Shown: positions 1-64,000 of the stretch, one piece after another | How positions within the stretch are numbered: position 1 is the first letter of the stretch | How the letters are laid out: the number at the start of each line of letters is the position of its first letter | Notes under the pieces: generated by a model | Database searches by the model: none | What the model was told of the DNA's origin: nothing | Seen by the model: the letters and a program-made list of their open reading frames with translations, nothing else | Made by a program: the position numbers and the translations under genes | Assembly: GCA_963789055.1 (NCBI GenBank) | Contig: CAWBJE010000002.1 | Location: 304,563 to 368,562, forward strand | Source of the DNA: an uncultured Verrucomicrobiae bacterium | Lineage (GTDB): Bacteria; Verrucomicrobiota; Verrucomicrobiia; Limisphaerales; UBA11358 | DNA: 64,000 nt | Reading direction: 5' to 3'

Positions 1-1
1 G

Positions 2-1495
2 GTAAAATTGATGGAAGCCCATCCGACCGTTGGCCTGATTCAAACTGTGCCGGCGCTCGTAAATGCCGAGTCGTTGTTCGGGCGCATCCAGCAATTTGCC
101 AACCGTCTCTACGCGCCGGTATTTATTGCCGGGTTGAACTATTGGGCGCTCGATCTGGGAAATTATTGGGGGCACAATGCCATCATCCGCACCGAGCCGT
201 TCATGCAATTTTGCGATTTGCCGCAACTGCCCGGGCGCAAGCCGTTTGGAGGCCAGATTCTCAGCCATGACTTTGTCGAGGCAGCGCTGATGTTGCGCGC
301 CAACTGGGAAGTCTGGTTCGCTTACGACCTCGAAGGCAGCTACGAGGAAACGCCGCAGGCCTTGATCGAAAACGCCCAGCGCGAACGCCGCTGGTGTCAG
401 GGCAATTTGCAACATGGCCTTGTCCTCTTTGCCAAAGGGCTGCGCGGAGTGAGCCGGCTGCATTTGATCCTGGGCATTTTCGGTTATCTCGCCGGGCCTT
501 TGTGGCTGGCTTTTCTGCTCACGTTCAACTGGATTTGCTGGTTTCACAAACACACCGGTCTCTCGGAAATCACCGTGCGGGCGTTCACGCCCTACCTCAG
601 CACCTTTAGCGGCACCGCCCATGCCCTGCTCATTTTCGTCATCTGCATGGTTGCCATCATGTTGCCAAAGATCCTCGCTCTCATTGACCTTTCCTATGAT
701 ACGGAACGGCGGCGGGCGTTTGGAGGGCTGACGCGCGCAACCGCCAGCGTTGTTTGGGAAACCGTTTTTTCCACATTGCACGCGCCGCTGCTGATGCTGT
801 GGCACACACGATTCGTCGTCAGCAACCTGCTGGGCGTCAGTGTCGGTTGGACGCCGCAAAAACGCGCTGGCGGCACGGCGTGGACCTATGCCATCCGGCG
901 GCATTGGGGACACACCTTGATCGGACTGGTCTGGGGCGATTTCATGTGGTGGCTGGGGCCGTCGTTGTTCTGGTGGTTCACGCCCGTGCTGGCGGGCATG
1001 GTTCTGTCCATTCCCTTGAGCGTCTTCACCAGCCGGCGCAACCTCGGCGCGCGGGCGCGCAAGCTGGGTTTGTTCCTCACGCCGGAGGAAATCGCGCCGC
1101 CGTCGGAACTGGTCTCGCTGCGTTCGAACATGAAAGTTAATGAAATGACCGAAGACACCGCGCCGCGCCGCCCCCACGTTGGGCTGGCCGAGGCGGTGCT
1201 CGATCCGTACGTCAATGCCATTCACGTCTCGCTGCTGCGCGAGAAGCAACTCAATCCGGTTTATGCCGAGCAACTGGCGGCGCTGGGCGTTGGCAGCCCG
1301 AAAGTCCGCGCCCTGGGCGAAAAATTGCTGGCCGCCGGGCCGGACAAATTGACTCCGGCCGAACGGCTTTTAATCATGGCCGACGCGCACACCATGGTCT
1401 GGCTGTATCATGAAGCCTGGCTGCGAACGGGCGAATCGTTTGCGCCCTGGTGGCGGGCTTCCATTCGCGAATACAGCCGGCTGGATGAGTCGTAA
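2..1495 (+). CDS. opgH: Glucan biosynthesis glucosyltransferase H (OpgH/MdoH family), C-terminal ~498 codons; the 5' end lies outside the window
   Basis: The frame is open from base 2. It carries the GT2 processive signature QRERRWCQGNLQH, followed by several hydrophobic helices (LHLILGIFGYLAGPLWLAFLL, ALLIFVICMVAIML, FWWFTPVLAGMVLSIPL). Confidence 0.85.
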   Translation, partial: VKLMEAHPTVGLIQTVPALVNAESLFGRIQQFANRLYAPVFIAGLNYWALDLGNYWGHNAIIRTEPFMQFCDLPQLPGRKPFGGQILSHDFVEAALMLRANWEVWFAYDLEGSYEETPQALIENAQRERRWCQGNLQHGLVLFAKGLRGVSRLHLILGIFGYLAGPLWLAFLLTFNWICWFHKHTGLSEITVRAFTPYLSTFSGTAHALLIFVICMVAIMLPKILALIDLSYDTERRRAFGGLTRATASVVWETVFSTLHAPLLMLWHTRFVVSNLLGVSVGWTPQKRAGGTAWTYAIRRHWGHTLIGLVWGDFMWWLGPSLFWWFTPVLAGMVLSIPLSVFTSRRNLGARARKLGLFLTPEEIAPPSELVSLRSNMKVNEMTEDTAPRRPHVGLAEAVLDPYVNAIHVSLLREKQLNPVYAEQLAALGVGSPKVRALGEKLLAAGPDKLTPAERLLIMADAHTMVWLYHEAWLRTGESFAPWWRASIREYSRLDES

Positions 1496-2033
1496 CTGCG
1501 GCCTGTCACACGCTTCCTTTGTCAGTAAAGTTCACCGCCAGCGGCATGGTTGGCACGACGAATCATTCATCCAGGCTTCAGTTCCAGGTTGCTGGCGGGG
1601 GATTTACACTGAATGGCGGCATTCAAAGAGAACTCAATCCGGATTTGGTTCGGTCGCGGTTAATCAGGCTGGCGATGATATCGGAGTCCTGTTTGTCCGG
1701 GCAATGGCACAGGATTTGTTTCAGGCTGGTATCGTAGATTAACCAGTCACCGAAGAAAAAATGTATGGTGGCCCGCACTGACATGGACGGTTTGGATTTT
1801 GGATTCGCAGCGGGGTTTGCGCCGTTCGACCGGGCGGCCATGCCTGGATTTGGGCGAGACATAATGGTGGCGTCTGGGTTGATTGGTATTTCAGGGCGGT
1901 GGCAATCGCTCATTGATAGGCTGTTTGTGCAAATTGGCAGTCAACATCTCGTTTTCAACTTCTGGGCCAGACCGGTGGCCGACCAATTAATTCGTCAGTA
2001 GTTATTTAGCAAAAATGTGCTAAAAAGTGATGA

Positions 2034-2070
2034 ATTAGGGACACATTGAATGATTTGAGGGGCAAATTGC
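2034..2070 (-). promoter_or_regulatory. Copy A of a conserved 37-nt intergenic motif (GCAATTYGCCCCTCAAATC..CAATGTGTCCCTAAT)
   Basis: The reverse complement gcaatttgcccctcaaatcattcaatgtgtccctaat aligns without gaps to 25290-25326, with 29/37 identical. Confidence 0.4.
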
Positions 2071-2211
2071 GCCCGGGAAGGGGCGAAACTAAAGAGAAAA
2101 TGCGGGACTGCCTCTTCAAGAAAGTTGCGAGTGAACCTGCATCGAAGAAATCAATCCCAAACAAACATTTTTCGATTTTGGCGGTGACGCAAGTCGTGGC
2201 AGGATGGGCAT

Positions 2212-2754
2212 ATGAAAACTTTCACCCCTCGCGGTCTCTGGTCACGGATACTGATTGTTCTTGGCAGTATTGGCATGCTGGTGGGAGCCATCGATCCCAT
2301 GGAAGGTTCGGCCGTTATCCTTCCTGGCAGCCTGATCGTTGCGCTCGGCACCTTTTTCAACCAAAGCGAACGTCATCTCTTCGCCTACCGGGCGTGGGTC
2401 TTTATTCTGATTGCGATTGGCGTGGGGGCTTTATGGGGATTGAGCATGGCCGGAGGTATTGGCGGCAAGTCCGGACATTCCATGTGGTGGGGTGTGCTGA
2501 TACTGCCTTATCTGATTGGCTGGAGCATGGGAATTTGGGGGCCGGGATCACCGCGTTGGTTATTGATATTGGGCATTGGCGTTGGACTTTGGTACCTGGC
2601 AATACTTGCGCTGGTTCTGAAGCATTCGTGGCAACGTGGCGGAGCCATGTCAGCCCTGCCGGGCATCATCATCGCCGCCTTTGGCGTGCTGACCATAGCT
2701 GGTTGCATCAGCCGGCTGTGTCGGGCGTCACGTCATTTGGTTCCGGGCGCCTGA
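2212..2754 (+). CDS. Hypothetical polytopic membrane protein
   Basis: ATG-initiated 180-aa ORF made almost entirely of hydrophobic segments (ILIVLGSIGMLVGAI, VFILIAIGVGALWGL, WWGVLILPYLIGW, LLILGIGVGLWYLAILALV, IIIAAFGVLTIAGCI). Confidence 0.6.
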   Translation: MKTFTPRGLWSRILIVLGSIGMLVGAIDPMEGSAVILPGSLIVALGTFFNQSERHLFAYRAWVFILIAIGVGALWGLSMAGGIGGKSGHSMWWGVLILPYLIGWSMGIWGPGSPRWLLILGIGVGLWYLAILALVLKHSWQRGGAMSALPGIIIAAFGVLTIAGCISRLCRASRHLVPGA

Positions 2755-2913
2755 TTTCCTGTAGTGTCGAGCCTGCGGCTCGAACGAATCGGCGCACAGC
2801 GCCGACACTACAACCCGGGTCAGGCATCGGATTTCTTCATTCGACCCTCAACTCCCTGTCCACCGTCCTGTCCAGCGAAGCCGAGGCGAAGTTGGAAGCC
2901 CGGCGAAGGCGGG

Positions 2914-2934
2914 TCAACCCTCAACTCTCAACCG
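2914..2934. repeat. Tandem heptamers TCAACCC TCAACTC TCAACCG (complement of GTTGAGR)
   Basis: Read directly from the sequence. The same heptamer forms the arrays inside hypF at 34281-34316 and 34609-34637. Confidence 0.6.
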
Positions 2935-3175
2935 TCATTATGCACCCGCTGGCCAATCTCGCCAAGTTGCTCCATAAACAGGATTTCCGCGACGGCCTGT
3001 GACGCCATTATTTTCATGGGGCTGACCCCGTCATGATATTGGATTCGCTCAAACACCAGTCAGAAGGCATCTCATTGGCACATCGCATTTGACAGTCACC
3101 GAAGCCGCATTATGATGTTTGCGATACACGGAATCGCACCGAGGAAGCCATATAGTTCTGTGATCACACATAAAA

Positions 3176-3406
3176 ATGAACGAAAAAATTGTACAAATTA
3201 TTCCCGCCGATGATTGGTTTGCCGTGTTTAAGATGGATGACGAAGCTGAATTGTCCATGCCTCTGAACTGCTGGGCCCTGTGTCAAGAGGAGGATGGCTC
3301 TTCCAGGATCGAGGGCATCTATGTGGATGCAGCCGGTGATTGCACCGCGGCCAAATCGGCCATCAATTTCGTACGTTACAAAAGACTTTCAACGGTTGTC
3401 ACCTGA
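3176..3406 (+). CDS. Small hypothetical protein (76 aa)
   Basis: ATG ORF in an otherwise empty AT-rich gap with an acidic, non-repetitive translation. No motif recognised. Confidence 0.35.
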   Translation: MNEKIVQIIPADDWFAVFKMDDEAELSMPLNCWALCQEEDGSSRIEGIYVDAAGDCTAAKSAINFVRYKRLSTVVT

Positions 3407-3612
3407 CACCTGATCTGGTTTCTCCACGGCGGCGGATTTTTGGCGCAGGACCCAGAGGCCGCTTAAAAGGCCTTGGGCCTCACGCGGTGGGTGACGCATC
3501 TGATTTACGACTCCGATTTTCGCGAGCACGCGCGGAGCGGTGTTGGCGATTTATAGTTGAAACAGAGATTTTCGTGTGGTTCGTATGGTTCGTGGTTCCA
3601 ATCTGGCGGCGG

Positions 3613-4761
3613 CTACAGCAATTCCAGCGCGCGCTGCAACTCGCCGTCCGTGTTGTAAAAATGCGGCGAGAAACGGATGTAATTCTGCCCTTTGCGGTCC
3701 GCGCGCAACGATGCTACGACACCGGCATCCGTTAATTTTTTATGCAACGCCGTGAGGTCTTTCCCCGGCTGATGAAAGGAAACAATGCCGCTGGCGTTTT
3801 CAGGTTTTGTATCTGCGCTCAAAACCGTAAACCCTTTCGCCTGCAAGGCCGGCACGAGCCACGCGCGTTTGCGCAACAGTTCAGCGGCTATATTTTCGAC
3901 GCCAACTTCCAGAACCAGTTCCATGGCGGCAATCAATCCCACGAGGCCGAGCAGATTGTGCGTGCCGGCTTCGTATTTCGCGGCGTCGTTGCGGAAAACA
4001 ATTTGCTCCTGTGCCACAAAATTCGGGCAGCGCACGTTGTGCCAGCCATAAACAGGCGGGTTCAGTTTTTCCTGCAACTTGCGCCGGACATAAAACAGCC
4101 CCGCGCCGCAGGGGCCGAGCAACCATTTGTGCGCGTCGGCAGCCAGAAAATCCACATGCTCAACCGTTGTCGGGAACGCGGCAAGCGTTTGGATGGCATC
4201 GAGACAAAATAAAATGCCGCGTTCGCGGAGAAACCTGCCGATGACCTGATGGTCCAGCCGGAAGCCACTGATGAAATGACAGGATGCAAGGGCGACGAGA
4301 CGGGTGTTTTCATCCACCTGCCCCATCACGTCCTTTGGTCGGATGACACCGATACCGCGGGTGTTCAGCAGTCGGACTTCGATGCCACGTTTGGCCAGTG
4401 CCATCCACGGATAAACGTTGGACGGGTAATCATCGTGGTAAATCAGGATGTTGTCGCCCCGCCGAAAACTCAGCCCGGCGGCGACAAAACTCAGTCCGAG
4501 TGACGTAGGCCCGACGAGTGCGACTTCCTCCGGCTGGCAATTCAGCAATTGCGCCCCGAGCCGGCGCGCGCCGTCCAAGCGGTGCTTGACGAACGCCTCC
4601 TGATCGCCCAGCGTGCCGCGTTGGGCACATTCGCCAACGGCCTCGGCTACGCGGCGCGGCAACGCGCAGACTCCCGCGTGCGCGAGGAAAATTTTGTCAC
4701 GCGCGACGGGAAATTCATTCCGGCGAAGCTCCTCATTGGCGTGCAATTCAGCCAGTGTCAT
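3613..4761 (-). CDS. Class V aminotransferase / cysteine desulfurase-like PLP enzyme
   Basis: 382 aa with the PLP-lysine region FLAADAHKWLLGPCGAGLFYV. The overall layout fits an aminotransferase class V fold. Confidence 0.8.
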   Translation of the reverse strand: MTLAELHANEELRRNEFPVARDKIFLAHAGVCALPRRVAEAVGECAQRGTLGDQEAFVKHRLDGARRLGAQLLNCQPEEVALVGPTSLGLSFVAAGLSFRRGDNILIYHDDYPSNVYPWMALAKRGIEVRLLNTRGIGVIRPKDVMGQVDENTRLVALASCHFISGFRLDHQVIGRFLRERGILFCLDAIQTLAAFPTTVEHVDFLAADAHKWLLGPCGAGLFYVRRKLQEKLNPPVYGWHNVRCPNFVAQEQIVFRNDAAKYEAGTHNLLGLVGLIAAMELVLEVGVENIAAELLRKRAWLVPALQAKGFTVLSADTKPENASGIVSFHQPGKDLTALHKKLTDAGVVASLRADRKGQNYIRFSPHFYNTDGELQRALELL

Positions 4762-4803
4762 GCAATAAAGTTAATTTGCGGGAGGCCGGCGCGCAAAGCG
4801 GAA

Positions 4804-5826
4804 TTAAAACCCCTTCATGATGTCGGATACCTGGCCGAAGTAGCCGACATAAAAATGGACGATTTCATACGCGATGACCAACGCAACCAGCAGATAAACC
4901 AGGCGGGGCGTCCATTGGGCGAAAGCGTGGAGTTTGCGCGTACCGTCGTCGCTGTAAAGCCGGTGCAGGTTGCGGAGTGATTCATCAAGTTTGCCGCTGA
5001 CTTCGCCGCTGGCATACAAATTGGCAAAAGTGTCCGGGAACAGTCGGCAGGCGCGCACGGCTTCGGACGGCATCTGACCGGCGGTCACTTTGGGCCTCCA
5101 GGCGACGACGGCGCGGCGCAAAGCGGGCGAACCGCTGGCGGTGGCGGCCAGGTCCCAGGCTTCAAAAATGTTGACTCCGGCGCTGATGAGCGCTTCGAGC
5201 GCCACGGCCAGCCGGGACAATGCCAGATAATGCCGGGCACGGCCCAGGATGGGAACCGGGCGCAGAAGGGATTCGATCACCGCGCGCCAGTGTTCACCGT
5301 GTTTGCTTTGCGTGGCGTAAATCAACGCGATGACCGCCCCATAAAACGGGGCGAGAATGAGCGCGGCCCGGCCGAACAGAAGAAGCAGGCTGGCGTTGAA
5401 TTGTGAGTGCGCGTATGGAAGCACAATTAAAAAAATGAAGGCGGCGAAGTGGATCAACCCGACAGGATACATGAGATCGGAAATTACCTGTTGAATGAGG
5501 CGGGCACGCTCGTTGTAGTAATCGGCCAACAGGCGGAAGCAGGTTTCCAGCCGGCCGCTTTTTTCGCCCGCTTCAATCAGCGCCAGGTCAAACGCAGGCA
5601 GCCAGTCGAGGCGCTGCAATGATTCGGCCAGCGTTGCACCCCCGATGAGTTCCTTGAGCAGGCGCCGCAATGGTTTGTGGTAAGTGGCGGACGGTGGATG
5701 GGATTCGATTTGTTCCAGGGCGCGAACGATAGGAATCCCCGCTGTGATTAACTGGCCGAGTTGATGATACAATTCGGCGCGCCGGGAGAATTGACGGGGT
5801 GAAATGATGAGCGACATAACGCCCAC
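4804..5826 (-). CDS. Type II secretion system F (GspF/PilC) family inner-membrane protein
   Basis: Two T2SSF-like repeats (GIPIVRALEQIES...LIEAGEKSGRLETCFRLLADYY and LISAGVNIFEAW...LYASGEVSGKLDESLRNL) separated by TM helices. No GspE-type ATPase lies nearby. Confidence 0.75.
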   Translation of the reverse strand: MGVMSLIISPRQFSRRAELYHQLGQLITAGIPIVRALEQIESHPPSATYHKPLRRLLKELIGGATLAESLQRLDWLPAFDLALIEAGEKSGRLETCFRLLADYYNERARLIQQVISDLMYPVGLIHFAAFIFLIVLPYAHSQFNASLLLLFGRAALILAPFYGAVIALIYATQSKHGEHWRAVIESLLRPVPILGRARHYLALSRLAVALEALISAGVNIFEAWDLAATASGSPALRRAVVAWRPKVTAGQMPSEAVRACRLFPDTFANLYASGEVSGKLDESLRNLHRLYSDDGTRKLHAFAQWTPRLVYLLVALVIAYEIVHFYVGYFGQVSDIMKGF

Positions 5827-5832
5827 CCCGTT

Positions 5833-6165
5833 TCAGGCTGCCACTCGGTCGAGGCTGGCCTTGAGATCGCGCCGGTTCTTGGCGCCAACCATTTGCTCGG
5901 CGATTTCGCCCTTGCTGAAAAGCAGCAGGGTGGGAATGGCGCGAATGCCGTACTCGGCGGCGAGCGACTGGTGCTCATCAACGTTTACTTTGCCGATTTT
6001 CACCTTGCCATCGTATTCATCAGCCAGTTCATCGAGCAGCGGCGCGATCATCTTGCACGGGCCGCACCACTCAGCCCAGAAATCAACGAGTACGGGCACC
6101 GGTGATTGCACAACCTGCTGCGCAAAATTTTCCGGTGTCAATGTGATGATTAATGGAGATGCCAT
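5833..6165 (-). CDS. trxA: Thioredoxin
   Basis: 110 aa with the active site [13 protein letters not shown]. Confidence 0.95.
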
Positions 6166-6216
6166 GTTTCAAATGAAACGGTTTAGAGCGCTATAAGTAA
6201 CACGGTTTAGCCGGGT

Positions 6217-6663
6217 TCAACCGATGGCATTCTTGAGCATCAGGAACATCCAAACCACCGTGCCGGCGGCGAACAATCCTGTCACCAGTGCGGCGATGAT
6301 CAATATGTTGTCGAGGGCGCTGATGGTAGGAGCGGCGGGAGCCGCTCTTTGAATCGCCGGAGCCGGACGGGTTTGGGCCACGGGTGCGGCAGCGGCGGCA
6401 ACAGTGGTTCGTGGCGCAGCAGCTGGAGCAGCTGCAGACAACGTCGGCGCTCTTGTTGGACTGGGCGGCGGTGTCGCACTGGGTGCGCCGGTCGGGCCGC
6501 CGGGCGGCAGCGTCGGCAGTTTAATCGTCGGCGCTGTGGAAGGTTTGGGTGGTAAATTGATCCGGACGGTCTCTTTTTTGGGCTGTACTTTGCCGGTTTC
6601 TTTTTTTACCGGAGGCACAGCACCAGCAGGTGCGCCGGGTATGTTCGAAGGAATGTCAGCCAT
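6217..6663 (-). CDS. Pro/Ala-rich protein with a C-terminal membrane anchor
   Basis: 148 aa. It has a low-complexity P/A/T-rich body and ends in the hydrophobic helix ILIIAALVTGLFAAGTVVWMFLML. Confidence 0.5.
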   Translation of the reverse strand: MADIPSNIPGAPAGAVPPVKKETGKVQPKKETVRINLPPKPSTAPTIKLPTLPPGGPTGAPSATPPPSPTRAPTLSAAAPAAAPRTTVAAAAAPVAQTRPAPAIQRAAPAAPTISALDNILIIAALVTGLFAAGTVVWMFLMLKNAIG

Positions 6664-6743
6664 AAATATTAGTGGTTCAAGATAAACGGCGGCCCGCGGC
6701 TGTCAAATGTATTTCTGGGTAAACCTGTTGACGCCAGCCGCTA

Positions 6744-8126
6744 TCAGACTTTTTCCTCGATTAATTCACGTCGGGCGCCACCGAGCAATTGTTCCACAAA
6801 ACCGGTCGAATAAACACCTCGCCGGAAATTCGGGTCCTGCATGATGGCCTGTTGGAATGACACCGTGGTTTTAATGCCGGTAATCATGTATTCGGCAAGC
6901 GCGCGGTTCATCCGGTCCATCGCTTCACGCCGGTCTTTGCCCGTGGCAATCAGTTTGCCCAGCATCGAGTCGTAGGTCGGGGGAATCGTATACCCCGCGT
7001 AGGCATGGGTATCCACGCGCACCCCGCGTCCGCCAGGTTGAAAATACATCTCAATCCGCCCCGGGCTGGGACGGAAATCATCGAACGGGTCTTCGGCATT
7101 AATGCGACATTCGATGGCATGGCCCTTGATTTGAATGTCGCTTTGCGAATGTTGCAACGGTTCGCCCATGGCCAGCAGGATTTGATAGCGTACGAGATCA
7201 ATCCCCGTGACTTCCTCGGTGACCGGATGCTCGACTTGAATCCGCTTGTTGACTTCGAGGAAATAAAAATTGCCGTGGTTGTCCACAATGAATTCAACAG
7301 TGCCGGCGTTGGTATAGTGCGCGGCTTCGGCGATTTTCACGGCCGCCTTGCCGATTCGGTCGCGCAATTTGCGGAATTTGAATTCGAGCAACGGCGACGG
7401 TGCCTCCTCAATAAGTTTCTGGTTGCGGCGTTGGACGGAGCAATCGCGTTCGCCCAGATGAATAATGCGGCCTTTGTGGTCCCCGAGAATTTGAATTTCA
7501 ATATGGTGCGGATTCTCGATGTATTTTTCGATGTAAACCCCGGAGTTGCCGAACGCTTTTTCCGCTTCATTTCGCGCCGTGTGAAAACCTTTCACCAGCG
7601 AAATATCATTGTGTGCCACGCGCATTCCGCGTCCGCCACCGCCGGCAATGGCTTTAATCATCACCGGATAACCTATGTGTTTGGCAATGGCCAAGGCATC
7701 CGGCTCTTTTTCAACGACGCCATCCGACCCTGGCGGCAAGGGCACCCCGGCCTTTTTTGCCAGCGCACGGCTGACCGCTTTGTCGGCCAGTGCCTGCATT
7801 GTGCGCGGATTGGGGCCGATAAAACGAACGTTGCAACTTTCGCAAACCTCGGCGAAATGCGCGTTCTCCGAAAGAAAACCATAGCCGGGATGAATCGCGT
7901 CCACATCCGCGACCTCCGCCGCACTGATAATGCGGTCAATGCGCAGATAACTTTCCGACGCCGCCGCTTTGCCGATGCAAATGGCCTCGTCGGCCAGTTG
8001 CACGTGCATGGAATTGGCATCCGCCTCCGAATAAACAGCTACCGTACGAATATTCAACTCTTTACAAGCGCGGATGATCCGAACGGCTATCTCGCCGCGA
8101 TTGGCCACCAGAATTTTTTCAAACAT
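6744..8126 (-). CDS. accC: Acetyl-CoA carboxylase, biotin carboxylase subunit
   Basis: N-terminus MFEKILVANRGEIAVRIIRACKELNI, ATP-grasp motif GGGGRGMRV, 460 aa. Confidence 0.97.
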   Translation of the reverse strand: MFEKILVANRGEIAVRIIRACKELNIRTVAVYSEADANSMHVQLADEAICIGKAAASESYLRIDRIISAAEVADVDAIHPGYGFLSENAHFAEVCESCNVRFIGPNPRTMQALADKAVSRALAKKAGVPLPPGSDGVVEKEPDALAIAKHIGYPVMIKAIAGGGGRGMRVAHNDISLVKGFHTARNEAEKAFGNSGVYIEKYIENPHHIEIQILGDHKGRIIHLGERDCSVQRRNQKLIEEAPSPLLEFKFRKLRDRIGKAAVKIAEAAHYTNAGTVEFIVDNHGNFYFLEVNKRIQVEHPVTEEVTGIDLVRYQILLAMGEPLQHSQSDIQIKGHAIECRINAEDPFDDFRPSPGRIEMYFQPGGRGVRVDTHAYAGYTIPPTYDSMLGKLIATGKDRREAMDRMNRALAEYMITGIKTTVSFQQAIMQDPNFRRGVYSTGFVEQLLGGARRELIEEKV

Positions 8127-8177
8127 GGGCTTTCAGTGAAAGCAAACAGCATTAATTCTATGTTTCCATCGTGAAAA

Positions 8178-8645
8178 TCAGGCCGGCCGCACTTTAAACA
8201 ACGGCTGGCCGAATTCCACCGGCTTGGCGTTCTCCACCAAAACCTGCGTGATGACACCTTTAACTTCAGCTTTGATTTCATTCATCACTTTCATCGCTTC
8301 GATGATGCATACCACGGTCTCAGGGGATATTTCCGTGCCAATTTCGACATAACTCGCCGCCTCAGGAGATGGCGCACGGTAAAATGTGCCAATCATTGGT
8401 GATTTGATCTCAACTTCGCCAGTGGACGGAGGGGTCGGTGCAGCGGCAGGTGGCGGTGCAACGGTGACCGGCGGCAGAACGGGCAAAATACCAGAAGGCA
8501 CGGGCTCGTCATACTGGATTACAGGAGTGCCGCCATTCGTACCGCGCTTCAGCCTGATTTTTGAATCCTGACGTTCCAATTCAAACTCCGTTATGGAGTT
8601 TTTCTTCATCAAGTCAATTATTGCTTTAATATCTTTTATATCCAC
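8178..8645 (-). CDS. accB: Acetyl-CoA carboxylase, biotin carboxyl carrier protein
   Basis: Biotinyl-lysine motif EAMKVMNEI and a P/A linker. It lies immediately upstream of accC. Confidence 0.93.
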   Translation of the reverse strand: MDIKDIKAIIDLMKKNSITEFELERQDSKIRLKRGTNGGTPVIQYDEPVPSGILPVLPPVTVAPPPAAAPTPPSTGEVEIKSPMIGTFYRAPSPEAASYVEIGTEISPETVVCIIEAMKVMNEIKAEVKGVITQVLVENAKPVEFGQPLFKVRPA

Positions 8646-8851
8646 GGCACGTTCTCGTTAAAGTTAACTAAGTTACCTGTCTTTTACAGACAATTACCAA
8701 AAAAGCAGTGCCGAAGTTCGACCCTGCTTGTATCTTTATTAAGTTGGGCTGAATCTTAATCAACCGAATGCCGGTCGTCAAGCCGCAAAACTAAAAAAAT
8801 CCGTTTGAACAAAAAACGATAAAATCACCTTAATAAATCGGGTTTTTGTGT

Positions 8852-9289
8852 TTATTTGTTTACGTTAACGTAAACGGATGCTTCCAAAGCCAAAACGTAG
8901 GATTTTGGGCCAAAGCCGGTGATTTGCCCGCAACAAACTGGAGCAATCAGCGATTTGTGCCTGAATTTTTCTCTCGCATGGACGTTTGAGAGGTGTATCT
9001 CAATGGTCGGTACTCCTACCGCCGCAATCGCATCCCGTAGCGCAATGCTGGTATGGGTGTAAGCAGCGGCATTGATGACAATCACGTCGAACTTCCCCTT
9101 TGCCTGCTGAATCCAGTCAACCAGCTCACCTTCCAGATTGGATTGCCGAAAATCAATTCCCACCTTCAATTTTGCAGCTCGTTTACGTACTTCGGCCTCA
9201 ATATCGGCCAAAGTCACACGACCATAAACTTCCGGCTCGCGCTGGCCGAGCAAATTCAGATTCGGTCCATTTAGAAAAAGGACTTTCAT
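8852..9289 (-). CDS. aroQ: Type II 3-dehydroquinate dehydratase
   Basis: Contains [18 protein letters not shown] and [16 protein letters not shown]; 145 aa. Confidence 0.93.
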
Positions 9290-10704
9290 GTGTGGCTGTC
9301 AGAATAACCGGTCACAGTCTGGTTGTCGATTTGATTTCCGGCTTTGGAGGTCAGGAAACCCAGCAAAGTAAAAGCGGTCCAAGCGAGGGCCGGAACATAG
9401 AGGCTGAACTCCCCAATACCTTGGATAAACCAACCAAGCAGCCCGATAAAAAAGGCGAAGGTGACTGAATCCCCGGCTTTCCAAATTCGCCGCCCGATAG
9501 TAACCAGCGACAGGATAATCCATGATCCGTAAAAAATTCCGCCGGGGATGCCCGAATCTGTAAATTGCTCCCAATAGTCATTATGCGCCAGACGGGCCAT
9601 TTCGGCAGCAGGTGATTTGAGTAGTGCATAGGGTCGCTGGAACGTACCCGGGCCGGTTCCCAGTAGCGGATGATTGCCGGTGATTATTGCTGCTGCGCGC
9701 CAATAATCAAATCGCGCGCTGGCGCTGGTGGCGCCGGAGGCAAAATAATTGTGAAAACGTGCGGCAAAAACGCCCAAGCCAAGAATTACCATAGCCGCCA
9801 CCGCGACAATTTTAAATTTGGACGGCCAATTCAAACGGAGCAAATACAAGGCGCCAATGATCATTGCAATCAGCCAGCCGAGTTTGGAGCCGGTCCAACA
9901 GAACGCTATGCCGCCCAGAACAATAGTCAGAACGATTACCGGTATGCGAACAGGCGGTCGCAACGGCCTTGTGTTGTTGAAAGCCAAAACGAGCGACACC
10001 GGCAATAACAGCAGAATCAGGCCCGCCAGGGCGTTGGGATATATCAAAGTGCCCATGACCCGCCCGGTGGCCAGTTTGGCGAGGACTATCGGATTGGCTG
10101 TGTCCGCGCCGTTAGTGGTGATGACAATCTGGTTTTGTTTCAACTCTGCCAGCACTTCCGGCGAAACGTTGGTCCAGCCGGTACGCTGGCCTTCCAATAG
10201 CATTTGCCGGCTTTGTGGAAATTCAAACAGTCGCTGGTCGATGCTTCGAACGACGCAAAAGGCAAAGGCCATCAGCACGCCGACGAGCAGCCAGCGCCAG
10301 GCACATTGGTGACCAAAAATAAGTGCACCGATGAAATAACACGCCAGGCATCCGGCAAATTGACAAAGCGCCATTGTGGTAAGGTTGCCATCTACGGTTT
10401 GCGTAGCGGAAAGCACCTGCCAGCCGAACCACAGCAACGGCAGCAACCAGAGCCAACGCGATCCCGGCCAATGCCGCTTGCTCGTGAAGGCAAAGGCTGC
10501 GCCGACCAGTGCCAGTGGCAGCAGAATCCAGTTGCTCCAATGAGGCGGCCAGGCGTCCACCCAAAATTCGGCGAGTGAAACCGGCGGCGCGATTTTTTGG
10601 TCGAGAATAACCGGGTTGCCGAATTTCAAGATCGCCAGCCCAAGAAACAAGCCGAATATGAGCGCATAATAGCCGATCCCGGTTGCTTTATTTTCAGGCT
10701 TCAT
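9286..10704 (-). CDS. O-antigen ligase/polymerase (Wzy_C-like) family membrane protein
   Basis: 472 aa with more than 10 TM segments and a loop [20 protein letters not shown] typical of the family. Its stop overlaps the aroQ start by 4 nt. Confidence 0.7.
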
Positions 10705-10727
10705 TGCGAGGATTCATTCGCAACCGA

Positions 10728-11790
10728 TCAAAAACGCAATTTGAGCAGGCTTACTTCCAATGCCAGTGCTTCCTGCACGTTGGTGTGCAACAGCCGCTGG
10801 GTTTGTTCCAAGGTTTGTAAATTTTCCAATGCCTCCTGTGGGGTAATGCGCCGGGCAACTGTTTCCGCACCGGCGATCTCAGGGAATTTCAGCAGTTTGC
10901 CACCGGCGGAGACAGTGCGCCCGTCCTCCGCAGCAGTGCTGCGGCGGAGGGTGGACAGCCACACGTCGCGCAGCCACCATTGCACAATCAAAAGCGTCTC
11001 TGCCCGCTGGCGGCGATATTCCGCTTCAATGGCTGCGGCCAGTTCGTCCTCCCATTTTTCGCGCAAATCCTTTTCGATTTCGTCGTATTGTTGCAGCGGT
11101 GAGCACGCCGTAAGCTTTTCTTCCACGCGTGCCCGAATTTCGCCAAGCCTTTGCAGCAACGCGTCAAGCAGCCGGTAACGCCCCAGCAGACTTTTTTGTT
11201 CATTGGCCGCCAGCGCGTCAAAATGCGCAAGCCATTCCTTTTGCGCCGGGTCCAGCGGGTGACCCTCTTCGCTGAAGAAATTCAGGCGCAGACAGCGCGA
11301 CAAGATGGTTTCTAAAATCCGCTGCGGTTCGGTCGAAAGCAAAATCAGAACCGACTCGGCCGGGCGGCTCTTCCAGTGTTTTCAGGAAAGCATTGGCGGC
11401 TTGAGCGTTGAGCCGGTCTGCTCCCGCGATGATGGCCACCTTGTATTCGGCCTCGGTGGGCTTGAGTTGGATTTCGCGCATCAACTCGCGCATTTGCTCG
11501 ACGGTGACGATGCGCGATTTGGATTCGGGTCGCGCCCAATGCACGTCGGCATGGGTATCGCGGTCAATCTTTTGGCAATTCAAACAGGTGTCGCAGCAAT
11601 CGGTTGCCACGTCGTCGGTTTTGACGGCGTTCCGGCAATTCAGCGTTTTGGCCAGCGTGCGGGCTAGCAATTCCAGCTCTTCGAGCTGATCGCCGGCGAA
11701 CAGGTAGGCATGGCCGAGCCGCCCGCGGGCGAGCGAACGCTGGAGCAATTCGACGCCTTGCGTCTGTCTGGCAAAATGTTTAAAGGCCAT
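10728..11790 (-). pseudogene. holB: DNA polymerase III delta-prime subunit, split into two frames by one frameshift near 11355-11367
   Basis: The N-terminal ORF has GHAYLFAGD...ANAFLKTLEEPPG. The family-typical continuation ESVLILLSTEPQRILETILSRC is in another frame starting within CCGCCCGGCCGAG. Confidence 0.85.
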
Positions 11791-11890
11791 GCGGTTTTAT
11801 GATGGAAGTCAGTGTGATTTGCCGGTTCAGTTGTCAAAGCCTGTCGGCGTAGAAATTGCGCTTTTCCCCGGCTTGCGGGCAAACAAAATT

Positions 11891-13224
11891 TTATTGGCCG
11901 TGGAGTTTTTTCCAATCGGCATATTGTTCGAGGCCCGTTGTGGGGAGTCGTTATACCACGAATAACCATTGCGGCGTTCTTTGGAAATTTCGTTCACGTC
12001 GTCGTGAATGCTCTTGTCCCGGTCGCCGAAAATCGGCCGGTCGGTGCCGATTTCATAATAGCGGGCCCAAATCGGCCCGTTGCCCGGCGCGGGAACAAGA
12101 TGCCGCCCTTGTCGCGGTCAAATCGAAAGCCACGTCGTAGATTTTGGTTTTTTCAAACCACGCGGCCGCGGCATTGACCGCCGCGACGATGTCCGGACCG
12201 GGATGGGGCTGTTCCATCAAAAACGTCATGAGATCCGCGCTTTCCGCTGCTGACCTGTGACGGCATCTCGTAATTGCGGGCCGAAGCGGGTTGCAGGGTC
12301 AGCGCGTCATGTTGCTGGCACCACACCGTGCGGCGGCCGTCCACAACAATCTGGGTGGCGAGCATGCACGCGATTCCGCGTTGGAGGCTGGCCGCTGCCC
12401 GTGTGCGGTATTTTTCCGGCACAAAGGCGAATTCGCTGTTCGTCCCGGAAACGTCGCGCAACAAGGTAAGCACGTTGAGCATGGCGTCGTCGTTGTAGGT
12501 GATGGCGTCGTGATAACCGCCTTGGAGCGGCCACACCTGGGGCCAGCCGCCGTTGGGATATTGCGCGGCAAAAATGTAATCCAAGCCGCGCAGAAATGCT
12601 GCGCGATAAGCGGAGAGGCTGATTGGTTCCGGCCGCGGTGATGACTTTCGCCAGGAAACGCAGTTCCGTGATCGTGGCATCATTGTCGAATGTGCCGACA
12701 TAATCCCAATGGGCATCCCGGGAAGGTCGAAATCAGCCTTGCCAAGGTACCGGGAGTTGTTGTTGGGGGCGAAGTATTCGCCCGGGGCGCGCGGATGTTG
12801 CGTCATGTTCAGATTTTTGCTCCAGCCGCCGGCAGGAGTTTGGAACGAGACGAATGATGTCTGCGATGCGCCTCGCCTCGCTTTCGCCATACCAAGCAGT
12901 CGGGTTGGTTCAACGGAATGCTTCCCACGGAACGGCCTGAAGGTGGAACCCTTGGCTGTTTGATCCCGTGCTTGCGCATTTCCGCCTGAAAAAATTCTGG
13001 TCAGCCTGCCACTGCCGGGTTGAACGTTTCAGATAATCCTTCCAGGCGGATTGTTGGGCGTGTGGCAGCGCTGCAATGCGTTCCGCAGTAAACGGCTGTG
13101 CCGGCAGATTGGTGCCGATGATTGCGGCTGACAAAGCTGGCGCGGAAACGAGGAGCAGACCGGTGCCGGCTGTAAAAAACCGGCGCAAACACAACTGAAA
13201 AGAGACACAAAGTGAACGACGCAT
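11891..13224 (-). pseudogene. Pectate lyase, PL10 (PelA/Pel-15E) family, broken by at least seven frameshifts
   Basis: A signal peptide (MRRSLCVSFQLCLRRFFTAGTGLLLVSAPALSA) is followed by family-like blocks spread over all three frames: VSFQTPAGGWSKN, VGTFDNDATITELRFLAKVI, YRAAFLRGLDYIFAAQYPNGGWPQ, ITYNDDAMLNVL, APGNGPIWARYYEIGTDRPIF and LEQYADWKKLHGQ-stop. Confidence 0.75.
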
Positions 13225-13402
13225 ATTTTTCAATTGTGACTGTTTGGCCGGGCTGCGCCAACAAAATCCCAATAAAACCATTCCTCGAGTTGGCATGATG
13301 CGCATAGAATGTGCCTTCGCGCATAAGTTGTCTCGTTTTAAATCCTCCAACTACCATCCAACAGTCAAAAAAAGATTAGAACAACGCAATTGGGGCCCTA
13401 AA

Positions 13403-14770
13403 TTACCGGCTCATTTTATAGGCCTTCATGATGGTGGCGTACTTGGTAATCATGTTCGGTACTTCCCAATCCGGCAAACGCCCGGCGCGAAGGTATTTCA
13501 AATAGTTGTCGGTGACTTGCGCGAAATGCGCCTCGTGACCGACATCGTATTGATCCGGCACGGTTACCTGCCACATCTTCCCATCACGTCGAAAACCAAC
13601 ACCGGGATATTTTCCCTGCAAGTTTTGGATGGCAGCTTTGAGCGCCGTTTCAAATGCCGCATCTTCAACATTGCCAATTTTTTCGACGTAAAGGACCGAC
13701 TTGAATTTTTGGTCGGCGCCCTGCCGGATGACGAGATTCGCCTTCGTTCCGCGCATCAGGGAATAGTGCATGTCGCCCGCGCCCGGTGGCGCTTCATAAT
13801 TCCAGGTTACAGACACCTTCGCGTAAACGCCGCGCAGCCGGCAGGTAAATTCACCGTTGGCATAGACCTGAAGCACGCCGTCCTTCACGTCGCTTTTAAG
13901 AAAGTCCGGGAAATTGTCCACACCGGTCACGCGTTTGAATTGCTCGCGCGTAATGGGCGTGGCCCAGCGACGGGCGCTCAACACGCTGACATCCGCCGGA
14001 CTTAACGACTGTTCCGGAAACACTTCCCATTGGATCAAGTCCACCAAATGGGTCGAAACATCCACAATTCCCTCACCCTGCTGGCGCACGTCGAAGTACC
14101 AAGTCGGTCGCTTGAGTGGTGTTTCGGCGACGAACTTGGAAAAGTGGTGAACACTTTCCTTGGTGATAGCGGGTTCATTGGGCGAGCCATTCACCAGTTC
14201 GCCAAACAACCTCGTTTGTTGTGATAGTTCCCGTTGCAGCGCCGTGGTGATTTCATAGCGTTCAGTCATGATGTCGTACAGGAGAACGTGGTTGGAGGCG
14301 GCCACGGTGAACGCCTGTTGTAATTGCAAAAAATTGTCTGGGGTAATGGCCATCGGCTTGTCGGCCAGGACGTTCAACCCCGCTTGAACGGAACGCAAAA
14401 TGTATTCCGTCTTGTTCGTATTGTTGCCGGCAATCACGACGACGTTGCCGGCCTTTTCGCTTAACATTTTCCCCAGGAAGTCCGGGCCGATGTAAACCTT
14501 CTCGCGCCAATGCGTCGGCTGGTCAGCCCGCGCGTTGAAGTGCTCGATCCGCTTCAGATGTTCATCCAGATCATTGTTGCCGGGTGCATAGACATACACG
14601 AGCGAGTCCACGTCCGGGTACATGAACTTCTGCACCAGTGCCGCGGTAAAGTGTCCCGGGTCGAGCGTGATTAACCGGAAGCGGGCAGGCTCGTCTTTAG
14701 ATTCGGCCATTACGAGATTTCCATTCATGGTTCCCCCACATATCAGCATTAGTGCTAGAAGGCGATTCAT
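13403..14770 (-). CDS. Secreted Gfo/Idh/MocA-like oxidoreductase (putative oxidoreductase C-terminal domain type)
   Basis: The start was moved to ATG 14770 (MNRLLALMLICGGTMNGNLVMA, signal-like). A Rossmann-like N-terminus is present: RLITLDPGHFTAALVQK...VVVIAGNNTNKTEYILRSVQAGLNVLADKPM. Confidence 0.7.
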   Translation of the reverse strand: MNRLLALMLICGGTMNGNLVMAESKDEPARFRLITLDPGHFTAALVQKFMYPDVDSLVYVYAPGNNDLDEHLKRIEHFNARADQPTHWREKVYIGPDFLGKMLSEKAGNVVVIAGNNTNKTEYILRSVQAGLNVLADKPMAITPDNFLQLQQAFTVAASNHVLLYDIMTERYEITTALQRELSQQTRLFGELVNGSPNEPAITKESVHHFSKFVAETPLKRPTWYFDVRQQGEGIVDVSTHLVDLIQWEVFPEQSLSPADVSVLSARRWATPITREQFKRVTGVDNFPDFLKSDVKDGVLQVYANGEFTCRLRGVYAKVSVTWNYEAPPGAGDMHYSLMRGTKANLVIRQGADQKFKSVLYVEKIGNVEDAAFETALKAAIQNLQGKYPGVGFRRDGKMWQVTVPDQYDVGHEAHFAQVTDNYLKYLRAGRLPDWEVPNMITKYATIMKAYKMSR

Positions 14771-14984
14771 ATTCAGTTTCCTGCAAATCGGGTTGTTCGT
14801 GCAAGATCCGCCAACCGATTGCAAAATGGCTGGTTGCTGCTTTGACGGATAGCCAACGTTAACGGTTTTAATGCACCCGACGGATACCAAGAACATATCT
14901 CGTCTGCCAGCCGACATTCAAGCCGGCAAACATTACTGCCCCAGAATACCAGACAATGCTCCTTACAAACAAAAAATCACAAAT

Positions 14985-15071
14985 TGGTGCCGACGGAGGG
15001 GGTCGAACCCACACACTCTCACGAGTACCAGATTTTGAGTCTGGCGCGTCTGCCAGTTCCGCCACGTCGGC
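14985..15071 (-). tRNA. tRNA-Leu (anticodon CAA) with encoded CCA
   Basis: The reverse complement is GCCGACGTGGCGGAACTGGCAGACGCGCCAGACTCAAAATCTGGTACTCGTGAGAGTGTGTGGGTTCGACCCCCTCCGTCGGCACCA. The acceptor stem is GCCGACG/CGTCGGC, the anticodon stem is CCAGA/TCTGG with loop CTCAAAA, and there is a long variable arm. Confidence 0.88.
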
Positions 15072-15082
15072 AACAGTTCGTC

Positions 15083-15110
15083 AATATATTTTGTCGGGCG
15101 GCGAAGTAAA
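15083..15110 (-). promoter_or_regulatory. Candidate sigma70-type promoter for tRNA-Leu
   Basis: On the minus strand, TTTACT - 16 nt - TATATT ends 11 nt before the mature tRNA 5' end. Confidence 0.35.
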
Positions 15111-15140
15111 TAAGTTTCCATACGTAACCGCGCCGGCGAA

Positions 15141-16572
15141 TTGACTCAAAAAGATTGTTACCCAGGGGGAGGTGAAATGGTTTGAGAAAACCATACGTTG
15201 ACTCAAAAAGGGTGTTACCGAGCTATGGAACCCAAAATGAGTCAAATCACACGAACCGAAGTGCTGGCCGCCAAGCGTGATCGTTACGCCCGGGCCGGCA
15301 AGGAACACAAAACTAAAATCATCAACGAACTGGTCGATCTCTTCAGCTACCACCGCAAGGCGGCCATCCGAGCGCTGCAATCACGGCCCATCATCGCTGC
15401 GCCGTTTGTCCTGGGTCGGCCCAAGGAATACGATCCGGATCAATTGCGCCCGCCGCTCAAAGCCATTTGGCTGGCCGCGTTGCAACCCTGCGGGGTGCGG
15501 CTCAAGGCGTGCCTGCCCGACTGGCTGCCCGCTTACGAGGAGGATCATCGCCCTCTGAACGCCGACGTGCGCAAAGCGTTGCTCCAAGCCAGCCGCGCTA
15601 CGCTGGACCGGCTGCTGATCCCGGCGCGAATCGAACACCGGCGGCGGGCCACCACGCGTCCGGGCACACTCTTGCGCCACCAGATTCCCCTCCGCACCGA
15701 GTGGGCGGAGAACCAGGCGGGCTTTCTGGAAATGGACACGGTGGCGTTGGGCGGCGGCACGCTGGATGACCGGCACGGCTGGATGTTCGACGCGGTGGAC
15801 ATTCACACCACCTGGAACGAAATGCGCGCCCTGCCCAACCGCAGCGAAGCCGCGACGTTATTGCAGATTCGGGATGTCGAGGCGAGCCTGCCCTTCCCGT
15901 TGCGCGGGCTGGACAGCGACAACGGCGGCGAGTTCATCAACCATCATCTGGTCCAACATCTGCACGGGCGCCAAAAGCCCGTGGCCTTTACCCGCTCGCG
16001 ACCCGATCGCAAGAACGACCAGGCACACATCGAGCAGAAGAACTACACGCAGGTGCGTTTGTGGTTCGGGTATGAACGCTACGACAACCCGGCGGTGGTG
16101 CCGCTGATCAACGCGTTGTGCAAAGGCCCGTTGAACCAGTTGCTCAATTATTTCCTGCCCACGATGAAGCTCAAGAGCAAAGAGCGCGTGGGCAGCAAAG
16201 TGGTGCGGAAGTATGGCCCGACGCTGACGCCCTTGAGCCGGGTGCTGGCCTGCCCGGAAGTCACCGCCGAAACCAAACAACGCCTGCGCGCTCAAAAGCA
16301 AACCCTCAATCCGTTCGCCTTGACGCGCGAAGTGGAGCGGCAGATGAAAGTGATTGAACAGAACCGGCGGCCAACGGAAGCTTGACGGGAGCGCCGAAGT
16401 GGATAAAAAGAAGCCTCCCAAGAAACGGGAACGAGGGACGCCGGACTGCCACCGTGCCCCGGCTTCCTTCGGTTCCATTTTTAAGGGACTTTGGGTAACA
16501 CCACTTTTGAGTCAACCGGAGCACTTTCCGGCCTCTCCTTGGGTAACACCCACTTTTGAGTTACGGCGCCGG
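15141..16572 (+). mobile_element. Insertion sequence with doubled subterminal inverted repeats and one rve-type transposase gene
   Basis: Left copies are TTGACTCAAAAAGATTGTTACCCAGG (15141-15166) and TTGACTCAAAAAGGGTGTTACCG (15198-15220). Right copies, in inverted orientation, are TTGGGTAACACCACTTTTGAGTCAA (16501-16525) and TTGGGTAACACCCACTTTTGAGTTA (16549-16572). The flanks GCGCCGGCGAA (15130-15140) and GCGCCGGGAA (16576-16585) may be an imperfect target duplication. Confidence 0.75.
15225..16385 (+). CDS. DDE transposase / integrase core (rve) domain protein
   Basis: Catalytic-core-like pattern FLEMDTVALGG ... FDAVDIHTTW ... LDSDNGGEFINHH ... NDQAHIEQKNYTQVR. It lies between the inverted repeats. 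The ATG at 15225 was chosen over the upstream non-ATG start. Confidence 0.8.
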   Translation: MEPKMSQITRTEVLAAKRDRYARAGKEHKTKIINELVDLFSYHRKAAIRALQSRPIIAAPFVLGRPKEYDPDQLRPPLKAIWLAALQPCGVRLKACLPDWLPAYEEDHRPLNADVRKALLQASRATLDRLLIPARIEHRRRATTRPGTLLRHQIPLRTEWAENQAGFLEMDTVALGGGTLDDRHGWMFDAVDIHTTWNEMRALPNRSEAATLLQIRDVEASLPFPLRGLDSDNGGEFINHHLVQHLHGRQKPVAFTRSRPDRKNDQAHIEQKNYTQVRLWFGYERYDNPAVVPLINALCKGPLNQLLNYFLPTMKLKSKERVGSKVVRKYGPTLTPLSRVLACPEVTAETKQRLRAQKQTLNPFALTREVERQMKVIEQNRRPTEA

Positions 16573-16777
16573 GAAGCAATTCGGTGTTGCCACTGGCCCT
16601 CCTTGCGCGGACAGAAACGGCTAAGGGAATTCAGGCGTAAAACAAGTTTGTTATCGCCCACCTTCTTGCACTGGGAATGCGAGCTGTAAACCAGTCGCAG
16701 GGTTGCTACGTTATGTTTATGGCCTGTTTACAGCGATAATACTGTATTAGATACGTCCTTTTCGCCACTGTTTTGGG

Positions 16778-16814
16778 GCAATTCGCCCCCGAATGCAGCC
16801 GTTTCGTCCCTAAT
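16778..16814 (+). promoter_or_regulatory. Copy D of the conserved 37-nt intergenic motif
   Basis: gcaattcgcccccgaatgcagccgtttcgtccctaat is 25/37 identical to copy A at fixed spacing. It ends 156 nt before ATG 16971. Confidence 0.4.
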
Positions 16815-16970
16815 GTATCAATTTTTATACAGTTCCGCATAATACTTCACGATGATTAATCATAAGGCGAATTGGTGTCTGCCTGTTAAATGCGATTTTC
16901 GCTCGCCCCAAACTTGAGGCGTTGTCGTTTTCCGGCGGGCACCGGGCACACGTAAACAGAAAGTGGAATT

Positions 16971-19637
16971 ATGAACATTTTGACATCCGTAAAACGACTC
17001 GTCCTCATGGCCGGACTCCTTCTGACCGCGTATGGCTCTGCCTTCGCGACCATTACCCTGACCGGGGCGTCCGGGGGCAGCAACATTTCGGCGGACACTG
17101 CTTCCAATGCACCGGCGCCGGCATGGACGACACTCGGCGCGATTACCATCACCGAAGGCGCAAGCACCGATTTTACCAACGGCACCGGAGTGACATTAGT
17201 CCTCCGGGTTCCTGCCGGTTTTCAGTTCAACACTGTGGTAACTCCCAATATTACGTTTACTGGGACCAAGAACATACAAAGCGCGTCTGTAGCTATGACG
17301 GATTCGTCGAACATCACGGTTACGCTCACCGTTTCCGGCACGGCGGTTTCCGGTGACTCGCTCACGATTGGCAGTACAACGGGAATCCAAGTGCGTCCAA
17401 CGGCAAGCACACCGCTCGCCACTGGCAACCATATTTATCGTCCTAGCGGCACCGCCGGCGGGACCGCCGGCATTCGGGGCATCACCAACTCCGTTGACGG
17501 TTCCACGGGCAGCAATTTCGGTACGTTGACCGAAGTTCCGGGCACACCGTCAACTGCCATGCCTTCACAAACGCAGATAATGAGCAACATGGTGCTGGCG
17601 AACAACTATTTTACCAACGAATGGCCCACCGCCGGCTGTAGCAGTTGCTTGTACGGCAGCCATCCCAGCAGCATCTGGACCCGGGCGACCTATTTTGAAG
17701 GCTCATTGGCGATGTGGCGGGTCAATCATGACCCGGCCATCACCAATTACGCCACCCAATGGGGAACCTTCCACAACTGGACCATCCGCGGCGGGGGCAC
17801 GGACACCAGCGCGGACGACCAGTGTGCCGGCTCGGAATTCATCGAACTTTACCAGCTTGCTCCTGCACTAACCAACCGGATTACCAACATCGTCGCCAAC
17901 CTCAACTACTGGATGTTTACCGACAGCACTACGACAAATTGGTGGTGGTATATTGACGGCATTCACATGTCAATGCCGGCCTTTGCCAAGATGGCCGCGA
18001 TGGGCGATTGGAACGCCAATTATGCGAACACCAATTATGCCTACAAAATGAATTTGTATTTCAATTATACCAAGAGCCTATTGCCCCCCTCCAACGGCCT
18101 TTATAATCTCACCGACCATTTGTGGTGCCGGGACTCCAATTACCTGGCCAACTACAAGGCGTCGGACGGCACCACCCAGAAATGTTACTGGTCGCGCGGC
18201 AACGGTTGGGTGTTCGCGGGGCTGGTCAGAACGCTGGATGCGCTTTCCACCAACGACGCCTATTTCACCAACAACTTGCAATCTTATTTCACCAACTACC
18301 TGCAAACTTTCCGGGAAATGGCCGCCGCGATCAAGCCGGTTCAGCGTTCCGACGGTTTCTGGAACATGAATCTTGCCTACACCAACGATTATCCCGGCCC
18401 TGAATCCAGCGGCACGGCCATGTTCACTTACGGTCTGGCCTGGGGCATACACCACGGCTATCTTGACGCGCCCACTTATCTGCCGACGGTCATCAAAGGC
18501 TGGAATGCCCTGACCACCTTCGCGTTGCACCCTACTTCCACCACCAACGCGGGTTTCATTGGATTTGTGCAAAGCTCCGGTTCGTCCCCGACCAACAACC
18601 CGCCCATCACGTACACCGCCCAGCCTGACTTCGATGACTTTACTCTGGGCGCACTCTTGCTTGCGGGAAGCGAAATTTATCAACTGACCAATCTTAGTCA
18701 GACCATCACTTTCAGCTCCATTGCCAACCATACTTACGGGGATGCACCTATTACATTAAACGCCTCGGCTTCGTCAGGTTTGTCGGTGAGCTTCTCCGTC
18801 CTCTCCGGTCCGGCTTCCATCACCGGAAACACCCTGACAATCACTGGTGCGGGAACTGTCACCGTTCAGGCTTCTCAATCTGGCAATACAACCTACGCCG
18901 CAACCAATGTGGACCAGTCATTGACGGTCAATCCGGCTGCGCTGGCGGTCAGTGCGAATCCCACAAACAAGATGTATGGCAATGTCGACCCGCCCCTGAC
19001 CTGGCAGTTGACCAGCGGTTCGTTGATATCTGGCGACAGCTTTACCGGTGGGTTGGCCCGGTTGTCGGGCGAAAACGCTGGAACGTATGCCATCCTGCAA
19101 GGCACACTCACGGCTGGAGTGAATTACGATTTGAATTACAACGGAGCTGACCTGACCATCAGCCAGAAATTGCTGACGGTGACGGCAGACAACAAAAGCA
19201 AGACCGAGGGGTTGGCGAACCCGGTGTTGACAGCCGGTTACAATGGCTTTGTTAACGACGAGAACACCAACGTTTTCACGACGCAGGTAACTTTGAGTAC
19301 GACAGCCGATGTCAACAGCCCGGCTGGCACCACTTGGCCGATTGCGGCCAGCGGAGCTACGGCAGTCAACTACAGTTTCAATTGTGTTCCGGGCATATTG
19401 ACAGTGTTGGCGAAGCCGGATCTGGCCGGCATTAGTGCAAGCGTGGATCAATACACTCTGACGTGGCCGACCATTCCGGGACAGAATTATCAGGTTGAAT
19501 ACAAGGATAATCTCGACGACCCGGCCTGGACTCCGATGGGAGTTCCGGTTCCTGGCACGGGGGATTTGTTAAATTTCGACGACGACAACAACAACCAGCC
19601 GCACCGGTTTTATAGATTGATGATCACCCAGCCTTGA
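16971..19637 (+). CDS. Secreted GH105/GH88-type unsaturated (rhamno)galacturonyl hydrolase fused to MBG-domain repeats and a C-terminal ~70-aa module
   Basis: Signal peptide MNILTSVKRLVLMAGLLLTAYGSAFA. Hydrolase blocks WWWYIDGIHMSMPAFAKMA, CYWSRGNGWVFAGLVRTL and SSGTAMFTYGLAWG. MBG-like repeats follow (YGDAPITLNA..., KMYGNVDPPLTW..., LTVTADNKSKTEGLANPVLTAGYNGFV...). Confidence 0.85.
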   Translation: MNILTSVKRLVLMAGLLLTAYGSAFATITLTGASGGSNISADTASNAPAPAWTTLGAITITEGASTDFTNGTGVTLVLRVPAGFQFNTVVTPNITFTGTKNIQSASVAMTDSSNITVTLTVSGTAVSGDSLTIGSTTGIQVRPTASTPLATGNHIYRPSGTAGGTAGIRGITNSVDGSTGSNFGTLTEVPGTPSTAMPSQTQIMSNMVLANNYFTNEWPTAGCSSCLYGSHPSSIWTRATYFEGSLAMWRVNHDPAITNYATQWGTFHNWTIRGGGTDTSADDQCAGSEFIELYQLAPALTNRITNIVANLNYWMFTDSTTTNWWWYIDGIHMSMPAFAKMAAMGDWNANYANTNYAYKMNLYFNYTKSLLPPSNGLYNLTDHLWCRDSNYLANYKASDGTTQKCYWSRGNGWVFAGLVRTLDALSTNDAYFTNNLQSYFTNYLQTFREMAAAIKPVQRSDGFWNMNLAYTNDYPGPESSGTAMFTYGLAWGIHHGYLDAPTYLPTVIKGWNALTTFALHPTSTTNAGFIGFVQSSGSSPTNNPPITYTAQPDFDDFTLGALLLAGSEIYQLTNLSQTITFSSIANHTYGDAPITLNASASSGLSVSFSVLSGPASITGNTLTITGAGTVTVQASQSGNTTYAATNVDQSLTVNPAALAVSANPTNKMYGNVDPPLTWQLTSGSLISGDSFTGGLARLSGENAGTYAILQGTLTAGVNYDLNYNGADLTISQKLLTVTADNKSKTEGLANPVLTAGYNGFVNDENTNVFTTQVTLSTTADVNSPAGTTWPIAASGATAVNYSFNCVPGILTVLAKPDLAGISASVDQYTLTWPTIPGQNYQVEYKDNLDDPAWTPMGVPVPGTGDLLNFDDDNNNQPHRFYRLMITQP

Positions 19638-19684
19638 GCAGGCCCACCGGGTGCAGGTGAATCTGGCAAATCAAAATTTGCTGT

Positions 19685-20455
19685 TCAATTTGTCGACTTT
19701 TTGAACAGTCCGCCAAGACTTTTGGTGATACTGTTCACGTTCGAGCCCAGTGATTTTCCGAGGTCCTTGCCCATTGTCTGTGCGTTCTTGCCGATGTCGG
19801 TGGCAGCACTCCCAACCGCCTTGATGGTGGATGTGGTAATGGCATCGAGCACCCGACGGGTCAGATCCGCGGCGGTGATACCGTCCTTGTCCTTGCCCAA
19901 GTCAGTCAGATGAATGTCCGGCAGCGGCAGGATGACCCCGTTGAAATTGACCTTGGCGCCGGTGATTAAAAACTCGTCGACCTCAATTTTCTTGCCGGGT
20001 TTTTGGGCTGCCTTGGTGGTGGTATTTGTGGTCGCCGTCTCGCTGCTCTTGGCGGCGGCGTTGACGTTTTTCAGGATGGTGTTGAGATTGTTCGCGCCAA
20101 AAGGGTTGCCCTCAAAGGTTATCTCCGGCGCTTCCACACGCACCGAACGCACAATAATTTTGTCCGATAAAACCGAAAAGGGGTTCACGCCCACGGCAGC
20201 GGAACCGACGCTGATGGCTTGAGGAGTTTTGTATCCTTCCGGGTTGCCGACAATAAGGCCCTTAATCCCTGCGGAGCCGGTCAGCAAGGACAAATTCACC
20301 TTGTCCACCTTGATGGAAACCTGAGTGATTTTCGGACCAATTGTTTCCACGCCCTTTTTGACAATGGCGCCGAGGAAGAAACCCACAACAATCACCGCAA
20401 CAATAATTAAAACCACCAGGACAACGACGATACTCACCAGAATTTTTTTTAGCAT
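19685..20455 (-). CDS. Hypothetical N-terminally anchored protein (AsmA/DUF748-like beginning)
   Basis: 256 aa with the N-terminal TM LVSIVVVLVVLIIVAVIVVGFFLGAIV, then a soluble Gly/Thr/Lys-rich region. The family assignment is weak. Confidence 0.6.
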   Translation of the reverse strand: MLKKILVSIVVVLVVLIIVAVIVVGFFLGAIVKKGVETIGPKITQVSIKVDKVNLSLLTGSAGIKGLIVGNPEGYKTPQAISVGSAAVGVNPFSVLSDKIIVRSVRVEAPEITFEGNPFGANNLNTILKNVNAAAKSSETATTNTTTKAAQKPGKKIEVDEFLITGAKVNFNGVILPLPDIHLTDLGKDKDGITAADLTRRVLDAITTSTIKAVGSAATDIGKNAQTMGKDLGKSLGSNVNSITKSLGGLFKKSTN

Positions 20456-20529
20456 AAATTTTGTCCGGTTAACATTACTCCATTACTCCGCTGTCTGACG
20501 CTGCTTCTCCGGCCAATGGCCGCCCGCTT

Positions 20530-20934
20530 TTAATTCGTCGCGAGTGCCTGGACCAGAGTCACAAAATCGCTCACTTGATACGGCTTGGCCAGAAACCGAT
20601 CCGGCTTGACATCCGCTTTGGTGTAAACGCTTTCGTCCACAGTCCCGCTCAGGAGAACGATTTTTTGCTTTGGATTAATGCGCCTGCACTCGCGGATTAA
20701 ATCCATGCCGGTCATCGAGTGCATCGCATAATCGGTCACGACCAACGCCGGCGGTGGGTTTGCCGCGGAAAATTCCGCCAGCGCTGTTTGCGGATCGCGG
20801 AAGGTCCGCACCCGATAATTCAACGGTTCAAGAATCATCACCGCCATCTCCAGCAACATCGGCTCATCGTCCACGACAAATATCGTGACCGGCGCCTTGT
20901 CAGATGGACTGCCGTTCTTGCTTGTCATAATCAT
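20530..20934 (-). CDS. Single-domain response regulator (CheY-like receiver)
   Basis: IFVVDDEPMLLEMAVMILE ... LVVTDYAMHSMTGMDLI ... KIVLLSGT ... FLAKPYQ. The start was moved to the internal ATG at 20934. Confidence 0.8.
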   Translation of the reverse strand: MIMTSKNGSPSDKAPVTIFVVDDEPMLLEMAVMILEPLNYRVRTFRDPQTALAEFSAANPPPALVVTDYAMHSMTGMDLIRECRRINPKQKIVLLSGTVDESVYTKADVKPDRFLAKPYQVSDFVTLVQALATN

Positions 20935-21082
20935 CAATAAGAAACACCTCTGCCCGCTTGCTGGCAAGTGCGTTTCTAAAAACTTATCCACATTTTACCA
21001 TAAAATTCACATTGCGCCCGGCGAATTCCCGCCGTAGTTTTTCCCCGGCGATTTATTGAGCGCCAAGACAGGGAATTGGTCC

Positions 21083-22312
21083 ATGAAAACGAAACCAACA
21101 CGCGTGACCGCCCGAAAAAAGACAACCACCGGGGTAACCCGCCCGCGCCGCGCCGCCAAATCCAAGGCAGCCGCTGCCTCACGGCCTCGCACCCGCCGTA
21201 AAAAAATCGAAATTCCACCGCTCCTGTTCGAAGGCGATCAGCCGGCACCGCCAGCGGCCAGCGGCCCGGGGCGGAAATTCGCGCTGGGTCCTGTACCGCC
21301 ATCGCAACACTTTGAGACAGCCGAAGCCGAATTGCCCGAAGCTTACGGCACGAAAAAACTTTTTTTGACCGCGCGCGACCCGCATTGGCTTTACGCGCAT
21401 TGGGATTTAACGCGTGAACAGCAGTCGAAGTTCAACGCCCTGTCTGCCCCCGGCCATCTCATCCTGCGCATCTATGCCAGCAAGGTCCAGGGCCATCCGA
21501 TTTGCGATATTCACGTTCATCCGGAATCACGCCACTGGTTCGCCCATGTTGAACGTGCTGGAAATTCCTACGCTGCCGAGCTGGGCTATTATACCACGGC
21601 CCGCCGGTGGACGCGCATCGCTGTTTCCGACGCAACGGTGACGCCATCGGATGCCGTTTCCGCAGAAAGCGGCGTCGAATTTGCCACGATTCCGTTTGAA
21701 TTCCCCTTCGCCCGACTGGTCGAAATCGTCAAATCCGCCGTCCGCGAAAACCTTCCCCTGGCCCAGGCAATCGAAGAGCTTCGTCGTCATGGACATCCCG
21801 AATTACCACGGGTCAAGGGAGCCCAAAGCCCGACCTGGACGCCGCAGCAGGAACAGGCGCTGACCAAGGTCGTCAACATCGACGAAGTGCGCCGCGTCTG
21901 GATGGGTTCGCTCGAAATCACCGAGTTGATCCGGCGCCGGCTCGCCCACGAAATTTCGTCTCTCGGCATTTCGAGCCTTTCAAGCTTGTCGAGTCCGTTT
22001 GGGGGCGCTGAACAGCCCAAAGGGTTTTGGTTCAACATCAACGCTGAATTGGTCATTTACGGCGCGACCGAACCAGGAGCCAAAGTTACCCTCGGCGGAC
22101 ATCAAATCAAACTGCGTCCTGACGGTTCGTTCAGTTATCGTTTCGCGTTGCCCGATGGGAAATATGATATGCCCGCCGTGGCAGTTTCCGCCGATGGCAC
22201 GGACGCGCGCGCGGCCGAGTTGAAGTTCAGCCGTGAAACCGAATATCTTGGAGATGTCGGCGCGCATCCGCAGGATCCTGCCCTCAAACCGCCGCTGGCG
22301 GAAAATGTTTGA
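21083..22312 (+). CDS. DUF4912 domain-containing protein
   Basis: A basic N-terminal tail is followed by KKLFLTARDPHWLYAHWDLT, characteristic of DUF4912. The start was set at ATG 21083. Confidence 0.7.
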   Translation: MKTKPTRVTARKKTTTGVTRPRRAAKSKAAAASRPRTRRKKIEIPPLLFEGDQPAPPAASGPGRKFALGPVPPSQHFETAEAELPEAYGTKKLFLTARDPHWLYAHWDLTREQQSKFNALSAPGHLILRIYASKVQGHPICDIHVHPESRHWFAHVERAGNSYAAELGYYTTARRWTRIAVSDATVTPSDAVSAESGVEFATIPFEFPFARLVEIVKSAVRENLPLAQAIEELRRHGHPELPRVKGAQSPTWTPQQEQALTKVVNIDEVRRVWMGSLEITELIRRRLAHEISSLGISSLSSLSSPFGGAEQPKGFWFNINAELVIYGATEPGAKVTLGGHQIKLRPDGSFSYRFALPDGKYDMPAVAVSADGTDARAAELKFSRETEYLGDVGAHPQDPALKPPLAENV

Positions 22313-22315
22313 CCC

Positions 22316-22546
22316 ATGGATACACCACCCCGCGGAGCCTTGATGCTCGTTCGCTTCACCGCTACCGGCCTTATCGGTCTGGGCGTGTTGGAACTCGGTT
22401 TGTATTGCGGCGAATGTTATGTGCATCACCAACCAATCCAAATCTGGCACAGCGTGACTCTCTTCGTCCCTTTTGTGCTGGGTGTCGTAATCCTGGCGCG
22501 GGCCAGGGCGGTCGCCGAATGGATTTCCAACAAATTTGACGCATGA
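22316..22546 (+). CDS. Small two-helix membrane protein (76 aa)
   Basis: It starts 4 nt after the DUF4912 stop and overlaps the GH57 start by 4 nt. Its helices are LMLVRFTATGLIGLGVLELGLY and SVTLFVPFVLGVVILA. Confidence 0.55.
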   Translation: MDTPPRGALMLVRFTATGLIGLGVLELGLYCGECYVHHQPIQIWHSVTLFVPFVLGVVILARARAVAEWISNKFDA

Positions 22547-24138
22547 CCAGCGAGCTTCATCGGCCTCAAGGGTATTTGTCGCTGGTCCTGCACGCACATT
22601 TGCCGTTCGTGCGTCACCCGGAGCATGACAAATTTCTGGAGGAAAGCTGGCTTTTTGAAGCCATCACCGAAACCTATGTTCCGCTGATACAAATCCTCGA
22701 CGGTTGGCGGCGCGATGGCATGGAGACGCCGCTCACGCTCTCGTTCTCGCCCACGCTGTGCACCATGCTGCTCGACCCGCTCCTGCGCGAGCGTTACGAA
22801 CGGCATCTGGACAGTCTCATCGCCCTGGCCGAAAAGGAAATTCACCGCACCCACTGGGACCGCGCCTTTCACGAACTGGCGCGGATGTATCACCGCCGCT
22901 TCAGCGGGGTGCGCGACACCTGGCACGCGTGCGGCGGCGACCTCGTCGGCGCGTTTCGGCAATGCCAGGACGAAGGCCGGATTGAAATCGCCACCAGTGC
23001 CGCGACGCACGCGCTGTTGCCGTTGCTGGCCAATCATTTGCCGTCTCTCCGCGCGCAAGTTCTCATCGCGCGCGACCATTACCGTACTTGTTTCGGACGC
23101 GACCCGCGCGGCATCTGGCTGCCGGAATGCGCCTACGTGGAGGGCGTCGAACAATTTTTGCAGGAGGCGGACATCCGCTGGTTCATTCTCGACACCCACG
23201 GAATTCTTCACGCGCACCCGCGCCCGCGCTTCGGCACCTTTGCGCCGGTTTTCACACCCAATGGCCTTGCCGCGTTCGGCCGCGACTTCGATTCCTCGCG
23301 ACAGGTGTGGAGCAAACAGGAAGGGTACCCGGGAGATGCGCGGTACCGCGATTTCTACCGCGACGTGGGTTTCGATCTGGATTTCGATTACGTGAAACCG
23401 CATCTGCCCTCCCCGGAAAACCGCGGGTTTACAGGCATCAAATACTACCGCATCACCGGCGGCACGGGGGACAAGAAAATTTACCAACGTGACGCGGCGC
23501 TGCAAGTTGCCGCTGAGCACGCCGGGCATTTTCTCAGCGAACGCATCAACCAGGTCGAACGGCTCACCGGCCTTTTGGATCGTCCGCCACTGGCTGTGGC
23601 GCCTTATGACGCAGAATTGTTCGGCCACTGGTGGTATGAGGGGCCGGAATTTCTGGATTACTTTGCGCGCAAACTTTTTTACGACCAGAAAACCGTCGTG
23701 CTCATTACGCCGGGCGAATACCTGCGCCGGTATCCAACCAACCAAATCGCCACTCCCGCCGCGTCGAGCTGGGGCGAGGAGGGTTATTGGCGCGCGTGGC
23801 TGAATGAGAGCAACGAATGGATTTACCCGCACCTGCAGGTCGCGCAGGAATGGATGACCACCCTCGCGCAAAAATATCCGCAGGCAACTGGTTTGAAGGC
23901 GCGGGCGTTGCGCCAGGCCGCGCGCGAACTGCTGCTGGCGCAGGCCAGCGATTGGCCGTTTATCTTGCGTACGGGCACAAGTCCTGATTACGCACGTCGC
24001 CGCGTGAAAGACCATCTGCGCCGTTTTATCACGCTGCACGATCAACTCACCGTCACGAAGGTGGACGAAAAATGGCTGCGGGAAATTGAGTCTCGCGACA
24101 ACCTTTTCCCCGAAGTGGACTGGACCTACTGGAAGTGA
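22543..24138 (+). CDS. Glycoside hydrolase family 57 protein, 1,4-alpha-glucan branching enzyme type (DUF1957 C-terminal region)
   Basis: The N-terminus GYLSLVLHAHLPFVRHPEHDKFLEESWLFEAITETYVPLI is the GH57 branching-enzyme signature; 531 aa. Confidence 0.88.
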   Translation: MTSELHRPQGYLSLVLHAHLPFVRHPEHDKFLEESWLFEAITETYVPLIQILDGWRRDGMETPLTLSFSPTLCTMLLDPLLRERYERHLDSLIALAEKEIHRTHWDRAFHELARMYHRRFSGVRDTWHACGGDLVGAFRQCQDEGRIEIATSAATHALLPLLANHLPSLRAQVLIARDHYRTCFGRDPRGIWLPECAYVEGVEQFLQEADIRWFILDTHGILHAHPRPRFGTFAPVFTPNGLAAFGRDFDSSRQVWSKQEGYPGDARYRDFYRDVGFDLDFDYVKPHLPSPENRGFTGIKYYRITGGTGDKKIYQRDAALQVAAEHAGHFLSERINQVERLTGLLDRPPLAVAPYDAELFGHWWYEGPEFLDYFARKLFYDQKTVVLITPGEYLRRYPTNQIATPAASSWGEEGYWRAWLNESNEWIYPHLQVAQEWMTTLAQKYPQATGLKARALRQAARELLLAQASDWPFILRTGTSPDYARRRVKDHLRRFITLHDQLTVTKVDEKWLREIESRDNLFPEVDWTYWK

Positions 24139-24347
24139 GGGGACAAAAGGGCGTTTTGGCGAGCGGGGTTTACCGGCGATACTGTCAAGGGAACCACACC
24201 TCAGTGTCCAAAATGGAGGAGTAAAACTACTCTGAGCGGGAACCTTTTCTGCATAGTTTGCAAGGATTTACCTTGGTTTTCGCGAATTTTCGGGGTTGTG
24301 GAAAGACGGATTTAAAACCAGGACATCACCTTTAAAAACAGGGGCCA

Positions 24348-24363
24348 AGGCATGGCAATTGCT
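24348..24363 (+). promoter_or_regulatory. Candidate sigma54 (-24/-12) promoter
   Basis: aGGCATGgcaaTTGCT compared with the consensus TGGCACG-N4-TTGCW. GG is at 24349-24350 and GC at 24361-24362, about 92 nt before ATG 24455. Confidence 0.4.
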
Positions 24364-24454
24364 CATATTTTGCAGGCAATTGATTCAATTTCAGGTTTGG
24401 CGTCAATAGACGACACAGATTTTCAATTGCCAGTCAGTCAAGATAGAAAAAGAA

Positions 24455-25222
24455 ATGAAAATTCGTGCGATGCTTGTGGATGATCAGCCAACCGGTTTGT
24501 CGGTGCTGCGCGATATGCTGCACCATTCCGAACCGGACATCGAGATCATCGGGATGATCGCCAGCGGTCGCGAAGCCGTCGAGGCCATCAACTCGCAGGC
24601 GCCCGACCTGGTGTTCCTCGATGTGCAGATGCCCGAGGTGGACGGCTTCGAGGTGGTTGCTCAGATCAAACTTCCGCGGATGCCGGTGATCATCTTTGTG
24701 ACGGGGCGCGACGATCTGGCGTTGAAAGCTTTTGAGGCACACGCGTTGGATTACCTGGTCAAGCCCTGCCAGATGGCCCGCCTGAAATCGGCAGTGCAAC
24801 GCGCCCGGCAGCAAATCCAAGGCAGTCAGAGCGATGAAATTCAGCAAAAGCTGACCGGCTTGCTGGACGACCTGAAGGCCGTTTCGAAATATCCGGAGCG
24901 CCTGGCGGTCAAATCCAACGGTCGGATTGTGTTCCTGCGCCTGACGGACATTGACCTGGCGGAGGCGGCGGACAATTACGTGAAGTTGTACGTCGGTAAG
25001 GACACGCACATGCTACGCGAGACCATGACTGCACTGGAGGAAAAACTACCCCCGGACCGTTTCGTGCGTATCAGCCGTTCGACCATTGTGAATGTTGAAT
25101 CGGTCAAGGAATTGCATCCCATGTTCCATGGCGAATACATGGTCTCATTGCGCAACGGCGCCCGCGTGACACTCACGCGGGGTTATCGGGAACAGCTCCG
25201 CCAATTGGGTGTCATGCCTTGA
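24455..25222 (+). CDS. LytR/AlgR-family response regulator (receiver + LytTR DNA-binding domain)
   Basis: Receiver region MLVDDQP...DLVFLDVQMPEVDGFEV...IIFVTG. LytTR part ERLAVKSNGRIVFLRLTDIDLAEAADNYVKLYVG...FVRISRSTIVN. Confidence 0.9.
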   Translation: MKIRAMLVDDQPTGLSVLRDMLHHSEPDIEIIGMIASGREAVEAINSQAPDLVFLDVQMPEVDGFEVVAQIKLPRMPVIIFVTGRDDLALKAFEAHALDYLVKPCQMARLKSAVQRARQQIQGSQSDEIQQKLTGLLDDLKAVSKYPERLAVKSNGRIVFLRLTDIDLAEAADNYVKLYVGKDTHMLRETMTALEEKLPPDRFVRISRSTIVNVESVKELHPMFHGEYMVSLRNGARVTLTRGYREQLRQLGVMP

Positions 25223-25289
25223 ACTCGACTGGTTGATTTGTATCGGCCGCAGTCCTCGATTTCTTCCTGAATTCCGCCACTTATCAGGC

Positions 25290-25326
25290 GTAATTCACCC
25301 CTAAAATCCCGCAATGTGTCCCTAAT
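25290..25326 (+). promoter_or_regulatory. Copy B of the conserved 37-nt intergenic motif
   Basis: gtaattcacccctaaaatcccgcaatgtgtccctaat ends 99 nt before ATG 25426. Confidence 0.4.
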
Positions 25327-25425
25327 CCATTACGTTTTAGCCTTTTCCTGTTAAATATTTGCATGGGTTGGAGAACCAATCGGGTCGGGGGTTGATACAA
25401 AAATTTTTAAAGCAAGCAGAAAATT

Positions 25426-28185
25426 ATGAAAACGTCCCGGATGTTGATTTTAGTCGGTGTCTTGTTAACGGCTGGGAGTCTGGCCATGTCGGCGCGGGCG
25501 CAGAGCAATCTCGTTTACGCCGCTGAATATAACCAGTCAACCAATCGTTTCGGCATCATCAACCTGTTGAACGGAAATTTTACCCGGATTTCATCCCTCG
25601 GTTCGGCGTTGATCAATGACATCGCTTACTGTCCCACCAACGGAATGGTGTACGGCATTTCCAACAGCTCGGTCCTGGTAACTTTCAACAAGACTAACGG
25701 CGCCATCACCCGGGTTGCCAGTCTGAGCGCCAGCAGCATCCAATCATTGGCCTTCCGGCCGAGTGACGGTATGCTCTTCGGCGCCGCGCAGAGCAGGTTG
25801 TACTCGATCAATCCCGTCAACGGAACGGCGACGTCCATCGGGAATTACGGCAGTCCCAAAAATCTCAACAGTAAGGGACAAAACATCCGTTTTGCGCAGG
25901 ACGGCAATCTCTACTTGAGCAACACGAGTACGAACACCGACATTTACCGGATCAACACCACAAGCGGCGCGGCGACATGGATGGGTGAAGCCGTCGGTTA
26001 TCCCTATCTGATGTTGCAAAACGCGAGTTCGAACATGTACGGCGTTTACATCAATTTGGGATCTTCCACCAACCCGGCACCCAAGCTGGTGACTTTCAAT
26101 CTGAACGGCTTTGTGAACGGCGGCACCAACGCCAATGGCACGACCAACCAGATCATTCCCATCCTGGTGGGCGCCGGCACCAACTTCCCCGCCAATTTCA
26201 ATTTCTCGGGCAATGTTCCCCAGGCAGTCACTAATCTCACCGTGCCGGTGAGCGCGACCGGTCCTTCAAACCAAACGGCCGTGGTGGGAGGCAACGCGGT
26301 GTTCAGCACGACAGCTTCAGGAACCGGCCCGTACACGTATGCATGGTCGAAAAACGGCACGGCCATAAGCGGGCAAACCAATAGCAGCTTCACGTTAAAC
26401 AATGTGACCACCGCCGACGCGACCACCTACAGCGTCATCGTGGGCGGAGCCATGGGAACCGTGACCAACAGCGCGACTTTAACGGTGACCAAGGCCAATG
26501 CCACCATAACCTTGGGTAACCTGAATCAGGTTTACGACGGTACGGCCAAAGCAGCGACTGCGACCACAACCCCGAGTGGGTTGGCGGTGAACTTCACCTA
26601 CAACGGTTCAACGACAGCTCCGACCAGTGCCGGAAGTTACACTGTGGTCGGCACAATCAATGACGCGAATTACCAAGGCACCGCGACCAATACACTGGTC
26701 ATCAACAAGGCTGTGGGCTCAATCTCGCTGGGCAGCCTCAACCAGACTTACAACGGTGCAGCCAAACCGGCAACAGCTACAACTATTCCGGCCGGTTTGG
26801 CGGTGACCTTTACGTACAATGGCTCTGCCACGGTGCCGACTGCCGCTGGTGCCTACACAGTAGTGGGCACAATCAACGACGCCAATTATCAAGGCAGCGC
26901 GACTGGCTCGTTGGTCATTGAAAAAGCAGCCCTGACCATTACTGCGGCAGCTAACATCAAGACTTACGACGGCACCACCAGCGCCGCTGCTCTCCCAACG
27001 ATCAGCGGTCTGCAAGGCTCTGACATGGTTACCGGTTTGGCTGAAATCTATGACAACAAGAACGCTGGTACGGGCAAGACGCTCAGCGTCAGTGCTTACA
27101 CCGTCAATGACGGCAATAACGGCAACAACTACTTGGTCAACACAGCAACCGGCTCGGGGGTCATTAATCCAGCACCACTGACCATCACCGCCACGGCTAA
27201 TACCAAGACCTACGATGGCACCACCAGCGCTGCCGCCATTCCATCCGTCAGTGGTTTGCAGGGTTCCGACTCGGTCACCAGCCTGGCTGAAACTTACGAC
27301 TCAAAGAACGCGAGTACGGGCAAGACGCTCAGCGTCAGTGCCTACACCGTCAACGACGGCAACTCCGGCAGCAACTACACGGTCAACAGCGTTGCGAGCA
27401 CCGCCGGCGTGATTGACCCCGCGACCTTAACCATCACGGCCGTGCCCAACACCAAGACTTACGACGGGACCACCAGTGCCGCGGCCATTCCAACAGTCGG
27501 CGGTCTCCAAGGTTCTGACACCGTCACCGACCTGGCTGAAACTTATGACACCAAAACCGCTGGCGTGGGCAAGACGCTCAGCGTCAGCGCCTACACCATC
27601 CACGATGGCAACAACGGCAACAATTACACTGTCAGTACCACCGGCTCGAGCGGCAACTCCGGACTCTCTCCCCAAAACCTTGTCAATACTGCGGGTGTTA
27701 TCAATCCGGCGCCCCTGTCGGTGACAGCCAACAACAAGACTAAAATTTATGGCATGCAAAATCCGCTGCTGACGGCCAGTTACAGCGGCTTTATCAATGG
27801 GGAAAACGCCAGCGTGTTGTCATCCCCGGCGGTTTTGAGCACCACAGCAACGACCACGAGCGAACCGGGCACATACCCGATTACTGTCGAAGGTGCGGTG
27901 GCGGCCAATTACTCCATCGCCTGCGTGGACGGAACACTCCTTGTCGCTTCGGCTCCACAATTAGCCGGCACCAAAGTCAGCGTCAACGAAACCGAACAAT
28001 ATGTCGTCAGTTATCCAACGGTTTCGGGCCTGACGTATCAACTCGAATACACCACCAGTCTCATGTCCGAATGGACGCCTTTGGGCACGCCGTTTCCGGG
28101 AAACGATGGTATTGTCGCCGTAACGAACAACATCGCTCCCACTCCGCAATGCTTCTTCCGGGTACAAGTGCTGGAAGGGCAATAA
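25426..28185 (+). CDS. Large secreted protein: beta-propeller-like N-terminal region, Ig-like domain, multiple MBG/YDG repeats and a C-terminal ~70-aa module
   Basis: Signal peptide MKTSRMLILVGVLLTAGSLAMSARA. Repeated LY.IN..NG.AT.IG strands are followed by an Ig-like segment (VGGNAVFSTTASGTGPYTYAWSKNG...ATYSV). Then come two NQ.Y.G.AK..TATT repeats and three KTYDGTTSAAA...TGKTLSVSAYTVNDGN repeats. Confidence 0.85.
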   Translation: MKTSRMLILVGVLLTAGSLAMSARAQSNLVYAAEYNQSTNRFGIINLLNGNFTRISSLGSALINDIAYCPTNGMVYGISNSSVLVTFNKTNGAITRVASLSASSIQSLAFRPSDGMLFGAAQSRLYSINPVNGTATSIGNYGSPKNLNSKGQNIRFAQDGNLYLSNTSTNTDIYRINTTSGAATWMGEAVGYPYLMLQNASSNMYGVYINLGSSTNPAPKLVTFNLNGFVNGGTNANGTTNQIIPILVGAGTNFPANFNFSGNVPQAVTNLTVPVSATGPSNQTAVVGGNAVFSTTASGTGPYTYAWSKNGTAISGQTNSSFTLNNVTTADATTYSVIVGGAMGTVTNSATLTVTKANATITLGNLNQVYDGTAKAATATTTPSGLAVNFTYNGSTTAPTSAGSYTVVGTINDANYQGTATNTLVINKAVGSISLGSLNQTYNGAAKPATATTIPAGLAVTFTYNGSATVPTAAGAYTVVGTINDANYQGSATGSLVIEKAALTITAAANIKTYDGTTSAAALPTISGLQGSDMVTGLAEIYDNKNAGTGKTLSVSAYTVNDGNNGNNYLVNTATGSGVINPAPLTITATANTKTYDGTTSAAAIPSVSGLQGSDSVTSLAETYDSKNASTGKTLSVSAYTVNDGNSGSNYTVNSVASTAGVIDPATLTITAVPNTKTYDGTTSAAAIPTVGGLQGSDTVTDLAETYDTKTAGVGKTLSVSAYTIHDGNNGNNYTVSTTGSSGNSGLSPQNLVNTAGVINPAPLSVTANNKTKIYGMQNPLLTASYSGFINGENASVLSSPAVLSTTATTTSEPGTYPITVEGAVAANYSIACVDGTLLVASAPQLAGTKVSVNETEQYVVSYPTVSGLTYQLEYTTSLMSEWTPLGTPFPGNDGIVAVTNNIAPTPQCFFRVQVLEGQ
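26926..27708 (+). repeat. Three tandem coding repeats of about 246-288 bp (82-96 aa each)
   Basis: The units start at 26926, 27172 and 27421. Each encodes LTITA..N.KTYDGTTSAAA.P...GLQGSD.VT.LAE.YD.K.A..GKTLSVSAYT..DGN.G.NY.V. Confidence 0.85.
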
Positions 28186-28218
28186 ATTTGTTTGGTAGCT
28201 GTTGTTGGGTTGTTCGAA

Positions 28219-28258
28219 GACTTCCGCCGGGGGCAACTTGGACGGCGGAAGTCGTTTT
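28219..28258 (+). terminator. Candidate intrinsic terminator after the 919-aa gene
   Basis: A perfect 10-bp stem GACTTCCGCC / GGCGGAAGTC with a 15-nt loop is followed by GTTTT. The U tract is short. Confidence 0.4.
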
Positions 28259-28387
28259 AATGGCACGGAGAGACGCAAAACATCACCGATTTACGCCAGT
28301 CTCCTCCAGCCTTGCATCTATACCGCTCGGTTAGGCGGATTTACAGTTGCCACCCGCGTGTGGCGGTTTAGAGTGTTCAACGTGCAA

Positions 28388-29263
28388 ATGAAATTATCTT
28401 TGCCCATTCTTGGGCTGTCGTTGCTGACAATTTTCAGCGCATCGGCGCAGGTGAGCGTGGAAGTCGTGTTGGACCAGGAACAATTTCTGCCCAGCGAATC
28501 GCTGCCGGTGGCGGTGCGCATCACGAACCGCTCCGGCCAGACGCTGCGCTTGGGCGCAGACCCGCATTGGCTCACGTTCAGCGTGGAATCGGTGGACGGC
28601 CCGGTGGTCGTCAAAAAAACCGATGTGCCGGTGCAGGGCGAATTTGCTGTGGGTTCATCCGAGATGGCCACCAAGCGCGTGGATCTGGCTCCGTATTATG
28701 CGCTGACGCGCGAGGGGACTTATCGCGTCACCGCCACCGTGCACATCAAAGATTGGGGTGTGGACATTCCCAGTGCGCCGAAAACCTTTAACGTAATTAA
28801 CGGCGCAAAAATATGGTCGCAGGCTTTTGGCCTGCCCATGCCCCCCGGGGTGACGAATGGTGCGCCGGAAGTCCGCAAATATACTTTGGAGGAGGCGAAT
28901 TATCTGCGTTCGCAACTGCGGATGTATGTGCAGGTGAGCGACGAATCCGAAACGCACATTTTCAAGGTCCGCGTGATCGGCCCGATGGTATCGTTCAGCC
29001 AGCCGGAGGCGCAACTGGACCGGCTTTGTAATTTGCACGTGATCTACCAAAGCGGGGCGCGCGTCTTCACCTACACGGTAGTCAGTCCTGACGGAGACAT
29101 CCTGCGCCAGGAAATGTTCGACTATTTCAACACGCGCCCGCGTTTGCACACCGATGACAACGGTAATATTTCTGTTCTCGGCGGCTCGCGCCGGGTGAAA
29201 CCGGATGTCACGCCGGTGGTGAGACCGCCAAGCGAAGTGCCCGCCGTTCCTGCGAAACCTTGA
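28388..29263 (+). CDS. Hypothetical secreted protein
   Basis: The start was set at ATG 28388, which gives the signal peptide MKLSLPILGLSLLTIFSASAQ. The sequence is beta-rich with no recognised motif. Confidence 0.6.
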   Translation: MKLSLPILGLSLLTIFSASAQVSVEVVLDQEQFLPSESLPVAVRITNRSGQTLRLGADPHWLTFSVESVDGPVVVKKTDVPVQGEFAVGSSEMATKRVDLAPYYALTREGTYRVTATVHIKDWGVDIPSAPKTFNVINGAKIWSQAFGLPMPPGVTNGAPEVRKYTLEEANYLRSQLRMYVQVSDESETHIFKVRVIGPMVSFSQPEAQLDRLCNLHVIYQSGARVFTYTVVSPDGDILRQEMFDYFNTRPRLHTDDNGNISVLGGSRRVKPDVTPVVRPPSEVPAVPAKP

Positions 29264-29272
29264 ATGCGCTGG

Positions 29273-30322
29273 TTATTGCATCAATTCGTCCTTTGACGTC
29301 ACCTGCTCTTGTATTTTTTTCACAATCATCGTGGCCCGGCTAACGGCGTTGTCCTGCGTTTCTCCGAGGAAAGATTTTAATTCCACTCGCACCGCCGCAA
29401 TCGTATCACCGTTCCGGTCGTGCAATGGCAGCGCAACCACAACCGTCCCCCGGCTCCGACCAAAATAAGTTTTGTCGTCAGTGATGGCTCCTTTTTCGGC
29501 ATCAGTGCCCGCCTGGCCAATTTCCTTTTCCAGTTTGCTGGCGATGACGCGCGGCTGGCCCTGTCCATCGAGCGTGTAGAGTCGCAGCCCTACAATGCGC
29601 GGCTGTTGCTTCAAAATGCCCCGCACCACTTCCTGGGCCTTCGGCACCAGCGGCGTGTAAGTGATGGTGGTGTCGCCGAAATGACTTATGGCGTCGGACT
29701 TCGTCCAAAACCCGATTTTACCGGTGGCAAATGAATTATCGTGCAATATCGGCATCAACAGGTCGCCGTCCAGCCAACAGGTGATTTGATTGCCCTGGCA
29801 TTGCACCGCCAGCGTGTGCCAGGTGTTGGTGGATACAACCATTTCCGGACCGATGGGGTCGGAACGGGCGCCGTTTACGACCTTGTAAAAACGCACGTTC
29901 TTCCCCAGCGCGCTGGCGCGGATGACGTAAAAATTGGATGCATTTTGATAACGAAACACCACGCCGGCCATTTGCTCGGCAATACCGCCAACAATTTTGA
30001 ACCGGGCCGTGAGGTTGAAATCCTGAAACGTCTCGCCGTCGTAAATCAGCATCGGGAACCGCTCATCCGTCGGGTCGGTGCTGGTTTGCGCGACCACGGC
30101 GCGACGCGCGATTATCGGTGCCTGCGGGGAGAGCGGTGCCAGCAACGGCGGCACCTCGTCCATGACGACTTTCCATTCGCCGGGCCGGCCGCCGCCCGCC
30201 AGCGCAGCGTGAAAATGGGGCGGCACCCCGTTGGTTGCCGTGTCGCCGAAATCAAATTTGATTTCCGCGCCGACAACCGGCAAGGCTAAAGCCAGCCATA
30301 TACCGAGAAGAAATTTTCGCAT
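29273..30322 (-). CDS. Secreted protein with an N-terminal DUF1080/LamG-like (concanavalin-type) domain and an unknown C-terminal domain
   Basis: Signal peptide MRKFLLGIWLALALPVVGA. DUF1080-like pattern FDFGD...GEWKVV...FRYQNASNFYVIRASALGKNVRFYKV...WHTLAVQCQGNQITCWLDG...GKIGFWTKSD. Confidence 0.6.
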   Translation of the reverse strand: MRKFLLGIWLALALPVVGAEIKFDFGDTATNGVPPHFHAALAGGGRPGEWKVVMDEVPPLLAPLSPQAPIIARRAVVAQTSTDPTDERFPMLIYDGETFQDFNLTARFKIVGGIAEQMAGVVFRYQNASNFYVIRASALGKNVRFYKVVNGARSDPIGPEMVVSTNTWHTLAVQCQGNQITCWLDGDLLMPILHDNSFATGKIGFWTKSDAISHFGDTTITYTPLVPKAQEVVRGILKQQPRIVGLRLYTLDGQGQPRVIASKLEKEIGQAGTDAEKGAITDDKTYFGRSRGTVVVALPLHDRNGDTIAAVRVELKSFLGETQDNAVSRATMIVKKIQEQVTSKDELMQ

Positions 30323-30375
30323 TCCGCGCAGCGTAACAAAAAGCATTGGGACGACAAGGAGAGTCTGAATTTCCC

Positions 30376-30448
30376 GGGAGCGCCGGCGTCTCGCCGGCTG
30401 GCCGCATCGTAATAACCCGTCCTTTGCCAGCGGGACGCTGGCGCTCCC
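30376..30448. repeat. GC-rich imperfect palindrome (REP-like) just downstream of hypE
   Basis: The arms are GGGAGCGCCGGCGTCTCGCCGGCTGGC (30376-30402) and GCCAGCGGGACGCTGGCGCTCCC (30426-30448). Confidence 0.7.
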
Positions 30449-30454
30449 AGAGGC

Positions 30455-31510
30455 TCAACAAATTCGTGGCAACTGTTCACCACTCGGCATGTCCAAAATC
30501 CGGCTGGCACCGATCGCACTTCTTAGTGTGACCAGTGGAGCGGAGCTTTCGGTCACCTGCCCGATGCTGGCCGCTGTCGTTCCGGCGGCGCAGGCGCGCA
30601 TGATTTTCAAGGCGCGTTCTGCGTCTTTCGCCGGGACAAATGCCGCAAACCGTCCCTCACACGCGACGTGCAAGGGATCCAGGCCCAACATTTCACAAGC
30701 GGCATGGACGTCTTCGCGCACGGGTACGGATTTTTCCTCAACGGCAATTTTGACGCTGGCGGCTTCAGCGATTTCGTTAAGCGCGCTGGCCAGTCCGCCA
30801 CGCGTCAAATCACGCAAACAGTGTATTTCCACTCCGGCCTCGAGGAGTTTCAGGACAATCTCATGAACCGGTGCGGAATCGCTCTCAATCCGGCTTTCGA
30901 ATGCCAAACCCTCTCGTACCGCCATGATTGCCATGCCATGCCGGCCTAAATCGCCGCTGACCAGAACAGCGTCGCCGGGCCGCACATTTTGCGGCGCGAT
31001 TTTCTGCTGGTGTTCAATGACGCCGATGCCGGCGGTGTTGATGAACAACCCGTCGCCCTTGCCCTTGTCCACGACCTTCGTGTCGCCGGTAATGATTTGT
31101 ACGCCGCACCGCTTTGCCGCATCGCGCATCGAGCAGACCACCCGCCAGAGTGTTTCCATCGGCAAACCCTCCTCCAAAATGAATGCACTGCTGAGATAAA
31201 CAGGCCGTGCCCCGCTCATGGCCAGGTCGTTCACCGTGCCATGGACAGCCATCGAGCCAATATCGCCGCCCGGGAAAAAAATCGGCCGCACGACATAGGA
31301 GTCGGTCGTAAAAGCGAGCTTTTTGCCTGTCCAATCAACCACCGCCGAGTCATGGTGAGTTTCCAGCAACGGATTGTTAAATGCCGCCAGAAACATTTTG
31401 CCGATGAGCTGGTGCATCAGTCTGCCTCCGCCGCCATGCGCCATCAGCACATGAGGATACTGCGAAATGGGAATTGGACAGCTTGCTCCCAAATTAATCT
31501 TTTTTTCCAT
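30455..31510 (-). CDS. hypE: Hydrogenase maturation protein HypE
   Basis: N-terminus [25 protein letters not shown]-synthase-like fold and the C-terminal PRIC motif. Confidence 0.93.
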
Positions 31511-31542
31511 GACGGCCTAATGTTTTCACCTGCGATATGGTG

Positions 31543-31597
31543 GTAGGGCGGCGCTGCCGCGCCGCCGGACATGGCGGACCGGCAGGTCCGCCCTGCC
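31543..31597. repeat. GC-rich imperfect palindrome (REP-like) in the hypD|hypE spacer
   Basis: The arms are GTAGGGCGGCGCTGCCGCGCCGCC and GGCGGACCGGCAGGTCCGCCCTGCC. Confidence 0.7.
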
Positions 31598-31633
31598 AAT
31601 TTATATCAAATGATTCTCCCCTCTGCGATCCAA

Positions 31634-31661
31634 TCGTAAATCGTCATTCGTAAATCGTAAA
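31634..31661. repeat. Tandem heptamers TCGTAAA TCGTCAT TCGTAAA TCGTAAA
   Basis: Read directly from the sequence. The array abuts the hypD stop codon (31663-31665) and uses the same unit as the array at 46476-46503. Confidence 0.8.
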
Positions 31662-31662
31662 T

Positions 31663-32748
31663 TCAATGTCGCCGATAGCGATAGTAAGCCGCGCAGGCGC
31701 CCTCGCTCGATACCATCGTCGCGCCCAGCGGATGCTCCGGGGTGCATTTCGTGCCGAAAGCCGGACATTCGTGCGGTTTGATTTGTCCCTGCAAAACCAG
31801 GCCGCTAAGGCATTCGGTCGACTCTTCCACGTGATGCTCGGCCAGACCGAACTTCTTTTCGGCATCGAACGCGGCGTAAGTGTCGTTCAAGCCGAGGCCG
31901 CTCTGCGGAATTTCGCCCACGCCGCGCCACTTGCGCGGCACGACTTTGAAAACCTTGCGAATCAACTCCTGCGCCGGCTGGTTGCCCTCGCGCCGCACCG
32001 ACCGGGTGTACTGGTTCTCAACCTCGGCCCGGCCGGATTCCAATTGCCGCACCACCATCAGCACGCCCTGCAGAATATCCAGCGGCTCGAAACCGGTGAC
32101 GACAATCGGTACATGATATTTCGCCGCCAGCGGCGGGTATTCCCAATAACCCATCACCGTGCAGACGTGTCCGGCGGCGAGAAAACCCTGCACCTTGCAG
32201 TTCGGCGACGACATCAGCGCCTCGATTGCCGGCGGCACGAGCACGTGCGAAATGAGCATGGAAAAATTCTTCAACCCTTTCTGCGCCGCCTGATAAATCG
32301 CCATGGCCGTGGCCGGTGCGGTGGTTTCAAAACCCACGCCGAAGAAAACAATCTCTTTCGCCGGATTTTGTTCCGCCAGTTTCACGGCATCCAATGGCGA
32401 ATAAACGATGCGCACGTCGCCGCCCCTGGCTTTGACCGCAAGCAAATCCGTCGTGCTGCCCGGCACGCGCAACATGTCGCCGAACGAGGCGAAAATAACG
32501 CCGGGCCGCGCCGCAATTTCCAGCGCTTTGTCGATGATTTCCAGCGGCGTCACACATACCGGACAACCCGGCCCGTGAATCAGCGTGATTTGTTTGGGCA
32601 GCAATTCGTCGATGCCGAACTTGACGATGGCGTGTGTCTGGCCGCCGCAAACTTCCATAATGTTCCATGGCCGGGTCGTGACCTGATGAATCTCCCGCGC
32701 AATCTTCTGCGCGAAGTCCGCATCACGATATTCGTCCAGATATTTCAT
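31663..32748 (-). CDS. hypD: Hydrogenase maturation protein HypD
   Basis: MKYLDEYRD..., conserved EVCGGQTH and [11 protein letters not shown] motifs; 361 aa. Confidence 0.95.
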
Positions 32749-32758
32749 TTTATTTGGT

Positions 32759-32802
32759 GGGGCGAGCGTACTCGCGAGCCGGCTCGTTGTTCGCCTCGCC
32801 CC
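32759..32802. repeat. GC-rich hairpin in the hypC|hypD spacer
   Basis: The outer stem GGGGCGAG / CTCGCCCC encloses the inner palindrome CGAGCCGGCTCG. Confidence 0.6.
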
Positions 32803-32816
32803 GCCGATTCAAATTG

Positions 32817-33098
32817 TCAGCCGGTCTTTTTGGGCGGAACCGGCGCATCGTCCTCCTTCAATTCACTCAAGTCCTCCATCTCCTTCAGGTATTCAAAAAC
32901 CTTTTGTGCCTCGGCTTCGTCAAGCCGGCTGAGCGCAAACCCGACGTGCACAATGACATAATCGCCGACCTTGGCCTCCGGCACGTAAGCCAGACAGGCT
33001 TCCTTGAGGACGCCGCCGAAATTGACTTTGCCCGTGCGCGTCAATCCCGATTCATCGGGACTGATGCTCTCAATTTTTCCTGGAATGGCCAAACACAT
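32817..33098 (-). CDS. hypC: Hydrogenase maturation chaperone HypC/HybG/HupF family
   Basis: N-terminal MCLAIPGKI; 93 aa. Confidence 0.93.
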   Translation of the reverse strand: MCLAIPGKIESISPDESGLTRTGKVNFGGVLKEACLAYVPEAKVGDYVIVHVGFALSRLDEAEAQKVFEYLKEMEDLSELKEDDAPVPPKKTG

Positions 33099-33109
33099 GG
33101 TCTTCCATT

Positions 33110-35494
33110 CTAACGTATCTGGCGCAGGGCAGCAATGACTTGTCCCAGTGCTATCCCGCCGTCGTTCGGCGGCACGCGCTGATGCCAGTACGGTCGAAAA
33201 CCCTCCGCCTGCAACCGCCGCACGGTTCGTTCGGTGAGATAACGGTTCTGAAAACAGCCGCCGGAAAGCACCACTCGCTCCTGCCCGGCACGTTTGGCGA
33301 CGGCGACAATGCCTTCGGCCAGCGCGTTATGGAATTTGGCGGAGATGATACCGATGGAAACACCATTTTTGACGTTGGACAGGATCGACTCGATCATCGG
33401 GGACCAATCCAGGACAATTGCGGATTGCGGATTGCGGATTGTGGATTTGTTGACCGGAGAAGACACCGTTTCAATTGGCAATTGGCAATCGACAATCGGC
33501 AATGAATAAGCTTCATCGGTTTCGATACCATCGAGGGCAAACTCCAGTTCCATTGCGGCCTGACCCTCGAACCGGATTTTCTGACGAAGATTGACGAGTG
33601 ACGCCACGGCATCGAACAACCGACCCGCGCTCGTTGTCACTGGCGAGTTTAACTTTTTCTCCAGCATGGTTTTCAGTGCGGTCAATTCTTGTGGCGAAAA
33701 CGTCTGACGTAATTCGTGTTGCATATGCAACAAAAGGTTGTCTTGGCTGCCGGACATCTCATGGAGCAATCCGAGCGCGGAGCGGCGCGGTTCCTTGACC
33801 GCCTGGTCGCCACCCGGCAGCCGGAACGGACGCAAATGGGCAATGCGTTCGACATTTTCGGCCGTGACGAGGAAAAATTCGCCGCCCCAGACCGTGCCGT
33901 CCAAACCATAGCCGGTGCCGTCCCACGACACGCCCAAGACCGGCGGCACAATTTCATTCTCGGCCATGCACGACAGAACGTGCGCGATGTGGTGTTGGAC
34001 GCCAACGTGGCACAGACCTCCGGTCTGTGTTTTGCTCACAGGCCGGGAGGCCTGTGCCACAAATTCTTTCGCATACTTCGTCGAGAGATAATCCGGATGC
34101 AAATCGGCGGCGATGATTTGCGGTTTGGCTTCGTAAAGTTTCTGGAAATCGTCGATCACGCGGCAGAACGCGTCATAAGCCGGCTCGGTTTCCAAATCGC
34201 CAATGTGTTGGCTGATGAAAACCTGATTGCCGACGGACAAAGCAACGCAGTTTTTCAGATGCGCGCCAACGGCCAGAATTGGTTGAGGGTTGAGAGTTGA
34301 GAGTTGAGGGTTGAGCGTGATAGGTAATGGTGCGTAGCCTCTCGCTCGTCTCAACACTAATTCACGGTCGAGCATCACGCGCACAATCGAATCATCCACG
34401 TGCCGCACAATCGGGCGGTTATGGACCAGAAACACATCGGCAATGCCGCCCAATCGCTCCAGGGCTTCGTGTTCATCGGTGCAAATCGGTTCATCGCTTA
34501 AATTGCCGCTGGTGGCGACGACCGGAAAACCGAGTTCGGCCAGCAGCAAATGATGCAACGGTGTGTAGGGCAGCATTACGCCGAGATGGGGATTGTTTGG
34601 GGCAACGGAAGTTGAGGGTTGAGAGTTGAGAATTGAGCGTCGCCGGAGCAGCACGATGGGTGATTCGGGTGAGCGGAGCAGGCGCTCTTCCAAAGGCGAG
34701 ACTTCACAGACGGCTTTTATGCTTTCCAACGTCGGGAACATGAGCGCGAAGGGTTTTTCCTCGCGCTGTTTGCGCTCGCGCAAAAGTTGAACCGCCTTTT
34801 CGTTGCGCGCGTCCACCATCAGGTGAAATCCACCGAGTCCCTTCACAGCAACAATTTGACCCCGGCGAATTACCCGAGCCGCGGCGTGCAGAGCCTGGTG
34901 CCCGCCAAAGACCGCTTCGCCAGCCGGATTCCACAGTTCAAGGTGTGGCCCGCAAATCGGACAGGCATTTGGTTGCGCGTGGAAACGGCGGTCGCGCGGA
35001 TCGTTGTATTCAGTCTGGCATAGCGGACACATCGTGAACATTTTCATCGAGGTGTTCGCGCGGTCATAGGGCAGGGATTCGATGATGCTGAAACGGGGGC
35101 CGCAATTCGTGCAATTGGTGAACGGATAATGGTAACGGCGATTTTGGGGATCGAAGATTTCGCGCAGACAATCCGGACAGGTGGCAATGTCCGGCAACAC
35201 CAGCGCGGTTTTGTCGCCGCCGGTTTCGCTGGCACGGATCTCAAAGTTTTCATAGCCAACGGGGTCGAGCCATGAGGCTTCGAGGCTTTGGATGAAACTG
35301 CGCACGGGCTTTTCTGCTTCGAGACGCAGGAGAAATCGTTCGAGCCTGGCTCGCGGGCCTTCTACCTCGATGAAGACGCCCTGCGGCGAATTGTTGACCC
35401 AGCCGGTCAGACCGAGCTCGGTAGCCAGGTGATGGACAAATGGACGGAAACCGACGCCCTGCACCGCGCCCCGAACAGTAAGCTTGAGGCGCAT
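33110..35494 (-). CDS. hypF: Carbamoyltransferase HypF
   Basis: The start was set at ATG 35494 (MRLKLTVRGAVQGVGFRPFVHHLA, acylphosphatase domain). Two zinc-finger pairs are present (CPDCLREIFDPQNRRYHYPFTNCTNCGPRFSI and CPLCQTEYNDPRDRRFHAQPNACPICGP), followed by YrdC-like and Kae1-like regions. Confidence 0.93.
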   Translation of the reverse strand: MRLKLTVRGAVQGVGFRPFVHHLATELGLTGWVNNSPQGVFIEVEGPRARLERFLLRLEAEKPVRSFIQSLEASWLDPVGYENFEIRASETGGDKTALVLPDIATCPDCLREIFDPQNRRYHYPFTNCTNCGPRFSIIESLPYDRANTSMKMFTMCPLCQTEYNDPRDRRFHAQPNACPICGPHLELWNPAGEAVFGGHQALHAAARVIRRGQIVAVKGLGGFHLMVDARNEKAVQLLRERKQREEKPFALMFPTLESIKAVCEVSPLEERLLRSPESPIVLLRRRSILNSQPSTSVAPNNPHLGVMLPYTPLHHLLLAELGFPVVATSGNLSDEPICTDEHEALERLGGIADVFLVHNRPIVRHVDDSIVRVMLDRELVLRRARGYAPLPITLNPQLSTLNPQPILAVGAHLKNCVALSVGNQVFISQHIGDLETEPAYDAFCRVIDDFQKLYEAKPQIIAADLHPDYLSTKYAKEFVAQASRPVSKTQTGGLCHVGVQHHIAHVLSCMAENEIVPPVLGVSWDGTGYGLDGTVWGGEFFLVTAENVERIAHLRPFRLPGGDQAVKEPRRSALGLLHEMSGSQDNLLLHMQHELRQTFSPQELTALKTMLEKKLNSPVTTSAGRLFDAVASLVNLRQKIRFEGQAAMELEFALDGIETDEAYSLPIVDCQLPIETVSSPVNKSTIRNPQSAIVLDWSPMIESILSNVKNGVSIGIISAKFHNALAEGIVAVAKRAGQERVVLSGGCFQNRYLTERTVRRLQAEGFRPYWHQRVPPNDGGIALGQVIAALRQIR
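33420..33506. repeat. Two heptamer arrays inside hypF: (GCGGATT)x3+GTGGATT, then CAATTGG CAATTGG CAATCGA CAATCGG CAATGAA
   Basis: The arrays are at 33420-33447 and 33472-33506. On the coding strand they translate as IVDCQLPIETVSSPVNKSTIRNPQSAIVLDW. Confidence 0.8.
34281..34316. repeat. Heptamer array GGTTGAG GGTTGAG AGTTGAG AGTTGAG GGTTGAG inside hypF
   Basis: Read directly from the sequence. On the coding strand it translates as LNPQLSTLNPQP. Confidence 0.8.
34609..34637. repeat. Heptamer array AGTTGAG GGTTGAG AGTTGAG AATTGAG inside hypF
   Basis: Read directly from the sequence. On the coding strand it translates as ILNSQPSTS. Confidence 0.8.
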
Positions 35495-35589
35495 GCGTTG
35501 GCTGGCAGGTCCGGCTTTCTTCACGCGGAGATTTTGTCCGAAGCGGCTCCGAATTAAAAGCGGAAGGTAAATCCTGTCCCTGTTCGAGC

Positions 35590-35627
35590 ACAATTCGCCC
35601 CTCAAATCCGCCAACGCGTCCCAAAAT
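35590..35627 (+). promoter_or_regulatory. Copy C of the conserved intergenic motif (one extra A in the last block)
   Basis: acaattcgcccctcaaatccgccaacgcgtcccaaaat ends 52 nt before ATG 35680. Confidence 0.35.
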
Positions 35628-35679
35628 CCTTAAATTTGGGTCCGTTCCTGTCAAACTGCGCCAAACTACACCTGATGCT

Positions 35680-35835
35680 ATGACTAACTATGTTGTCCGA
35701 CGCGTGGGAAAGCTGCTGTTCCCGCACCTCGCGCGCGACCAGCGTAACCAAAAAATGTCCGTTATCCTGTGGGTCCTGGGAACCAGTCTGTCCGTTGCGT
35801 ACATTCTGGCGCTTTTGCTGAAGCGCCGTGGCTGA
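35680..35835 (+). CDS. Possible small membrane protein (51 aa), absent from the ORF track because it is under 60 aa
   Basis: ATG...TGA gives MTNYVVRRVGKLLFPHLARDQRNQKMSVILWVLGTSLSVAYILALLLKRRG, with one clear TM helix and a basic end. It sits just downstream of motif copy C. Confidence 0.3.
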   Translation: MTNYVVRRVGKLLFPHLARDQRNQKMSVILWVLGTSLSVAYILALLLKRRG

Positions 35836-36084
35836 AATCCGGCCGGTAAAACGGATTTAACGCCTGAACGCCGCCGCCGGCGAGAACAGGGCCAAGCCCA
35901 TTTCATTCAACTTTTTTCTCAACCTTTCCGGACGGATTCCTAAGTACACAGTAAAGACGCGAATTGTGGGCAGTGTTTCAATTGGACGGTTGTAGCGTCG
36001 GCGCTCGGCGCCGACTTCGAGCCAGAGGCTCGACCCTGTACCAAATTAAACCAGTACCGAATTATAAAAAAACACGGGTGCCTT

Positions 36085-36702
36085 ATGAAAATAATGAATT
36101 GTTTTCCCCTGACCATCACCATGCTGGCGATCAGCGTCAGCCTCAACGTTCTCGCCGGGCCTTCCTCAGGCCAGGTGGACTTTGGCAAATTCACCCCGCC
36201 GGATGGCGACAGTGAATTTGTGGAAATCCAGATCAGCAGCAACCTGCTGTCGATTGCCGCCCAGATGATCGAGAAGCAGTCCCCCGAGGCGGCCAGACTC
36301 GTGCGCAGCGTGGAACTCATCCACGTGAACGTCATCGGGCTCACCGACGCCAACCGCACCGATCTGGTGAAACGGATCCGGCAAATCCGGCATGACCTCG
36401 ACGCCGCGGGTTGGGAATCCAACATGACGGTGCGGGAAAAGAGCGGCGAAGACGTCGGGGTTTACACCAAAACGCGCGGCGGTCAGTTGCTGGCGGGACT
36501 TGTCATCACGGTGATCGAACCGAAAGAGGAAGTCGTGCTGATCAACATTGTTGGCGACATCCGGCCTGAACAGGTTGCCGTCCTGGGCGAGAAATTGAAT
36601 ATCGAACCACTCAAAAAAATTGGAGCTGCTTTAAAGGACGCGGCTCCCAAAGAGTCACCGTCCAAAGACGCGACCCCGGAAGAATCTGGTGCGAAGAAGT
36701 GA
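36085..36702 (+). CDS. DUF4252 domain-containing secreted protein
   Basis: A signal peptide is followed by VDFGKF...EFVEIQISSNLLSIAAQM...VELIHVNVIGL...VVLINIVGDI, a pattern typical of DUF4252. Confidence 0.7.
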   Translation: MKIMNCFPLTITMLAISVSLNVLAGPSSGQVDFGKFTPPDGDSEFVEIQISSNLLSIAAQMIEKQSPEAARLVRSVELIHVNVIGLTDANRTDLVKRIRQIRHDLDAAGWESNMTVREKSGEDVGVYTKTRGGQLLAGLVITVIEPKEEVVLINIVGDIRPEQVAVLGEKLNIEPLKKIGAALKDAAPKESPSKDATPEESGAKK

Positions 36703-36769
36703 TGGGTTGGGTGGTGGCAGGCGCGGCCGGTCATTTGGCCGACCGCGCCGCCGAAACCTAAGCCACTTT

Positions 36770-37396
36770 ATGACCATGAATCCGCCTTTCCCTCCGGCAC
36801 CGCGCCAACCAGGCCGCCGACTATGGCTCTGGGTTCTCTTCGCAGGCCTGATCATTCCACTGGTGATGCTTGTTCTGCTTATCGTCACCGTAGCCAATTG
36901 CTTTCGCTTGAGTTCCGAGACCCGAACTTTGCGCGATGAATTGATCAAGTCCAGCGGCGTAGCGTGGCGACAGGAAATTGTCTTGAACGCAGGTTATTTA
37001 CCGGTGTTCGCCGCCCGTGCCGGATTGGTCTGTGTCCCTATGCCCGCCGCAGCGCGCGCCGTCGTTAAGTCTGTCCGGACCGCCAGCGTGGGCGTCTATG
37101 AGTTACCGGCGGCAACACCAGCACCGGACCGCGCCACTTTGCTCGCCGCCGCCGACTCAGCCATGACCGTCCGCGGTTGGGAGCGCGTGGTAGTGGTGAT
37201 GGATGGTGAGGACTTGGTCACGGTATATCTGCCGAAAGAAGTTTCCGTCCATCGCCTGAAATGCTGCGTGATGGTGTTTGACGGAAAGGAGATGGTTCTG
37301 GTTTCCGCCCAAATCAACCCCGAACCGCTCCTTAAATACGCGCTCAATCAACCGGGTTTTTGCTCCCGGACAGGCAAAGTGTCCGACGCTGAATGA
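36770..37396 (+). CDS. Hypothetical membrane-anchored protein, C-terminal part DUF4252-like
   Basis: The start was set at ATG 36770. TM helix LWLWVLFAGLIIPLVMLVLLIVTV. The C-terminal blocks VVVMDGEDLVTVYLPKE and CVMVFDGKEMVLVSAQINPE resemble the upstream paralog. Confidence 0.55.
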   Translation: MTMNPPFPPAPRQPGRRLWLWVLFAGLIIPLVMLVLLIVTVANCFRLSSETRTLRDELIKSSGVAWRQEIVLNAGYLPVFAARAGLVCVPMPAAARAVVKSVRTASVGVYELPAATPAPDRATLLAAADSAMTVRGWERVVVVMDGEDLVTVYLPKEVSVHRLKCCVMVFDGKEMVLVSAQINPEPLLKYALNQPGFCSRTGKVSDAE

Positions 37397-37410
37397 CTGG
37401 CCGGCCGGCC

Positions 37411-37665
37411 TTATTTTTCACGGCGCCAGATGCACTGACCGTCTTTGTACACTTCGCGGACCCGGTGAAAGGGCACGCGATGGAATTGGCCCTTCGCATC
37501 CACCAGCCGGAAGGCGCGCGGATCCTCCGGCGGAAATTCCACGGCTTGAAAAGGAACGAGAATCACCCGCTTTTCTACGCGGTCGAAATAGCCCAGCTCA
37601 AATTGGCCGCGGGCAAAATCGGCGTCCCACCGGATCCGGCTCAGGAGTTCCTGAATGGGTGTCAT
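37411..37665 (-). CDS. DUF504 / MJ1316-type domain protein (84 aa)
   Basis: LLSRIRWD...YFDRVEKRVILVPF...RVPFHRVREVYKDGQCIWRR matches the DUF504 pattern (RI.WD ... IP.HRI ... iW.R). Confidence 0.65.
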   Translation of the reverse strand: MTPIQELLSRIRWDADFARGQFELGYFDRVEKRVILVPFQAVEFPPEDPRAFRLVDAKGQFHRVPFHRVREVYKDGQCIWRREK

Positions 37666-37765
37666 GGTAAATCGTGCCCGCCATCGCGGCGATGCCGGGG
37701 CGATGGATGAGGCCGGTGGGCTTGATTATTTCATCGTGGCAATCATATCGCTGCGGTCGCGGAGT

Positions 37766-38347
37766 TCACGCCTTTTTCTTCGCCTTGGGTTTGTCTTCCG
37801 GCTCGACTTGGAAACCAATCCGTCGCTGCGGCGGCGGTGGCGGCGGTGGTGGCGGGTTGAGAATATCCATGACACGTTGCAGCACCTCGATGATAGCCGC
37901 TTCATGTCCGTCCAGCCGTGCGGTCAGTTTCTTTTCCAGCTCGGCCAGTTGTTTGGCCAGCTCCTTCGTGCTGCCCAGCAGGTCGCGCATCTGGACGAAG
38001 GCGCGCACCACGAACACACTCATCCGCACCGCCTGCGGGCTGTTGAGCACGTTCGCCGCCATGATGGAGCCGTTTTCCGTGAAGGCGTAGGGTAAAGTCC
38101 GCCTTCCGCCACGGCCGACTTTTGACATCGCAAATTGCGATGTCAAAGATTCTTGTTCCTCCCACGTCAGTTGGAATAGAAAATCGTCAGGGAAACGTTC
38201 GCGATTCCGTTTGATGGCTTCATTGAATCGAAACGTTGGCACCCTGAAAATTCGGGCTAAATCCGTGTCCAAAATTACCTTTTGACCACGAATGGTTCGA
38301 ATCATCGAACCAATCTGGTCAACATGTGCCAGCGTTCCGTTGCTCAT
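37766..38347 (-). CDS. ORF6N (KilA-N-related) domain protein with a poly-proline and Lys-rich tail
   Basis: IRGQKVILDTDLARIFRVPTFRFNEAIKRNRERFPDDFLFQLTWEE...LTSQFAMSKVGRGGRRTLPYAFTENG, then a coiled-coil-like region, PPPPPPPPP and a KPKAKKKA end. Confidence 0.8.
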   Translation of the reverse strand: MSNGTLAHVDQIGSMIRTIRGQKVILDTDLARIFRVPTFRFNEAIKRNRERFPDDFLFQLTWEEQESLTSQFAMSKVGRGGRRTLPYAFTENGSIMAANVLNSPQAVRMSVFVVRAFVQMRDLLGSTKELAKQLAELEKKLTARLDGHEAAIIEVLQRVMDILNPPPPPPPPPQRRIGFQVEPEDKPKAKKKA

Positions 38348-38362
38348 AGCATCCCTTTTCCA

Positions 38363-38454
38363 ATGCGGTCACAAATTGTGACCGCATCCGTTTTTGACAT
38401 CGCAAATTGCGATATCAAGTTCTGACCTTGTTCAAGGTCACAATTTGTGACCTT
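38363..38454. promoter_or_regulatory. Three stacked palindromes (candidate operators) directly upstream of the ORF6N gene
   Basis: ATGCGGTCACAAATTGTGACCGCAT (38363-38387, perfect), TTTGACATCGCAAATTGCGATATCAAG (38393-38419) and AAGGTCACAATTTGTGACCTT (38434-38454, perfect). The first begins 16 nt upstream of the ATG at 38347. Confidence 0.5.
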
Positions 38455-38510
38455 AAAAACTTATTTCTTCTTTTGCATCCCGCAGAGCGGGACGCGCTTC
38501 GCGCGCCAGT

Positions 38511-39746
38511 TTATTTTCTCTTTTGGACTTTGGCTGCAACTTTTAAGCGCAATGCGTTGAGCCGGATGAAACCGGTGGCGTCGTCCTGGTTGTAGGTCCC
38601 GCCGTGGCGGGATCGGTCGGCTTCCATCGTGGCGATGTGCGGATTGTACAGGCTCACCGGGGACTGGCGTCCAGCCACCATTATATTTCCCTTATACAAT
38701 TTAACCCGCACGGTGCCGGTCACGTTTTTTTGGCTCTCAGTCACGAACACTTGCAATGCCAGCCGCTCCGGCGAAAACCAATAGCCGTAATACACCAGCT
38801 CCGCGTACCGCGGAATCAGCGAGTCGCGCAGGTGCATGACTTCCCGGTCCATGGTGAGGCTTTCCATCTGCCGATGCGCGAAGTGCAGGATGGCGCCGCC
38901 GGGCGTTTCGTACACGCCCCGCGATTTCATGCCCACGTAGCGGTTCTCCACCATGTCCACGCGCCCGACACCGTGTTTGCCGCCGATTTTATTCAGCGTT
39001 TTCATCACACCGAGCGGGGACAGCTTTTTGCCGTTCACCGCCACGCAATTGCCGCGCACAAAATTAAGCGTGACGAACTCCGGTTTGTTCGGCGCGTCTT
39101 CGGGAAAAACAGACAGCGTGGTGAATGAGCCGCGATACTTTTTGTCGCTGGCATCCATCCACGGGTCTTCGAGAATGCCCGCCTCATAAGAAATGTGCAG
39201 CAGGTTCCGGTCGCTCGAGAACGGTTTTTTCGCGCTGGCCTGGACGGAGATTTTCTTCTTCCGGCAATATTCAATCATCTCCTGCCGGCCGGGAAAGTCG
39301 GCACGAAACGACGGGTCCCGCCACGGGGCGATGACTTGCAATTCCGGCGCGAGCGCGGCGGCGGTGAGCTCGAACCGCACCTGGTCGTTGCCCTTGCCGG
39401 TGGCACCGTGGGCGATGGCATCGGCCTTTTCCCGTTTCGCCACGTCAATCATGCCCTTGGCGATGAGTGGGCGGGCGATGCTGGTGCCGAGGAAATACTG
39501 GTTTTCATAGACCGCGCCGGCCTGGAGCATGGGATAGATGAAGTCGCGCGCGAATTCCTCCTGCAAATCCACGATGTAGATTTTGGATGCGCCGGTTTTT
39601 TTGGCCTTGGCCTCGAGGCCGCGGAGTTCCTCCTCCTGGCCGATGTTGGCGCAGAAGGCAATCATCTCCGCGTCGTAATTTTCCTTGATCCACGACAGCA
39701 ACACCGAGGTGTCGAGGCCGCCCGAATAAGCTAAAACAATTTTCAT
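38511..39746 (-). CDS. argG: Argininosuccinate synthase
   Basis: The start was set at ATG 39746 ([15 protein letters not shown]). Conserved [15 protein letters not shown]; 411 aa. Confidence 0.95.
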
Positions 39747-39760
39747 TGGGGAGATTTTAA

Positions 39761-39785
39761 CCGCCAAGACGCCAAGTGCGCAAAG
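39761..39785. repeat. Tandem octamers CCGCCAAG ACGCCAAG TGCGCAAA in the argG leader
   Basis: Read directly from the sequence. Confidence 0.5.
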
Positions 39786-39882
39786 GGAAAACTGAGGAAC
39801 AAAACCATCCCAAAAGACCCGTCGAATCGGAGTTCGGCGCTCCATCGCAAAGTCAGGGAAGCGGCCGGCAAACGCCTGCTTT

Positions 39883-40660
39883 TCAGTAATTGTCCGAGAC
39901 CTTTCTCGCGTCCACATGGAAATCGAAGAAAAGAAAATTGCGCAGGGTTACGTGAGCCGGTTTTATCGGGATGCAGGGAATCTTTTCCAGGCCCAAATTA
40001 TCCGGCGGCAGATTGTCCAATGACGCGCTGACGGCTGCCCAATCAAAATCCCCGACCGCCCAGGTATCGCTCAGCGACACGATGGCGGCGACCTCGGAAA
40101 GTTTGAGCGGCCGTTGATCCTGATTTCGTTTGCCAAACGGATAACCCAGGTTCTGGTTTTTTCCCTCGTTGTCAATCCGCGTCATGGAATAGCAAAAGGC
40201 ATGGGAGTAATTGTCGCGTTCCGGGTTGTAATGTCCCTGCGTATTGCCGGGCAGCGCATGGTCATAAGCCGGACAGACCAGAACCTTGACCAAATTGGTC
40301 TTGTCACCAATTTCGGCCGGGGAAGGCATTCCCAGATAGCTTGCCAGATAATACGGCAGATAATTCGTCATCGACGCGCTGTAATCGGGCATGCTCGGTC
40401 AGGTCGAGAGACACAGGGGCGGGCTCGTTTTCCGGTGACGGTCCGGGCGGCAGCCAGTCATCATGCTCATCAATGAACATATGCATGGCCGTTCCCACCT
40501 GTTTGTAGTTGGAAACGCACTGGATTTGATACGCCTTGCGTTTCGCCGCCGACAGCACCGGCAACAGCAGCGACGCCAAAATGCCGATGATGGCAATGAC
40601 CACCAGCAGTTCAATCAAGGTGAACGCCTGCCCGTGTGGGTTTGCGCCGGATAGTTTCAT
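39883..40660 (-). pseudogene. Prepilin-type N-terminal cleavage/methylation domain protein (H-X9-DG / DUF1559-like), apparently frameshifted near 40393
   Basis: The N-terminal ORF has [28 protein letters not shown] and runs to ...VSLDLTEH. The C-terminal ORF ([20 protein letters not shown]...FFDFHVD) continues in another frame. The intact paralog at 41498-42286 is a single 262-aa ORF. Confidence 0.6.
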
Positions 40661-40807
40661 GGCGTGAGTTCCAGAGGATCATCCATAATTCAGTTTGTCC
40701 ATCATCAACGAGTGTCCTTCACCACCAGCATCTGGATGGATTCCGTGGCCGGCTCCAGCTTGAGTCCCAGACTGCCGAGTACACTTTCCACTTGTTGGCG
40801 GTCCGGG

Positions 40808-41481
40808 TCAGTTGTCCCTGCGCCAGATCATTTCGATGGTGAAATCATAATAGTTCGTCAACCCGGTCCGGTCCACGACCGGTTGTTTGTAGGTGGATCC
40901 CAGAAAGTCCAGCATGAAGGCTGGCCGCATGTGGGTGAACTTGTATTTCCGGTTCGCGAAGGAAACATTTTCGTTCGTAGCGGTGCTCAATTTGAAAGCC
41001 GGCGGGTCGGGCACGATGGTTTCCAGCCGCAACACATCGGTGTCGCGATTTTCCCAGTGCGCCGTGTAACCCAATTTTTTCCTGACCGCTGTCTGAAGAC
41101 GTTCCCGCTGCCGGTCCGGCACGGTCACCAGGTAATCAAAATGCTCTTTGGCTTGGTGAGTGGCGGAACGACCCGGGCGGGATCGCAGCCGTAAGCTGCG
41201 GCCATGACCGATTCCAACGGCACATTGCGCCCGATCATCCGCATCACGTTTTGGCCGGGCTTGGGCCGGGTGGAAGTCACCATACTGCCGGTGCCCTCGG
41301 TAAAGTGTGTCGGCCGCACCACCAGCAGATTTTTCGGCAAAGTCTGGAAATGCATCCAATTCAACTGAAAGTCCGAATCCTGAACCGCCGGAGAAGCGCA
41401 CCGCCTGACGATGATGGCGGCCGCGACCATTGCCACGAGCGTCAGGCCCGCAACCACCGTTTTTGTTTTCGTCCATGCCAT
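40808..41481 (-). pseudogene. TIGR03435-family protein, frameshifted at a homopolymer near 41147-41150
   Basis: The N-terminal ORF (TM anchor, then RMIGRNVPLESVMAAAYG...LTKPK) stops soon after CCAAAGAG. The continuation EHFDYLVTVPD...KQPVVDRTGLTNYYDFTIEMIW is in another frame. Confidence 0.6.
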
Positions 41482-41497
41482 AGGTGTCTCAGTAGTT

Positions 41498-42286
41498 TTA
41501 TAAACCCGGTAGTGAATTGATGATGTTGTTTCCGAATTCCCAATTCACCGCCTCCGCGTGACTGTCGGCGAAAGTCACATTCGCCCGGCCCCGATGACGG
41601 TTGGTCAAAGGATCTCCGCCGGGAATCCATCGTCCGTCATTGATGACAAATGCAGCCGGCGATGAGCTGATTGGATTATCGCCGCTACCTCTGGTGCCCG
41701 GTTCCTCGGCAAGCATGATTTTGAGCGCGGGATTGCGGACGGAAGACTGTTTGAAAATATAAGCCTCGTCACTCGTGAAGACCGAGGAGAACCCCAGATT
41801 CCCCTCCATGTCCAATTCGGGATGAGAGTCGGTCCCGTAGCCGGTCAGGCTGTAGCTGAAAAGATACGGGCCGTCGATCGTATCCACCGCTGCCAGCCGG
41901 TCGGCATCGCTTCGGTCCAGCGGGCAGCGGAAGAGCGAACGGTTGGCGCCGGAAACGTGGGCAACGATGGGGCTCTTCTCAATGGACGGATAAAGCGCCG
42001 TGTTTGTCCGCCAATAAATCCAATCCGCCCGATTGAAGCCGTTGTGCTGCGACGCCATGCCTGGAAACGCGTCGCTGTTGTCATCCACATACATCATCAT
42101 GCCCAGGCCGAGCTGTTTCTGGTTATTGAGGCAGGCAGTTTGCGCGGCCTTCGCCTTGGCCGCGCCCAACACTGGCAGTAACATTGCCGCCAGGATGCCG
42201 ATAATGGCAATCACTACCAGCAATTCGATGAGCGTGAATGCCGGCTGGTGACGGGTGTCACTTTTCTCTGCGATTTTCGGTTTCAT
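41498..42286 (-). CDS. Prepilin-type N-terminal cleavage/methylation domain protein (H-X9-DG / DUF1559-like)
   Basis: [33 protein letters not shown] followed by a C-terminal [10 protein letters not shown] motif. Confidence 0.8.
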
Positions 42287-42665
42287 GGCCTTCTGCTTTC
42301 ATTCTTAGGCTTTTTTGCGGGTTGGTTACAGAAAATCCGCAAATCTTATACCAAAACCATCCGCAATTCGAAATTACACGACTTCGCAATTTTTATAGCG
42401 GTACTCCACAATCGCGAAACCACGCCACAGATTCATACCTTTGCCGACATAGACCCCGGCGATGAAGGTTCGTTTCACGGTTTTTGCTAAACAAGCTGAA
42501 CCGTTTCCTGCCGTCGCGTCATCCTGCAAATAGGTGTCCGCATGGGGCTAAAACGTGACAACAAAATCGCGAATTTCTCCCGTCGCCATCAAAAAGTCCG
42601 CGAACAAAGCCCGTTTTCGACATTTGCCAATTAGCGTCCGCCGAAATGAAAAAGGGACAGAATTT

Positions 42666-43571
42666 TTAACCGCCAACCTTGCTCTTTTGCGCCGCGAGGC
42701 CGAGCGGCTCGATGTGCACCATTACGTCGCTGACGGCGGGGATGTTGTCGCGGATTTTATCCTTCACGTCGTGGGCGATTTTATGCGAATGCAGAACGGT
42801 CATTTGCGGATCCACTTCCACGTGCATGTCCACGAAATATTGATAACCCACCTTGCGGACGATGCATTTTTCCACCCGGTCCACGCCGGGCGTGGAGGCC
42901 GCTATCTGCCGGATCCGGTCAATCACTTCCGGGCCGGGTGCGGTGTCCATGAGTTCGTTGAGCGCCGGCCGGAGCAGGTGCCAGCCGTTCCAGGCGATGA
43001 CCCCTGCCGCCGCAATCGCCGCCACGTCATCCGCCGCCTCAAACCCCTTGCCGCCAATGAGCGCCACGCTGATGCCGATGCCGGCGGCCACGGAGGTGAT
43101 GGCGTCGCTACGATGGTGCCAGGCATCGGTTGTGACCGCCGAGCTGTCCACCGCTTTGCCTTCGCGCGAGACAAAACGGAATAACATTTCTTTTACCACC
43201 ACCACTACCAGCAGCACGATGAGCGTAAACGGCGCCGGCGCCGGATGCGGTTCCATGATTTCACCAAGTGCCTTGAGGGCAATCCATAGCGCCGCCCCCA
43301 GCAACATGGCGGCGACAATGGCGGAGGCAATCGGTTCGGCTTTGCCGTGGCCGTAGGGATGGTCCTCGTCCGGCGGCGCCGCCGCCACGATGAGTCCGCG
43401 CCACACGATGAGCGAACTGAAAATGTCGGCGAAGGATTCAACGGCATCAGCGACGAGCGCGTGCGAATGGCCGGCAATGCCCGCGGCGAGTTTCGTGCCC
43501 GACAACACGACATTGACGGCCATGCCCGTAAAGGTGGCGCGCAAGCCGCGTTGGAGGCGGTTCATTGGCAC
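42666..43571 (-). CDS. Cation diffusion facilitator (CDF) family transporter
   Basis: GHSHALVADAVESFADIFSSLIV, six TM helices and a C-terminal cytoplasmic domain containing HVEPL. Confidence 0.85.
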   Translation of the reverse strand: MPMNRLQRGLRATFTGMAVNVVLSGTKLAAGIAGHSHALVADAVESFADIFSSLIVWRGLIVAAAPPDEDHPYGHGKAEPIASAIVAAMLLGAALWIALKALGEIMEPHPAPAPFTLIVLLVVVVVKEMLFRFVSREGKAVDSSAVTTDAWHHRSDAITSVAAGIGISVALIGGKGFEAADDVAAIAAAGVIAWNGWHLLRPALNELMDTAPGPEVIDRIRQIAASTPGVDRVEKCIVRKVGYQYFVDMHVEVDPQMTVLHSHKIAHDVKDKIRDNIPAVSDVMVHIEPLGLAAQKSKVGG

Positions 43572-43580
43572 GCAGAGAAT

Positions 43581-43699
43581 GTCGAATTTCGAATGAGAAG
43601 TGTCGAATGCAAAATTTGGATAAATGGATTACTGGATAATTGGATTGCTCAGTCAGCCGATTGCGACCCATTTATCCACCAATCCACTCATCCAACTTC
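43581..43699. repeat. Composite short-period repeat: heptamers (GTCGAAT-like x5), then octamer arms (GGATWNNT x4 and the complementary CCANNNAT x4)
   Basis: 43581-43615 reads GTCGAAT TTCGAAT GAGAAGT GTCGAAT GCAAAAT. 43618-43649 reads GGATAAAT GGATTACT GGATAATT GGATTGCT. 43668-43699 reads CCATTTAT CCACCAAT CCACTCAT CCAACTTC. Confidence 0.8.
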
Positions 43700-44912
43700 A
43701 GATTAAGTGGCAGAACATGGCGTCGCGGAGCTTGGGCTCAAACCACGTGCTCTTGGGTGGCATGATGCCGCCGGCGGTGGCAACGGCCATCAGGTCCTCA
43801 ATGGCCGTCGGAAACATCGAGAACGCGCAGGCGTACTCGCCGCTGTTCACCAGCTTTTCCAGCTCCGCCGTACCGCGAATGCCGCCGACAAAATTGAGCC
43901 GCTTGCTCGTGCGCGGGTCGTCAATGCCAAACACCGACGCCAGGATGTGTTCCTGCAAGAGCGACGCGTCAAGCGAATCAACCGAGTTGCGCGGGGCACT
44001 GAGTTTAATACGCAGGCCTATGGTATGCCATTTGCCCGCGACATAGAGGCTGATTTCGTGTTTGCCCGCCGGCTGGGCTTTGCCGCTTGGTTCAACGGGA
44101 AATACGGTGCCGATGATTTCCAACAACTGCTCCGGCGTCCAGTTGTTCAAATCCTTCACCACGCGGTTGTAGGGCAGGATTTGCATCTGGTTGTGGGGAA
44201 ATATCACGGCGAGAAATTGTCCGCTCTGGCCCGCCCCCTGGCGCGTCCGGAAAATCCGCACCGCCGCGGCGCTGCGATGATGGCCGTCAGCAATGTAAAG
44301 ATACGGGATGGTGGAAAATTGCGTCTCGATGAATTTGATTTCCTCCGGATCGGCAATCACCCAGGCCGAGTGCCGCACCTGGTCCCTGGTGGTAAAGTCG
44401 ACCTCCGGTTTTTTTGAAATTCTCTTTGCAACGAATTTATCGATGTCAGCGTTGGCGCGGTACGTCAAAAAAACCGGGCCGGTTTGCGCGTTCAAGGCAT
44501 CGATGTGCCGGGCACGGTCGTCCACCTTGTCGGGTCGGGTCAGCTCGTGCTTTTTGATGGTCTCGCGCAGGTACTCCTCGCAACTCGCGGTGGCCACGAG
44601 GCCCACCTGCGTATGTTTGCCCATGATCTGCCGGTAGAGATAAAAACACAGTTGCGCATCCTGCTTCAACACGCCGTCTTTAATGAGCTTTTGAAAATTG
44701 TCGCGGCCTTTGGCATAAACTTCCGGCGCGGCAGGGTCCGTGCCCGGCGGCAAATCTATCTCCGGTTTGCTGACGTGCAGAAAACTGAGCGGATTACCGG
44801 CGGCGATTTCCCGCGCTTCGTCCGACGACATCACGTCGTAGGGCAATTCACAAATGCGCGCGGCCTGTTTGGGGTCCGGTCGCAACGCAGCGAAAGGTTT
44901 GACCGCGGCCAT
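43698..44912 (-). CDS. DUF1015 domain-containing protein
   Basis: The start was set at ATG 44912. MAAVKPFAALRPDPKQAARICELPYDVMSSDEAREIAAGNPLSFLHV is the typical DUF1015 N-terminus; 404 aa. Confidence 0.8.
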   Translation of the reverse strand: MAAVKPFAALRPDPKQAARICELPYDVMSSDEAREIAAGNPLSFLHVSKPEIDLPPGTDPAAPEVYAKGRDNFQKLIKDGVLKQDAQLCFYLYRQIMGKHTQVGLVATASCEEYLRETIKKHELTRPDKVDDRARHIDALNAQTGPVFLTYRANADIDKFVAKRISKKPEVDFTTRDQVRHSAWVIADPEEIKFIETQFSTIPYLYIADGHHRSAAAVRIFRTRQGAGQSGQFLAVIFPHNQMQILPYNRVVKDLNNWTPEQLLEIIGTVFPVEPSGKAQPAGKHEISLYVAGKWHTIGLRIKLSAPRNSVDSLDASLLQEHILASVFGIDDPRTSKRLNFVGGIRGTAELEKLVNSGEYACAFSMFPTAIEDLMAVATAGGIMPPKSTWFEPKLRDAMFCHLI

Positions 44913-45110
44913 AGAATGGGGTGGAAAATACGCGGGACGACAAGCCAATGCACGCACAAAGTGAACAATTACCATCAGCCGCCATGGAGTGGTAACGGCG
45001 TAATAAGTCATCGCTTTCGTCCCGCCGGCTGATTCGATTTTGTAGTCGGGACAAACTCCCGCATTTGCCTGAAGACGCCGGTTGGATTATCTATATGCGG
45101 GCACTTAAGC

Positions 45111-45482
45111 ATGAATGTTGAAAGGCTAAAGGCTTATGTTCGGAATGTCCCCTGGCGGCGACGGCGGCGAAAATCCGCGTCGGTCCGGTCCGGACGCGAT
45201 ATGAGTGGCGAGGGAATTATTGCCGCCATTATCCTCAGGGTCAACGAAATGAACACCAATTGCACCAGTTGGCGCATTGGCCTTTCGAACGATCCGGATC
45301 GAAGCAAGGCATTCTGGAAAGAGGTGGAAAGAGAAAATGTCGATTCTTGGACCCAGTGGGAGGCCGTCTCCATGTCTGATCCCCGGGACATCGAAAGCTA
45401 TTTCGTAAACGAAAAAAGAATGGAAGGTGTTACAGATGAAATCCTGTCGCCCGGCAAACCCGTTTTCGTCTATATTTTTTAG
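45111..45482 (+). CDS. Hypothetical protein; start uncertain
   Basis: 123-aa ORF with only a faint GIY-YIG-like pattern (WRIGLSNDPDRSKAFW ... PVFVYIF). The basic N-terminal 30 aa may not be translated. Confidence 0.35.
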   Translation: MNVERLKAYVRNVPWRRRRRKSASVRSGRDMSGEGIIAAIILRVNEMNTNCTSWRIGLSNDPDRSKAFWKEVERENVDSWTQWEAVSMSDPRDIESYFVNEKRMEGVTDEILSPGKPVFVYIF

Positions 45483-45598
45483 GCCGGTCGGCCCGTAATT
45501 TTAAGATCAGGCCGGGGTACGGGAGCCAAATCCCCGGGAAATAGTGCTTGCCAGAATAAATTTGGCTGCTAGGCTTGGCGACTCATTATTGAATTTTT

Positions 45599-45871
45599 AT
45601 GGCACGCATTTGTGAATTGACCGGCAAGCGCCCGATGAAGGGCAGCATTATCTGGCGCAGTGGCAAACCCAAGAAACAGGGCGGTATCGGCACGCACATC
45701 ACCGCCATCACCAAGCGAAAGTTCATGCCGAATTTGCAGCGCGTGAAGGCCCAACTGCCCAACGGTGAAGTCCGCTACATCCGTGTCTCGGCCAGCGCCA
45801 TCAAAAAAGGCCTTGTCACCAAGGCGCCCAAACGGAACTGGAAGAAGCCGGAAGCGGCGGTCGCGGCTTAA
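45599..45871 (+). CDS. rpmB: 50S ribosomal protein L28
   Basis: MARICELTGKRPMKGSIIWRSGKPKKQGGIG...FMPNLQRVKA. Confidence 0.93.
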   Translation: MARICELTGKRPMKGSIIWRSGKPKKQGGIGTHITAITKRKFMPNLQRVKAQLPNGEVRYIRVSASAIKKGLVTKAPKRNWKKPEAAVAA

Positions 45872-45893
45872 ACGGGATCAGAGCATTGAAGCT

Positions 45894-45929
45894 GGAGGAT
45901 GGCATGAAAGCGCCGTCCTCTTTTTATTT
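45894..45929 (+). terminator. Intrinsic terminator after rpmB
   Basis: The stem GGAGGATGGC / GCCGTCCTC (one mismatch) is followed by TTTTTATTT. Confidence 0.65.
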
Positions 45930-45961
45930 CCATTCTCAACTTTCTCGCCTCAACCTTCGTT

Positions 45962-46420
45962 TCAAGATTTGAACCGTTTCATTTGGGCGCGCTTGAGTTC
46001 GCGGTCGGACTCGCGCTTTTTCAAATCCTCGCGCTTGTCGTACTGCTGCTTGCCTTTGCCGACGCCCAGCGCGACTTTCACCTTCCCGTTCTTCCAATAA
46101 AATGCCAGCGGAACCAGCGCATTGCCTTTCACCGCCGCCAGCCCGAACAGCTTGCGGATTTCCGATTTGTGCAGGAGCAGTTTGCGCGGGGCTTTGGGCT
46201 GATGATTTTGCCGGTTGCCGTGCGAGTATTCATCAATGTGCGCGTTGTAAAGCCAGACCTCGTCCTTCTCCACGCGCGCAAAGGCGTCGGCGATCTGCCC
46301 CTTGCCGGCGCGCAACGATTTGACCTCCGTGCCGTGCAGCACGATGCCCGCCTCGAAGGTTTCAAGGATGTGATAATCGCGCCGGGCTTTGGAGTTGGTC
46401 ACGATGTCGGCCATGACCAA
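45962..46420 (-). CDS. smpB: SsrA-binding protein
   Basis: [29 protein letters not shown]...YNAHIDEY...[14 protein letters not shown]...[29 protein letters not shown]. Confidence 0.93.
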
Positions 46421-46422
46421 TA

Positions 46423-46503
46423 ATTTTAGATTTACGATTTACGATTTACGAGGGGAATCTGAAACGAGTGGCGACTCGTAAATCTTAAATCGCCAATCGT
46501 AAA
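46423..46503. repeat. Hairpin-forming pair of heptamer arrays (ATTTACG)n / (CGTAAAT)n between smpB and rpoZ
   Basis: The left arm ATTTTAG ATTTACG ATTTACG ATTTACG is at 46423-46450. A 25-nt loop follows. The right arm TCGTAAA TCTTAAA TCGCCAA TCGTAAA is at 46476-46503. Confidence 0.8.
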
Positions 46504-46507
46504 TGAG

Positions 46508-46763
46508 TCAGCGTTTCTTGCGTTTCCGGGGATGCGGACGGACCAACTCGGCCGGTTCAGGCATTTCCCAACCGATTTTATCCTCCAACAGTTCCCGCAA
46601 CGCGATGTCGGCTGCACTCAAGATTTGCCGCGTCGGCAATGAGCGGACGGCTCTTGCCGCCGCCCCCGGAATTCAACTGGCGCACCCGGCGGGAAATGAG
46701 GTTCACTAGAACGTTTGGGTTGCCAACCTTTTCGACGGCTTTTTTGCAAAGTTCAGCGTTCAC
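46508..46763 (-). pseudogene. rpoZ: RNA polymerase omega subunit, reading frame broken near 46612-46624
   Basis: The ORF MNAELCKKAVEKVGNPNVLVNLISRRVRQLNSGGGGKSRPLIADAANL then drifts to a short out-of-frame end. The shifted frame gives the omega-like tail AADIALRELLEDKIGWEMPEPAELVRPHPRKRKKR with a stop at 46508. Confidence 0.65.
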
Positions 46764-46926
46764 AATTAATTTTGATAAATAGAGCCGATTATTTTAATCA
46801 AGCCAAGCGTGAATGCAATAAGAATAATCGGATTATTATTTGTGCGAATAGGCGTATCTGGCTAACAGCCACCAAATAACGTCAAATTTCTTGCCGTACG
46901 GCGCCGATCCGAAACATGATGTCTTT

Positions 46927-48894
46927 ATGCAGCGTATAAGTCTGTTTCTGATGGTGTTCCTTGCCGGAGCGCTCCCGCCTGGCGACGCTCAGATTCCCCC
47001 GCTCACCGGCGCGCCCGCGCCCGGCGACGCGATGCTCGCCAATTATTTCCGCACCGAAACTGCCGCACTCTCGCAGCATTGCCTGGCCGACATCAATTCA
47101 CTGGATGATTGGAAGGCAAAACGCAGCGAGTATCGCCGGCAATTGCAGGAAATGCTCGGGCTGTGGCCGATGCCAGAGCGAACGGATTTGAAACCCGTCG
47201 TCACGGGACACCTCACCAACGATGAGTTCGTGGTGGAGAAAATTTATTATCAGGCATCGCCCCGCCTTTATTGCACGGCAAATTTGTATCTGCCCAGAAA
47301 TTTGAAATCGCCTGCGCCGGCCATTCTTTACGAGTGCGGCCATTGGGCGGCGAAGACCAACGGTATCAATTACGGCAACAAAGGGGTCTACCAGCGGGAC
47401 GGCGCGTGGTACGCGCGCAACGGTTACGTCTGCCTGGTGCCTGACACGTTGCTGGCCGGCGAGATTCCGGGCATCCACGCCGGAACGCGCGATTACGGTC
47501 TGTGGTGGTGGAATTCGCGCGGTTACACGCCGGCAGGCGTCGAGGCGTGGTTCGGCATCCGCGCCTTGGATTATCTTTGTACCCGGCCGGAAGTGGACAC
47601 CAACCGTTTAGGCATCACCGGACATTCCGGGGGCGGCGCGTACAGTTGGACGGTCACCGCGCTGGACGACCGCATCAAGGTAGCCGCGCCGCTGGCCGGC
47701 ATGGCTGACGTGGAAAGCCATATTGTGGACGGCGTCATAGACCACCACTGTGACTGCAATTTCTTCGTGAACTATTACCGCTGGGATTTCCCGCAGATGG
47801 CCGCGCTCGCCGCTCCACGCCCGCTGTTGATTGGCGGCACGGACCGGGACCCGCTGTTCCAGCTGCCCAGCACGCTGCGCATATATGAAAAGGTCCGCCA
47901 TATCTACGGCCTTTACGGCGCCACCAACCGGCTGGGGCTGGCGCTGGCGCCCGGCCTGCACGATGAAACGCCGGAATTGCAATTGGCCGTGATGCGCTGG
48001 TTTAATCGTTATCTCAAAGGCGAGGAAACGCCGGTGGAAACCGCCGCCAAAAGGTTTTTCACACCCGAACAACTCAAGGTTTTTGAAACGTTGCCGGCCG
48101 ATGCGATCAACACCAACATTGCGGAAACTTTTGTGCCCCTGGCGAGGCCGGAAAAGAAGTCAGCGGACGAGCTGCGCGCCGCGTTGCGCGAAAAGGTTTT
48201 TGCCGGCTGGCCGGAGGAAAATCCGCCGCTCAATCTGCAAAAGGCATTTTCCGTTGTGCGCGACCGCGTCCGTATCAGCGCCTACAATTTTTCGAGCGAG
48301 CATGATACGCCGCTGCGTTTGTATTTGATGGAGGATGCCACCGAAACCAATCTGGAGACAGTCACCCTGCAGGTCATCAGCCAGGAGAAATGGCCTGGTT
48401 GGATCAAGAGCATGGCGCGCCTGGACCTGGTCAAGGAACTGACCGAAGAATTGGCGGGAATTGCAGGCGCCGATTTGACGCCGCCGGAAAAATTGAGCCT
48501 GACAATGCCTCATCCGCATGAAGCCACGGTCTTTTTTGCGCCGCGTGGCATCGGGCTGACGGCCTGGTCCGGAGGCGAGAAACGGCTGACACAAATCCGT
48601 CGCCGTTTCATGCTGCTGGGCCAGACGCTGGACGGGATGCGGGTCTGGGATATCCGCCGGGCGGTCCAGGTGCTGCATTCCCTGCCCGGCATGGACTCGG
48701 CAAAGATTGAGTTGCAAGCCGAAGGTAATATGGCGGTCAACGCCCTTTACGCCGCATTGTTCGAACCGGAAGTGCGCCGGTTGAATCTATCCGGCTTGCC
48801 AAAATCGCAGCGGGACGGACCGGATTATCTGGGTGTGCTCACGATTACGGACATTCCGCAGGTGAAAGAGGCGGAAGCGGCCAGGCTGAATTGA
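46927..48894 (+). CDS. Secreted alpha/beta hydrolase (acetyl xylan esterase / peptidase S9-like fold)
   Basis: The start was set at ATG 46927, which gives a signal peptide. The nucleophile elbow is LGITGHSGGGAYSW; 655 aa. Confidence 0.7.
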   Translation: MQRISLFLMVFLAGALPPGDAQIPPLTGAPAPGDAMLANYFRTETAALSQHCLADINSLDDWKAKRSEYRRQLQEMLGLWPMPERTDLKPVVTGHLTNDEFVVEKIYYQASPRLYCTANLYLPRNLKSPAPAILYECGHWAAKTNGINYGNKGVYQRDGAWYARNGYVCLVPDTLLAGEIPGIHAGTRDYGLWWWNSRGYTPAGVEAWFGIRALDYLCTRPEVDTNRLGITGHSGGGAYSWTVTALDDRIKVAAPLAGMADVESHIVDGVIDHHCDCNFFVNYYRWDFPQMAALAAPRPLLIGGTDRDPLFQLPSTLRIYEKVRHIYGLYGATNRLGLALAPGLHDETPELQLAVMRWFNRYLKGEETPVETAAKRFFTPEQLKVFETLPADAINTNIAETFVPLARPEKKSADELRAALREKVFAGWPEENPPLNLQKAFSVVRDRVRISAYNFSSEHDTPLRLYLMEDATETNLETVTLQVISQEKWPGWIKSMARLDLVKELTEELAGIAGADLTPPEKLSLTMPHPHEATVFFAPRGIGLTAWSGGEKRLTQIRRRFMLLGQTLDGMRVWDIRRAVQVLHSLPGMDSAKIELQAEGNMAVNALYAALFEPEVRRLNLSGLPKSQRDGPDYLGVLTITDIPQVKEAEAARLN

Positions 48895-48904
48895 AACTTG
48901 TAAA

Positions 48905-51900
48905 TCAGGCGGCGGCGGTTTTGGCGCCCGCTTGAATCGCCGCGCGCCGGGCGTGCTTGCGCAGATACCACTGGTGGGCTGATTCCAGATAGAGATAAAT
49001 CACCGGGGTAATATAAAGCGTAAGCAGTTGGGACACCATCAGTCCGCCCACGACCGCCAGGCCGAGCGACCGGCGCGATTCACCGCCGGCACCAACCCCC
49101 AACGCAATCGGCAGCGTGGCCATGAGCGCGGACATGGTGGTCATCATTATCGGGCGGAACCGCAGCAGACAGCCTTCATGAATCGCATCGACCGGCGATT
49201 TGCCGTGTTCGCGTTGCGCGGCGATGGCAAAGTCGATCATCATGATGGCATTTTTCTTCACGATGCCCACCAGCATGATAAGGCCAACGAAACCGTAAAC
49301 GTTCAAATCCAGCCGGAACAGGATCAGCGTCAGCAACGCGCCAAAGCCGGCTGAGGGCAGGCCGGACAGAATGGTGATGGGATGGATGAAACTTTCGTAA
49401 AGGATGCCGAGGATCATGTAGATGACCAGGATGGCGGCCACGAGCAGCAGACCCAGTCCCTTTTCCGATGATTGAAAGACCGCCGCCGAACCCTGAAAGC
49501 TGCCAGTGATGGTCGCGGGCAGGTGCAAATCACTTTCAATTTTCTGCAATCGATCCACGGCGGTACCCAGGGACACGCCCGGTGGAAGGTTGAAGGAAAT
49601 GGTGACCGCCGGCAACTGGCCGGCATGAGCGATGGTGGCCGGGCCAAGGCTGCGCGTGAGTTTGGCAACGGCGCTCAAGGGAACCAGTGTTGGCGGCGGA
49701 TTGTTGGTCCCGGAACTGGCAAACGAACTGGTGATGTACAGCCGTGCCAGCGCGCTGGGGTCGAGTTAATATTGGGTTTCGACCTCGAAAATGACCCAGT
49801 ATTCGGCAATATCCGAATAAATGGTGGAAGCCTGCATTTCGCCGAAGGCGTCGTAGAGCGCGTTTTCAATCTGCTCCGCGGTGACACCGAGCGCCGAAGC
49901 CTTGTCACGGTCGATCTCCACGTTCACCTGTGGCGTGGCGATGAGCAAATCGCTCGTCACGTCCTGGAACACGGCTTTGTTCTCGGCAATTTTGTTCATC
50001 AAAATCGGCGCCCAGTGGAACAGTTCATTCACGTCCGTGTCCTGGAGGCTGTATTGATACAGCGTCTTGGTCAGCCGGCCGCCGACAGGAATGACCGGCG
50101 GGTTTTGCATGTAAACGTTGAGTCCTACCAACTGGGAGAATTTCCCGCGCAACTCCTGGATGACCTGGTTCGCGTTCAGTTTGCGTTCCGAGCGGTCCTT
50201 CAGCCGCATGAACATTCTGCCCTGGTTCAAGGTGGCGGACGACCCGGCGGCGCCAATGGCCGACATGAAGCCGTCCACGTTGGGATCGGCGGCAACGATT
50301 TTGGCCGCCGCTTGCTGATGCGCGCGCATCGCGTCGAACGAAATATCCTGGGACGCCTCGGTGATGGCAAAAATCTGGCCGGTATCTTCATCCGGGAAAA
50401 AGCCGGCGGGAATCCACAGGAACAGCGCAACCGTGGCGAACAGCACTACCGTAAATACGACCATCGTGGTGCGCCGTCGGCGCATGACCACCTGCAACGT
50501 TCGGTCGTAAACATCCCGCATCCAATTGAAAAAGCGCTCGAAGGCGTTATAGAGCGGGCTGTGTCGTTTTCCGTGCTCCGAGTGTACGAACCGGCTGCAC
50601 ATCATCGGCGTCAGGGTTAATGAAACGAAGCCGGATACCAAGACAGCCACGATGATGGTCACGGCGAATTCATGCAGCAGCCGGCCAAGCAATCCGCTCA
50701 TGAACAGCACCGGAATGAACACCGCCACCAGCGAAAGCGTCATCGAAATGATGGTGAAGCCGATTTCCCGCGAGCCGTTCAGCGCGGCCTGCATCGGCGG
50801 CTCGCCGTTTTCCATGTGTCGCACGATGTTTTCGAGCATCACAATGGCATCGTCCACCACGAACCCCACGCACAGCGTCAGCGCCATGAGCGACAGGTTG
50901 TCGAGGCTGTATCCCAGCAGCGCCATGGCGGCGAAAGTGCCGATGATGGACATGGGCAACGCCAGGCTGGGAATGAGCGTGGCCGAGAGGTTTCGCAGGA
51001 AAAGGAAGATGACCAGGACAACGAGACAGACCGCCAGGAACAGCGTGAATTCCACGTCGTCCACCGACCGGCGGATGGACTGCGAACGGTCGAAGAGGAT
51101 GTCCAGCTTCACCGCGGCGGGAACGGCCCGGCGAAATTGCGGCAACAGTTGTTTGATATTGTCCACCACCTGGACGGTGTTGGCGCCCGGCTGGCGCTGG
51201 ATGGCCAGCACGATGGCACGCGAGCCGGAGTTTTGCGTATAATACCACGCGGCGACCTTGTCGTTTTGCACGCTGTCGAGCACCCGGCCCAACTGTTGCA
51301 AGCGCACGGGCTTGCCATTGCGCCAGGCGACGATCAACGGACGAAACGCGGCGGCATTTTCCAACTGGCCGTTGGCCTGTACGACGAACGCCTGCTGCTT
51401 GCCATAAAGGGTGCCGAGCGGCTGGTTCACACTGCCCGCGACGACCGCCTGCTCCACCTGGTCAATGCCCAGGCCGAAAGCCGCCAGCTTGTCCGGGTCC
51501 ACCTGAATCCGCACGGCGTACTGCTGCGAGCCGAACACGCTGACCTGCGCGACGCCGGTAACCATCGAGATTTCCTGCGCCAGCAGGTTTTCCGCATAAT
51601 TGTCCACGTCCGAAATCGGCAGCGTGGGTGACGACATGGCGAGGTAAAGAATCGGCGCGTCCGCCGGATTGACTTTCCGGTAGCTCGGCGGCGCCGGCAG
51701 GTTGGACGGCAATTGCTTCTGCGCGCGCGTGATGGCCGCCTGCACGTCCTGCGCCGCCGCGTCAATGCTCCGGTCCAGCGAAAATTGGATGGTGATTTGC
51801 GAGATGCCCTGGGCGCTGACGGACGTCATCGAATCCACGCCGGGAATCGTGGTAAACTGTTTTTCCAGTGGGGTGGCGACCGAAGAAGCCATGGTTTCCG

Positions 51901-52066
51901 GGCTGGCACCGGGCAGATTGACGGAAACATTGATGGTCGGATAATCCACGCTGGGCAGATCGCTCACCGACAGCTGGAGAAAACCGATCAGACCCACCAG
52001 CAGAATGCCGGACGTGACCAGCGTGGTCATCACGGGCCGGCGGATGAACAGTTCCGGAATGTTCAT
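48905..52066 (-). pseudogene. RND (AcrB/HAE1-type) efflux permease interrupted by a single in-frame TAA at 49766-49768
   Basis: The 766-aa N-terminal ORF (MNIPELFIRRPVMTTL...) and the 257-aa C-terminal ORF are in the same frame. The 29 codons between them are open and read ...EVETQY*LDPSALARLYITSS.... Confidence 0.8.
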
Positions 52067-53145
52067 GGCGCGTTGGTTGACGTGTTCGCGCTCCGGATAT
52101 CCACTTTCGCGCCGGGCGTAAGCCGCAACTGGCCATCGGTGACCACAACTTCGCCTGCTTTCAGTCCCTTTTGCACCACCGTCAGTCCCTGGTACGTGAG
52201 ACCGACGGTGACCGGCCGTTCCTCGGCGGTCTGGTCGGATTTGACTACATAGAGGTATTCGCTATTTTGCCCGGTCTGCACTGCGGACGAGGGCACCACC
52301 ACGATATTGGTCAACTCCGACAAGGTCAACACGGCCGTCACGAATTGTCCCGGCCACAACCGGCTGTGTTCATTCGGAAAGGTCGCCCGCAGTTGAATCA
52401 TGCCGGTGGAGGGGTCCACCGTGTTGTCAATGAAAGTCAATTCCCCCTCCGGCGGCGGGCCGTTCAGGCCCTCGAACATCGCGGCCACCGGCAGGGATTC
52501 GTCGCGCCGCTCGCGCTGAATCTCCGGCAAATACTGTTCCGGCACGCCAAACTGGACGTAAATCGGATGAATCTGGTTCAGGGTGACCAGCGTATCGTCC
52601 GGCGCCTTGACGACGTTGCCCTGGTAAAATTGCAATGCGCCCGCCACGCCATCGATGGGCGAGCGAATTTCGGTGAAGCCTAAATTCAATTCATCTGTTT
52701 GCACCGTCGCCGCCAGCGTGTCCCGGGTGGCCCGGCTGGTGTCGTATTCATCATGCGAAACCAGTTTTTGGTCGAACAATTTTTGCTCGCGGTTGAACTG
52801 AATTTCCGCATTTTCCAACTGCGCTTTGTCGCGCGCCAGCGCCGCCTGCATCGGCCGCTGGTCAATGGTGAACAGCAAATCGCCTTTTTTGACCTCTTGC
52901 CCCTGTTGGAAGTGCACCTGGCTGATAATCCCGCCGATTTGGGGACGGATGGTGACCGTCGAATACGGCAACACGTGTCCGACCGGCGGCGGGTTGATCT
53001 GCACCGGTACGTTGGTGACCACCGCTTGCGCCACGAGCACCGGCGCACCCGCACCAACCGCGCTTTTTTTCGCGCCGCCGGAACAGCCGTTGACCAACAT
53101 CGCCGCGACAACCGCTAGCGCTGGAATCAGGGTTGAATTTCTCAT
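52063..53145 (-). CDS. RND efflux periplasmic adaptor (membrane fusion protein)
   Basis: Lipoprotein-like N-terminus (LVNGCSG), coiled-coil hairpin and beta-barrel blocks. Its stop overlaps the pump start by 4 nt. Confidence 0.85.
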   Translation of the reverse strand: MRNSTLIPALAVVAAMLVNGCSGGAKKSAVGAGAPVLVAQAVVTNVPVQINPPPVGHVLPYSTVTIRPQIGGIISQVHFQQGQEVKKGDLLFTIDQRPMQAALARDKAQLENAEIQFNREQKLFDQKLVSHDEYDTSRATRDTLAATVQTDELNLGFTEIRSPIDGVAGALQFYQGNVVKAPDDTLVTLNQIHPIYVQFGVPEQYLPEIQRERRDESLPVAAMFEGLNGPPPEGELTFIDNTVDPSTGMIQLRATFPNEHSRLWPGQFVTAVLTLSELTNIVVVPSSAVQTGQNSEYLYVVKSDQTAEERPVTVGLTYQGLTVVQKGLKAGEVVVTDGQLRLTPGAKVDIRSANTSTNAP

Positions 53146-53152
53146 GCCATTT

Positions 53153-53812
53153 TCAACTTTCGGATTTGGTTTGATGGGAGTGATTGCCAGCGGGCTGGAA
53201 GGCGGCGGCGAATTTCCGCAAAAATTTCACATGCAACTTCTGAAAATGCGGATCGGTAGCCGACTGGTTGGTGAAAAGCCGGGTCAATTGCGGAAACGCC
53301 ATCGGGAATGTTGTCAACGACCGCATGGCCAGCAAAAGATGGCCCGGTTCAAATTCAGCGGACAGAAAACCGCGCGCCTGCTGTTGGCGGATGCGGCCCA
53401 GCGCCTGCGCCACCAGCGTCCGCCGGCTTCTTTCGTCAATGACCTTTTTGCCTCCACCCTGCAGCGCCTCCCATTCCAAGAGGCGGACCCAGTCGGCGTC
53501 TTTGCATGAGAGCTTGAACCAGAATGGCAGACTCTCCGCCGGATCGCCCGACAAGCCCTCGGCCGACGCCTGCCGCTGGGCGATTTTGCGACGCAGCACT
53601 TCACGGAACAAATGCTCCTTGTTGCCGAAGTAGTGGTAGAGCATCCGCTTGTTGATGGCGGCGCGCCGCGCAATGGCGTCCACGCGCGCCCCGGCAAAGC
53701 CGTTCGCCGCGAATTCCTTCAGGGCGGCGGATAAGATGCGTTCGCGCGTGCGTTCGGGATTACGCCGCGCTACGGTGCCATTGGGTCTTGTCGAAACGGC
53801 CATGTATCCCAA
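53153..53812 (-). CDS. TetR/AcrR family transcriptional regulator
   Basis: HTH region RILSAALKEFAANGFAGARVDAIARRAAINKRMLYHYFGNKEHLF. Confidence 0.88.
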   Translation of the reverse strand: MGYMAVSTRPNGTVARRNPERTRERILSAALKEFAANGFAGARVDAIARRAAINKRMLYHYFGNKEHLFREVLRRKIAQRQASAEGLSGDPAESLPFWFKLSCKDADWVRLLEWEALQGGGKKVIDERSRRTLVAQALGRIRQQQARGFLSAEFEPGHLLLAMRSLTTFPMAFPQLTRLFTNQSATDPHFQKLHVKFLRKFAAAFQPAGNHSHQTKSES

Positions 53813-53827
53813 TAAGTAACCATCAAG

Positions 53828-54700
53828 TTACTTGGAATGCAAGTCCGATGGTGGATTTAAAACGGCGGCGGGACGACCCGGCGGGGGGGCGCCGTCCGGT
53901 CGGTTGGAGGCCTTGATTTCCGCGATCATTTTCTTTGCCGCCTCCATGGACAGGCCATGCGAAACGGAAAGGCCGAAACGGCGTTGGAGATATTCGTCCA
54001 GGCGAATCCACTGGTCCTCGTATTTTACCTGGCCGGTCCAGGCGCAAATGGTGACGACCCGTTGCAATTTTTCGAGCCACCGCAAAATGACGACGATGAA
54101 AATCAGCACCATGACGACGGTCCCGATGAGCACCGCGGACGTGACCTGGCTGGACATGGCGTCGGCCTCGGCGCGCTGCTGGTTGATATTCAGCGCGTAT
54201 TCCTCCTCCTGGCCCATCTGGAACAACACGTGGCTGATTTTATCCATCGTGTTTTTGCCTTCCTCAGTCAAGGTGACGGCCAGCGCCCCGCGCACATTGC
54301 CCGCGTTCCCGGTCATCGTGTCGGGGTTGATGGCCAGCCGTTCGGCGACGAGACTTTGCAGCGTCTGAATATTGGTTTGTTGTTCGGCCCGGGCCTGGAC
54401 GAGGATTTTCAACTGGTCAATATCGTTGCGGACCGCGCTCATGGCCCGGCCGTACGAATTGAGGTAATCGTTGGCGCCGGTCAACAAATAACCACGCCGC
54501 TCGGTTTCCGCATCCAGCAGGTGAAACTGGGTTTGCTGGACCAGGTTCAGCACCTTGTAGGTATGTCCCACCTGGAGAAATGATTCCCGGAATTGTTGGC
54601 TCGTCTGATGTACGAGCCAGCACATGAAAATCAGCGCCAGCAGGGGCAGAAACATTCCCATGAACAAAAGAACTTTGTTGACGCGCGGGTTTGGTTTCAT
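53828..54700 (-). CDS. CHASE3 sensor-domain membrane protein without a recognisable output domain
   Basis: An N-terminal TM is followed by VGHTYKVLNLVQQTQFHLLDAETERRGYLLTGANDYLNSY (the CHASE3 signature). A second TM is followed by a C-terminal tail of about 90 aa. Confidence 0.75.
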   Translation of the reverse strand: MKPNPRVNKVLLFMGMFLPLLALIFMCWLVHQTSQQFRESFLQVGHTYKVLNLVQQTQFHLLDAETERRGYLLTGANDYLNSYGRAMSAVRNDIDQLKILVQARAEQQTNIQTLQSLVAERLAINPDTMTGNAGNVRGALAVTLTEEGKNTMDKISHVLFQMGQEEEYALNINQQRAEADAMSSQVTSAVLIGTVVMVLIFIVVILRWLEKLQRVVTICAWTGQVKYEDQWIRLDEYLQRRFGLSVSHGLSMEAAKKMIAEIKASNRPDGAPPPGRPAAVLNPPSDLHSK

Positions 54701-54715
54701 GCCGGATGTTCTGGT

Positions 54716-56200
54716 TCAGATTATGATAGCGGCTTTCTCCCGGTGCCACAAGGTGTTTGCCTCGTAAGCCCGGCCAATTTTCAAAATGGTCTCCTCGCCG
54801 AACGGTTTGCCGAGCAATTGCAGACCGATGGGTAGCTTGGGATTTTTAGTGAACCCGCACGGAACACTGATGCCGCAGATGCCCGCCAGATTACATGCCA
54901 GCGTGAACACGTCACACAAATACATTTGCAGCGGGTCGTCGGATTTTTCACCAATTTTAAACGCGGCCGTCGGCGTGGTGGGTGTGACGATGGCGTCCAC
55001 TTTTTCGAATGCCTTCAGAAAATCGTCGCGGATAAGCGTGCGGACCTTTTGGGCGCGCAGATAATACGCGTCGTAGTAACCGCTGCTCAACACGTAAGTG
55101 CCCAGAATGATGCGCCGCTTGACCTCCGCGCCAAAACCCGCCCCGCGCGTACGGCAGTAAAGTTCAATTGGGTCCGCGCCGTCCACCCGCGCCCCGTAAC
55201 GGATGCCGTCGAAACGCGCGAGGTTCGCGGACGCCTCGGCGGGGGCGATAATGTAATACGTTGCCGCCGCGTAGTCGGTGTGCGGCAGGGAAATTTCCAC
55301 AATCTCCGCGCCCAGCTTCTCCAATTGTTTCACCGCGACGTCCACCGCGGCCTTCACTTCGGCATCCAACCCGCCAATCATGTATTCCTTCGGCAGACCA
55401 AGCTTCAAACCCTTGATGGATGGCCCTTCCGAGGAGCCGTTCAGCGCCGCGACGTAACCCGGCACCGGCTGCGGCACGCTGGTGGAATCGCGCGGATCGT
55501 GCCCGCTGATGACGCCGAGCATCATCGCCGCGTCGCGGACGTTTTTGGCGAACGGCCCAATTTGGTCGAGAGACGAGGCAAAGGCGACGAGACCATAGCG
55601 CGACACGCGGCCGTAGGTGGGTTTGAGGCCCACGCAACCGCACAACGCGGCCGGCTGCCGAATCGAACCGCCGGTGTCGGAGCCGAGCGCGGCAATGGCC
55701 TCGTCCGCCACGACTGCCGCCGCCGAACCGCCGGATGACCCGCCGGGAATGCGCGTGGTGTCCCATGGATTGTGCGTTACGCCGAACGCGGAATTTTCCG
55801 TCGAACTGCCCATGGCAAATTCATCCATGTTCAACCGGCCAAAGACAATCGCACCCGCCGCCTGCAATTTTTCAACAACCGTGGCGTCGTAGGGTGATAT
55901 AAATTTGCCGAGAATTTTCGAGCCGCAGTTGAGCGGCTGGTTTTTGACGGCGAGCACGTCCTTGACCGCGACCGGCACGCCCAGCAACGGTTTTTGGGCG
56001 TGGGTTGCACCGGCGGCAATGGCCTTGTCCGCTGCGTCCGCCTGCGCCAGCGCGTCCGCCGCGTCGTGGCTGATAAAGGCGTGGATTTTTCCGTCCACGC
56101 GCGCAATCTGGTCGAGGCACGATTGCATGGCCTCGCGGGCGGAGACTTCGCGTTTGGCGAGCCGGGCGGTCAGTTCGGAGATGGTCAGTTGGTTCAGCAT
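54716..56200 (-). CDS. gatA: Glutamyl-tRNA(Gln) amidotransferase subunit A
   Basis: The start was set at ATG 56200 ([14 protein letters not shown]). Amidase signature [11 protein letters not shown]; 494 aa. The longer ORF in the track reads through the spacer and gatC. Confidence 0.93.
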
Positions 56201-56208
56201 GGAACTCC

Positions 56209-56299
56209 GGATTATTGGATTGTTGGATAAATGGATAAATTTCAGCAACTGCTTTTGCCCCAATAATCCAAAAATCCAATTATCCATCAATCCATTCAT
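56209..56299. repeat. Octamer-array hairpin in the gatC|gatA spacer
   Basis: The left arm GGATTATT GGATTGTT GGATAAAT GGATAAAT is at 56209-56240. The right arm CCAATAAT CCAAAAAT CCAATTAT CCATCAAT CCATTCAT is at 56260-56299. Confidence 0.8.
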
Positions 56300-56301
56300 T
56301 T

Positions 56302-56589
56302 TCATTCCACGATTTTGGGCACCATGAACAGCCCGTTGGCCTGGGCGGGCGCGTTGCGCAGGGCGTCGGTGTGCGGGAGCGACGGACGAACTGCGTCCGG
56401 GCGCATCACGTTGACCATCGGCACGGCGTGGGCGGTGGGCTCGACGCCGGCCACGTCGAGTTTCTTCAATTTCTCGATGTAACCTAGGATGCCGTCGAGC
56501 TGGGCGCCGAGTTTCTTTTCCTCGTCGGGTGTGAGCTGCACCCGCGCCAGATGCGCGACGTATTTGATGTCTAATTGAGGTGCTGACAT
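56302..56589 (-). CDS. gatC: Glutamyl-tRNA(Gln) amidotransferase subunit C
   Basis: 95 aa: [31 protein letters not shown]. It lies upstream of gatA. Confidence 0.88.
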
Positions 56590-56611
56590 GCGCGGAAATT
56601 AAAGTCCCCAG

Positions 56612-56646
56612 CCCAAAGTTCAAAGCCCAAAGTTGAAAATTGAGGC
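56612..56646. repeat. Tandem heptamers CCCAAAG TTCAAAG CCCAAAG TTGAAAA TTGAGGC upstream of gatC
   Basis: Read directly from the sequence. Confidence 0.6.
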
Positions 56647-56691
56647 CGCCATCATTTTGCTTCTTGATACCTCGCCTTTATGGTGACCCCT

Positions 56692-57162
56692 TTATTCATT
56701 TTCACGTTTATTACTCCCTTTGTTTTTTGAAAGAATACGCAACAAACCAAACATTAAAAGCGTTCCTACAAAAAAGGCAAAAATCCACGTTAAAAATACA
56801 ACCTCATCATAGATTGTATGCATATGATTTTCAATTACCGGAGTAATAGTTGTCGCAAAACAAATTCCAATCATGATGGCAACTGTAAGGCGACTGATAC
56901 CGTTGCTTGATTTTAATATTACCTCCTGATCTTTGGTAATTTTGGATTTTTGGCTTAACAAGGCATATGCAGCGGCCACCAACCAGCCACAGGCTGTTCC
57001 TAGTCCAAAAATCATTGGGCTAAAAAGTATCGTAAAGAAAAGAATCCCTCCAATTCCCATTCTTTCATTCATAATGGGCCCCGAGAAATTCCACACTGAG
57101 AAGCCCAAACCACAGATAATAGTTGTTACCCAGAATATAGGTTTGGAAATGGTGTAGTGCAT
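56692..57162 (-). CDS. Hypothetical four-helix membrane protein in an AT-rich islet
   Basis: 156 aa with hydrophobic helices (IFWVTTIICGLGFSVW, GGILFFTILFSPMIFGLG, LTVAIMIGICFATTI, VVFLTWIFAFFVGTLLMFGLL). The composition is clearly AT-richer than the flanks. Confidence 0.55.
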   Translation of the reverse strand: MHYTISKPIFWVTTIICGLGFSVWNFSGPIMNERMGIGGILFFTILFSPMIFGLGTACGWLVAAAYALLSQKSKITKDQEVILKSSNGISRLTVAIMIGICFATTITPVIENHMHTIYDEVVFLTWIFAFFVGTLLMFGLLRILSKNKGSNKRENE

Positions 57163-57290
57163 AAGGCGGTCAATAGTATCGCGTTATTTTTCTTCCCGCC
57201 GATTCCGATACAACAAATACACCTGATGTGTCCTCGTGCCAGTGCGCTGTCGCTCTACTATCCCGGAACCGCCCACCGGCAATCGTCGGC

Positions 57291-57599
57291 TCATTCCTCA
57301 TCGAACTTGCGTTTGACGAGAGCTTCGAGTTCGAGGATGGCGGCCTGGGCGTCGGCGCCGCGGACGTGCAGGGTCACTTTGCTGCCGGGACCGGCGGCGA
57401 GCATCATCAGGCCCATGATGCTCTTGCCATTGATTTTTTCACCGTCTTTTTCGACGAAAATTTCGCAAGCGAACCGGTTGGCGGTCTTCACGAACATAGC
57501 CGCGGGCCGGGCATGGATGCCCAGTTTGTTCGAAATCGTAAGTTCTTTGGTGAAAAACTCGCTGTCCGCCAGCTTTTTTGCGCTCATCGGTTTGCTCAT
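57291..57599 (-). CDS. ptsH: HPr family phosphocarrier protein
   Basis: LTISNKLGIHARPAAMFV (His-15 region) and GKSIMGLMMLAAG (Ser-46 region). Confidence 0.88.
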   Translation of the reverse strand: MSKPMSAKKLADSEFFTKELTISNKLGIHARPAAMFVKTANRFACEIFVEKDGEKINGKSIMGLMMLAAGPGSKVTLHVRGADAQAAILELEALVKRKFDEE

Positions 57600-57633
57600 T
57601 TTAAGCGATATTTGGTTAAAATGCCATTGAATT

Positions 57634-58599
57634 TTACATCACGGGCGGTGTTTTGCCCTGATTTACCATGTGGGCGATGAGGCGGTCATTCAATTCCTGG
57701 GCCGCGTTATGGCCGGACATCTTCAATTTGGTCTGAAAGGCGGCCACTTCAATAAGCCGCGCCAGGTCGCGTCCGGGCCGGACGGGAATAACGATATGCG
57801 GAATGTCGATGCCCAGAATTTTCACGAATTCCTGTTCCATGCCGATGCGGTCCACATCCGCGACTTCATTCCACGTCTCGAGCGTGATGACGAGGTCCAG
57901 GCGTTTTTGGTTGCGGATGCTCTTGATGCCGAACATAGCGGCGACGTTAATGATACCGATGCCGCGGATTTCCATGTGGTCGCGCGTCAATTCAGCGCAG
58001 GTGCCGACGACTTCGCGGCCATCTTCCATAATTACTCTGGTCACGTCGTCGGAAACCAGGCTGTAGCCACGTTCGATGAGCGCCAGCACCGCCTCGCTCT
58101 TGCCGATGCCGCTCTCCCCGCGAATCAGCACGCCCACGCCGAGGATGTCCACCATGCTGCCCATCTCGGACCCGCGCGGCGCGAACATGGACTCCAGCGC
58201 AAGCGTGGCGGCGTTGATGAATTTCATCGTAACCATCGGGCATTGAAAAACCGGCACGCCGGCCTTGTCGGCGCACGCCATGAACTCCCGGTCCGGGCGG
58301 AAACCGCGGCTGAAAATGATGCACGGAATTTTGTACCCGAAAAAGTGGGCATAACGTTTCGAACGTTCGGCGGCCGTGAGCGACCGCAAATAATACACCT
58401 CCGCGTTGCCGAAAACCTGCACGCGTTTATAGGCGAAGTAACGCGAAAAACCGCTCAGCACGAGGCCGGGACGGTTCACCGTCGCTTCGCGGATGATGCG
58501 CTTCAGGCCGCGTTCGCCCGAGAGCAGCCGCAATTGCAGTTCGGCGGCGTGTTCCTTGTAGAACTTTTCGACGGTGACAATTTGATGTGGCAGGCTCAC
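57634..58599 (-). CDS. hprK: HPr kinase/phosphorylase
   Basis: P-loop LIRGESGIGKSE, plus LVSDDV and MEIRGIGIINV. Confidence 0.9.
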   Translation of the reverse strand: MSLPHQIVTVEKFYKEHAAELQLRLLSGERGLKRIIREATVNRPGLVLSGFSRYFAYKRVQVFGNAEVYYLRSLTAAERSKRYAHFFGYKIPCIIFSRGFRPDREFMACADKAGVPVFQCPMVTMKFINAATLALESMFAPRGSEMGSMVDILGVGVLIRGESGIGKSEAVLALIERGYSLVSDDVTRVIMEDGREVVGTCAELTRDHMEIRGIGIINVAAMFGIKSIRNQKRLDLVITLETWNEVADVDRIGMEQEFVKILGIDIPHIVIPVRPGRDLARLIEVAAFQTKLKMSGHNAAQELNDRLIAHMVNQGKTPPVM

Positions 58600-59345
58600 A
58601 GATTAAATTCCGGTCCCAGATAAATTTCCCGGGCCTTCGGGTCGTTCGCCAGAAATTCGGACGAACCTTCCACGAGCACCTGGCCCTTGTGAATAATATA
58701 GCCGCGGTCGATCAACTTCAAGGTCTCCCGCACATTGTGGTCGGTCACCAGAATGCCCAGGCCGTGCTCCTTCAACCGGCGCACGATCTTCTGCACCTCG
58801 TAAACCGCAATCGGGTCAATGCCGCTGAACGGCTCGTCCAGCAGCATCAACTGCGGGCTGGTCACCAGCGCGCGGGTGATTTCCAGCCGCCGTTTTTCGC
58901 CGCCGCTGAGCGTGTACGCCTTGCTTTTGGCCAGCGGCGCCAGGCCCAGTTCGTCCAGCATGTACTTCAACCGCACGGCGCGTTCGTCCGGCGTCAGATT
59001 GCACATCTCGAGAATCGCCAGAATGTTTTGCTCCACCGTGAGCTTGCGGAACACGGATGGTTCCTGGGTCAGATAACCGATGCCCAGCCGCGCGCGCCGG
59101 TGCATGGGCAGGTTGGTGATGCTGCGGCCTTGAAACTTCACCGCGCCACCGTCCGGTTTCACCAGGCCGACGACCATGTTGAACGTCGTCGTCTTGCCCG
59201 CGCCATTCGGACCGAGCAAACCGACAATTTCGCCCGCGCTCACGGAAATGGACACCTCATTCACCACCCGGCGGCGGTGATACGCCTTGACCAGATTTTC
59301 TGTGGTCAGCAGCAGGCCGTTGGCGGATGGCGCGGTGGTTTCCAT
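58596..59345 (-). CDS. lptB: LPS export ABC transporter ATP-binding protein
   Basis: Walker [10 protein letters not shown], signature [11 protein letters not shown] and Walker B LMLLDEP. It lies downstream of lptA and lptC. Confidence 0.9.
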
Positions 59346-60008
59346 TCAGCGTGCGGGAAAATCGTTGTCCTGACCCGTTCCCGCAGGCGGATTGGTTGTC
59401 GGCGGCGGCGGGTTGGTTTTGGTTATGGCCGGCGAATTGGTGCCCGCGACCGGGCTGGTGAGGTTTTGCCGGAAAACCATGTGCGGGTTATCGAAATGGA
59501 TCTTGTTGCTGGCGCGGTCCCAGATGATGACATCGCCCGCCTGCGTGCCCTGCGCGTTTTCCATCACCGGATTGCCCGTAAGGGTGACTGTCTCGTTCGT
59601 CACGCCGTTTTGCACGTTGAAAACATAAACCGCCTTGTCACTGGTGGCGTGATTGGTCTGGCCCTTGTCGTCCTTGAAATCAATCACCACATTCGTCTCG
59701 GCCACGATGCGGCTGGGACGCCCGCCCGCCTGCGGCACGTCGGCAATGAGCAAACCGCAGGTGAGCTTTAGTTCCGGATCGTCCACCCGCACGTGCCCGC
59801 GATAAATCGCCCGGCGGCCGTTCAAATCGAAATCCGCACTTTGGTCGGAATCAATCCGCGTGGGCGGGCGCGGCGACGGTTGAGGCGCAGTCGGCAACGG
59901 CGCATTGGTGGTTGCCTCGGCGGCTGAACCTGGCGCTGCCGTGTTGGTCTGCGCGTGGACCATCCATCCGCATAATCCGGTCATAACGATGAAACTGAAA
60001 CATTTCAT
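59346..60008 (-). CDS. lptA: LptA/OstA-like periplasmic LPS transport protein
   Basis: A signal peptide is followed by the OstA-like beta-jellyroll pattern (RRAIYRGHVRVDDPELKLTCGLLIADV ... SDKAVYVF ... VTLTGNPVM). Its position is between lptC and lptB. Confidence 0.7.
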   Translation of the reverse strand: MKCFSFIVMTGLCGWMVHAQTNTAAPGSAAEATTNAPLPTAPQPSPRPPTRIDSDQSADFDLNGRRAIYRGHVRVDDPELKLTCGLLIADVPQAGGRPSRIVAETNVVIDFKDDKGQTNHATSDKAVYVFNVQNGVTNETVTLTGNPVMENAQGTQAGDVIIWDRASNKIHFDNPHMVFRQNLTSPVAGTNSPAITKTNPPPPTTNPPAGTGQDNDFPAR

Positions 60009-60517
60009 TTTCGGTTACTTAAATTGGCGCCATTTTCAACCACGGTGTGCACGTTGTTGGAAATGGTGAGGAAGGAATCGCTTTGCCGCCACAAAAAACC
60101 TTCACCCTCCACCCGGAATTTTCCATCGCCCGTGTGCACCTCCAAACGTCCCGCCGAATTCGCCACGCCCTTGAACGTGTCATAAATGCATTCCGGCGCC
60201 AGCACCACCCATTCCAGCTTTCCGTTCAGATCGTAGGTCTCAAGCTTGAGTTGTTTGACGATGAGCAGTCCACCCGGCTGGGGCAGCGCTTCGGCGCCGG
60301 ACAAGATGGATTTGACCTGTTTTTGATTCGGCGGCTCGTAGTACTCAGTGGAAGTGAAATTGGTTGCGTGCGGGACGCTGTTTTGCTGCGCGCCCCCGTT
60401 GGGCATGGCAAAAAATAAAACTGCCGCCGCCACCGGCAGCCAACAAACAAGCGACGGGCGATGGATGGCGAAAATCGCCGTGAATCGCCTGAATGTTTTT
60501 TTACTGTCGCTGCTCAC
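60005..60517 (-). CDS. lptC: LptC-like membrane-anchored protein
   Basis: N-terminal anchor and beta-rich body. The call rests mainly on position (between kdsC and lptA, with a 4-nt overlap with lptA). Confidence 0.55.
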   Translation of the reverse strand: MSSDSKKTFRRFTAIFAIHRPSLVCWLPVAAAVLFFAMPNGGAQQNSVPHATNFTSTEYYEPPNQKQVKSILSGAEALPQPGGLLIVKQLKLETYDLNGKLEWVVLAPECIYDTFKGVANSAGRLEVHTGDGKFRVEGEGFLWRQSDSFLTISNNVHTVVENGANLSNRK

Positions 60518-60527
60518 ACGTCACTTG

Positions 60528-61100
60528 TCATTCCTGGTAATGCGCCAGGATGGCATCCCATTTATCCTGCGCTTTCAAAAGCATTTCTGCAACCTCGCGC
60601 ACCGCGCCGCGCCCGCCCGGCGCGCGCGTGACATAATGCGCCGCCGCCTTCACCTCGGGCCGCGCGTCACCCGCCGCCACGGCGAACCCCGCGCGTTTCA
60701 ACGGCCCCAAATCCACCACGTCATCGCCAACGAAGCAAACTTGGCCCCAATTTAGTTTCAGGCGGCGCAAGAGTTTTTCCACCGCGGCGGTCTTACCGAT
60801 CCGGTCGCCCTGCTGGACGAGAAAATCAATGTGCAATTCCGCCGCCCGCATCTCGGTGACCACCGACGGCCGTGCCGAGACCCAGCCCACTTTGAAACCG
60901 TTCCGGCGCAAAAAAACCATGCCCAGCCCGTCCCGGATGTTGAACCGCTTGATTTCCCTTGCCGCGCGGGAGCTTTGCGAAGGCGGGCGCCCACCGCCGA
61001 TGAACACCGAGCCGTCGGTCAACACGCCGTCCACGTCGCACAGGAATAACTTGATGCGTTTCAGGCGGGTGCGCAATTGCGGTGAAATTTTCGCAGCCAT
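60528..61100 (-). CDS. kdsC: KDO 8-phosphate phosphatase (HAD-IIIA)
   Basis: FLCDVDGVLTDG ... VCFVGDDVVDL. An unusual insert (GGRPPSQSSRAAREIK) lies in the cap region. Confidence 0.8.
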   Translation of the reverse strand: MAAKISPQLRTRLKRIKLFLCDVDGVLTDGSVFIGGGRPPSQSSRAAREIKRFNIRDGLGMVFLRRNGFKVGWVSARPSVVTEMRAAELHIDFLVQQGDRIGKTAAVEKLLRRLKLNWGQVCFVGDDVVDLGPLKRAGFAVAAGDARPEVKAAAHYVTRAPGGRGAVREVAEMLLKAQDKWDAILAHYQE

Positions 61101-61117
61101 GAGAAATCAAAAGGGAA

Positions 61118-61215
61118 AAACATCGAACACTGAACATCGAACGCTGAACATCGAACGATTTTGCGTGGCGGAAATCGTTCGGCGTTCGATGTTGGACGTT
61201 CGATGTTCGACGTTC
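61118..61215. repeat. 98-nt hairpin built from six GAACNNN heptamers and six NNNGTTC heptamers, in the kdsA|kdsC spacer
   Basis: The left arm AAACATC GAACACT GAACATC GAACGCT GAACATC GAACGAT is at 61118-61159. The right arm ATCGTTC GGCGTTC GATGTTG GACGTTC GATGTTC GACGTTC is at 61174-61215 and overlaps the kdsA stop codon. Confidence 0.85.
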
Positions 61216-62032
61216 ATCTATTTACCGCATTAAAGATTTTCAACAGAGCCCGCAGCAACGCCGGCATTTCCGCCAGCGGAATCATGTTCGGCCCGTCGCT
61301 TAACGCCCGTTCAGGGTGTGGATGGGTTTCGACGAACAATCCGTTCGCGCCCGCGGCCAGCGCCGCGCGGGCCAGCACCGGCGCAAATTCGCGCTGGCCG
61401 CTGGATTTGTCGCCGCCGCCGCCGGGCAGTTGCACCGAGTGGGTCGCGTCGAACACCACCGGGAACCCGGATGATTTCATGATGGGAATCGAGCGCATGT
61501 CGGCCACGAGATTGTTGTAGCCGAACGTTGTGCCGCGCTCGGTGAGCAGGATTCTTTTCGCCCCGGCGCGCCGGGCTTTTTCGGCTGCCTGCGCCATTTC
61601 GGTCGGCGACAGGAACTGGCCTTTTTTCAGATTGATGATGCGGCCCGTGGTGGCGGCAGCTTCAATCAAATCCGTCTGGCGGCAGAGAAACGCGGGAATT
61701 TGCAGAATATCCACGACTTCACCCGCGATGACGGCCTGCATCTCGGTATGCACATCGGTCAGCACCGGCACGCCGAATTCGGCGCGGACCTTGCCCAGCA
61801 CGCGCAAACCTTCCTCGAGACCCGGCCCGCGAAAGGATTTGGCCGACGTGCGGTTGGCCTTGTCGAAACTGGCTTTGAAGATGAGGAAGACGCCGAGCTG
61901 GGCGCAGGTTTTCTTGAGTGCGCCGGCGACCTGCAGGCACAACTTTTCGCTTTCAATCACGCACGGTCCGGCAATCAAAAACAGCCGGCGGGGTGAATTA
62001 AGATTTTTCCAGATGGCGGCGTCGTTGAACAC
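61214..62032 (-). CDS. kdsA: 3-deoxy-8-phosphooctulonate (KDO-8-P) synthase
   Basis: [11 protein letters not shown]...[12 protein letters not shown]...VLTDVH...[14 protein letters not shown]...[12 protein letters not shown]. Confidence 0.93.
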
Positions 62033-62173
62033 GCGGAAGTTTTAACAGCGAACCGGGGAAAAGTAAATGCGGCTATTGAACCTGATGGACACGGATTTAT
62101 TTTGGTGGGGCGAGCGCTTGTCGCGCCGTAGCCGGGCGAAGGCTGATCCCCGCGAGCCGAAAGTCTTTTGCAC

Positions 62174-62346
62174 CGTAGCGGCGAGTCGGCAGACCGCCGC
62201 TGACCGAACACAAAATGGCGGCGCTCTGTGGCGTAGTGGCTTTCGGGAGAAAGCCGCAAATTGAAAAATGACGTAGCGGCGAGTCGGCAGAAAGCCGTCG
62301 TTTGGAAAAAGAGAAATTTGCGGCGCTCTGCCGAGACGCCGCTACG
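62174..62346. repeat. Two tandem GC-rich REP-like units
   Basis: CGTAGCGGCGAGTCGGCAGA occurs at 62174-62193 and again at 62272-62291. Each copy is followed by an inverted partner (GGCGGCGCTCTGTGGCGTAG near 62217, and GCGGCGCTCTGCCGAGACGCCGCTACG at 62320-62346). Confidence 0.7.
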
Positions 62347-62351
62347 CCCGC

Positions 62352-63512
62352 TTAATAAACCAAGACCAGGACAGCAGCTTGCTGCGCCGATTTCACCACG
62401 TCCTCAAACTTCCGGTCAGCCGTGACAGGCGTTTTGAGCTTGGCAGAAACCGCCGGAACGGATTCGAGGAAGCTCAACAGAAAACTGCTCTTGACGGCGT
62501 AATTCACATTCTCCGGCAACGCCCCGCTCGCCGCCAGCGCCGCCGATGCATTCAGCTTGGCCGACACGATGCCGATGACGTTGCCATGTTCATCCACCAG
62601 CGCCCCGCCCGAATTGCCCGGCTGCACCGGCACGCTGATTTGAAAATAGCGCGGGTCATCCCCCGCGCCGGACAGCGACGCGATTTCCCCTTTGGCCAGC
62701 TTGGGCGAGAAACCTTGCATGCCGATATTGGGAAAACCGATGGTCGCCACCGTGCCGCCAAGATTCACCGTGCGACTGGCAATAATTGGCAGCGATGCAA
62801 ACCGCCCGACCGCCTTCAACAAAGCCAGATCATTGGCCGCATCCACCTGAACCACTTTGGCGTCAATCAAGCCCGCGCTCGTGAGCAAACGAACCTTCGT
62901 CGCATCCTTGACCACATGATAGTTTGAAATCAAATAACCATCGTCCGTGATGAAAAAGCCCGTGCCGCTGGCAAATGGATTTTCGGACATAGAATTGTCA
63001 GAATCCGATTCTTTGCGCGGTTTGAACTCACGAGCTAATTGTTGCGCCTCGGCAATTTGTTCTGGCGACATTTTTTGCTCAACCATTTCACGAGCAGTTT
63101 TTGCCGCCTTAAAACCTTGAGCGGATGAAAGGTTAAGCCACTTGTGGGCTTGCAGGTAGTCTTGACTTACTCCAACACCAAGAAAATAGAACATTCCAAG
63201 TGCGAATTGGGCTGTGGCCCGACCTTTTTCGGCAGCTCTACGATACCATTTTGAAGCTTCTGTCGCATCTTTAATAACGCCAGCCCCATTTGCGTAAAGA
63301 ATGCCAAGTTTATATTCAGATTCTGAATCTCCTTTTTGTGCTTTTGCTTTAATTTCTTCAATTGCTTCGGCGGTGACATTGTTGAAAAAATTAGTAATTG
63401 TTTCTTCAGTATCTGGTATCACACTAATTTTATTTGTTTGCGCAATAACGGTCTGACCGGCAGCCACACCCAGCATCAAAAGAATAATGCAAACCAAGAA
63501 AACCTGTTTCAT
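62352..63512 (-). CDS. Secreted Sel1-repeat protein fused to a trypsin-like (S1C/DegP-type) serine protease domain
   Basis: Signal peptide. Sel1 repeats (YKLGILYANGAGVIKDATEASKWYRRAAEKG, AQFALGMFYFLGVGVSQDYLQAHKWL). Protease blocks GTGFFITDDGYLISNYHVV, DLALLK and GNSGGALVDEHGNVIGI. Confidence 0.85.
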   Translation of the reverse strand: MKQVFLVCIILLMLGVAAGQTVIAQTNKISVIPDTEETITNFFNNVTAEAIEEIKAKAQKGDSESEYKLGILYANGAGVIKDATEASKWYRRAAEKGRATAQFALGMFYFLGVGVSQDYLQAHKWLNLSSAQGFKAAKTAREMVEQKMSPEQIAEAQQLAREFKPRKESDSDNSMSENPFASGTGFFITDDGYLISNYHVVKDATKVRLLTSAGLIDAKVVQVDAANDLALLKAVGRFASLPIIASRTVNLGGTVATIGFPNIGMQGFSPKLAKGEIASLSGAGDDPRYFQISVPVQPGNSGGALVDEHGNVIGIVSAKLNASAALAASGALPENVNYAVKSSFLLSFLESVPAVSAKLKTPVTADRKFEDVVKSAQQAAVLVLVY

Positions 63513-63521
63513 AACGGCAGA

Positions 63522-64000
63522 TTACTTGGTTTCAATCGGCTGGCAAGTTGTCGCTGGCTCAAGCTCTTGAAGAAATTTATCCAGCCCATCTTCCTTTTCC
63601 GAAAAAACCTTTGCCATATGAAATGATGCACCTCCATCGCGTATTCGTTTTCGCGCGTGTTCGACTTGAGTTGCCCAATGGCCATCCAGCAGCACATACT
63701 CGCAATAGGCAACGGCCACAATAGCATGAGAAACATCCATTGCGTGATTTCTGCGATTTTTACCAATCTGGAGCCCTCTGTCCTTAATGAATGAGCCTAG
63801 CAGTTCGCGAGCGATGAAGCGCGTTCCAAATTTGTTCGTGGCACCCTTTGGAATCCGATTGACTGCCGAATAGAATTCAGGATTGTTGCAATAATCCTGC
63901 CAACGAGACTCGATCCAATTGATGATCAAATCTGCAATATCATCAAATGTAACTCCCGTTGATGCGGCGAGAGCAAAAAGTTTTGGTGATCGCAAAGGGT
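63522..64000 (-). CDS. Hypothetical protein; its 5' end probably lies beyond the window edge
   Basis: The frame is open to the last bases of the window (the track starts it at a TTG at 63995). The stop is 10 nt upstream of the protease start. No motif recognised, and the region is AT-richer. Confidence 0.45.
   Translation of the reverse strand, partial: PLRSPKLFALAASTGVTFDDIADLIINWIESRWQDYCNNPEFYSAVNRIPKGATNKFGTRFIARELLGSFIKDRGLQIGKNRRNHAMDVSHAIVAVAYCEYVLLDGHWATQVEHARKRIRDGGASFHMAKVFSEKEDGLDKFLQELEPATTCQPIETK

Follow-up and report, generated by a model that had tools for sequence, protein, structure and literature searches.

What keeps the DNA that encodes the signature peptide of a protein family self-complementary, and why do similar palindromes stand in front of the same gene? 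These questions are raised by an ORF6N-domain gene in a 64,000-nucleotide stretch of DNA (hereafter the window) from an uncultured Verrucomicrobiae bacterium. We addressed them using the sequence of the window, related genomic loci, and viral and plasmid genes.

The ORF6N Gene and Its Product

The window protein passes the gathering score of Pfam PF10543 with 96 bits against a cut-off of 27.8, and its residues 15-100 match profile positions 2-86 of 86. The N-terminal ORF6N domain is followed by a predicted helical stretch, which is possibly a coiled-coil, a poly-proline run and a basic tail (RRIGF...KAKKKA). Protein alignments bear out SQ(I/F)(V/A)(T/I/M)...GGRR, which a preliminary description of this DNA had given as an ORF6N signature; the longer family signature RFPxDFxFQLT...SQxxxS...GGRRxLPYAFTE(Q/N/H)G is present and reads RFPDDFLFQLT...TSQFAMSKVGRGGRRTLPYAFTENG in the window protein. 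Matches in PHROG are anti-repressor families. In PADLOC, three models of PDC-S05, for which the library gives no curated cut-off, match with E-values of 2.2e-47, 4.9e-44 and 2.1e-32. Protection of E. coli against T7, T5 and T4 is reported for one PDC-S05 gene; the representative tested carried a Virulence_RhuM domain and was not the window protein, and that work says nothing on palindromes (preprint 10.1101/2024.09.26.614923).

Thousands of homologues with 75-87% identity to the window protein are found in Verrucomicrobiota, and a representative search found approximately 24,000 clusters at 50% identity. Members reside in phages, plasmids, restriction-modification operons and defence islands. 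A first full-length AlphaFold model was unusable (pLDDT 48, shallow alignment), but a model of the domain from a more diverse alignment reached a pLDDT of 85. In this model, a helix ends in the signature motif, and the Gly/Arg loop after it is of low confidence. According to the locus comparison, the loop at the motif tolerates insertions, duplications of 12-14 residues and even a change of frame. A fold search with the domain model gave weak matches only, to the Ski/Dachshund winged helix and to MarR, and a sequence search of solved structures found no relative of the protein. Judged from the domain model, the weak winged-helix matches and the PHROG annotation, the ORF6N protein looks DNA-binding.

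Four Palindromes in the Window

Four odd palindromes of 27 bp (13+1+13), centred on CAAWTTG, were found where the preliminary description had placed them, one within the ORF6N gene and three between its ATG and the preceding gene (Table 1). The latter is presumably argG, a name we base on its conserved protein sequence. The array takes up most of the spacer between the two genes.

Table 1. Features of the ORF6N locus, with positions counted from the first nucleotide of the window.
Feature	Position	Strand	Description	Basis
ORF6N-domain gene	37766..38347	minus	193 aa	ORF list; Pfam PF10543 (E = 1.6e-27); PHROG; PADLOC
Intragenic palindrome	38121..38147		TTTGACATCGCAAaTTGCGATGTCAAA; perfect 13+1+13; encodes L68-K76 (LTSQFAMSK)	window pairing scan
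Upstream palindrome closest to ATG	38362..38388		class ATGCGGTCRCAA; 12/13 pairs	window pairing scan
Middle upstream palindrome	38393..38419		class CTTGATATCGCAA/TTTGACATCGCAA; 11/13 pairs; centre 38406	window pairing scan
Distal upstream palindrome	38431..38457		class TTYAAGGTCACAA; 12/13 pairs	window pairing scan
argG (argininosuccinate synthase-like)	38511..39746	minus	directly upstream, co-oriented	ORF list

On the minus (coding) strand, the intragenic copy reads TTG ACA TCG CAA TTT GCG ATG TCA AAA. The copy closest to the gene contains a perfect 12+1+12 palindrome (38363-38387), which lies 15 nt from the ATG at 38345-38347 and is separated from it by a sequence including the ribosome-binding-like AAGGGA; the inner part of the distal copy (38434-38454) is a perfect 10+1+10 palindrome. 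The middle copy had been described as differing from the intragenic one by a single base. This is correct (26 of 27 bases identical), but the identity register is 38392-38418 against 38120-38146, one base off the register of the palindrome itself. Two palindrome types are present in the window, ATCGCAA in the intragenic and middle copies and GGTCACAA in the other two. The alternative-frame translations proposed for the upstream copies, MRSQIVTA, LTSQIAIS and RSQFVT, are correct as well.

When up to one mismatch is allowed, the 15-bp core RTCRCAAWTTGYGAY has four matches in the 64 kb, all at these sites, against 0.29 expected from shuffles, none of 100 reaching four. The actual unit, however, is the 27-bp palindrome and not the 15-mer. 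Odd centres with at least 11 of 13 complementary pairs occur eight times window-wide, including these four, with a shuffle mean of 0.75.

A scan of positions 37650-38650 for sigma-70-type promoters, which does not cover the promoter type of this phylum, gave no usable match. Terminator-like matches in the same interval are the palindromes themselves, on the antisense strand. Type III toxin-antitoxin loci of the toxI type are recognized by tandem direct repeats of approximately 36 nt upstream of the toxin gene. Such an array was rejected here, as Tandem Repeats Finder reported none in 38000-38560, the units differ, and the palindromes are not direct repeats.

Conservation of the Intragenic Palindrome

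The comparison set consisted of 80 related genomic loci (approximately 5.5 kb each), 42 distinct viral genes and 10 named plasmids. Breadth was taken from IMG/VR contigs and plasmids; a tblastn search of a cultured-phage collection yielded only 3 records. Nearly all of 89 distinct ORF6N genes are palindromic at the same codons, with compensatory changes. The intragenic palindrome is present in nearly all Verrucomicrobiota loci, at the same offset in 41 of the 42 viral genes, and in plasmid genes of Sulfuricurvum, Legionella pneumophila, Bacteroides, Butyrivibrio, Treponema, Legionella geestiana and Segatella. Its self-complementarity extends over six phyla and two reading frames. In SQN[AV]IPS subfamilies, it has decayed to 8-9 of 13 pairs. 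The sole element common to all palindrome-bearing hosts is the ORF6N gene, and sites in the 80 loci are almost confined to the stretch between some 300 nt ahead of the start codon and some 250 nt within the gene. Outside the ORF6N locus, a handful of single sites was found in approximately 400 kb of related loci and none in the rest of the window. The unit is a 27-bp palindrome with 13-bp arms around one free A/T base and a core that is usually CAAWTTG, and it lies in the codons of the signature motif (N)L(K/R)SQ(I/F)(V/A)(T/I)SS, the peptide that is most strongly conserved in the family.

Comparison with codon-shuffled controls, as had been proposed, was positive. The motif region of 65 distinct genomic genes forms on average 12.6 of 13 pairs, compared to 7.6 in synonymous-codon shuffles, and in 61 of the 65 the pairing exceeds that of every one of 300 shuffles; the corresponding values for 22 distinct viral genes are 11.3 and 7.4. 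The sequence of the palindrome varies among lineages yet stays Watson-Crick symmetric. Arm positions 4-13 are paired in 90-97% of cases with two to four pair types each, pairing falls sharply at position 14, and this arm limit is sharp in coding and non-coding copies alike. The covariation score is 0.529, compared to 0.153 in shuffles (0 of 500 reach the observed value) and 0.08-0.15 in slid controls. At the codon level, the third base of the Ser codon tracks the Ala or Val codon (TCG-GCG 41, TCA-GTG 18, mixed 0), and a Phe, Cys or Tyr codon is paired with a matching Gly codon. Even a change in the core, CAA to AAA, is compensated on the other arm in Treponema (GAAAaTTTC). CAA is otherwise used constantly, although the genome has 56% G+C. 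In some lineages the same palindrome is translated in another frame, giving VTNCDH or VENFD.

These results show that the Watson-Crick symmetry of the intragenic palindrome is maintained at the level of DNA, with the peptide following from it. One-sided (G-U type) cells are almost absent from the covariation table, mismatch types look random, and G-T and A-C mismatches number 8 and 25 in intragenic and 92 and 60 in upstream copies. Since G-T wobble is not favoured, the constraint looks DNA-level rather than RNA-level. A DNA- or RNA-level constraint on the peptide had been one of three options in the preliminary description; it is strongly supported, at the DNA level, by arms that change together and by a palindrome that survives a change of reading frame. 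A literature search on ORF6N, on KilA-N with palindromes and on operators within their own coding sequence found no prior description.

The Upstream Array

Using tblastn, an argG ORF was detected upstream of the ORF6N gene in 50 of the 80 loci. In argG-linked Verrucomicrobiota, the gene is preceded by an array in which as many as four palindrome classes follow one another, usually in a constant order, and members of the window's clade carry three to five further 27-bp palindromes of few recurrent classes between argG and the ORF6N start. In most argG-linked loci, the class nearest the ATG is found some 14 nt ahead of it, and the middle and distal classes likewise recur at their own array positions. 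Within the distal class, the central base flips between A and T from species to species. Judged by eye, the classes look better conserved across species than the spacers between them. From this pattern, the upstream array looks functional. In locus L005, the ORF6N start overlaps the argG stop, which makes co-transcription with argG plausible.

In simple loci, the copy outside the gene matches the gene's own site (Butyrivibrio, Legionella pneumophila, and the viral loci L089 and L092). The upstream copy of Butyrivibrio is perfect and the intragenic one decayed, and in Legionella pneumophila the second copy lies just past the ORF6N gene. However, resemblance of the intragenic copy to one of the upstream copies is no general rule: within the argG-linked clade, intragenic sites match their own array at 6.92 of 10 positions and the arrays of other loci at 6.99. 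An origin of the upstream copies as duplicated gene fragments, also suggested beforehand, finds limited support: upstream classes match intragenic palindromes of other ORF6N alleles, but there is no obvious ORF6N-like coding beyond the 27 bp in the few pairs inspected by eye.

Possible Functions of the Palindromes

Operators for autoregulation, another of the earlier proposals, are to our reading of the sequences the most plausible mechanism. As in operator arrays, the sites are dyad-symmetric, specific to their own locus and conserved in orthologues, and the free flipping of the central base is as expected for the axis of a dimer. Tentatively, and at slightly short of an even chance, we propose that the palindromes are operators for the gene's own dimeric product and that the gene is a portable, self-regulated module. 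The winged-helix-like protein would bind the palindromes, probably dimerising through its C-terminal helical stretch, and its Gly/Arg loop may touch their AT-rich centre. The upstream array would throttle transcription arriving from argG or from a local promoter, and the intragenic site would be a looping partner or a roadblock. With one operator inside its coding sequence, the gene would be self-limiting wherever it lands, be it a phage, a plasmid, a restriction-modification operon or a defence island. Being inseparable, site and protein could co-evolve freely, and the multitude of palindrome classes would be accounted for in this way; the identity of the arms is probably maintained with help from template-switch correction of quasipalindromes.

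Several observations weigh against operators. The scan of the interval placed no sigma-70-type promoter among the sites, 27 bp is a large footprint for one dimer, and a dimer that reads only the conserved bases leaves the perfect symmetry of the variable outer arms unexplained. The ORF6N alleles of the argG-linked clade differ greatly but follow similar arrays, and the gene's own intragenic class is not preferentially found upstream; one protein would then have to tolerate all classes, or paralogues would cross-regulate. Furthermore, an upstream site is absent in L002, L005, most Opitutia and most viral genes. Finally, a conserved apex with a covarying stem is the pattern of a hairpin.

The palindromes may indeed act as folded nucleic acid (a DNA cruciform, a single-stranded DNA hairpin or an mRNA hairpin) and not as duplex operators, which we consider unlikely, if far from negligible. 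The stem would consist of the 13 covarying pairs, with the conserved CAAWTTG at its apex; possible roles are pausing, a roadblock or processing in an argG-ORF6N transcript, recognition of the structure on single-stranded DNA in replication or transfer, or binding of the hairpin by the ORF6N protein. Folding is consistent with the conserved core and strictly covarying arms, compensation extending to the core in Treponema, with an arm length sharply set in coding and non-coding copies, with an array in what may be an intercistronic transcript (given the L005 overlap), and with the negative promoter scan; as RNA, the region folds far better than shuffles (z = -8.7). RNA helices, however, normally show many G-U intermediates, and the mismatch counts given above, with one-sided changes nearly absent, show no such preference for G-T over A-C. 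A covarying helix with tolerated G-U pairs, or a known family, as expected of a structured RNA element, was not found: no Rfam family reached its gathering score, and the sole match, MIR5998, appears fortuitous (E = 0.13; 20 bits, cut-off 180). Long-range RNA pairing of the middle upstream copy with the intragenic copy, seen in a fold of the window, was rejected as a general mechanism because matches to the own array are no better than those across loci. Cruciform extrusion of 13-bp arms is marginal in vivo, we know of no universal role for perfect hairpins with 13-16 pairs in open reading frames, and array classes that look better conserved than their spacers fit sequence-specific reading; all three count against folding. 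Alternatively, the symmetry could be mainly mutational: near-self-complementary codons would yield a quasipalindrome, template switching in a permissive loop would convert one arm to the other, and the intragenic palindrome would have no function of its own. Quasipalindromes are hotspots of template switching, which copies one inverted-repeat arm onto the other, producing perfect palindromes and apparent compensatory changes (PMC7202029). The position of the motif at a helix end and tolerant loop, the random-looking mismatch types and the decay in the SQN[AV]IPS subfamilies would also agree. Nevertheless, we regard this as improbable. Template switching is a mutational process, not a function, and does not account for the conserved upstream array, whose non-coding copies keep their classes and usually their order across species; the sharp 13-bp arm limit in non-coding DNA, the retention of one codon position in six phyla and under two reading frames, and the constant CAA in a genome of 56% G+C are left unexplained.

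We give still less credence, indeed very little, to recombination sites, either core sites of a trans-acting site-specific recombinase or hotspots of breakage and template switching, that would mobilise or reshuffle ORF6N cassettes and halves. Core sites of tyrosine recombinases resemble the arrangement of 10-bp arms around a 7-bp CAAWTTG centre. The gene also lies in a cassette-like hotspot, an integrase adjoins the ORF6N gene of Legionella oakridgensis, and ORF6N proteins are mosaic: P0015 is so in alignment with P0001, and the L024 protein combines an L015-like N-terminal half with another loop module carrying a second palindrome. The repeats that bound the hotspot, however, are argG 3′ fragments and not palindromes. 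A CCCGC-N4-GCGGG hairpin in argG was ruled out as the cassette boundary; it is a small insertion inside argG copies. Inversion or deletion between upstream and intragenic copies was seen in 0 of 80 loci, and no recombinase gene was noticed in the flanks of about 2.5 kb of 10 Verrucomicrobiota loci with listed ORFs. The asymmetric, polar centre of a core site with its cognate recombinase nearby is not what was found: polarity would be set by the central base, and within a class this base is free to flip.

Comparison with Known Systems

Sites inside a protein's own gene are known from the replication origin iterons of phage lambda O and from the origins inside the initiator genes of P2, phiX174 and pT181. 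As proposed for the ORF6N gene, lambda O carries dyad-symmetric sites for the protein within its own coding sequence; the iteron segment encodes a flexible linker, and site and protein specificity co-vary between related elements. In contrast, the ORF6N gene shows no evidence of replication, usually has one site instead of four, encodes the family signature motif at that site and is preceded by a separate array. The auxiliary operators lac O2 in lacZ and gal OI in galE, which act by looping or as roadblocks, are likewise palindromic, lie in coding regions and work with promoter-proximal operators, but they are located in the regulated target gene rather than in that of the regulator, are not family-wide and dictate no protein motif. 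Controller (C) proteins of restriction-modification systems resemble the ORF6N product in its proposed role, as small DNA-binding autoregulators with palindromic operators beside their gene in mobile modules, and one ORF6N gene, in Treponema, is part of a restriction-modification cluster, flanked there by the genes for the methyltransferase and the specificity subunit. However, C-boxes occur upstream only, with none in the coding sequence, and C proteins are of the Xre-type helix-turn-helix.

The REP/BIME elements of enterobacteria share with the ORF6N array classes of palindromic units, short linkers and a position just 3′ of a gene. REPs are imperfect, extragenic and present in hundreds per genome, whereas ORF6N sites occur only with ORF6N genes, one of them always coding. 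Many copies dispersed between genes, by which interspersed palindromes of this type are recognized, were not found: away from the locus, there are none in the 64-kb window and a handful of single sites in approximately 400 kb of related loci.

Implications for the ORF6N Family

A constraint on DNA, not protein function alone, appears to fix the motif that defines this family. Residue pairs within it covary because their codons base-pair, namely Ser with Val or Ala, and Phe, Cys or Tyr with Gly, which matters for the interpretation of conserved motifs, dN/dS values and coevolution signals. It is conceivable, if on balance doubtful, that the signature peptide of the whole family is conserved mainly as the translation of its own operator, an ancient 27-bp palindrome that would make every ORF6N gene self-contained, portable and self-limiting. 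Amino-acid covariation would then be dictated by base pairing, and some lineages would read the palindrome in a different frame. A predicted 27-bp binding site for each member offers a testable handle on the uncharacterised ORF6N family. If hairpins or template switching are responsible instead, the family would be a test bed for palindrome maintenance under coding constraint; if the self-operator idea is true, a mobile gene would carry its own regulation inside its coding sequence.

Palindromes in the window

Of the four palindrome copies listed in a preliminary description, all are present, at the 5′ end of ORF6N and in the argG-ORF6N spacer. Their sizes had to be revised, as the unit is better described as 27 bp, with 13-bp arms flanking one unpaired A or T. 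A search for the 15-mer core found these four places only in the 64 kb (0.29 expected by chance; four were obtained in 0/100 shuffles). Eight centres with at least 11/13 pairs exist in the whole window, four of which are these sites.

Features of the window and of related ORF6N loci (L numbers)
Feature	Locus	Position	Strand	Remarks
ORF6N-domain gene	window	37766-38347	minus	193 residues; Pfam PF10543, E = 1.6e-27
argG-like gene	window	38511-39746	minus	co-oriented with ORF6N; 163-bp spacer to ORF6N gene
Intragenic palindrome	window	38121-38147		13/13 pairs, perfect; encodes LTSQFAMSK
Upstream palindrome	window	38362-38388		12/13 pairs
Upstream palindrome	window	38393-38419		11/13 pairs
Upstream palindrome	window	38431-38457		12/13 pairs
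C-terminal layout of ORF6N	window	37766-37900
MJ1316-domain gene	window	37411-37665	minus	84 residues; PF04457, E = 7e-23
Apparent decayed argG tail	window	38456-38510		between argG stop and array
argG coding near-palindrome	window	centre 38911	minus	encodes RGVYETPG
In-frame hairpin, argG 3′ region	window	38586-38604	minus	GATCCCGCCACGGCGGGAC; CCCGC-N4-GCGGG
Degenerate hairpin copy	window	38477-38490
Same hairpin in argG copies or fragments	L002	2326, 3109
	L010	3140
	L023	2218
	L028	2143
	L047	3122
ArgG 3′ fragments	L002	3083-3199
	L010	3114-3239, 3941-4057
	L031	1201-1314, 1936-2016
Other small cassettes between argG 3′ fragments	L010	3383-3936
	L049	3301-3842
	L045	2501-3042
	L031	1356-1915

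Symmetry is kept while the sequence changes

Close homologues of the window ORF6N protein number thousands in Verrucomicrobiota; 80 loci from different species (52-84% protein identity) were fetched. Nearly all carry an odd palindrome at identical codons, perfect or near-perfect and often with arms of 13-16 bp, and its sequence differs among loci, e.g., AAACTTGAAGTCACAAtTTGTGACTTCAAGTTT (encoding NLKSQFVTSSL), AAACTTGAGGTTCCAAtTTGGAACCTCAAGTTT (NLRFQFGTSSL), GTTTGAGGTGCCAAaTTGGCACCTCAAAC (LRCQIGTSN), TTCAAGATCACAAaTTGTGATCTTGAA (RSRSQIVILKR), GAACCGGTCGCAAaTTGCGACCGGTTC (NRSQIATGS) and GATGCGGTCGCAAaTTGCGACCGCATC (MRSQIATA). The intragenic site is conserved as a palindrome rather than as a fixed sequence. 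Among 79 intragenic sites, Watson-Crick pairing at arm positions 4-13 is 81-97% (at least 89% at 9/10 positions), and each position shows two to four pair types; the collapse of pairing at position 14 sets the unit at 27 bp. The strongest single result is that the synonymous third base of Ser tracks the residue two codons on, since TCG is accompanied by GCG (Ala) in 41 cases and TCA by GTG (Val) in 18, whereas mixed combinations never occur. Further, TTC, TGC and TAC (Phe, Cys, Tyr) co-occur with GGA, GGC and GGT (Gly), and TCC with GGG. In a pair-counting covariation test on 89 distinct 33-mers, 87% of cells were paired vs 66% in shuffles, almost no cells represented one-sided changes, and the score was 0.529 vs 0.153 in shuffles (0/500 reached 0.529) and 0.08-0.15 with slid partners.

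As a control, proposed in the preliminary description, the protein sequence was fixed, synonymous codons were redrawn from each gene's own usage, and the best palindrome of the motif region was scored. The 65 distinct genomic genes had 12.6/13 pairs on average vs 7.6 in shuffles, and for 61 of them the observed pairing was reached by 0/300 shuffles; 22 distinct viral genes had 11.3 pairs vs 7.4 (16/22 above all shuffles). The suggestion that the motif DNA is more palindromic than codon usage provides thus holds for both sets. An invariant coding near-palindrome was also seen in argG, CGCGGGGCGTGTA(T/C)GA(A/G)ACGCCCGGCG, at the equivalent position in 14 related loci. It varies in loop bases only, its arms lack covariation and it is conserved without compensatory changes, whereas the ORF6N palindrome has them.

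In IMG/VR viral contigs, 41/42 distinct ORF6N genes contain the palindrome at a constant offset from the RFPxDFxF anchor. Plasmid genes retain 11/13 pairs (Sulfuricurvum, Butyrivibrio), 12/13 pairs (Legionella pneumophila, Bacteroides ovatus) or a perfect palindrome (Treponema saccharophilum, CTTGAGGTCGAAAaTTTCGACCTCAAG, encoding RSKISTSS); in the latter, the core itself is altered from CAA to AAA and compensated in the opposite arm. On Legionella geestiana and Segatella copri plasmids, GTCGAAAaTTTCGAC is read in another frame (VENFD), and two Opitutia-type loci translate GGTCACAAwTTGTGACC as VVT(N/I)CDH, where the canonical frame would give WSQ(I/F)VTT. Outer arms are decayed in the SQN(A/V)IPS subfamily (8-9/13 pairs). 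As the palindrome is found across frames and hosts (Verrucomicrobiota, Bacteroidota, Bacillota, Spirochaetota, Campylobacterota, Pseudomonadota and phages), it predates the split into reading-frame variants.

The upstream array

argG lies directly upstream of ORF6N in 50/80 loci. In this argG-linked clade, the spacer is nearly filled by 27-bp palindromes of few classes in a usually kept order: CTTGARGT(T/G)CCAAwTTGG..., TTTAAGGTCACAAwTTGTGACCTTGAA, CTTGATATCGCAAwTTGCGATRTCAAR and (T/G)ATGCGGTCRCAAwTTGYGACCGCATC. Between the fourth class and the ATG lie about 14 nt that contain a GGGAA-type ribosome-binding sequence. In the window, the array comprises classes two to four. Centre-to-centre distances cluster at 30-31, 36-38 and 42-49 nt, the central base flips freely between A and T, and the classes appear, judged by eye, better conserved between species than the spacers. 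For every class, another ORF6N allele has the identical palindrome inside the gene, and the array does not track the downstream allele, the best matches of intragenic sites being no better within the same locus (6.92/10) than with arrays of other loci (6.99/10). The near-identity of intragenic and middle upstream copy noted in the preliminary description is real in the window (38120-38146 and 38392-38418 share 26/27 bases, one base off the register of the 38393-38419 copy) but not a general rule; it therefore reflects allele type. The array is missing from two loci (L002, L005); in the latter, the start codon of ORF6N overlaps the stop codon of argG, so that co-transcription with argG is plausible. 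Outside the clade, upstream sites are occasional and, where present, generally match the intragenic site of the same gene. In Butyrivibrio, the upstream copy is perfect and the intragenic copy decayed; in two viral loci (L089, L092), the outside copy matches the intragenic site. Two Legionella plasmids (L167; L168, L. pneumophila) have a second 27-bp palindrome of this kind about 767 and 776 nt past the RFP anchor, respectively, just past the ORF6N 3′ end rather than upstream; the L. pneumophila copy matches the intragenic site.

The encoded protein segment

A confident domain model (pLDDT 85), built on a diverse alignment, predicts a beta-hairpin, two helix-turn-helix-like helices, a strand and a helix ending in ...ESLTS, with a low-confidence Gly/Arg loop (QFAMSKVGRGGRR) before the PYAF strand. 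From the motif position in this model, the palindrome encodes the last part of the helix and the first part of a surface loop; this loop varies in length and tolerates frame change. A strongly conserved “motif” in a permissive segment fits a DNA-level cause. Fold searches gave weak winged-helix matches only (Ski/Dachshund, TM ~0.5; MarR). PHROGs annotates the family as anti-repressor, and in PADLOC the protein matches PDC-S05, a candidate defence gene (E = 2.2e-47). A preprint (10.1101/2024.09.26.614923) reports protection of E. coli by one PDC-S05 representative; that representative carried a Virulence_RhuM domain and is distinct from the window protein.

In-frame duplications of 12-14 residues create a second coding palindrome 36 or 42 nt away in five loci (L019, L024, L035, L050, L052), and L066, L067, L077 and L080 also have a second palindrome, some 36-42 nt past the first motif. 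Such genes stem from duplications or swapped loop modules (e.g., SQFATSSSTSNRSQIATGSQKHRDPRF), and the first copy is decayed in some, suggesting that alleles recombine around the palindrome. In the C-terminus, a stretch predicted to be helical is followed by a proline run and then by a basic tail, (P)RRRIGF...KKK. This layout recurs in distant viral homologues (L162, L086; tail ...KPRKPIGFK) with ORF6N domains about 50% identical, so the tail is probably functional.

The argG 3′ end

About 35 related loci carry extra argG 3′ fragments just after ORF6N, matching roughly the last 25-50 ArgG residues (mostly 369-409), with a second and sometimes third copy per locus (L002-L049). ORF6N thus looks like a small cassette whose insertion into the 3′ end of argG was accompanied by duplication of that end. 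A downstream fragment is absent from the window. In one cassette between fragments, two genes form a module, the second encoding a ParE toxin (Pfam PF05016, E = 3.6e-23); DUF6602 or DUF2971 occur in other neighbours. The 3′ end of argG therefore resembles a hotspot for cassettes, with cargo of toxin-antitoxin and defence-like type; no integrase was noticed among ORFs listed for 10 loci inspected. The short hairpin in the argG 3′ region yields DRSRHGGT in the window, at a place where DPTKA stands in most relatives. Just downstream of ORF6N, the window encodes an MJ1316 ‘RNA cyclic group end recognition’ domain protein. Among related loci, tblastn found it only in L001 (identical contig) and in L055, where it lies about 2.2 kb downstream from the palindrome; the gene appears unlinked to ORF6N.

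Possible mechanisms

ORF6N genes are subject to a gene-specific, family-wide palindrome constraint at the DNA level, joined in one clade by an array with order usually kept. Selected RNA helices are normally rich in G-U intermediates. Sense-strand mismatches were G-T 8 vs A-C 25 in intragenic sites and G-T 92 vs A-C 60 (other 135) in upstream sites, with no preference for G-T over A-C among mismatches, and an Rfam search returned zero families at gathering score. As G-T is not favoured, one-sided changes are nearly absent and no Rfam family reached its threshold, a constraint on duplex symmetry or both strands, rather than on mRNA alone, is suggested, not conclusively.

The ORF6N gene is the sole factor common to all hosts, which makes its own product the simplest trans-acting partner. 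That the palindromes are operators for this product is our leading reading, held tentatively and at slightly less than an even chance. A symmetric ORF6N dimer would bind the 27-bp operators for negative autoregulation, the array acting where transcription enters the gene and the intragenic site serving as roadblock or looping partner. However, an operator alone does not predict strict symmetry at variable positions. Template switching at quasipalindromes copies arm to arm (PMC7202029) and could supply it; that the symmetry is purely mutational in origin we consider improbable. An element acting as a hairpin or cruciform could likewise account for strict symmetry at variable positions, and this folded form is unlikely, though the best placed of the alternatives. 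Least probable is a recombination site, because the polarity of the centre is not fixed and no locus showed a rearrangement. A small share of the probability is assigned to none of these four readings.

Precedents and meaning

Full-text literature searches on ORF6N, on KilA-N and palindromes, and on operators inside their own coding sequence found no account of the palindrome. In L165 (Treponema saccharophilum pTS1, 665-1561), ORF6N lies between a DNA methyltransferase with a small winged-helix regulator and a specificity-subunit gene, the slot expected for a restriction-modification operon controller. The nearest precedents are the lambda O gene with origin iterons (sites inside the binder's gene), the intragenic auxiliary operator lac O2 and C-protein/C-box controllers. 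In none of these does the site dictate a family-defining peptide motif. If an operator does lie within the ORF6N coding sequence, the gene would limit itself whatever its transcriptional context, and site and protein could co-evolve, a possible source of the many classes.

Follow-up and report, generated by a model that had tools for sequence, protein, structure and literature searches.

The two octamer-array hairpins in the window (the whole 64,000-nucleotide stretch of DNA analysed, from an uncultured Verrucomicrobiae bacterium) are copies of one unit family, TGGATWNN, usually TGGG-terminated before a G+C-rich loop. The results with control cores and with a scan of repeat periods place the two loci, as one unit family, in a generic class of repeat-armed hairpins, which is apparently unnamed, with no description found in the literature. 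With moderate confidence, we regard these hairpins as palindromic repeats of the STRR or REP kind, which evolve by slippage and by gain, loss and replacement of whole elements and are transcribed as intercistronic hairpins. The octamer hairpins are not canonical terminators.

Locus 1 (43611-43699, minus strand), defined by pattern search and folding, is a hairpin of the GGATWNNT octamer family. Arm 1 (43618-43649) consists of the units GGATAAAT GGATTACT GGATAATT GGATTGCT, the loop (43650-43667) is 18 nt long and arm 2 (43668-43699) consists of the units CCATTTAT CCACCAAT CCACTCAT CCAACTTC. The hairpin lies between a DUF1015-family gene upstream (43698-44912, minus strand) and a cation diffusion facilitator (CDF) gene downstream (42666-43571, minus strand; start at 43571), and it begins 3-6 nt past the DUF1015 stop codon; the CDF start region is conserved among relatives. 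Locus 2 (56199-56310, minus strand) belongs to the same GGATWNNT family and fills the whole spacer between gatC (56302-56589, minus strand; stop at 56302-56304) upstream and gatA (54716-56200, minus strand; start at 56200) downstream. Four units in arm 1 (56209-56240) are followed by a 19-nt loop and by five units in arm 2 (56260-56299), and the array hairpin proper spans 56208-56294 in the predicted fold. The gatC assignment comes from a Pfam GatC match on an ortholog with the same synteny, and an exact-protein look-up of the window GatC gave no record. The gatA product matches PF01425 and is 85-91% identical to proteins labelled Verrucomicrobiota or Verrucomicrobiia by their sources, which assigns the window to that phylum. 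Both octamer loci thus sit in short spacers within co-directional minus-strand gene pairs (DUF1015 to CDF and gatC to gatA), and because the flanking genes are co-directional on the minus strand, this strand is the mRNA sense strand at both loci. The initial annotation had reported the arrays at these two places, and their sequence, arms, loops and coordinates proved exactly right; the two loci are also not a duplicated segment, as it had held.

The arrays are not a product of chance. The pattern GGATN4GGATN4GGAT with at most one mismatch gives nine overlapping matches in the 64-kb window, at 43618-43693 and 56201-56293 only, and dinucleotide shuffles are expected to give 0.20; nine matches were reached by 0 of 100 shuffles. 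The two GGAT octamer arrays are therefore the only such arrays within the window. On the sense (minus) strand, locus 1 folds at -46.8 kcal/mol (z -4.7) and locus 2 at -38.5 kcal/mol (z -3.9), and on the plus strand the values are -38.0 and -31.8 kcal/mol, respectively. A fold as good as that of the real sequence was obtained from 0 of 200 shuffles in each of the four runs (two loci on two strands). At locus 1, the sense strand folds more stably than the antisense by about 9-13 kcal/mol and has seven G:U among its 38 pairs. The arms had been proposed to pair in several registers. This is borne out at locus 2, where three registers (-35.3, -38.5 and -36.2 kcal/mol) lie within 3.2 kcal/mol, but not at locus 1, where one register dominates (-44.1 versus -29.3 and -26.9 kcal/mol). 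Locus 2 also has an outer stem of 7 bp, in which 56304-56310, the end of gatC including its stop, pairs with 56199-56205 in the gatA start region; the paired strands are GUGGAAU, made up of the final gatC codons plus the first base of the stop, and GUUCCAU, which ends in the A and U of AUG. Since this stem pairs them, the gatC stop and the gatA start are predicted to be brought together. The same stop-start juxtaposition appears in the predicted folds of the gatC|gatA spacer of the closest relative (L124), of the rpoZ|smpB spacer and of the hairpins of a phage-like contig.

Next to locus 1, five heptamers of the GTCGAAT type had been reported at 43581-43615. Three of these are good (G/T)TCGAAT copies; the other two are degenerate, and the heptamers form a separate feature. 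They lie in a CDF-upstream motif (43572-43617, minus strand) that reads ATTTTGCATTCGACAC-N7-TTCGAAATTCGACATT-N6-GTG in the sense direction, contains ATTCGACA twice, 21 nt apart, and is separated from the CDF start codon by six bases. The motif is found at the same position in 11 of 74 DUF1015-downstream regions (the window and 10 relatives), and it is present in the hairpin-free genomes L141, L143 and L184. Because it is kept in relatives without the hairpin, it is not part of the hairpin element. The AUUUUG 3' of locus 1 belongs to this motif and occurs at empty sites too. In other relatives, this place is taken by a different conserved motif, made of TTTCGTG repeats with GTTAATAAT after them. 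The CDF-upstream motif is probably the CDF promoter or operator, and it could be a near-leaderless mRNA promoter or the operator of a metal regulator.

To analyze how the two spacers vary among relatives, we compared their orthologs, and structure is present at both spacers, as had been proposed for comparison. In the distinct gatC|gatA spacers sampled, which are about 90-125 nt long, an array hairpin is found in 4/4, each with a different unit. The unit is GGAT-8 in the window, ACATCGA-7 in L124 (the closest relative, with a GatA 91% identical and the HprK-HPr-gatC-gatA synteny in common), an ACGGAT-containing 10-mer in L209 and GCGCAAAG-8 in L210-212. No hairpin is found in other relatives, where gatC and gatA are split by two genes or gatC is absent. 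L127 has a gene for a 258-residue protein and a PAP2-family gene between gatC and gatA; the same two genes precede gatA in L128 and L213, where gatC is uncalled or the locus is cut, and L126 has gatA without gatC upstream. Given these differing arrangements in L126-L128 and L213, the gatCA pair is not a fixed operon in the clade. Some database GatA homologs (P0003, P0050 and others) carry N-terminal extensions upstream of the conserved N-terminus. Apparently, their start was called too far upstream, in a frame that runs through the spacer. For P0003 (L124), the sole GatA inspected in its DNA, the frame of the extension passes through the repeat hairpin. The array translations in these over-long GatA N-termini are uninformative.

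The DUF1015|CDF spacer was compared in 80 fetched metagenome loci, whose DUF1015 relatives are 68-86% identical; 580 relatives were confirmed. The DNA right after the DUF1015 stop is extremely variable among about 70 relatives. The spacer is empty in, for example, L141, L143, L152, L167 and L184. Elsewhere it holds GTAG...CTAC REP-like hairpins, GCTGCCGGC (GCTGCC-type) hairpins, GGGAGGG hairpins, or heptamer arrays of the unit ACGTGAA or GATTTAC, and L169, L171, L189, L201 and L204 carry a GGAT octamer hairpin. Six orthologous GGAT copies can be aligned; their arms contain 3-5 units and their GGAT:ATCC pairs are retained, and compensatory change among them is limited to two pairs. In a neighbour-joining tree of the DUF1015 protein, each element type turns up on scattered branches, and even sister genomes differ: L169 has GGAT and L159 a GGGAGGG hairpin, L171 has GGAT and L172 GATTTAC, and an empty L152 stands beside a GTAG-type L155. 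After the CDF stop, a filled site in L130, with an ACATCGA hairpin, contrasts with an empty one in the window. Turnover at the orthologous spacers is rapid, and it is site and architecture that recur, mostly without the GGAT unit.

Beyond the window, the species-representative genomes of a 596-Gb collection were scanned for GGATN4GGATN4GGAT, a gap of 15-45 nt and ATCCN4ATCCN4ATCC. At least 119 loci match this hairpin pattern, and by our estimate fewer than one match to a 24-base pattern is expected by chance in 596 Gb under equal base use. The matches listed come from Verrucomicrobiota, Planctomycetota, Bacteroidota, Gemmatimonadota, Acidobacteriota, Nitrospirales, Chloroflexota, KSB1, Lentisphaerae and one cyanobacterium, according to MAG labels. 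Several MAGs are multi-copy among these, and one has at least six strict GGAT matches. The build is 3-6 octamer units per arm, a loop of about 10-30 nt and mirrored arms among the matches listed, with the exception of three trivial GGATCC-type tandem repeats; in the same matches, the four free unit positions have a lineage-specific flavour. Verrucomicrobiota copies, both window copies included, are TGGATWNN and mostly TGGG-terminated before a G+C-rich loop, and one Planctomycetota subfamily conserves an apical CTGACA loop. Copies within one genome have only the unit core in common, and their unit order and loop differ. A poorly anchored unit-by-unit mirror test gave a similarity at the variable positions of 0.69 in the best register and 0.52 in other registers, and showed no more than that these positions resemble one another in every register. 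In the MAG STL-VER8 (JAXMHQ01), the GGAT hairpins L006, L040 and L117 have the outer sequence GACTCCGTCGAGCCCT in common, and two of them, L006 and L117, also have its inverted partner AGGGCTCGACGGAG on the far side. These outer inverted sequences suggest a composite or nested element.

The invariance of GGAT across phyla is built into this result, because the collection scan fixed GGAT. As a control, the same pattern with other cores of equal base composition was searched on viral contigs, where GGAT gave 4 loci, GGTA 3, GAGT 6 and GTGA 28, the last being the commonest of the four cores tested. The control-core matches have the same architecture as the GGAT matches. A GGAT-specific code was rejected, since viral contigs contain the control cores as often as GGAT or more often. 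A special meaning of the GGAT core is not demonstrated; it is one flavour of a widespread class.

An unbiased scan, which took any 4-mer that recurs three times at constant spacing ahead of three such copies of its reverse complement, found heptamer-unit hairpins in the window at 33417-33503, 46423-46504 and 61110-61223, so that the two GGAT copies are among five array hairpins in the 64 kb. The hairpin at 46423-46504 (minus strand; unit GATTTAC; z -3.5) fills the rpoZ-like|smpB spacer and is conserved in L144, whose DUF1015 is 72% identical. The one at 61110-61223 (minus strand; unit ACATCGA, five units per arm; -48.8 kcal/mol, z -5.0) fills a co-directional minus-strand spacer between genes at 60528-61100 and 61214-62032. 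The third (33410-33505, minus strand; unit GATTGCG) lies in frame within hypF (33110-35614). It consists of GATTGCG four times, a loop and CAATYGN four times, and is read as about 20 extra residues, at which place the solved Caldanaerobacter HypF (3VTH) has a 20-residue gap; its sense RNA is less stable in the fold than the antisense, by about 10 kcal/mol. Across 483 kb of Verrucomicrobiota DNA taken without regard to GGAT, an inverted partner array accompanies 36 of 65 period-7 arrays and 14 of 24 period-8 arrays, the latter mostly GGAT-type, and only 8-16% of the arrays with periods of 5, 6, 9, 10 or 11. The same units recur at unlinked sites: ACATCGA at 61.1 kb in the window, in the L124 gatC|gatA spacer and after CDF in L130, and GATTTAC at rpoZ|smpB and, in relatives, at DUF1015|CDF. 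One genome holds at least four unrelated unit families.

Further arrays, which the initial annotation had set beforehand as the test of a genome-wide element family, thus exist both in the window and in the genome collection. The repeat family is supported because the arrays recur, their folds beat every shuffle and relatives carry structure. However, GGAT is not what distinguishes it, and the family widens into a broader class of several units.

Other palindromic sequences were seen beside these arrays. A GTAG...CTAC REP-like hairpin (CGTAGCGGCG...CGCCGCTACG) at 62272-62346 (no strand assigned) belongs to a repeat family distinct from the array hairpins and is of the same type as the DUF1015-spacer occupants in several relatives. 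A perfect 17-nt palindrome is present in two intergenic copies, 52 nt apart, at 38367-38383 (GGTCACAAATTGTGACC) and 38436-38452 (GGTCACAATTTGTGACC), and this pair (38367-38452) looks like a paired operator. On a phage-like contig (L243, IMGVR_UViG_3300031525_000951), the region 719-10757 carries five near-identical octamer hairpins of GGTGACAA units, which also occur in L226; those of L243 fold at -60 to -80 kcal/mol, each 2-33 nt past a stop codon, with all genes on one strand.

The placement of the elements follows the available spacers. Among the matches listed, the 39 GGAT elements with both neighbours within 250 nt comprise 22 in co-directional, 10 in convergent and 7 in divergent gene pairs, close to the background of gene pairs at the same loci (60/20/20%), as judged with crude longest-ORF gene calls. 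The sense strand folds better than the antisense in six of seven GGAT copies, and in 16 versus 8 of the array hairpins of known orientation (n = 24; Wilcoxon p = 0.03, for copies that are non-independent). No strand bias was found over 50 strong hairpin spacers (25 versus 24), nor over the GGAT matches listed from the at least 119 loci, where gene calls were crude. A consensus terminator scan found nothing at either octamer locus; a U-tract is absent, and CCGGAGUUCCAUG comes directly after locus 2. A consensus sigma-70 promoter scan likewise gave no match at either locus. Rfam at the gathering threshold reported only a tRNA in the window, permissive Rfam scans gave only generic eukaryotic miRNA-precursor hairpins far below threshold, and the covariance models of TwoAYGGAY and of CsrB/RsmZ-type GGA sRNAs had no match at either locus. 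The spacer-proportional placement, the copy in hypF and the absence of a terminator, promoter or Rfam match together favour a repeat class that settles in tolerant DNA over a dedicated terminator.

Several observations fit this palindromic-repeat account poorly. The hairpins in 4/4 gatC|gatA spacers and the conserved rpoZ|smpB copy look more like selection than like a neutral repeat, the mild sense-strand advantage hints at selection at the RNA level, no target-site duplication or conserved termini were found, and differences in unit order and loop among copies of one family are a poor fit to copy-and-paste. The main alternative, possible if tentative, is a selected cis-acting RNA structure for which any repeat-armed hairpin suffices and the sequence families are interchangeable; it might serve in RNase III-type processing, as a 3'-end stabiliser, as an attenuator or as a stop-start coupling device. 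The four gatC|gatA hairpins made from four units speak for such a structure, as do the base pairing of the gatC stop with the gatA AUG region in the window and L124, the like pairing at rpoZ|smpB and the conservation of that copy in L144. The better sense folds (6/7 GGAT copies and 16/24 array hairpins) and the five phage-like contig hairpins, each 2-33 nt past a stop, point the same way, and the same role has been proposed for cyanobacterial STRR hairpins (PMC2670836). However, elements also lie between divergent genes and overall follow spacer availability, the sites at DUF1015|CDF and after CDF are empty in close relatives, and the sense fold of the hypF copy is about 10 kcal/mol worse than its antisense fold. 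The sense bias is absent over the 50 strong spacers, and neither a U-tract nor a terminator-scan match is seen. In a wider form of this idea, functional intercistronic RNAs would include an unrecognised class, present across phyla, of repeat-armed hairpins with 7-8-nt units, selected for their architecture and with swappable units; this seems to us rather unlikely.

It is unlikely that the hairpins are non-autonomous mobile elements (MITE- or REP-like) moved by a transposase encoded elsewhere, such as a RAYT/IS200-IS605 enzyme acting on single-stranded hairpins. Presence, absence and replacement at identical sites, even between sister genomes, would fit mobility, as would the recurrence of unit families at unlinked loci and between genomes, the outer GACTCCGTCGAGCCCT common to three GGAT copies of one MAG and inverted in two, and the co-occurrence of GTAG-type REPs, known in Verrucomicrobia (PMC3733652), in the window and its relatives. 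But the elements lack a GTAG or CGTC tag, unit order and loop vary between copies of one genome, and the comparison of filled with empty sites shows no convincing target-site duplication, with a possible TAA after CDF only. Still less probable is a periodic array for a DNA- or RNA-binding protein that reads GGAT/ATCC every 8 nt, with the symmetry reflecting a multimeric binder. The four core nucleotides never change, whereas the remaining four vary within copies and between the six orthologous ones, the period is sharply 7 or 8, and the apical CTGACA loop of the Planctomycetota subfamily is conserved, all of which such a protein might explain; yet the control cores are as common or commoner, one genome has at least four unrelated unit families, a period of 8 fits no DNA helical repeat, and the GGA motifs are base-paired in the fold, unlike loop-presented CsrA-type sites. 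We know of no candidate protein. Finally, chance low-complexity sequence or an assembly artefact is effectively refuted. Tandem repeats are prone to mis-assembly, but the observed count was reached by 0 of 100 shuffles, fewer than one chance match is expected in 596 Gb against at least 119 found, and orthologous copies occur in independent assemblies, some apparently long-read, to judge by contig names and lengths. Other candidates were set aside by reasoning only. A DnaA-box cluster was dropped because an 8-nt period leaves no room for tiled 9-mer boxes, although TTATCCAC is present; Chi-like arrays were dropped because the units vary and one genome has several families, and IHF sites, integron attC sites and extended -10 promoters because their consensus sequences do not match. 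Pairing with the 16S 3' end was also discarded.

Under the palindromic-repeat account that we prefer, the hairpins would form a class of small non-coding palindromic repeats with arms built as short tandem runs of 7- or 8-nt units. Copies appear, vanish and replace one another in non-coding spacers, mostly just past stop codons and occasionally in frame. Slipped-strand mispairing may generate the differences in unit number between orthologous copies, and pairing between the arms would keep the GGAT:ATCC blocks complementary. The window copies are probably transcribed into mRNA, as expected from their position on the sense strand within co-directional gene pairs. In the mRNA, each would adopt an imperfect hairpin with about 30-38 base pairs and with the upstream stop near the downstream start. 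Their probable role would be intercistronic 3'-end protection or processing that leaves translational coupling intact.

Among known systems, the STRR heptamers of cyanobacteria form hairpins between hupS and hupL and elsewhere, and a function in transcript stability, translational coupling or termination has been proposed without proof (PMC2670836). Like STRRs, the present elements are short tandem units, and the hairpin that they form lies between genes of one transcript or close to 3' ends; the window heptamer hairpins look the same in kind. The two octamer loci, although hairpin-forming as STRRs are, are strictly 8-nt and so fall outside the strict heptamer definition. The host also differs, being a member of Verrucomicrobiota, and the present class spans about ten phyla as well as viral contigs. 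A mirrored layout in two arms prevails among its arrays of period 7-8 (55-58%). The TAACTGA heptamer direct repeats of Beggiatoaceae, Cyanobacteria and Bacteroidetes lie just upstream of start codons, have a single unit sequence and include one inverted case only among 170 sets (PMC4679880). Like them, the present elements are intergenic heptamer tandem arrays, patchy across phyla, with a suspected post-transcriptional role (PMC4679880). GTAG-family REPs are known in Verrucomicrobia (PMC3733652), and in relatives they occupy the same spacers as array hairpins. REP/BIME elements resemble the array hairpins as small imperfect intergenic palindromes, probably with many copies, with several families per genome and with variability at orthologous sites. 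However, neither locus has a GTAG/CGTC tag at either end, the stems here are 30-50 nt of tandem units compared with the 20-40 nt unique palindrome of REPs, and the octamer copies have no fixed consensus beyond the unit core. Rickettsia palindromic elements (RPE) are able to occupy protein-coding genes in frame, and the hypF copy resembles them in this. Unlike RPE and MITE, the array hairpins have no terminal inverted repeats apart from the arms and no target-site duplication that could be found; at the DUF1015 and CDF stops, none is clear between filled and empty sites, with a possible TAA at most. Like intrinsic terminators and T7-type RNase III hairpins, they lie right past stops, within or at the end of transcription units, but the two octamer loci lack the short G+C-rich stem and U-tract of intrinsic terminators, and stems here are three to five times longer than those of terminators. 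In CsrA/RsmA-binding RNA, the GGA is presented in loops or single strands, whereas every GGAU here is predicted to pair with AUCC in the stem. A full-text literature search with twelve representative array sequences found none of them, and a keyword search returned related work on STRR, REP and TAACTGA only.

Even if selfish or neutral, the array hairpins are an abundant repeat class, undescribed as far as it appears, in about ten phyla and mostly in uncultured lineages. They can mislead gene callers, as with the over-long GatA starts in several relatives, and they mark fast-evolving sites that could serve for strain typing. Were the rather unlikely reading as a functional RNA class true, the selected architecture would be a long, register-tolerant stem that fills the spacer and sets stop against start, with the unit families as exchangeable cassettes. 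The gatC|gatA hairpin would then be required for the correct expression of both subunits, for example via coupled re-initiation or RNase III processing. Should selection act on the architecture, the hairpins would be a clear case of structure conserved while sequence is exchanged, and would provide a handle on the processing and coupling of operon mRNA in Verrucomicrobiota, Planctomycetota and their phages.

Follow-up and report, generated by a model that had tools for sequence, protein, structure and literature searches.

A 98-nt periodic hairpin between kdsA and kdsC of a Limisphaerales/Pedosphaera-type bacterium and its relation to inverted short-tandem-repeat arrays

In the window (the whole 64-kb stretch of DNA analysed here), the spacer between kdsA and kdsC is occupied by a 98-nt imperfect hairpin with 7-nt periodicity (61118-61215), and its place between a stop and a start codon raises the question of what such a structure is and whether it serves the genes around it. 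The preliminary description, made from the sequence alone, placed it on the polycistronic mRNA just where kdsC translation would initiate, which suggests a dedicated device. For heptanucleotide repeats in general, an explanation is still wanting both for the 7-nt preference and for a function. We lean, with slightly better than even confidence, towards reading the hairpin as one copy of a lineage-wide, fast-changing class of inverted short-tandem-repeat arrays and not as a purpose-built kdsC switch. In this class, an imperfect unit of 7 nt (in some cases 6, 8 or 10 nt) is repeated in two convergent blocks, which form a long bulged palindrome; its hairpins follow stop codons directly and just precede the starts of co-directional genes, or sit in frame in protein loops. 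The best-supported account of the class is that its architecture is conserved and its sequence free, copies being tolerated where stop, start and reading frame remain intact.

Structure and operon setting of the kdsA-kdsC hairpin

The cluster has the order kdsA, kdsC, an ORF in the lptC position, lptA and lptB, all on the minus strand, and the relatives of KdsA assign the window to Verrucomicrobiota of the Limisphaerales/Pedosphaera type. The sequence and the NCBIfam matches to both genes (Table 1) bear out the sense-strand position of the element, with the kdsA stop at one end and the kdsC start past the other, in one operon. About 20 ORFs of the window were covered by the protein-family scan. 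The overlap of an arm with the kdsA stop codon was likewise confirmed: the TGA (61214-61216, TCA on the plus strand) has its last two bases inside the outermost 5'-arm unit, and in all relatives with a hairpin of the same family (T1, see below) it falls within the first unit (aTGAACA). The kdsC ATG (61098-61100) is separated from the other arm by the short gap described earlier, which is, however, 17 nt and not 18 nt.

On the plus strand, the left arm (61118-61159) reads AAACATC GAACACT GAACATC GAACGCT GAACATC GAACGAT and the right arm (61174-61215) ATCGTTC GGCGTTC GATGTTG GACGTTC GATGTTC GACGTTC. The heptamer arms were therefore read correctly in the preliminary description, but the claim of six GAAC facing six GTTC units holds only for five of the six units in each arm (one is AAAC, one GTTG). 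The 14-nt loop (61160-61173; TTTGCGTGGCGGAA on the plus strand) has the length reported before, while the string quoted for it was one base off and pairing extends into it: the loop ends also pair (GATTT/AAATC), leaving an open part of about 8-10 nt. Tandem Repeats Finder (TRF) detected arrays from 61119 to about 61157 (period 7, 5.4 copies) and at 61176-61215 (period 7, 5.7 copies), and a period-14 reading of the element arrays reached 96% matches. An inverted-repeat search returned arms of 52 nt, 10 nt apart and 73% complementary, and in registers slipped by 7 and 14 nt the arms are 82-84% complementary. Head-to-tail repetition of a 7-nt unit in at least three copies (as in STRR-type heptanucleotide SSRs), two convergent neighbouring blocks with stem-loop potential, and a position between aligned ORFs at most 50 bp from stop and start (stop overlap allowed) are thus all found at 61118-61215.

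The comparison of folding energy with shuffled controls, which had been proposed as a check, placed the mRNA (minus) strand well below them, with -53.0 kcal/mol against -34.6 +/- 3.8 kcal/mol (z -4.81, 0 of 200 shuffles). The plus-strand RNA fold amounts to -49.1 kcal/mol (z -3.27), and the fold with DNA parameters to -31.6 kcal/mol (z -5.5), partly in a register slipped by 7 nt. The U-rich leader that separates the stem from the kdsC ATG belongs to the usual start context of the lineage and is not specific to the element, because A/U-rich leaders of a like kind ('aatttcc ATG') stand before many genes of the window.

Table 1. Coordinates of the kdsA-kdsC hairpin, its flanking genes and other periodic arrays of the window.
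Feature	Coordinates	Strand	Evidence or remark
Whole periodic hairpin, T1 (GAACATC family)	61118..61215	-	sequence, TRF period 7/14, inverted repeat, RNA and DNA folds
5' arm, mRNA sense: GAACGTC GAACATC GAACGTC CAACATC GAACGCC GAACGAT	61174..61215	-	sequence, TRF
3' arm, mRNA sense: ATCGTTC GATGTTC AGCGTTC GATGTTC AGTGTTC GATGTTT	61118..61159	-	sequence, TRF; pairs with 5' arm
Loop, TTCCGCCACGCAAA in mRNA sense	61160..61173	-	sequence, RNA fold
U-rich leader without Shine-Dalgarno, TTCCCTTTTGATTTCTC, stem to kdsC ATG	61101..61117	-	sequence
kdsA (3-deoxy-8-phosphooctulonate synthase)	61214..62032	-	NCBIfam NF003543, 407 bits
kdsC (KDO 8-phosphate phosphatase)	60528..61100	-	NCBIfam TIGR01670, 117 bits, above cutoff
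Three-unit GTGACNN remnant (AATGACA AGTGACG TGTGAGC) over kdsC stop and GTG start of next ORF (lptC position)	60513..60533	-	
8-nt-periodic hairpin TGGATNNN / NNNATCCA, whole gatC-gatA junction	56209..56294	-	
8-nt-periodic hairpin (43613-43698) and GAATGTC array (43577-43609), whole DUF1015-CDF transporter junction	43577..43698	-	
ATTTACG / CGTAAAT hairpin, end about 7 nt upstream of smpB start	46423..46504	-	
ATTGCGG / CAATNGG hairpin, 87 nt = 29 codons, in frame within hypF	33417..33503	-	
GGTTGAG x5 array translated in hypF (TLNPQLSTLNPQP)	34281..34315	-	second copy 34610-34637
AATCGTA x4.4 array adjoining hypD stop, hypD-hypE junction	31632..31662	-	
AGCCCAAAGTTCAA x2 array, period 7/14, 20 nt upstream of gatC start	56610..56638	-	

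Periodic arrays in the window and turnover of junctions in relatives

Besides the kdsA-kdsC element, TRF combined with an antidiagonal stem scan detected four further periodic hairpins and at least seven single arrays within the same 64 kb, all built of other units. Long imperfect hairpins number seven in the window, compared with 0, 2 and 1 in three Markov shuffles, and four or five of the seven are periodic. The earlier guess that other junctions of this genome hold arrays of different heptamers proved correct for gatC|gatA, DUF1015|CDF, hypD|hypE and the region upstream of smpB. A second GAACATC array was not found elsewhere in the window, and a 14-mer search allowing at most three mismatches returned no near-identical copy of the element there, other than the element itself. 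Two hairpins of a different kind, headed by GTAG, lie at 62272-62346 and 31541-31598.

The kdsA|kdsC junction was recovered from 78 loci, which gave 71 unique sequences. These carry at least five unrelated unit families at this one site, i.e., T1, (G/C)AACATY, the family of the window (25 unique junctions); T2, GTGACNN / NNGTCAC (12); T3, GTCGAGG / CCTCGAC (5); T4, GGATGGA / TCCATCC (5); and T5, CCAAGCW / TTGGAGC, T1 remnants included (4). Composites of a T2 left arm and T3 account for four more, eight junctions have no hairpin and a stop adjoining or overlapping the start, and eight are unclear or long. Hairpin occupancy across the relatives is about 80%. In just 19 of the 71 sequences is the type shared with the nearest KdsC neighbour, which is often 92-95% identical. 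The closest relative (L081), whose KdsC is 95% identical, matches the window collinearly between 62069 and 55887 at 85-92% DNA identity and has at kdsA|kdsC a T2 (GTGAC-type) hairpin unrelated to the T1 of the window; at gatC|gatA, where the window has an 8-mer family, the same relative has a T1 (GAACATC) hairpin. Further gatC|gatA alleles are an empty junction (L112) and a 10-mer family (L134, L136). At kdsC|lptC, relatives have a complete GTGAC hairpin where the window retains only the three-unit remnant.

Conservation in close relatives had been named beforehand as one touchstone of function; the outcome is mixed, in that the architecture is kept and the sequence is not. Within a type, the length from the stop to KdsC residue 11 is nearly fixed (143-146 nt in T1, 83 nt in T2, 72 nt in T3), and in T1 and T2 the first unit contains the kdsA stop codon. 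The loop differs between T1 sub-lineages and some T1 right arms carry a 22-nt insert. One arm has been lost at kdsA|kdsC in L097, L116/117 and L150, and the composite copies show a T3 hairpin after a retained T2 left arm, or T1 remnants within T5. In the T3-only loci, the kdsC ATG overlaps the kdsA TGA (TGATG), so that the entire hairpin is in frame and is translated as the N-terminus of KdsC. The T2 hairpin, too, probably lies inside the kdsC reading frame: from a left-arm GTG or a loop ATG, a kdsC frame stays open across the right arm. Comparison of filled with empty junctions indicated that the element takes the place of a short native spacer, and no target-site duplication was found in the comparisons available (L140, L151 and L005 against T1; L112 against the gatC|gatA copies).

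Members of the class also occur inside hypF. In the solved HypF structure of Caldanaerobacter (3vth), a 20-residue gap falls exactly at the 33417-33503 hairpin, and smaller gaps are present at both GGTTGAG arrays. The HypF proteins of 18 relatives (76-82% identity) range from 773 to 912 residues, the hairpin site being empty in five of the 18 and occupied by various inserts in the rest, while the peptide IRNPQSA in HypF is the translation of a CCGCAAT array. The hypF copies are in-frame insertions, and the hairpin is polymorphic for presence and absence. For the annotation of these genomes it follows that the repeats often produce the gene starts, the C-termini and the seeming protein insertions seen at such sites.

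It should be stressed that kdsA|kdsC offers a natural allelic series, in which a conserved essential operon junction is, among closely related strains, either empty or filled with one of at least five hairpin families, translated or untranslated. Such a series makes it testable whether a hairpin between stop and start matters for expression, and how palindromic arrays arise, stay symmetrical and get replaced.

Likeness to known repeat families

Among the long-unit SSRs of prokaryotes, those of seven nucleotides are reported to be the most over-represented, and in many prokaryotes also the most abundant (PMC4679880; PMC4692102). Xanthomonas has about 186 GGGAATC repeats, with four units preferred and mostly located between aligned ORFs near or over stops, and 70-75 GGGAATC cases per genome form convergent inverted pairs with stem-loop potential (Rehm et al. 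2015; PMC4692102); no function has been assigned to these heptamers (PMC4692102). They share with our element the 7-nt unit, the small number of units per block, the position between aligned ORFs at most 50 bp from stop or start, and at times the overlap with the stop. However, each Xanthomonas genome has a single family of G-rich units, for which G-quadruplexes have been proposed and which stays the same across two species (PMC4692102), whereas the units described here are not G-rich (the G-tracts of the GGGAATC or GGGGAYT type are absent from GAACATC / GATGTTC) and some copies are translated in frame. Moreover, many unrelated families coexist here, and the family at a junction differs between near-identical strains.

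Clusters of TAACTGA and other heptamers just upstream of start codons were described in Beggiatoaceae (PMC4679880) and Nostoc (bioRxiv 10.1101/2022.06.06.494920), and families of four to five tandem heptamers in Geobacter (PMC2700814). These and the cyanobacterial STRRs resemble the arrays of the window as tandem heptanucleotides; they are dispersed over the genome, with a concentration just upstream of start codons, and have no accepted function. In contrast to them, inverted pairing dominates here, while repeats of the STRR/TAACTGA type are almost all direct and consist of one or few fixed units; MacGregor found one inverted case among 170 heptamer sets (PMC4679880). A literature search on inverted heptamer hairpins in Verrucomicrobia found nothing specific.

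Several families of palindromic or intercistronic elements were also compared with the hairpin. REP, BIME and REPIN elements resemble it as imperfect extragenic palindromes, often in an intercistronic position, and intercistronic REPs are able to stabilise upstream mRNA. REPs measure 20-40 nt; they share a conserved head (GTAG or CGTC), occur in near-identical copies and are accompanied by a RAYT gene (PMC3733652). Our element has periodic arms, and the missing GTAG/CGTC head together with the outcome of the 14-mer search of the window speaks against REP or REPIN. MIRUs lie between the cistrons of operons, overlapping the upstream stop and the downstream start with coupling kept, in which they are like our element, but they are direct tandem units of 46-101 nt and not palindromes. 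Rickettsia palindromic elements (RPEs) insert in frame into ORFs; they fall into defined families, about 100-150 nt long, whose arms are not tandem repeats. The class palindromes recall RPEs by their in-frame insertion into protein loops (in hypF and at the N-terminus of KdsC), which leaves the genes intact, unlike the intergenic kdsA-kdsC copy of the window; an in-frame palindrome is found in the hypF hairpin of the window and in the T3 kdsC of relatives, not at 61118-61215. RPEs are listed among palindromic repeats in the literature (PMC3733652). An integron attC site was rejected, as the units of the window (ATCGAAC / GTTCGAT) miss the consensus RYYYAAC/GTTRRRY and the flanks belong to a conserved housekeeping operon; the C-variant units of relatives (ATCCAAC / GTTGGAT) do fit this consensus by sequence, a match that we treat as coincidence. 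MITE termini with target-site duplication were rejected as well, given that the filled and empty junctions compared differ by no such duplication.

Upkeep, spread and possible role of the hairpins

If the hairpin is one copy of a class of inverted arrays, its palindrome would be made and kept symmetrical at the DNA level. Replication slippage would multiply the 7-nt unit, and one arm would be corrected against the other by template switching within the same strand. Copies would then spread to other junctions, and selection would mainly purge those that harm flanking genes, so that stop, start and reading frame are kept. On the polycistronic mRNA, this copy would have to fold into a hairpin of about -50 kcal/mol, the stem base of which would bring the kdsA stop and the kdsC start within about 20 nt, and a ribosome terminating on kdsA would open that base. 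The likely net effect would be preserved coupling of the cistrons, perhaps with some stabilisation or insulation of the mRNA, and no specific on/off control of kdsC. The nearly fixed length within each family implies that ongoing slippage is rare and that the elements behave more like discrete units, which counts against this account.

Arm covariation is compatible with more than one cause. Among 21 T1 sequences, that of the window included, 95.1% of cells are paired and two-sided changes number 37 against 18.7 +/- 2.7 in shuffles (0 of 500), while slid registers give only 25-40% pairing. Unit by unit, a change of GAAC to CAAC goes together with one of GTTC to GTTG (the S of SAAC/GTTS). These alignments show arms that stay complementary through paired changes, and the structure is held by compensatory changes in relatives of the same family. 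Such covariation could be the result of selection on RNA instead of templated correction, and five families at a site occupied in about 80% of relatives could reflect selection for a hairpin as such; both count against the reading of the element as one copy of a repeat class. The balance of non-canonical pairs on the sense strand bears on this point. G·U and A·C amount to 91-107 and 74-86 in T1, and to 208 and 276 over all families, A·C exceeding G·U in the GTGAC families. No sense-strand excess of G·U over A·C was found over all families tested, hence the mark that selection on an RNA helix of the sense strand should leave is absent. This result fits a palindrome kept on duplex DNA, although it is no proof of a DNA-level origin.

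As a dedicated device for kdsC translation, the hairpin was not borne out: the closest relative, with flanks 85-92% identical, has the unrelated GTGAC-type hairpin at the same place, eight junctions are empty, the hairpin lies within the kdsC frame in T3 (probably also in T2), the class recurs in hypF, and the G·U excess is missing. Taken as a rival reading, which we consider unlikely but still the best of the alternatives, such a device would be a dedicated cis-regulatory RNA selected for structure only, setting the output of kdsC and the downstream lpt genes by ribosome gating or re-initiation, by processing, or by protection from 3'-exonucleases as with REP stem-loops. It would account for the strong fold of the sense strand (slightly better than that of the antisense), for the compensatory changes in the 21 T1 sequences, for the hairpin that some four fifths of related junctions have despite differing families, and for a stem that always bridges stop and start; the terminator-like T8-9 runs that follow GTGAC-type copies on phage contigs (see below) would also suit it. 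Against it stand the missing G·U excess, the translated hairpin of T3 (and probably T2), the eight junctions without one and the loss of one arm in some copies, and within hypF an mRNA regulator makes little sense. Moreover, no Rfam family corresponds to it: across the entire window only a tRNA reaches the gathering score, and permissive E-values near the element gave only sub-threshold miRNA-precursor-like matches of at most 25.8 bits. A known RNA family was rejected on these grounds.

The discrete families of conserved length raise the question of whether the hairpins move as units. The GTGAC element has full-length homology, loop included, between kdsA|kdsC and kdsC|lptC, and T1 occurs at no fewer than three sites in relatives (kdsA|kdsC, gatC|gatA and a third) with a loop-proximal AACGCC unit common to them; this points to copying and not only to local birth, which again counts against the array reading. 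T1 copies are 62-79% identical between sites and 72-90% within a site, and these values were not decisive for recent transposition between kdsA|kdsC and gatC|gatA. Screening of IMG/VR viral contigs revealed inverted period-7 arrays of GTGAC (13 stretches), GAGTC (8) and GCAGT (26), inverted GCAGT arrays being far rarer at period 6 (2) and period 8 (1), where the chance expectation per pattern is about 0.003 by our own estimate; a control in direct arrangement was set aside as confounded, because long uninterrupted arrays match it too. On one 22.6-kb viral contig (L167), three GTGAC hairpins are each located past a stop and between co-directional ORFs, and behind two of them come a T8-9 run, then GGAG and a start codon.

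We regard it as decidedly doubtful that the hairpins are non-autonomous mobile elements (MITE- or REPIN-like), in which the heptamers serve as reiterated binding sites and the hairpins are copied into junctions, preferably into existing hairpins, by a transposase or recombinase whose gene lies elsewhere. The conserved lengths, the homology of GTGAC at two junctions, the three T1 sites, the nested and composite copies (T2 left arm with T3, T1 remnants in T5, the 22-nt insert) and the three copies on the viral contig would all be expected of such elements. On the other hand, filled and empty sites differ by no target-site duplication, the likeness of T1 copies between sites is no higher than expected for low-complexity arms, and arbitrary 5-mers form such hairpins on viral contigs, so very many cognate enzymes would be needed; this last point favours a sequence-independent process. 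Along this line, one may speculate, with little confidence, that the operon junctions of this lineage and of its phages are rewritten time and again by a process that is guided by structure and advances in steps of 7 nt, perhaps template switching by a polymerase or an enzyme that targets hairpins. The hairpins would then be portable intercistronic cassettes, in which the left arm supplies a stop, the stem insulates and the right arm is open or bears an ATG, and diversifying or frequency-dependent selection would keep them as a multi-allelic polymorphism (at least five families at kdsA|kdsC, at KdsC identities of at least 92%).

An intrinsic terminator or attenuator ending part of the transcription between kdsA and kdsC is very improbable: the stem is followed by UUUUUCCCUUUU in mRNA sense, the U-rich tail is kept in T1 relatives and phage-contig hairpins of like design have T8-9 tails, but a consensus scan of the minus strand does not flag the element, its stem base is A/U-rich (GAACAU/AUGUUU) with the first U residues paired in the consensus structure, T2-T5 have no U tract at the same junction, U-rich leaders of this kind are usual ahead of start codons in the genome, and no promoter-like site was found ahead of kdsC or the downstream lpt genes.

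Further support for the class of inverted arrays, of which we take the kdsA-kdsC hairpin to be one copy, comes from the arrays of arbitrary 5-mers on viral contigs and from an enrichment in the lineage. Period-7 arrays number 42 per 100 kb of verrucomicrobial sequence against 4.5 in loci of other phyla, a roughly ninefold density. Ascertainment at the junction inflates this figure, and for the window by itself the factor is about four. Among the verrucomicrobial loci, L001-L003, L005 and L010 have periodic hairpins, as against few loci only (L013, L041, L053 and L072) in the approximately 500 kb from other phyla. A Nitrospiraceae locus has hairpins with a period of 9 nt.

Periodic hairpins on viral contigs and outside Verrucomicrobia

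The 9-nt-periodic arms of two long hairpins in a Nitrospiraceae MAG (L013) show that the phenomenon extends beyond Verrucomicrobia and beyond period 7. Hairpins built of GTGACNN units, another unit family, were identified on IMG/VR contigs, where they recurrently lie between co-directional ORFs. In several of them a T8-9 run comes next, ahead of GGAG and a start codon, an arrangement that looks like a terminator. Scans of viral contigs (L176-L212) also revealed period-7 inverted arrays of arbitrary 5-mers (e.g., 26 stretches for GCAGT and 8 for GAGTC), such arrays being far rarer at period 6 (2) or 8 (1).

Periodic and other features of the window and of the compared loci
Feature	Locus	Positions	Remarks
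Two long hairpins, 9-nt-periodic arms (GGTTTATCT / AGATAAACC)	L013	6613-6755; 7478-7554	Nitrospiraceae MAG
GTGACNN periodic hairpins	L167	6804-6868; 10766-10842; 13095-13169	IMG/VR contig; also L166, L171, L173
Non-periodic G+C-rich hairpins	window	62272-62346; 31541-31598; 30376-30448	
Non-periodic G+C-rich hairpin	L089	2163-2243	starts with (C)GTAG(C/G)GGCG
Non-periodic G+C-rich hairpin	L094	2076-2146	relative
22-nt insert in right arm of T1 hairpin	L084, L094-L096, L106, L119, L125		kdsA-kdsC junction
Palindrome, 15-nt arms GTGGCACAGACCTCC ... GGAGGCCTGTGCCAC	window	34007-34060	in frame within hypF
156-aa membrane-like ORF	window	56692-57162	low GC3 (0.37); part of ~680-nt segment
249-nt tandem repeat, 2.9 copies, 76% identity	window	26925-27634	within 919-aa ORF 25426-28185

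Surroundings of kdsA and kdsC

In some hairpins of the T1 family [(G/C)AACATY units, the family of the window's own kdsA-kdsC hairpin], the right arm carries an identical 22-nt insert (GCCGGCTCGCGATTTATCGGAG), which is a small nested element. The kdsC genes of the window and of its closest relative, L081, have in common 30 nt inserted in frame (GRPPSQSSRAA; window ~60955-60990), which are missing from L082 and other relatives. Homology between the two ends directly upstream of kdsA, beyond which the neighbourhoods (window 62069-64000 versus L081 1-3075) are unlike. Many window genes have A/U-rich leaders (e.g., aatttcc ATG) without a Shine-Dalgarno sequence, and GAGG is present at element-free kdsA-kdsC junctions in some relatives (L140).

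The non-periodic G+C-rich hairpins at window 62272 and 31541, and those of L089 and L094, begin with (C)GTAG(C/G)GGCG, and hairpins headed in this way look like GTAG-tagged REP elements. One copy of the set is located directly upstream of kdsA, and another is flanked by the AATCGTA array of the hypD-hypE junction and hypE.

Insertions in hypF and elsewhere in the window

Alignment of the HypF proteins of relatives (P0001-P0116) revealed six or more hypervariable hot spots for in-frame insertions in this clade, whose HypF ranges from 773 to 912 aa at ~75% identity; one hot-spot insert of ~54 residues (VRPHPGPLPQERENHPP...GERGRVRA) occurs in 7 of 18 relatives. The hypF palindrome at 34007-34060 falls at a point where 14 residues (AQASRPVSKTQTGG) are missing from the solved homologue, and a similar palindrome lies near position 2480 of L002.

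Elsewhere, the window has ~680 nt (56592-57273) where L081, otherwise collinear, has a spacer of 85 nt; this segment is probably an insertion. Its 156-aa ORF had no Pfam match. The 249-nt tandem repeat probably encodes a repeated protein domain.
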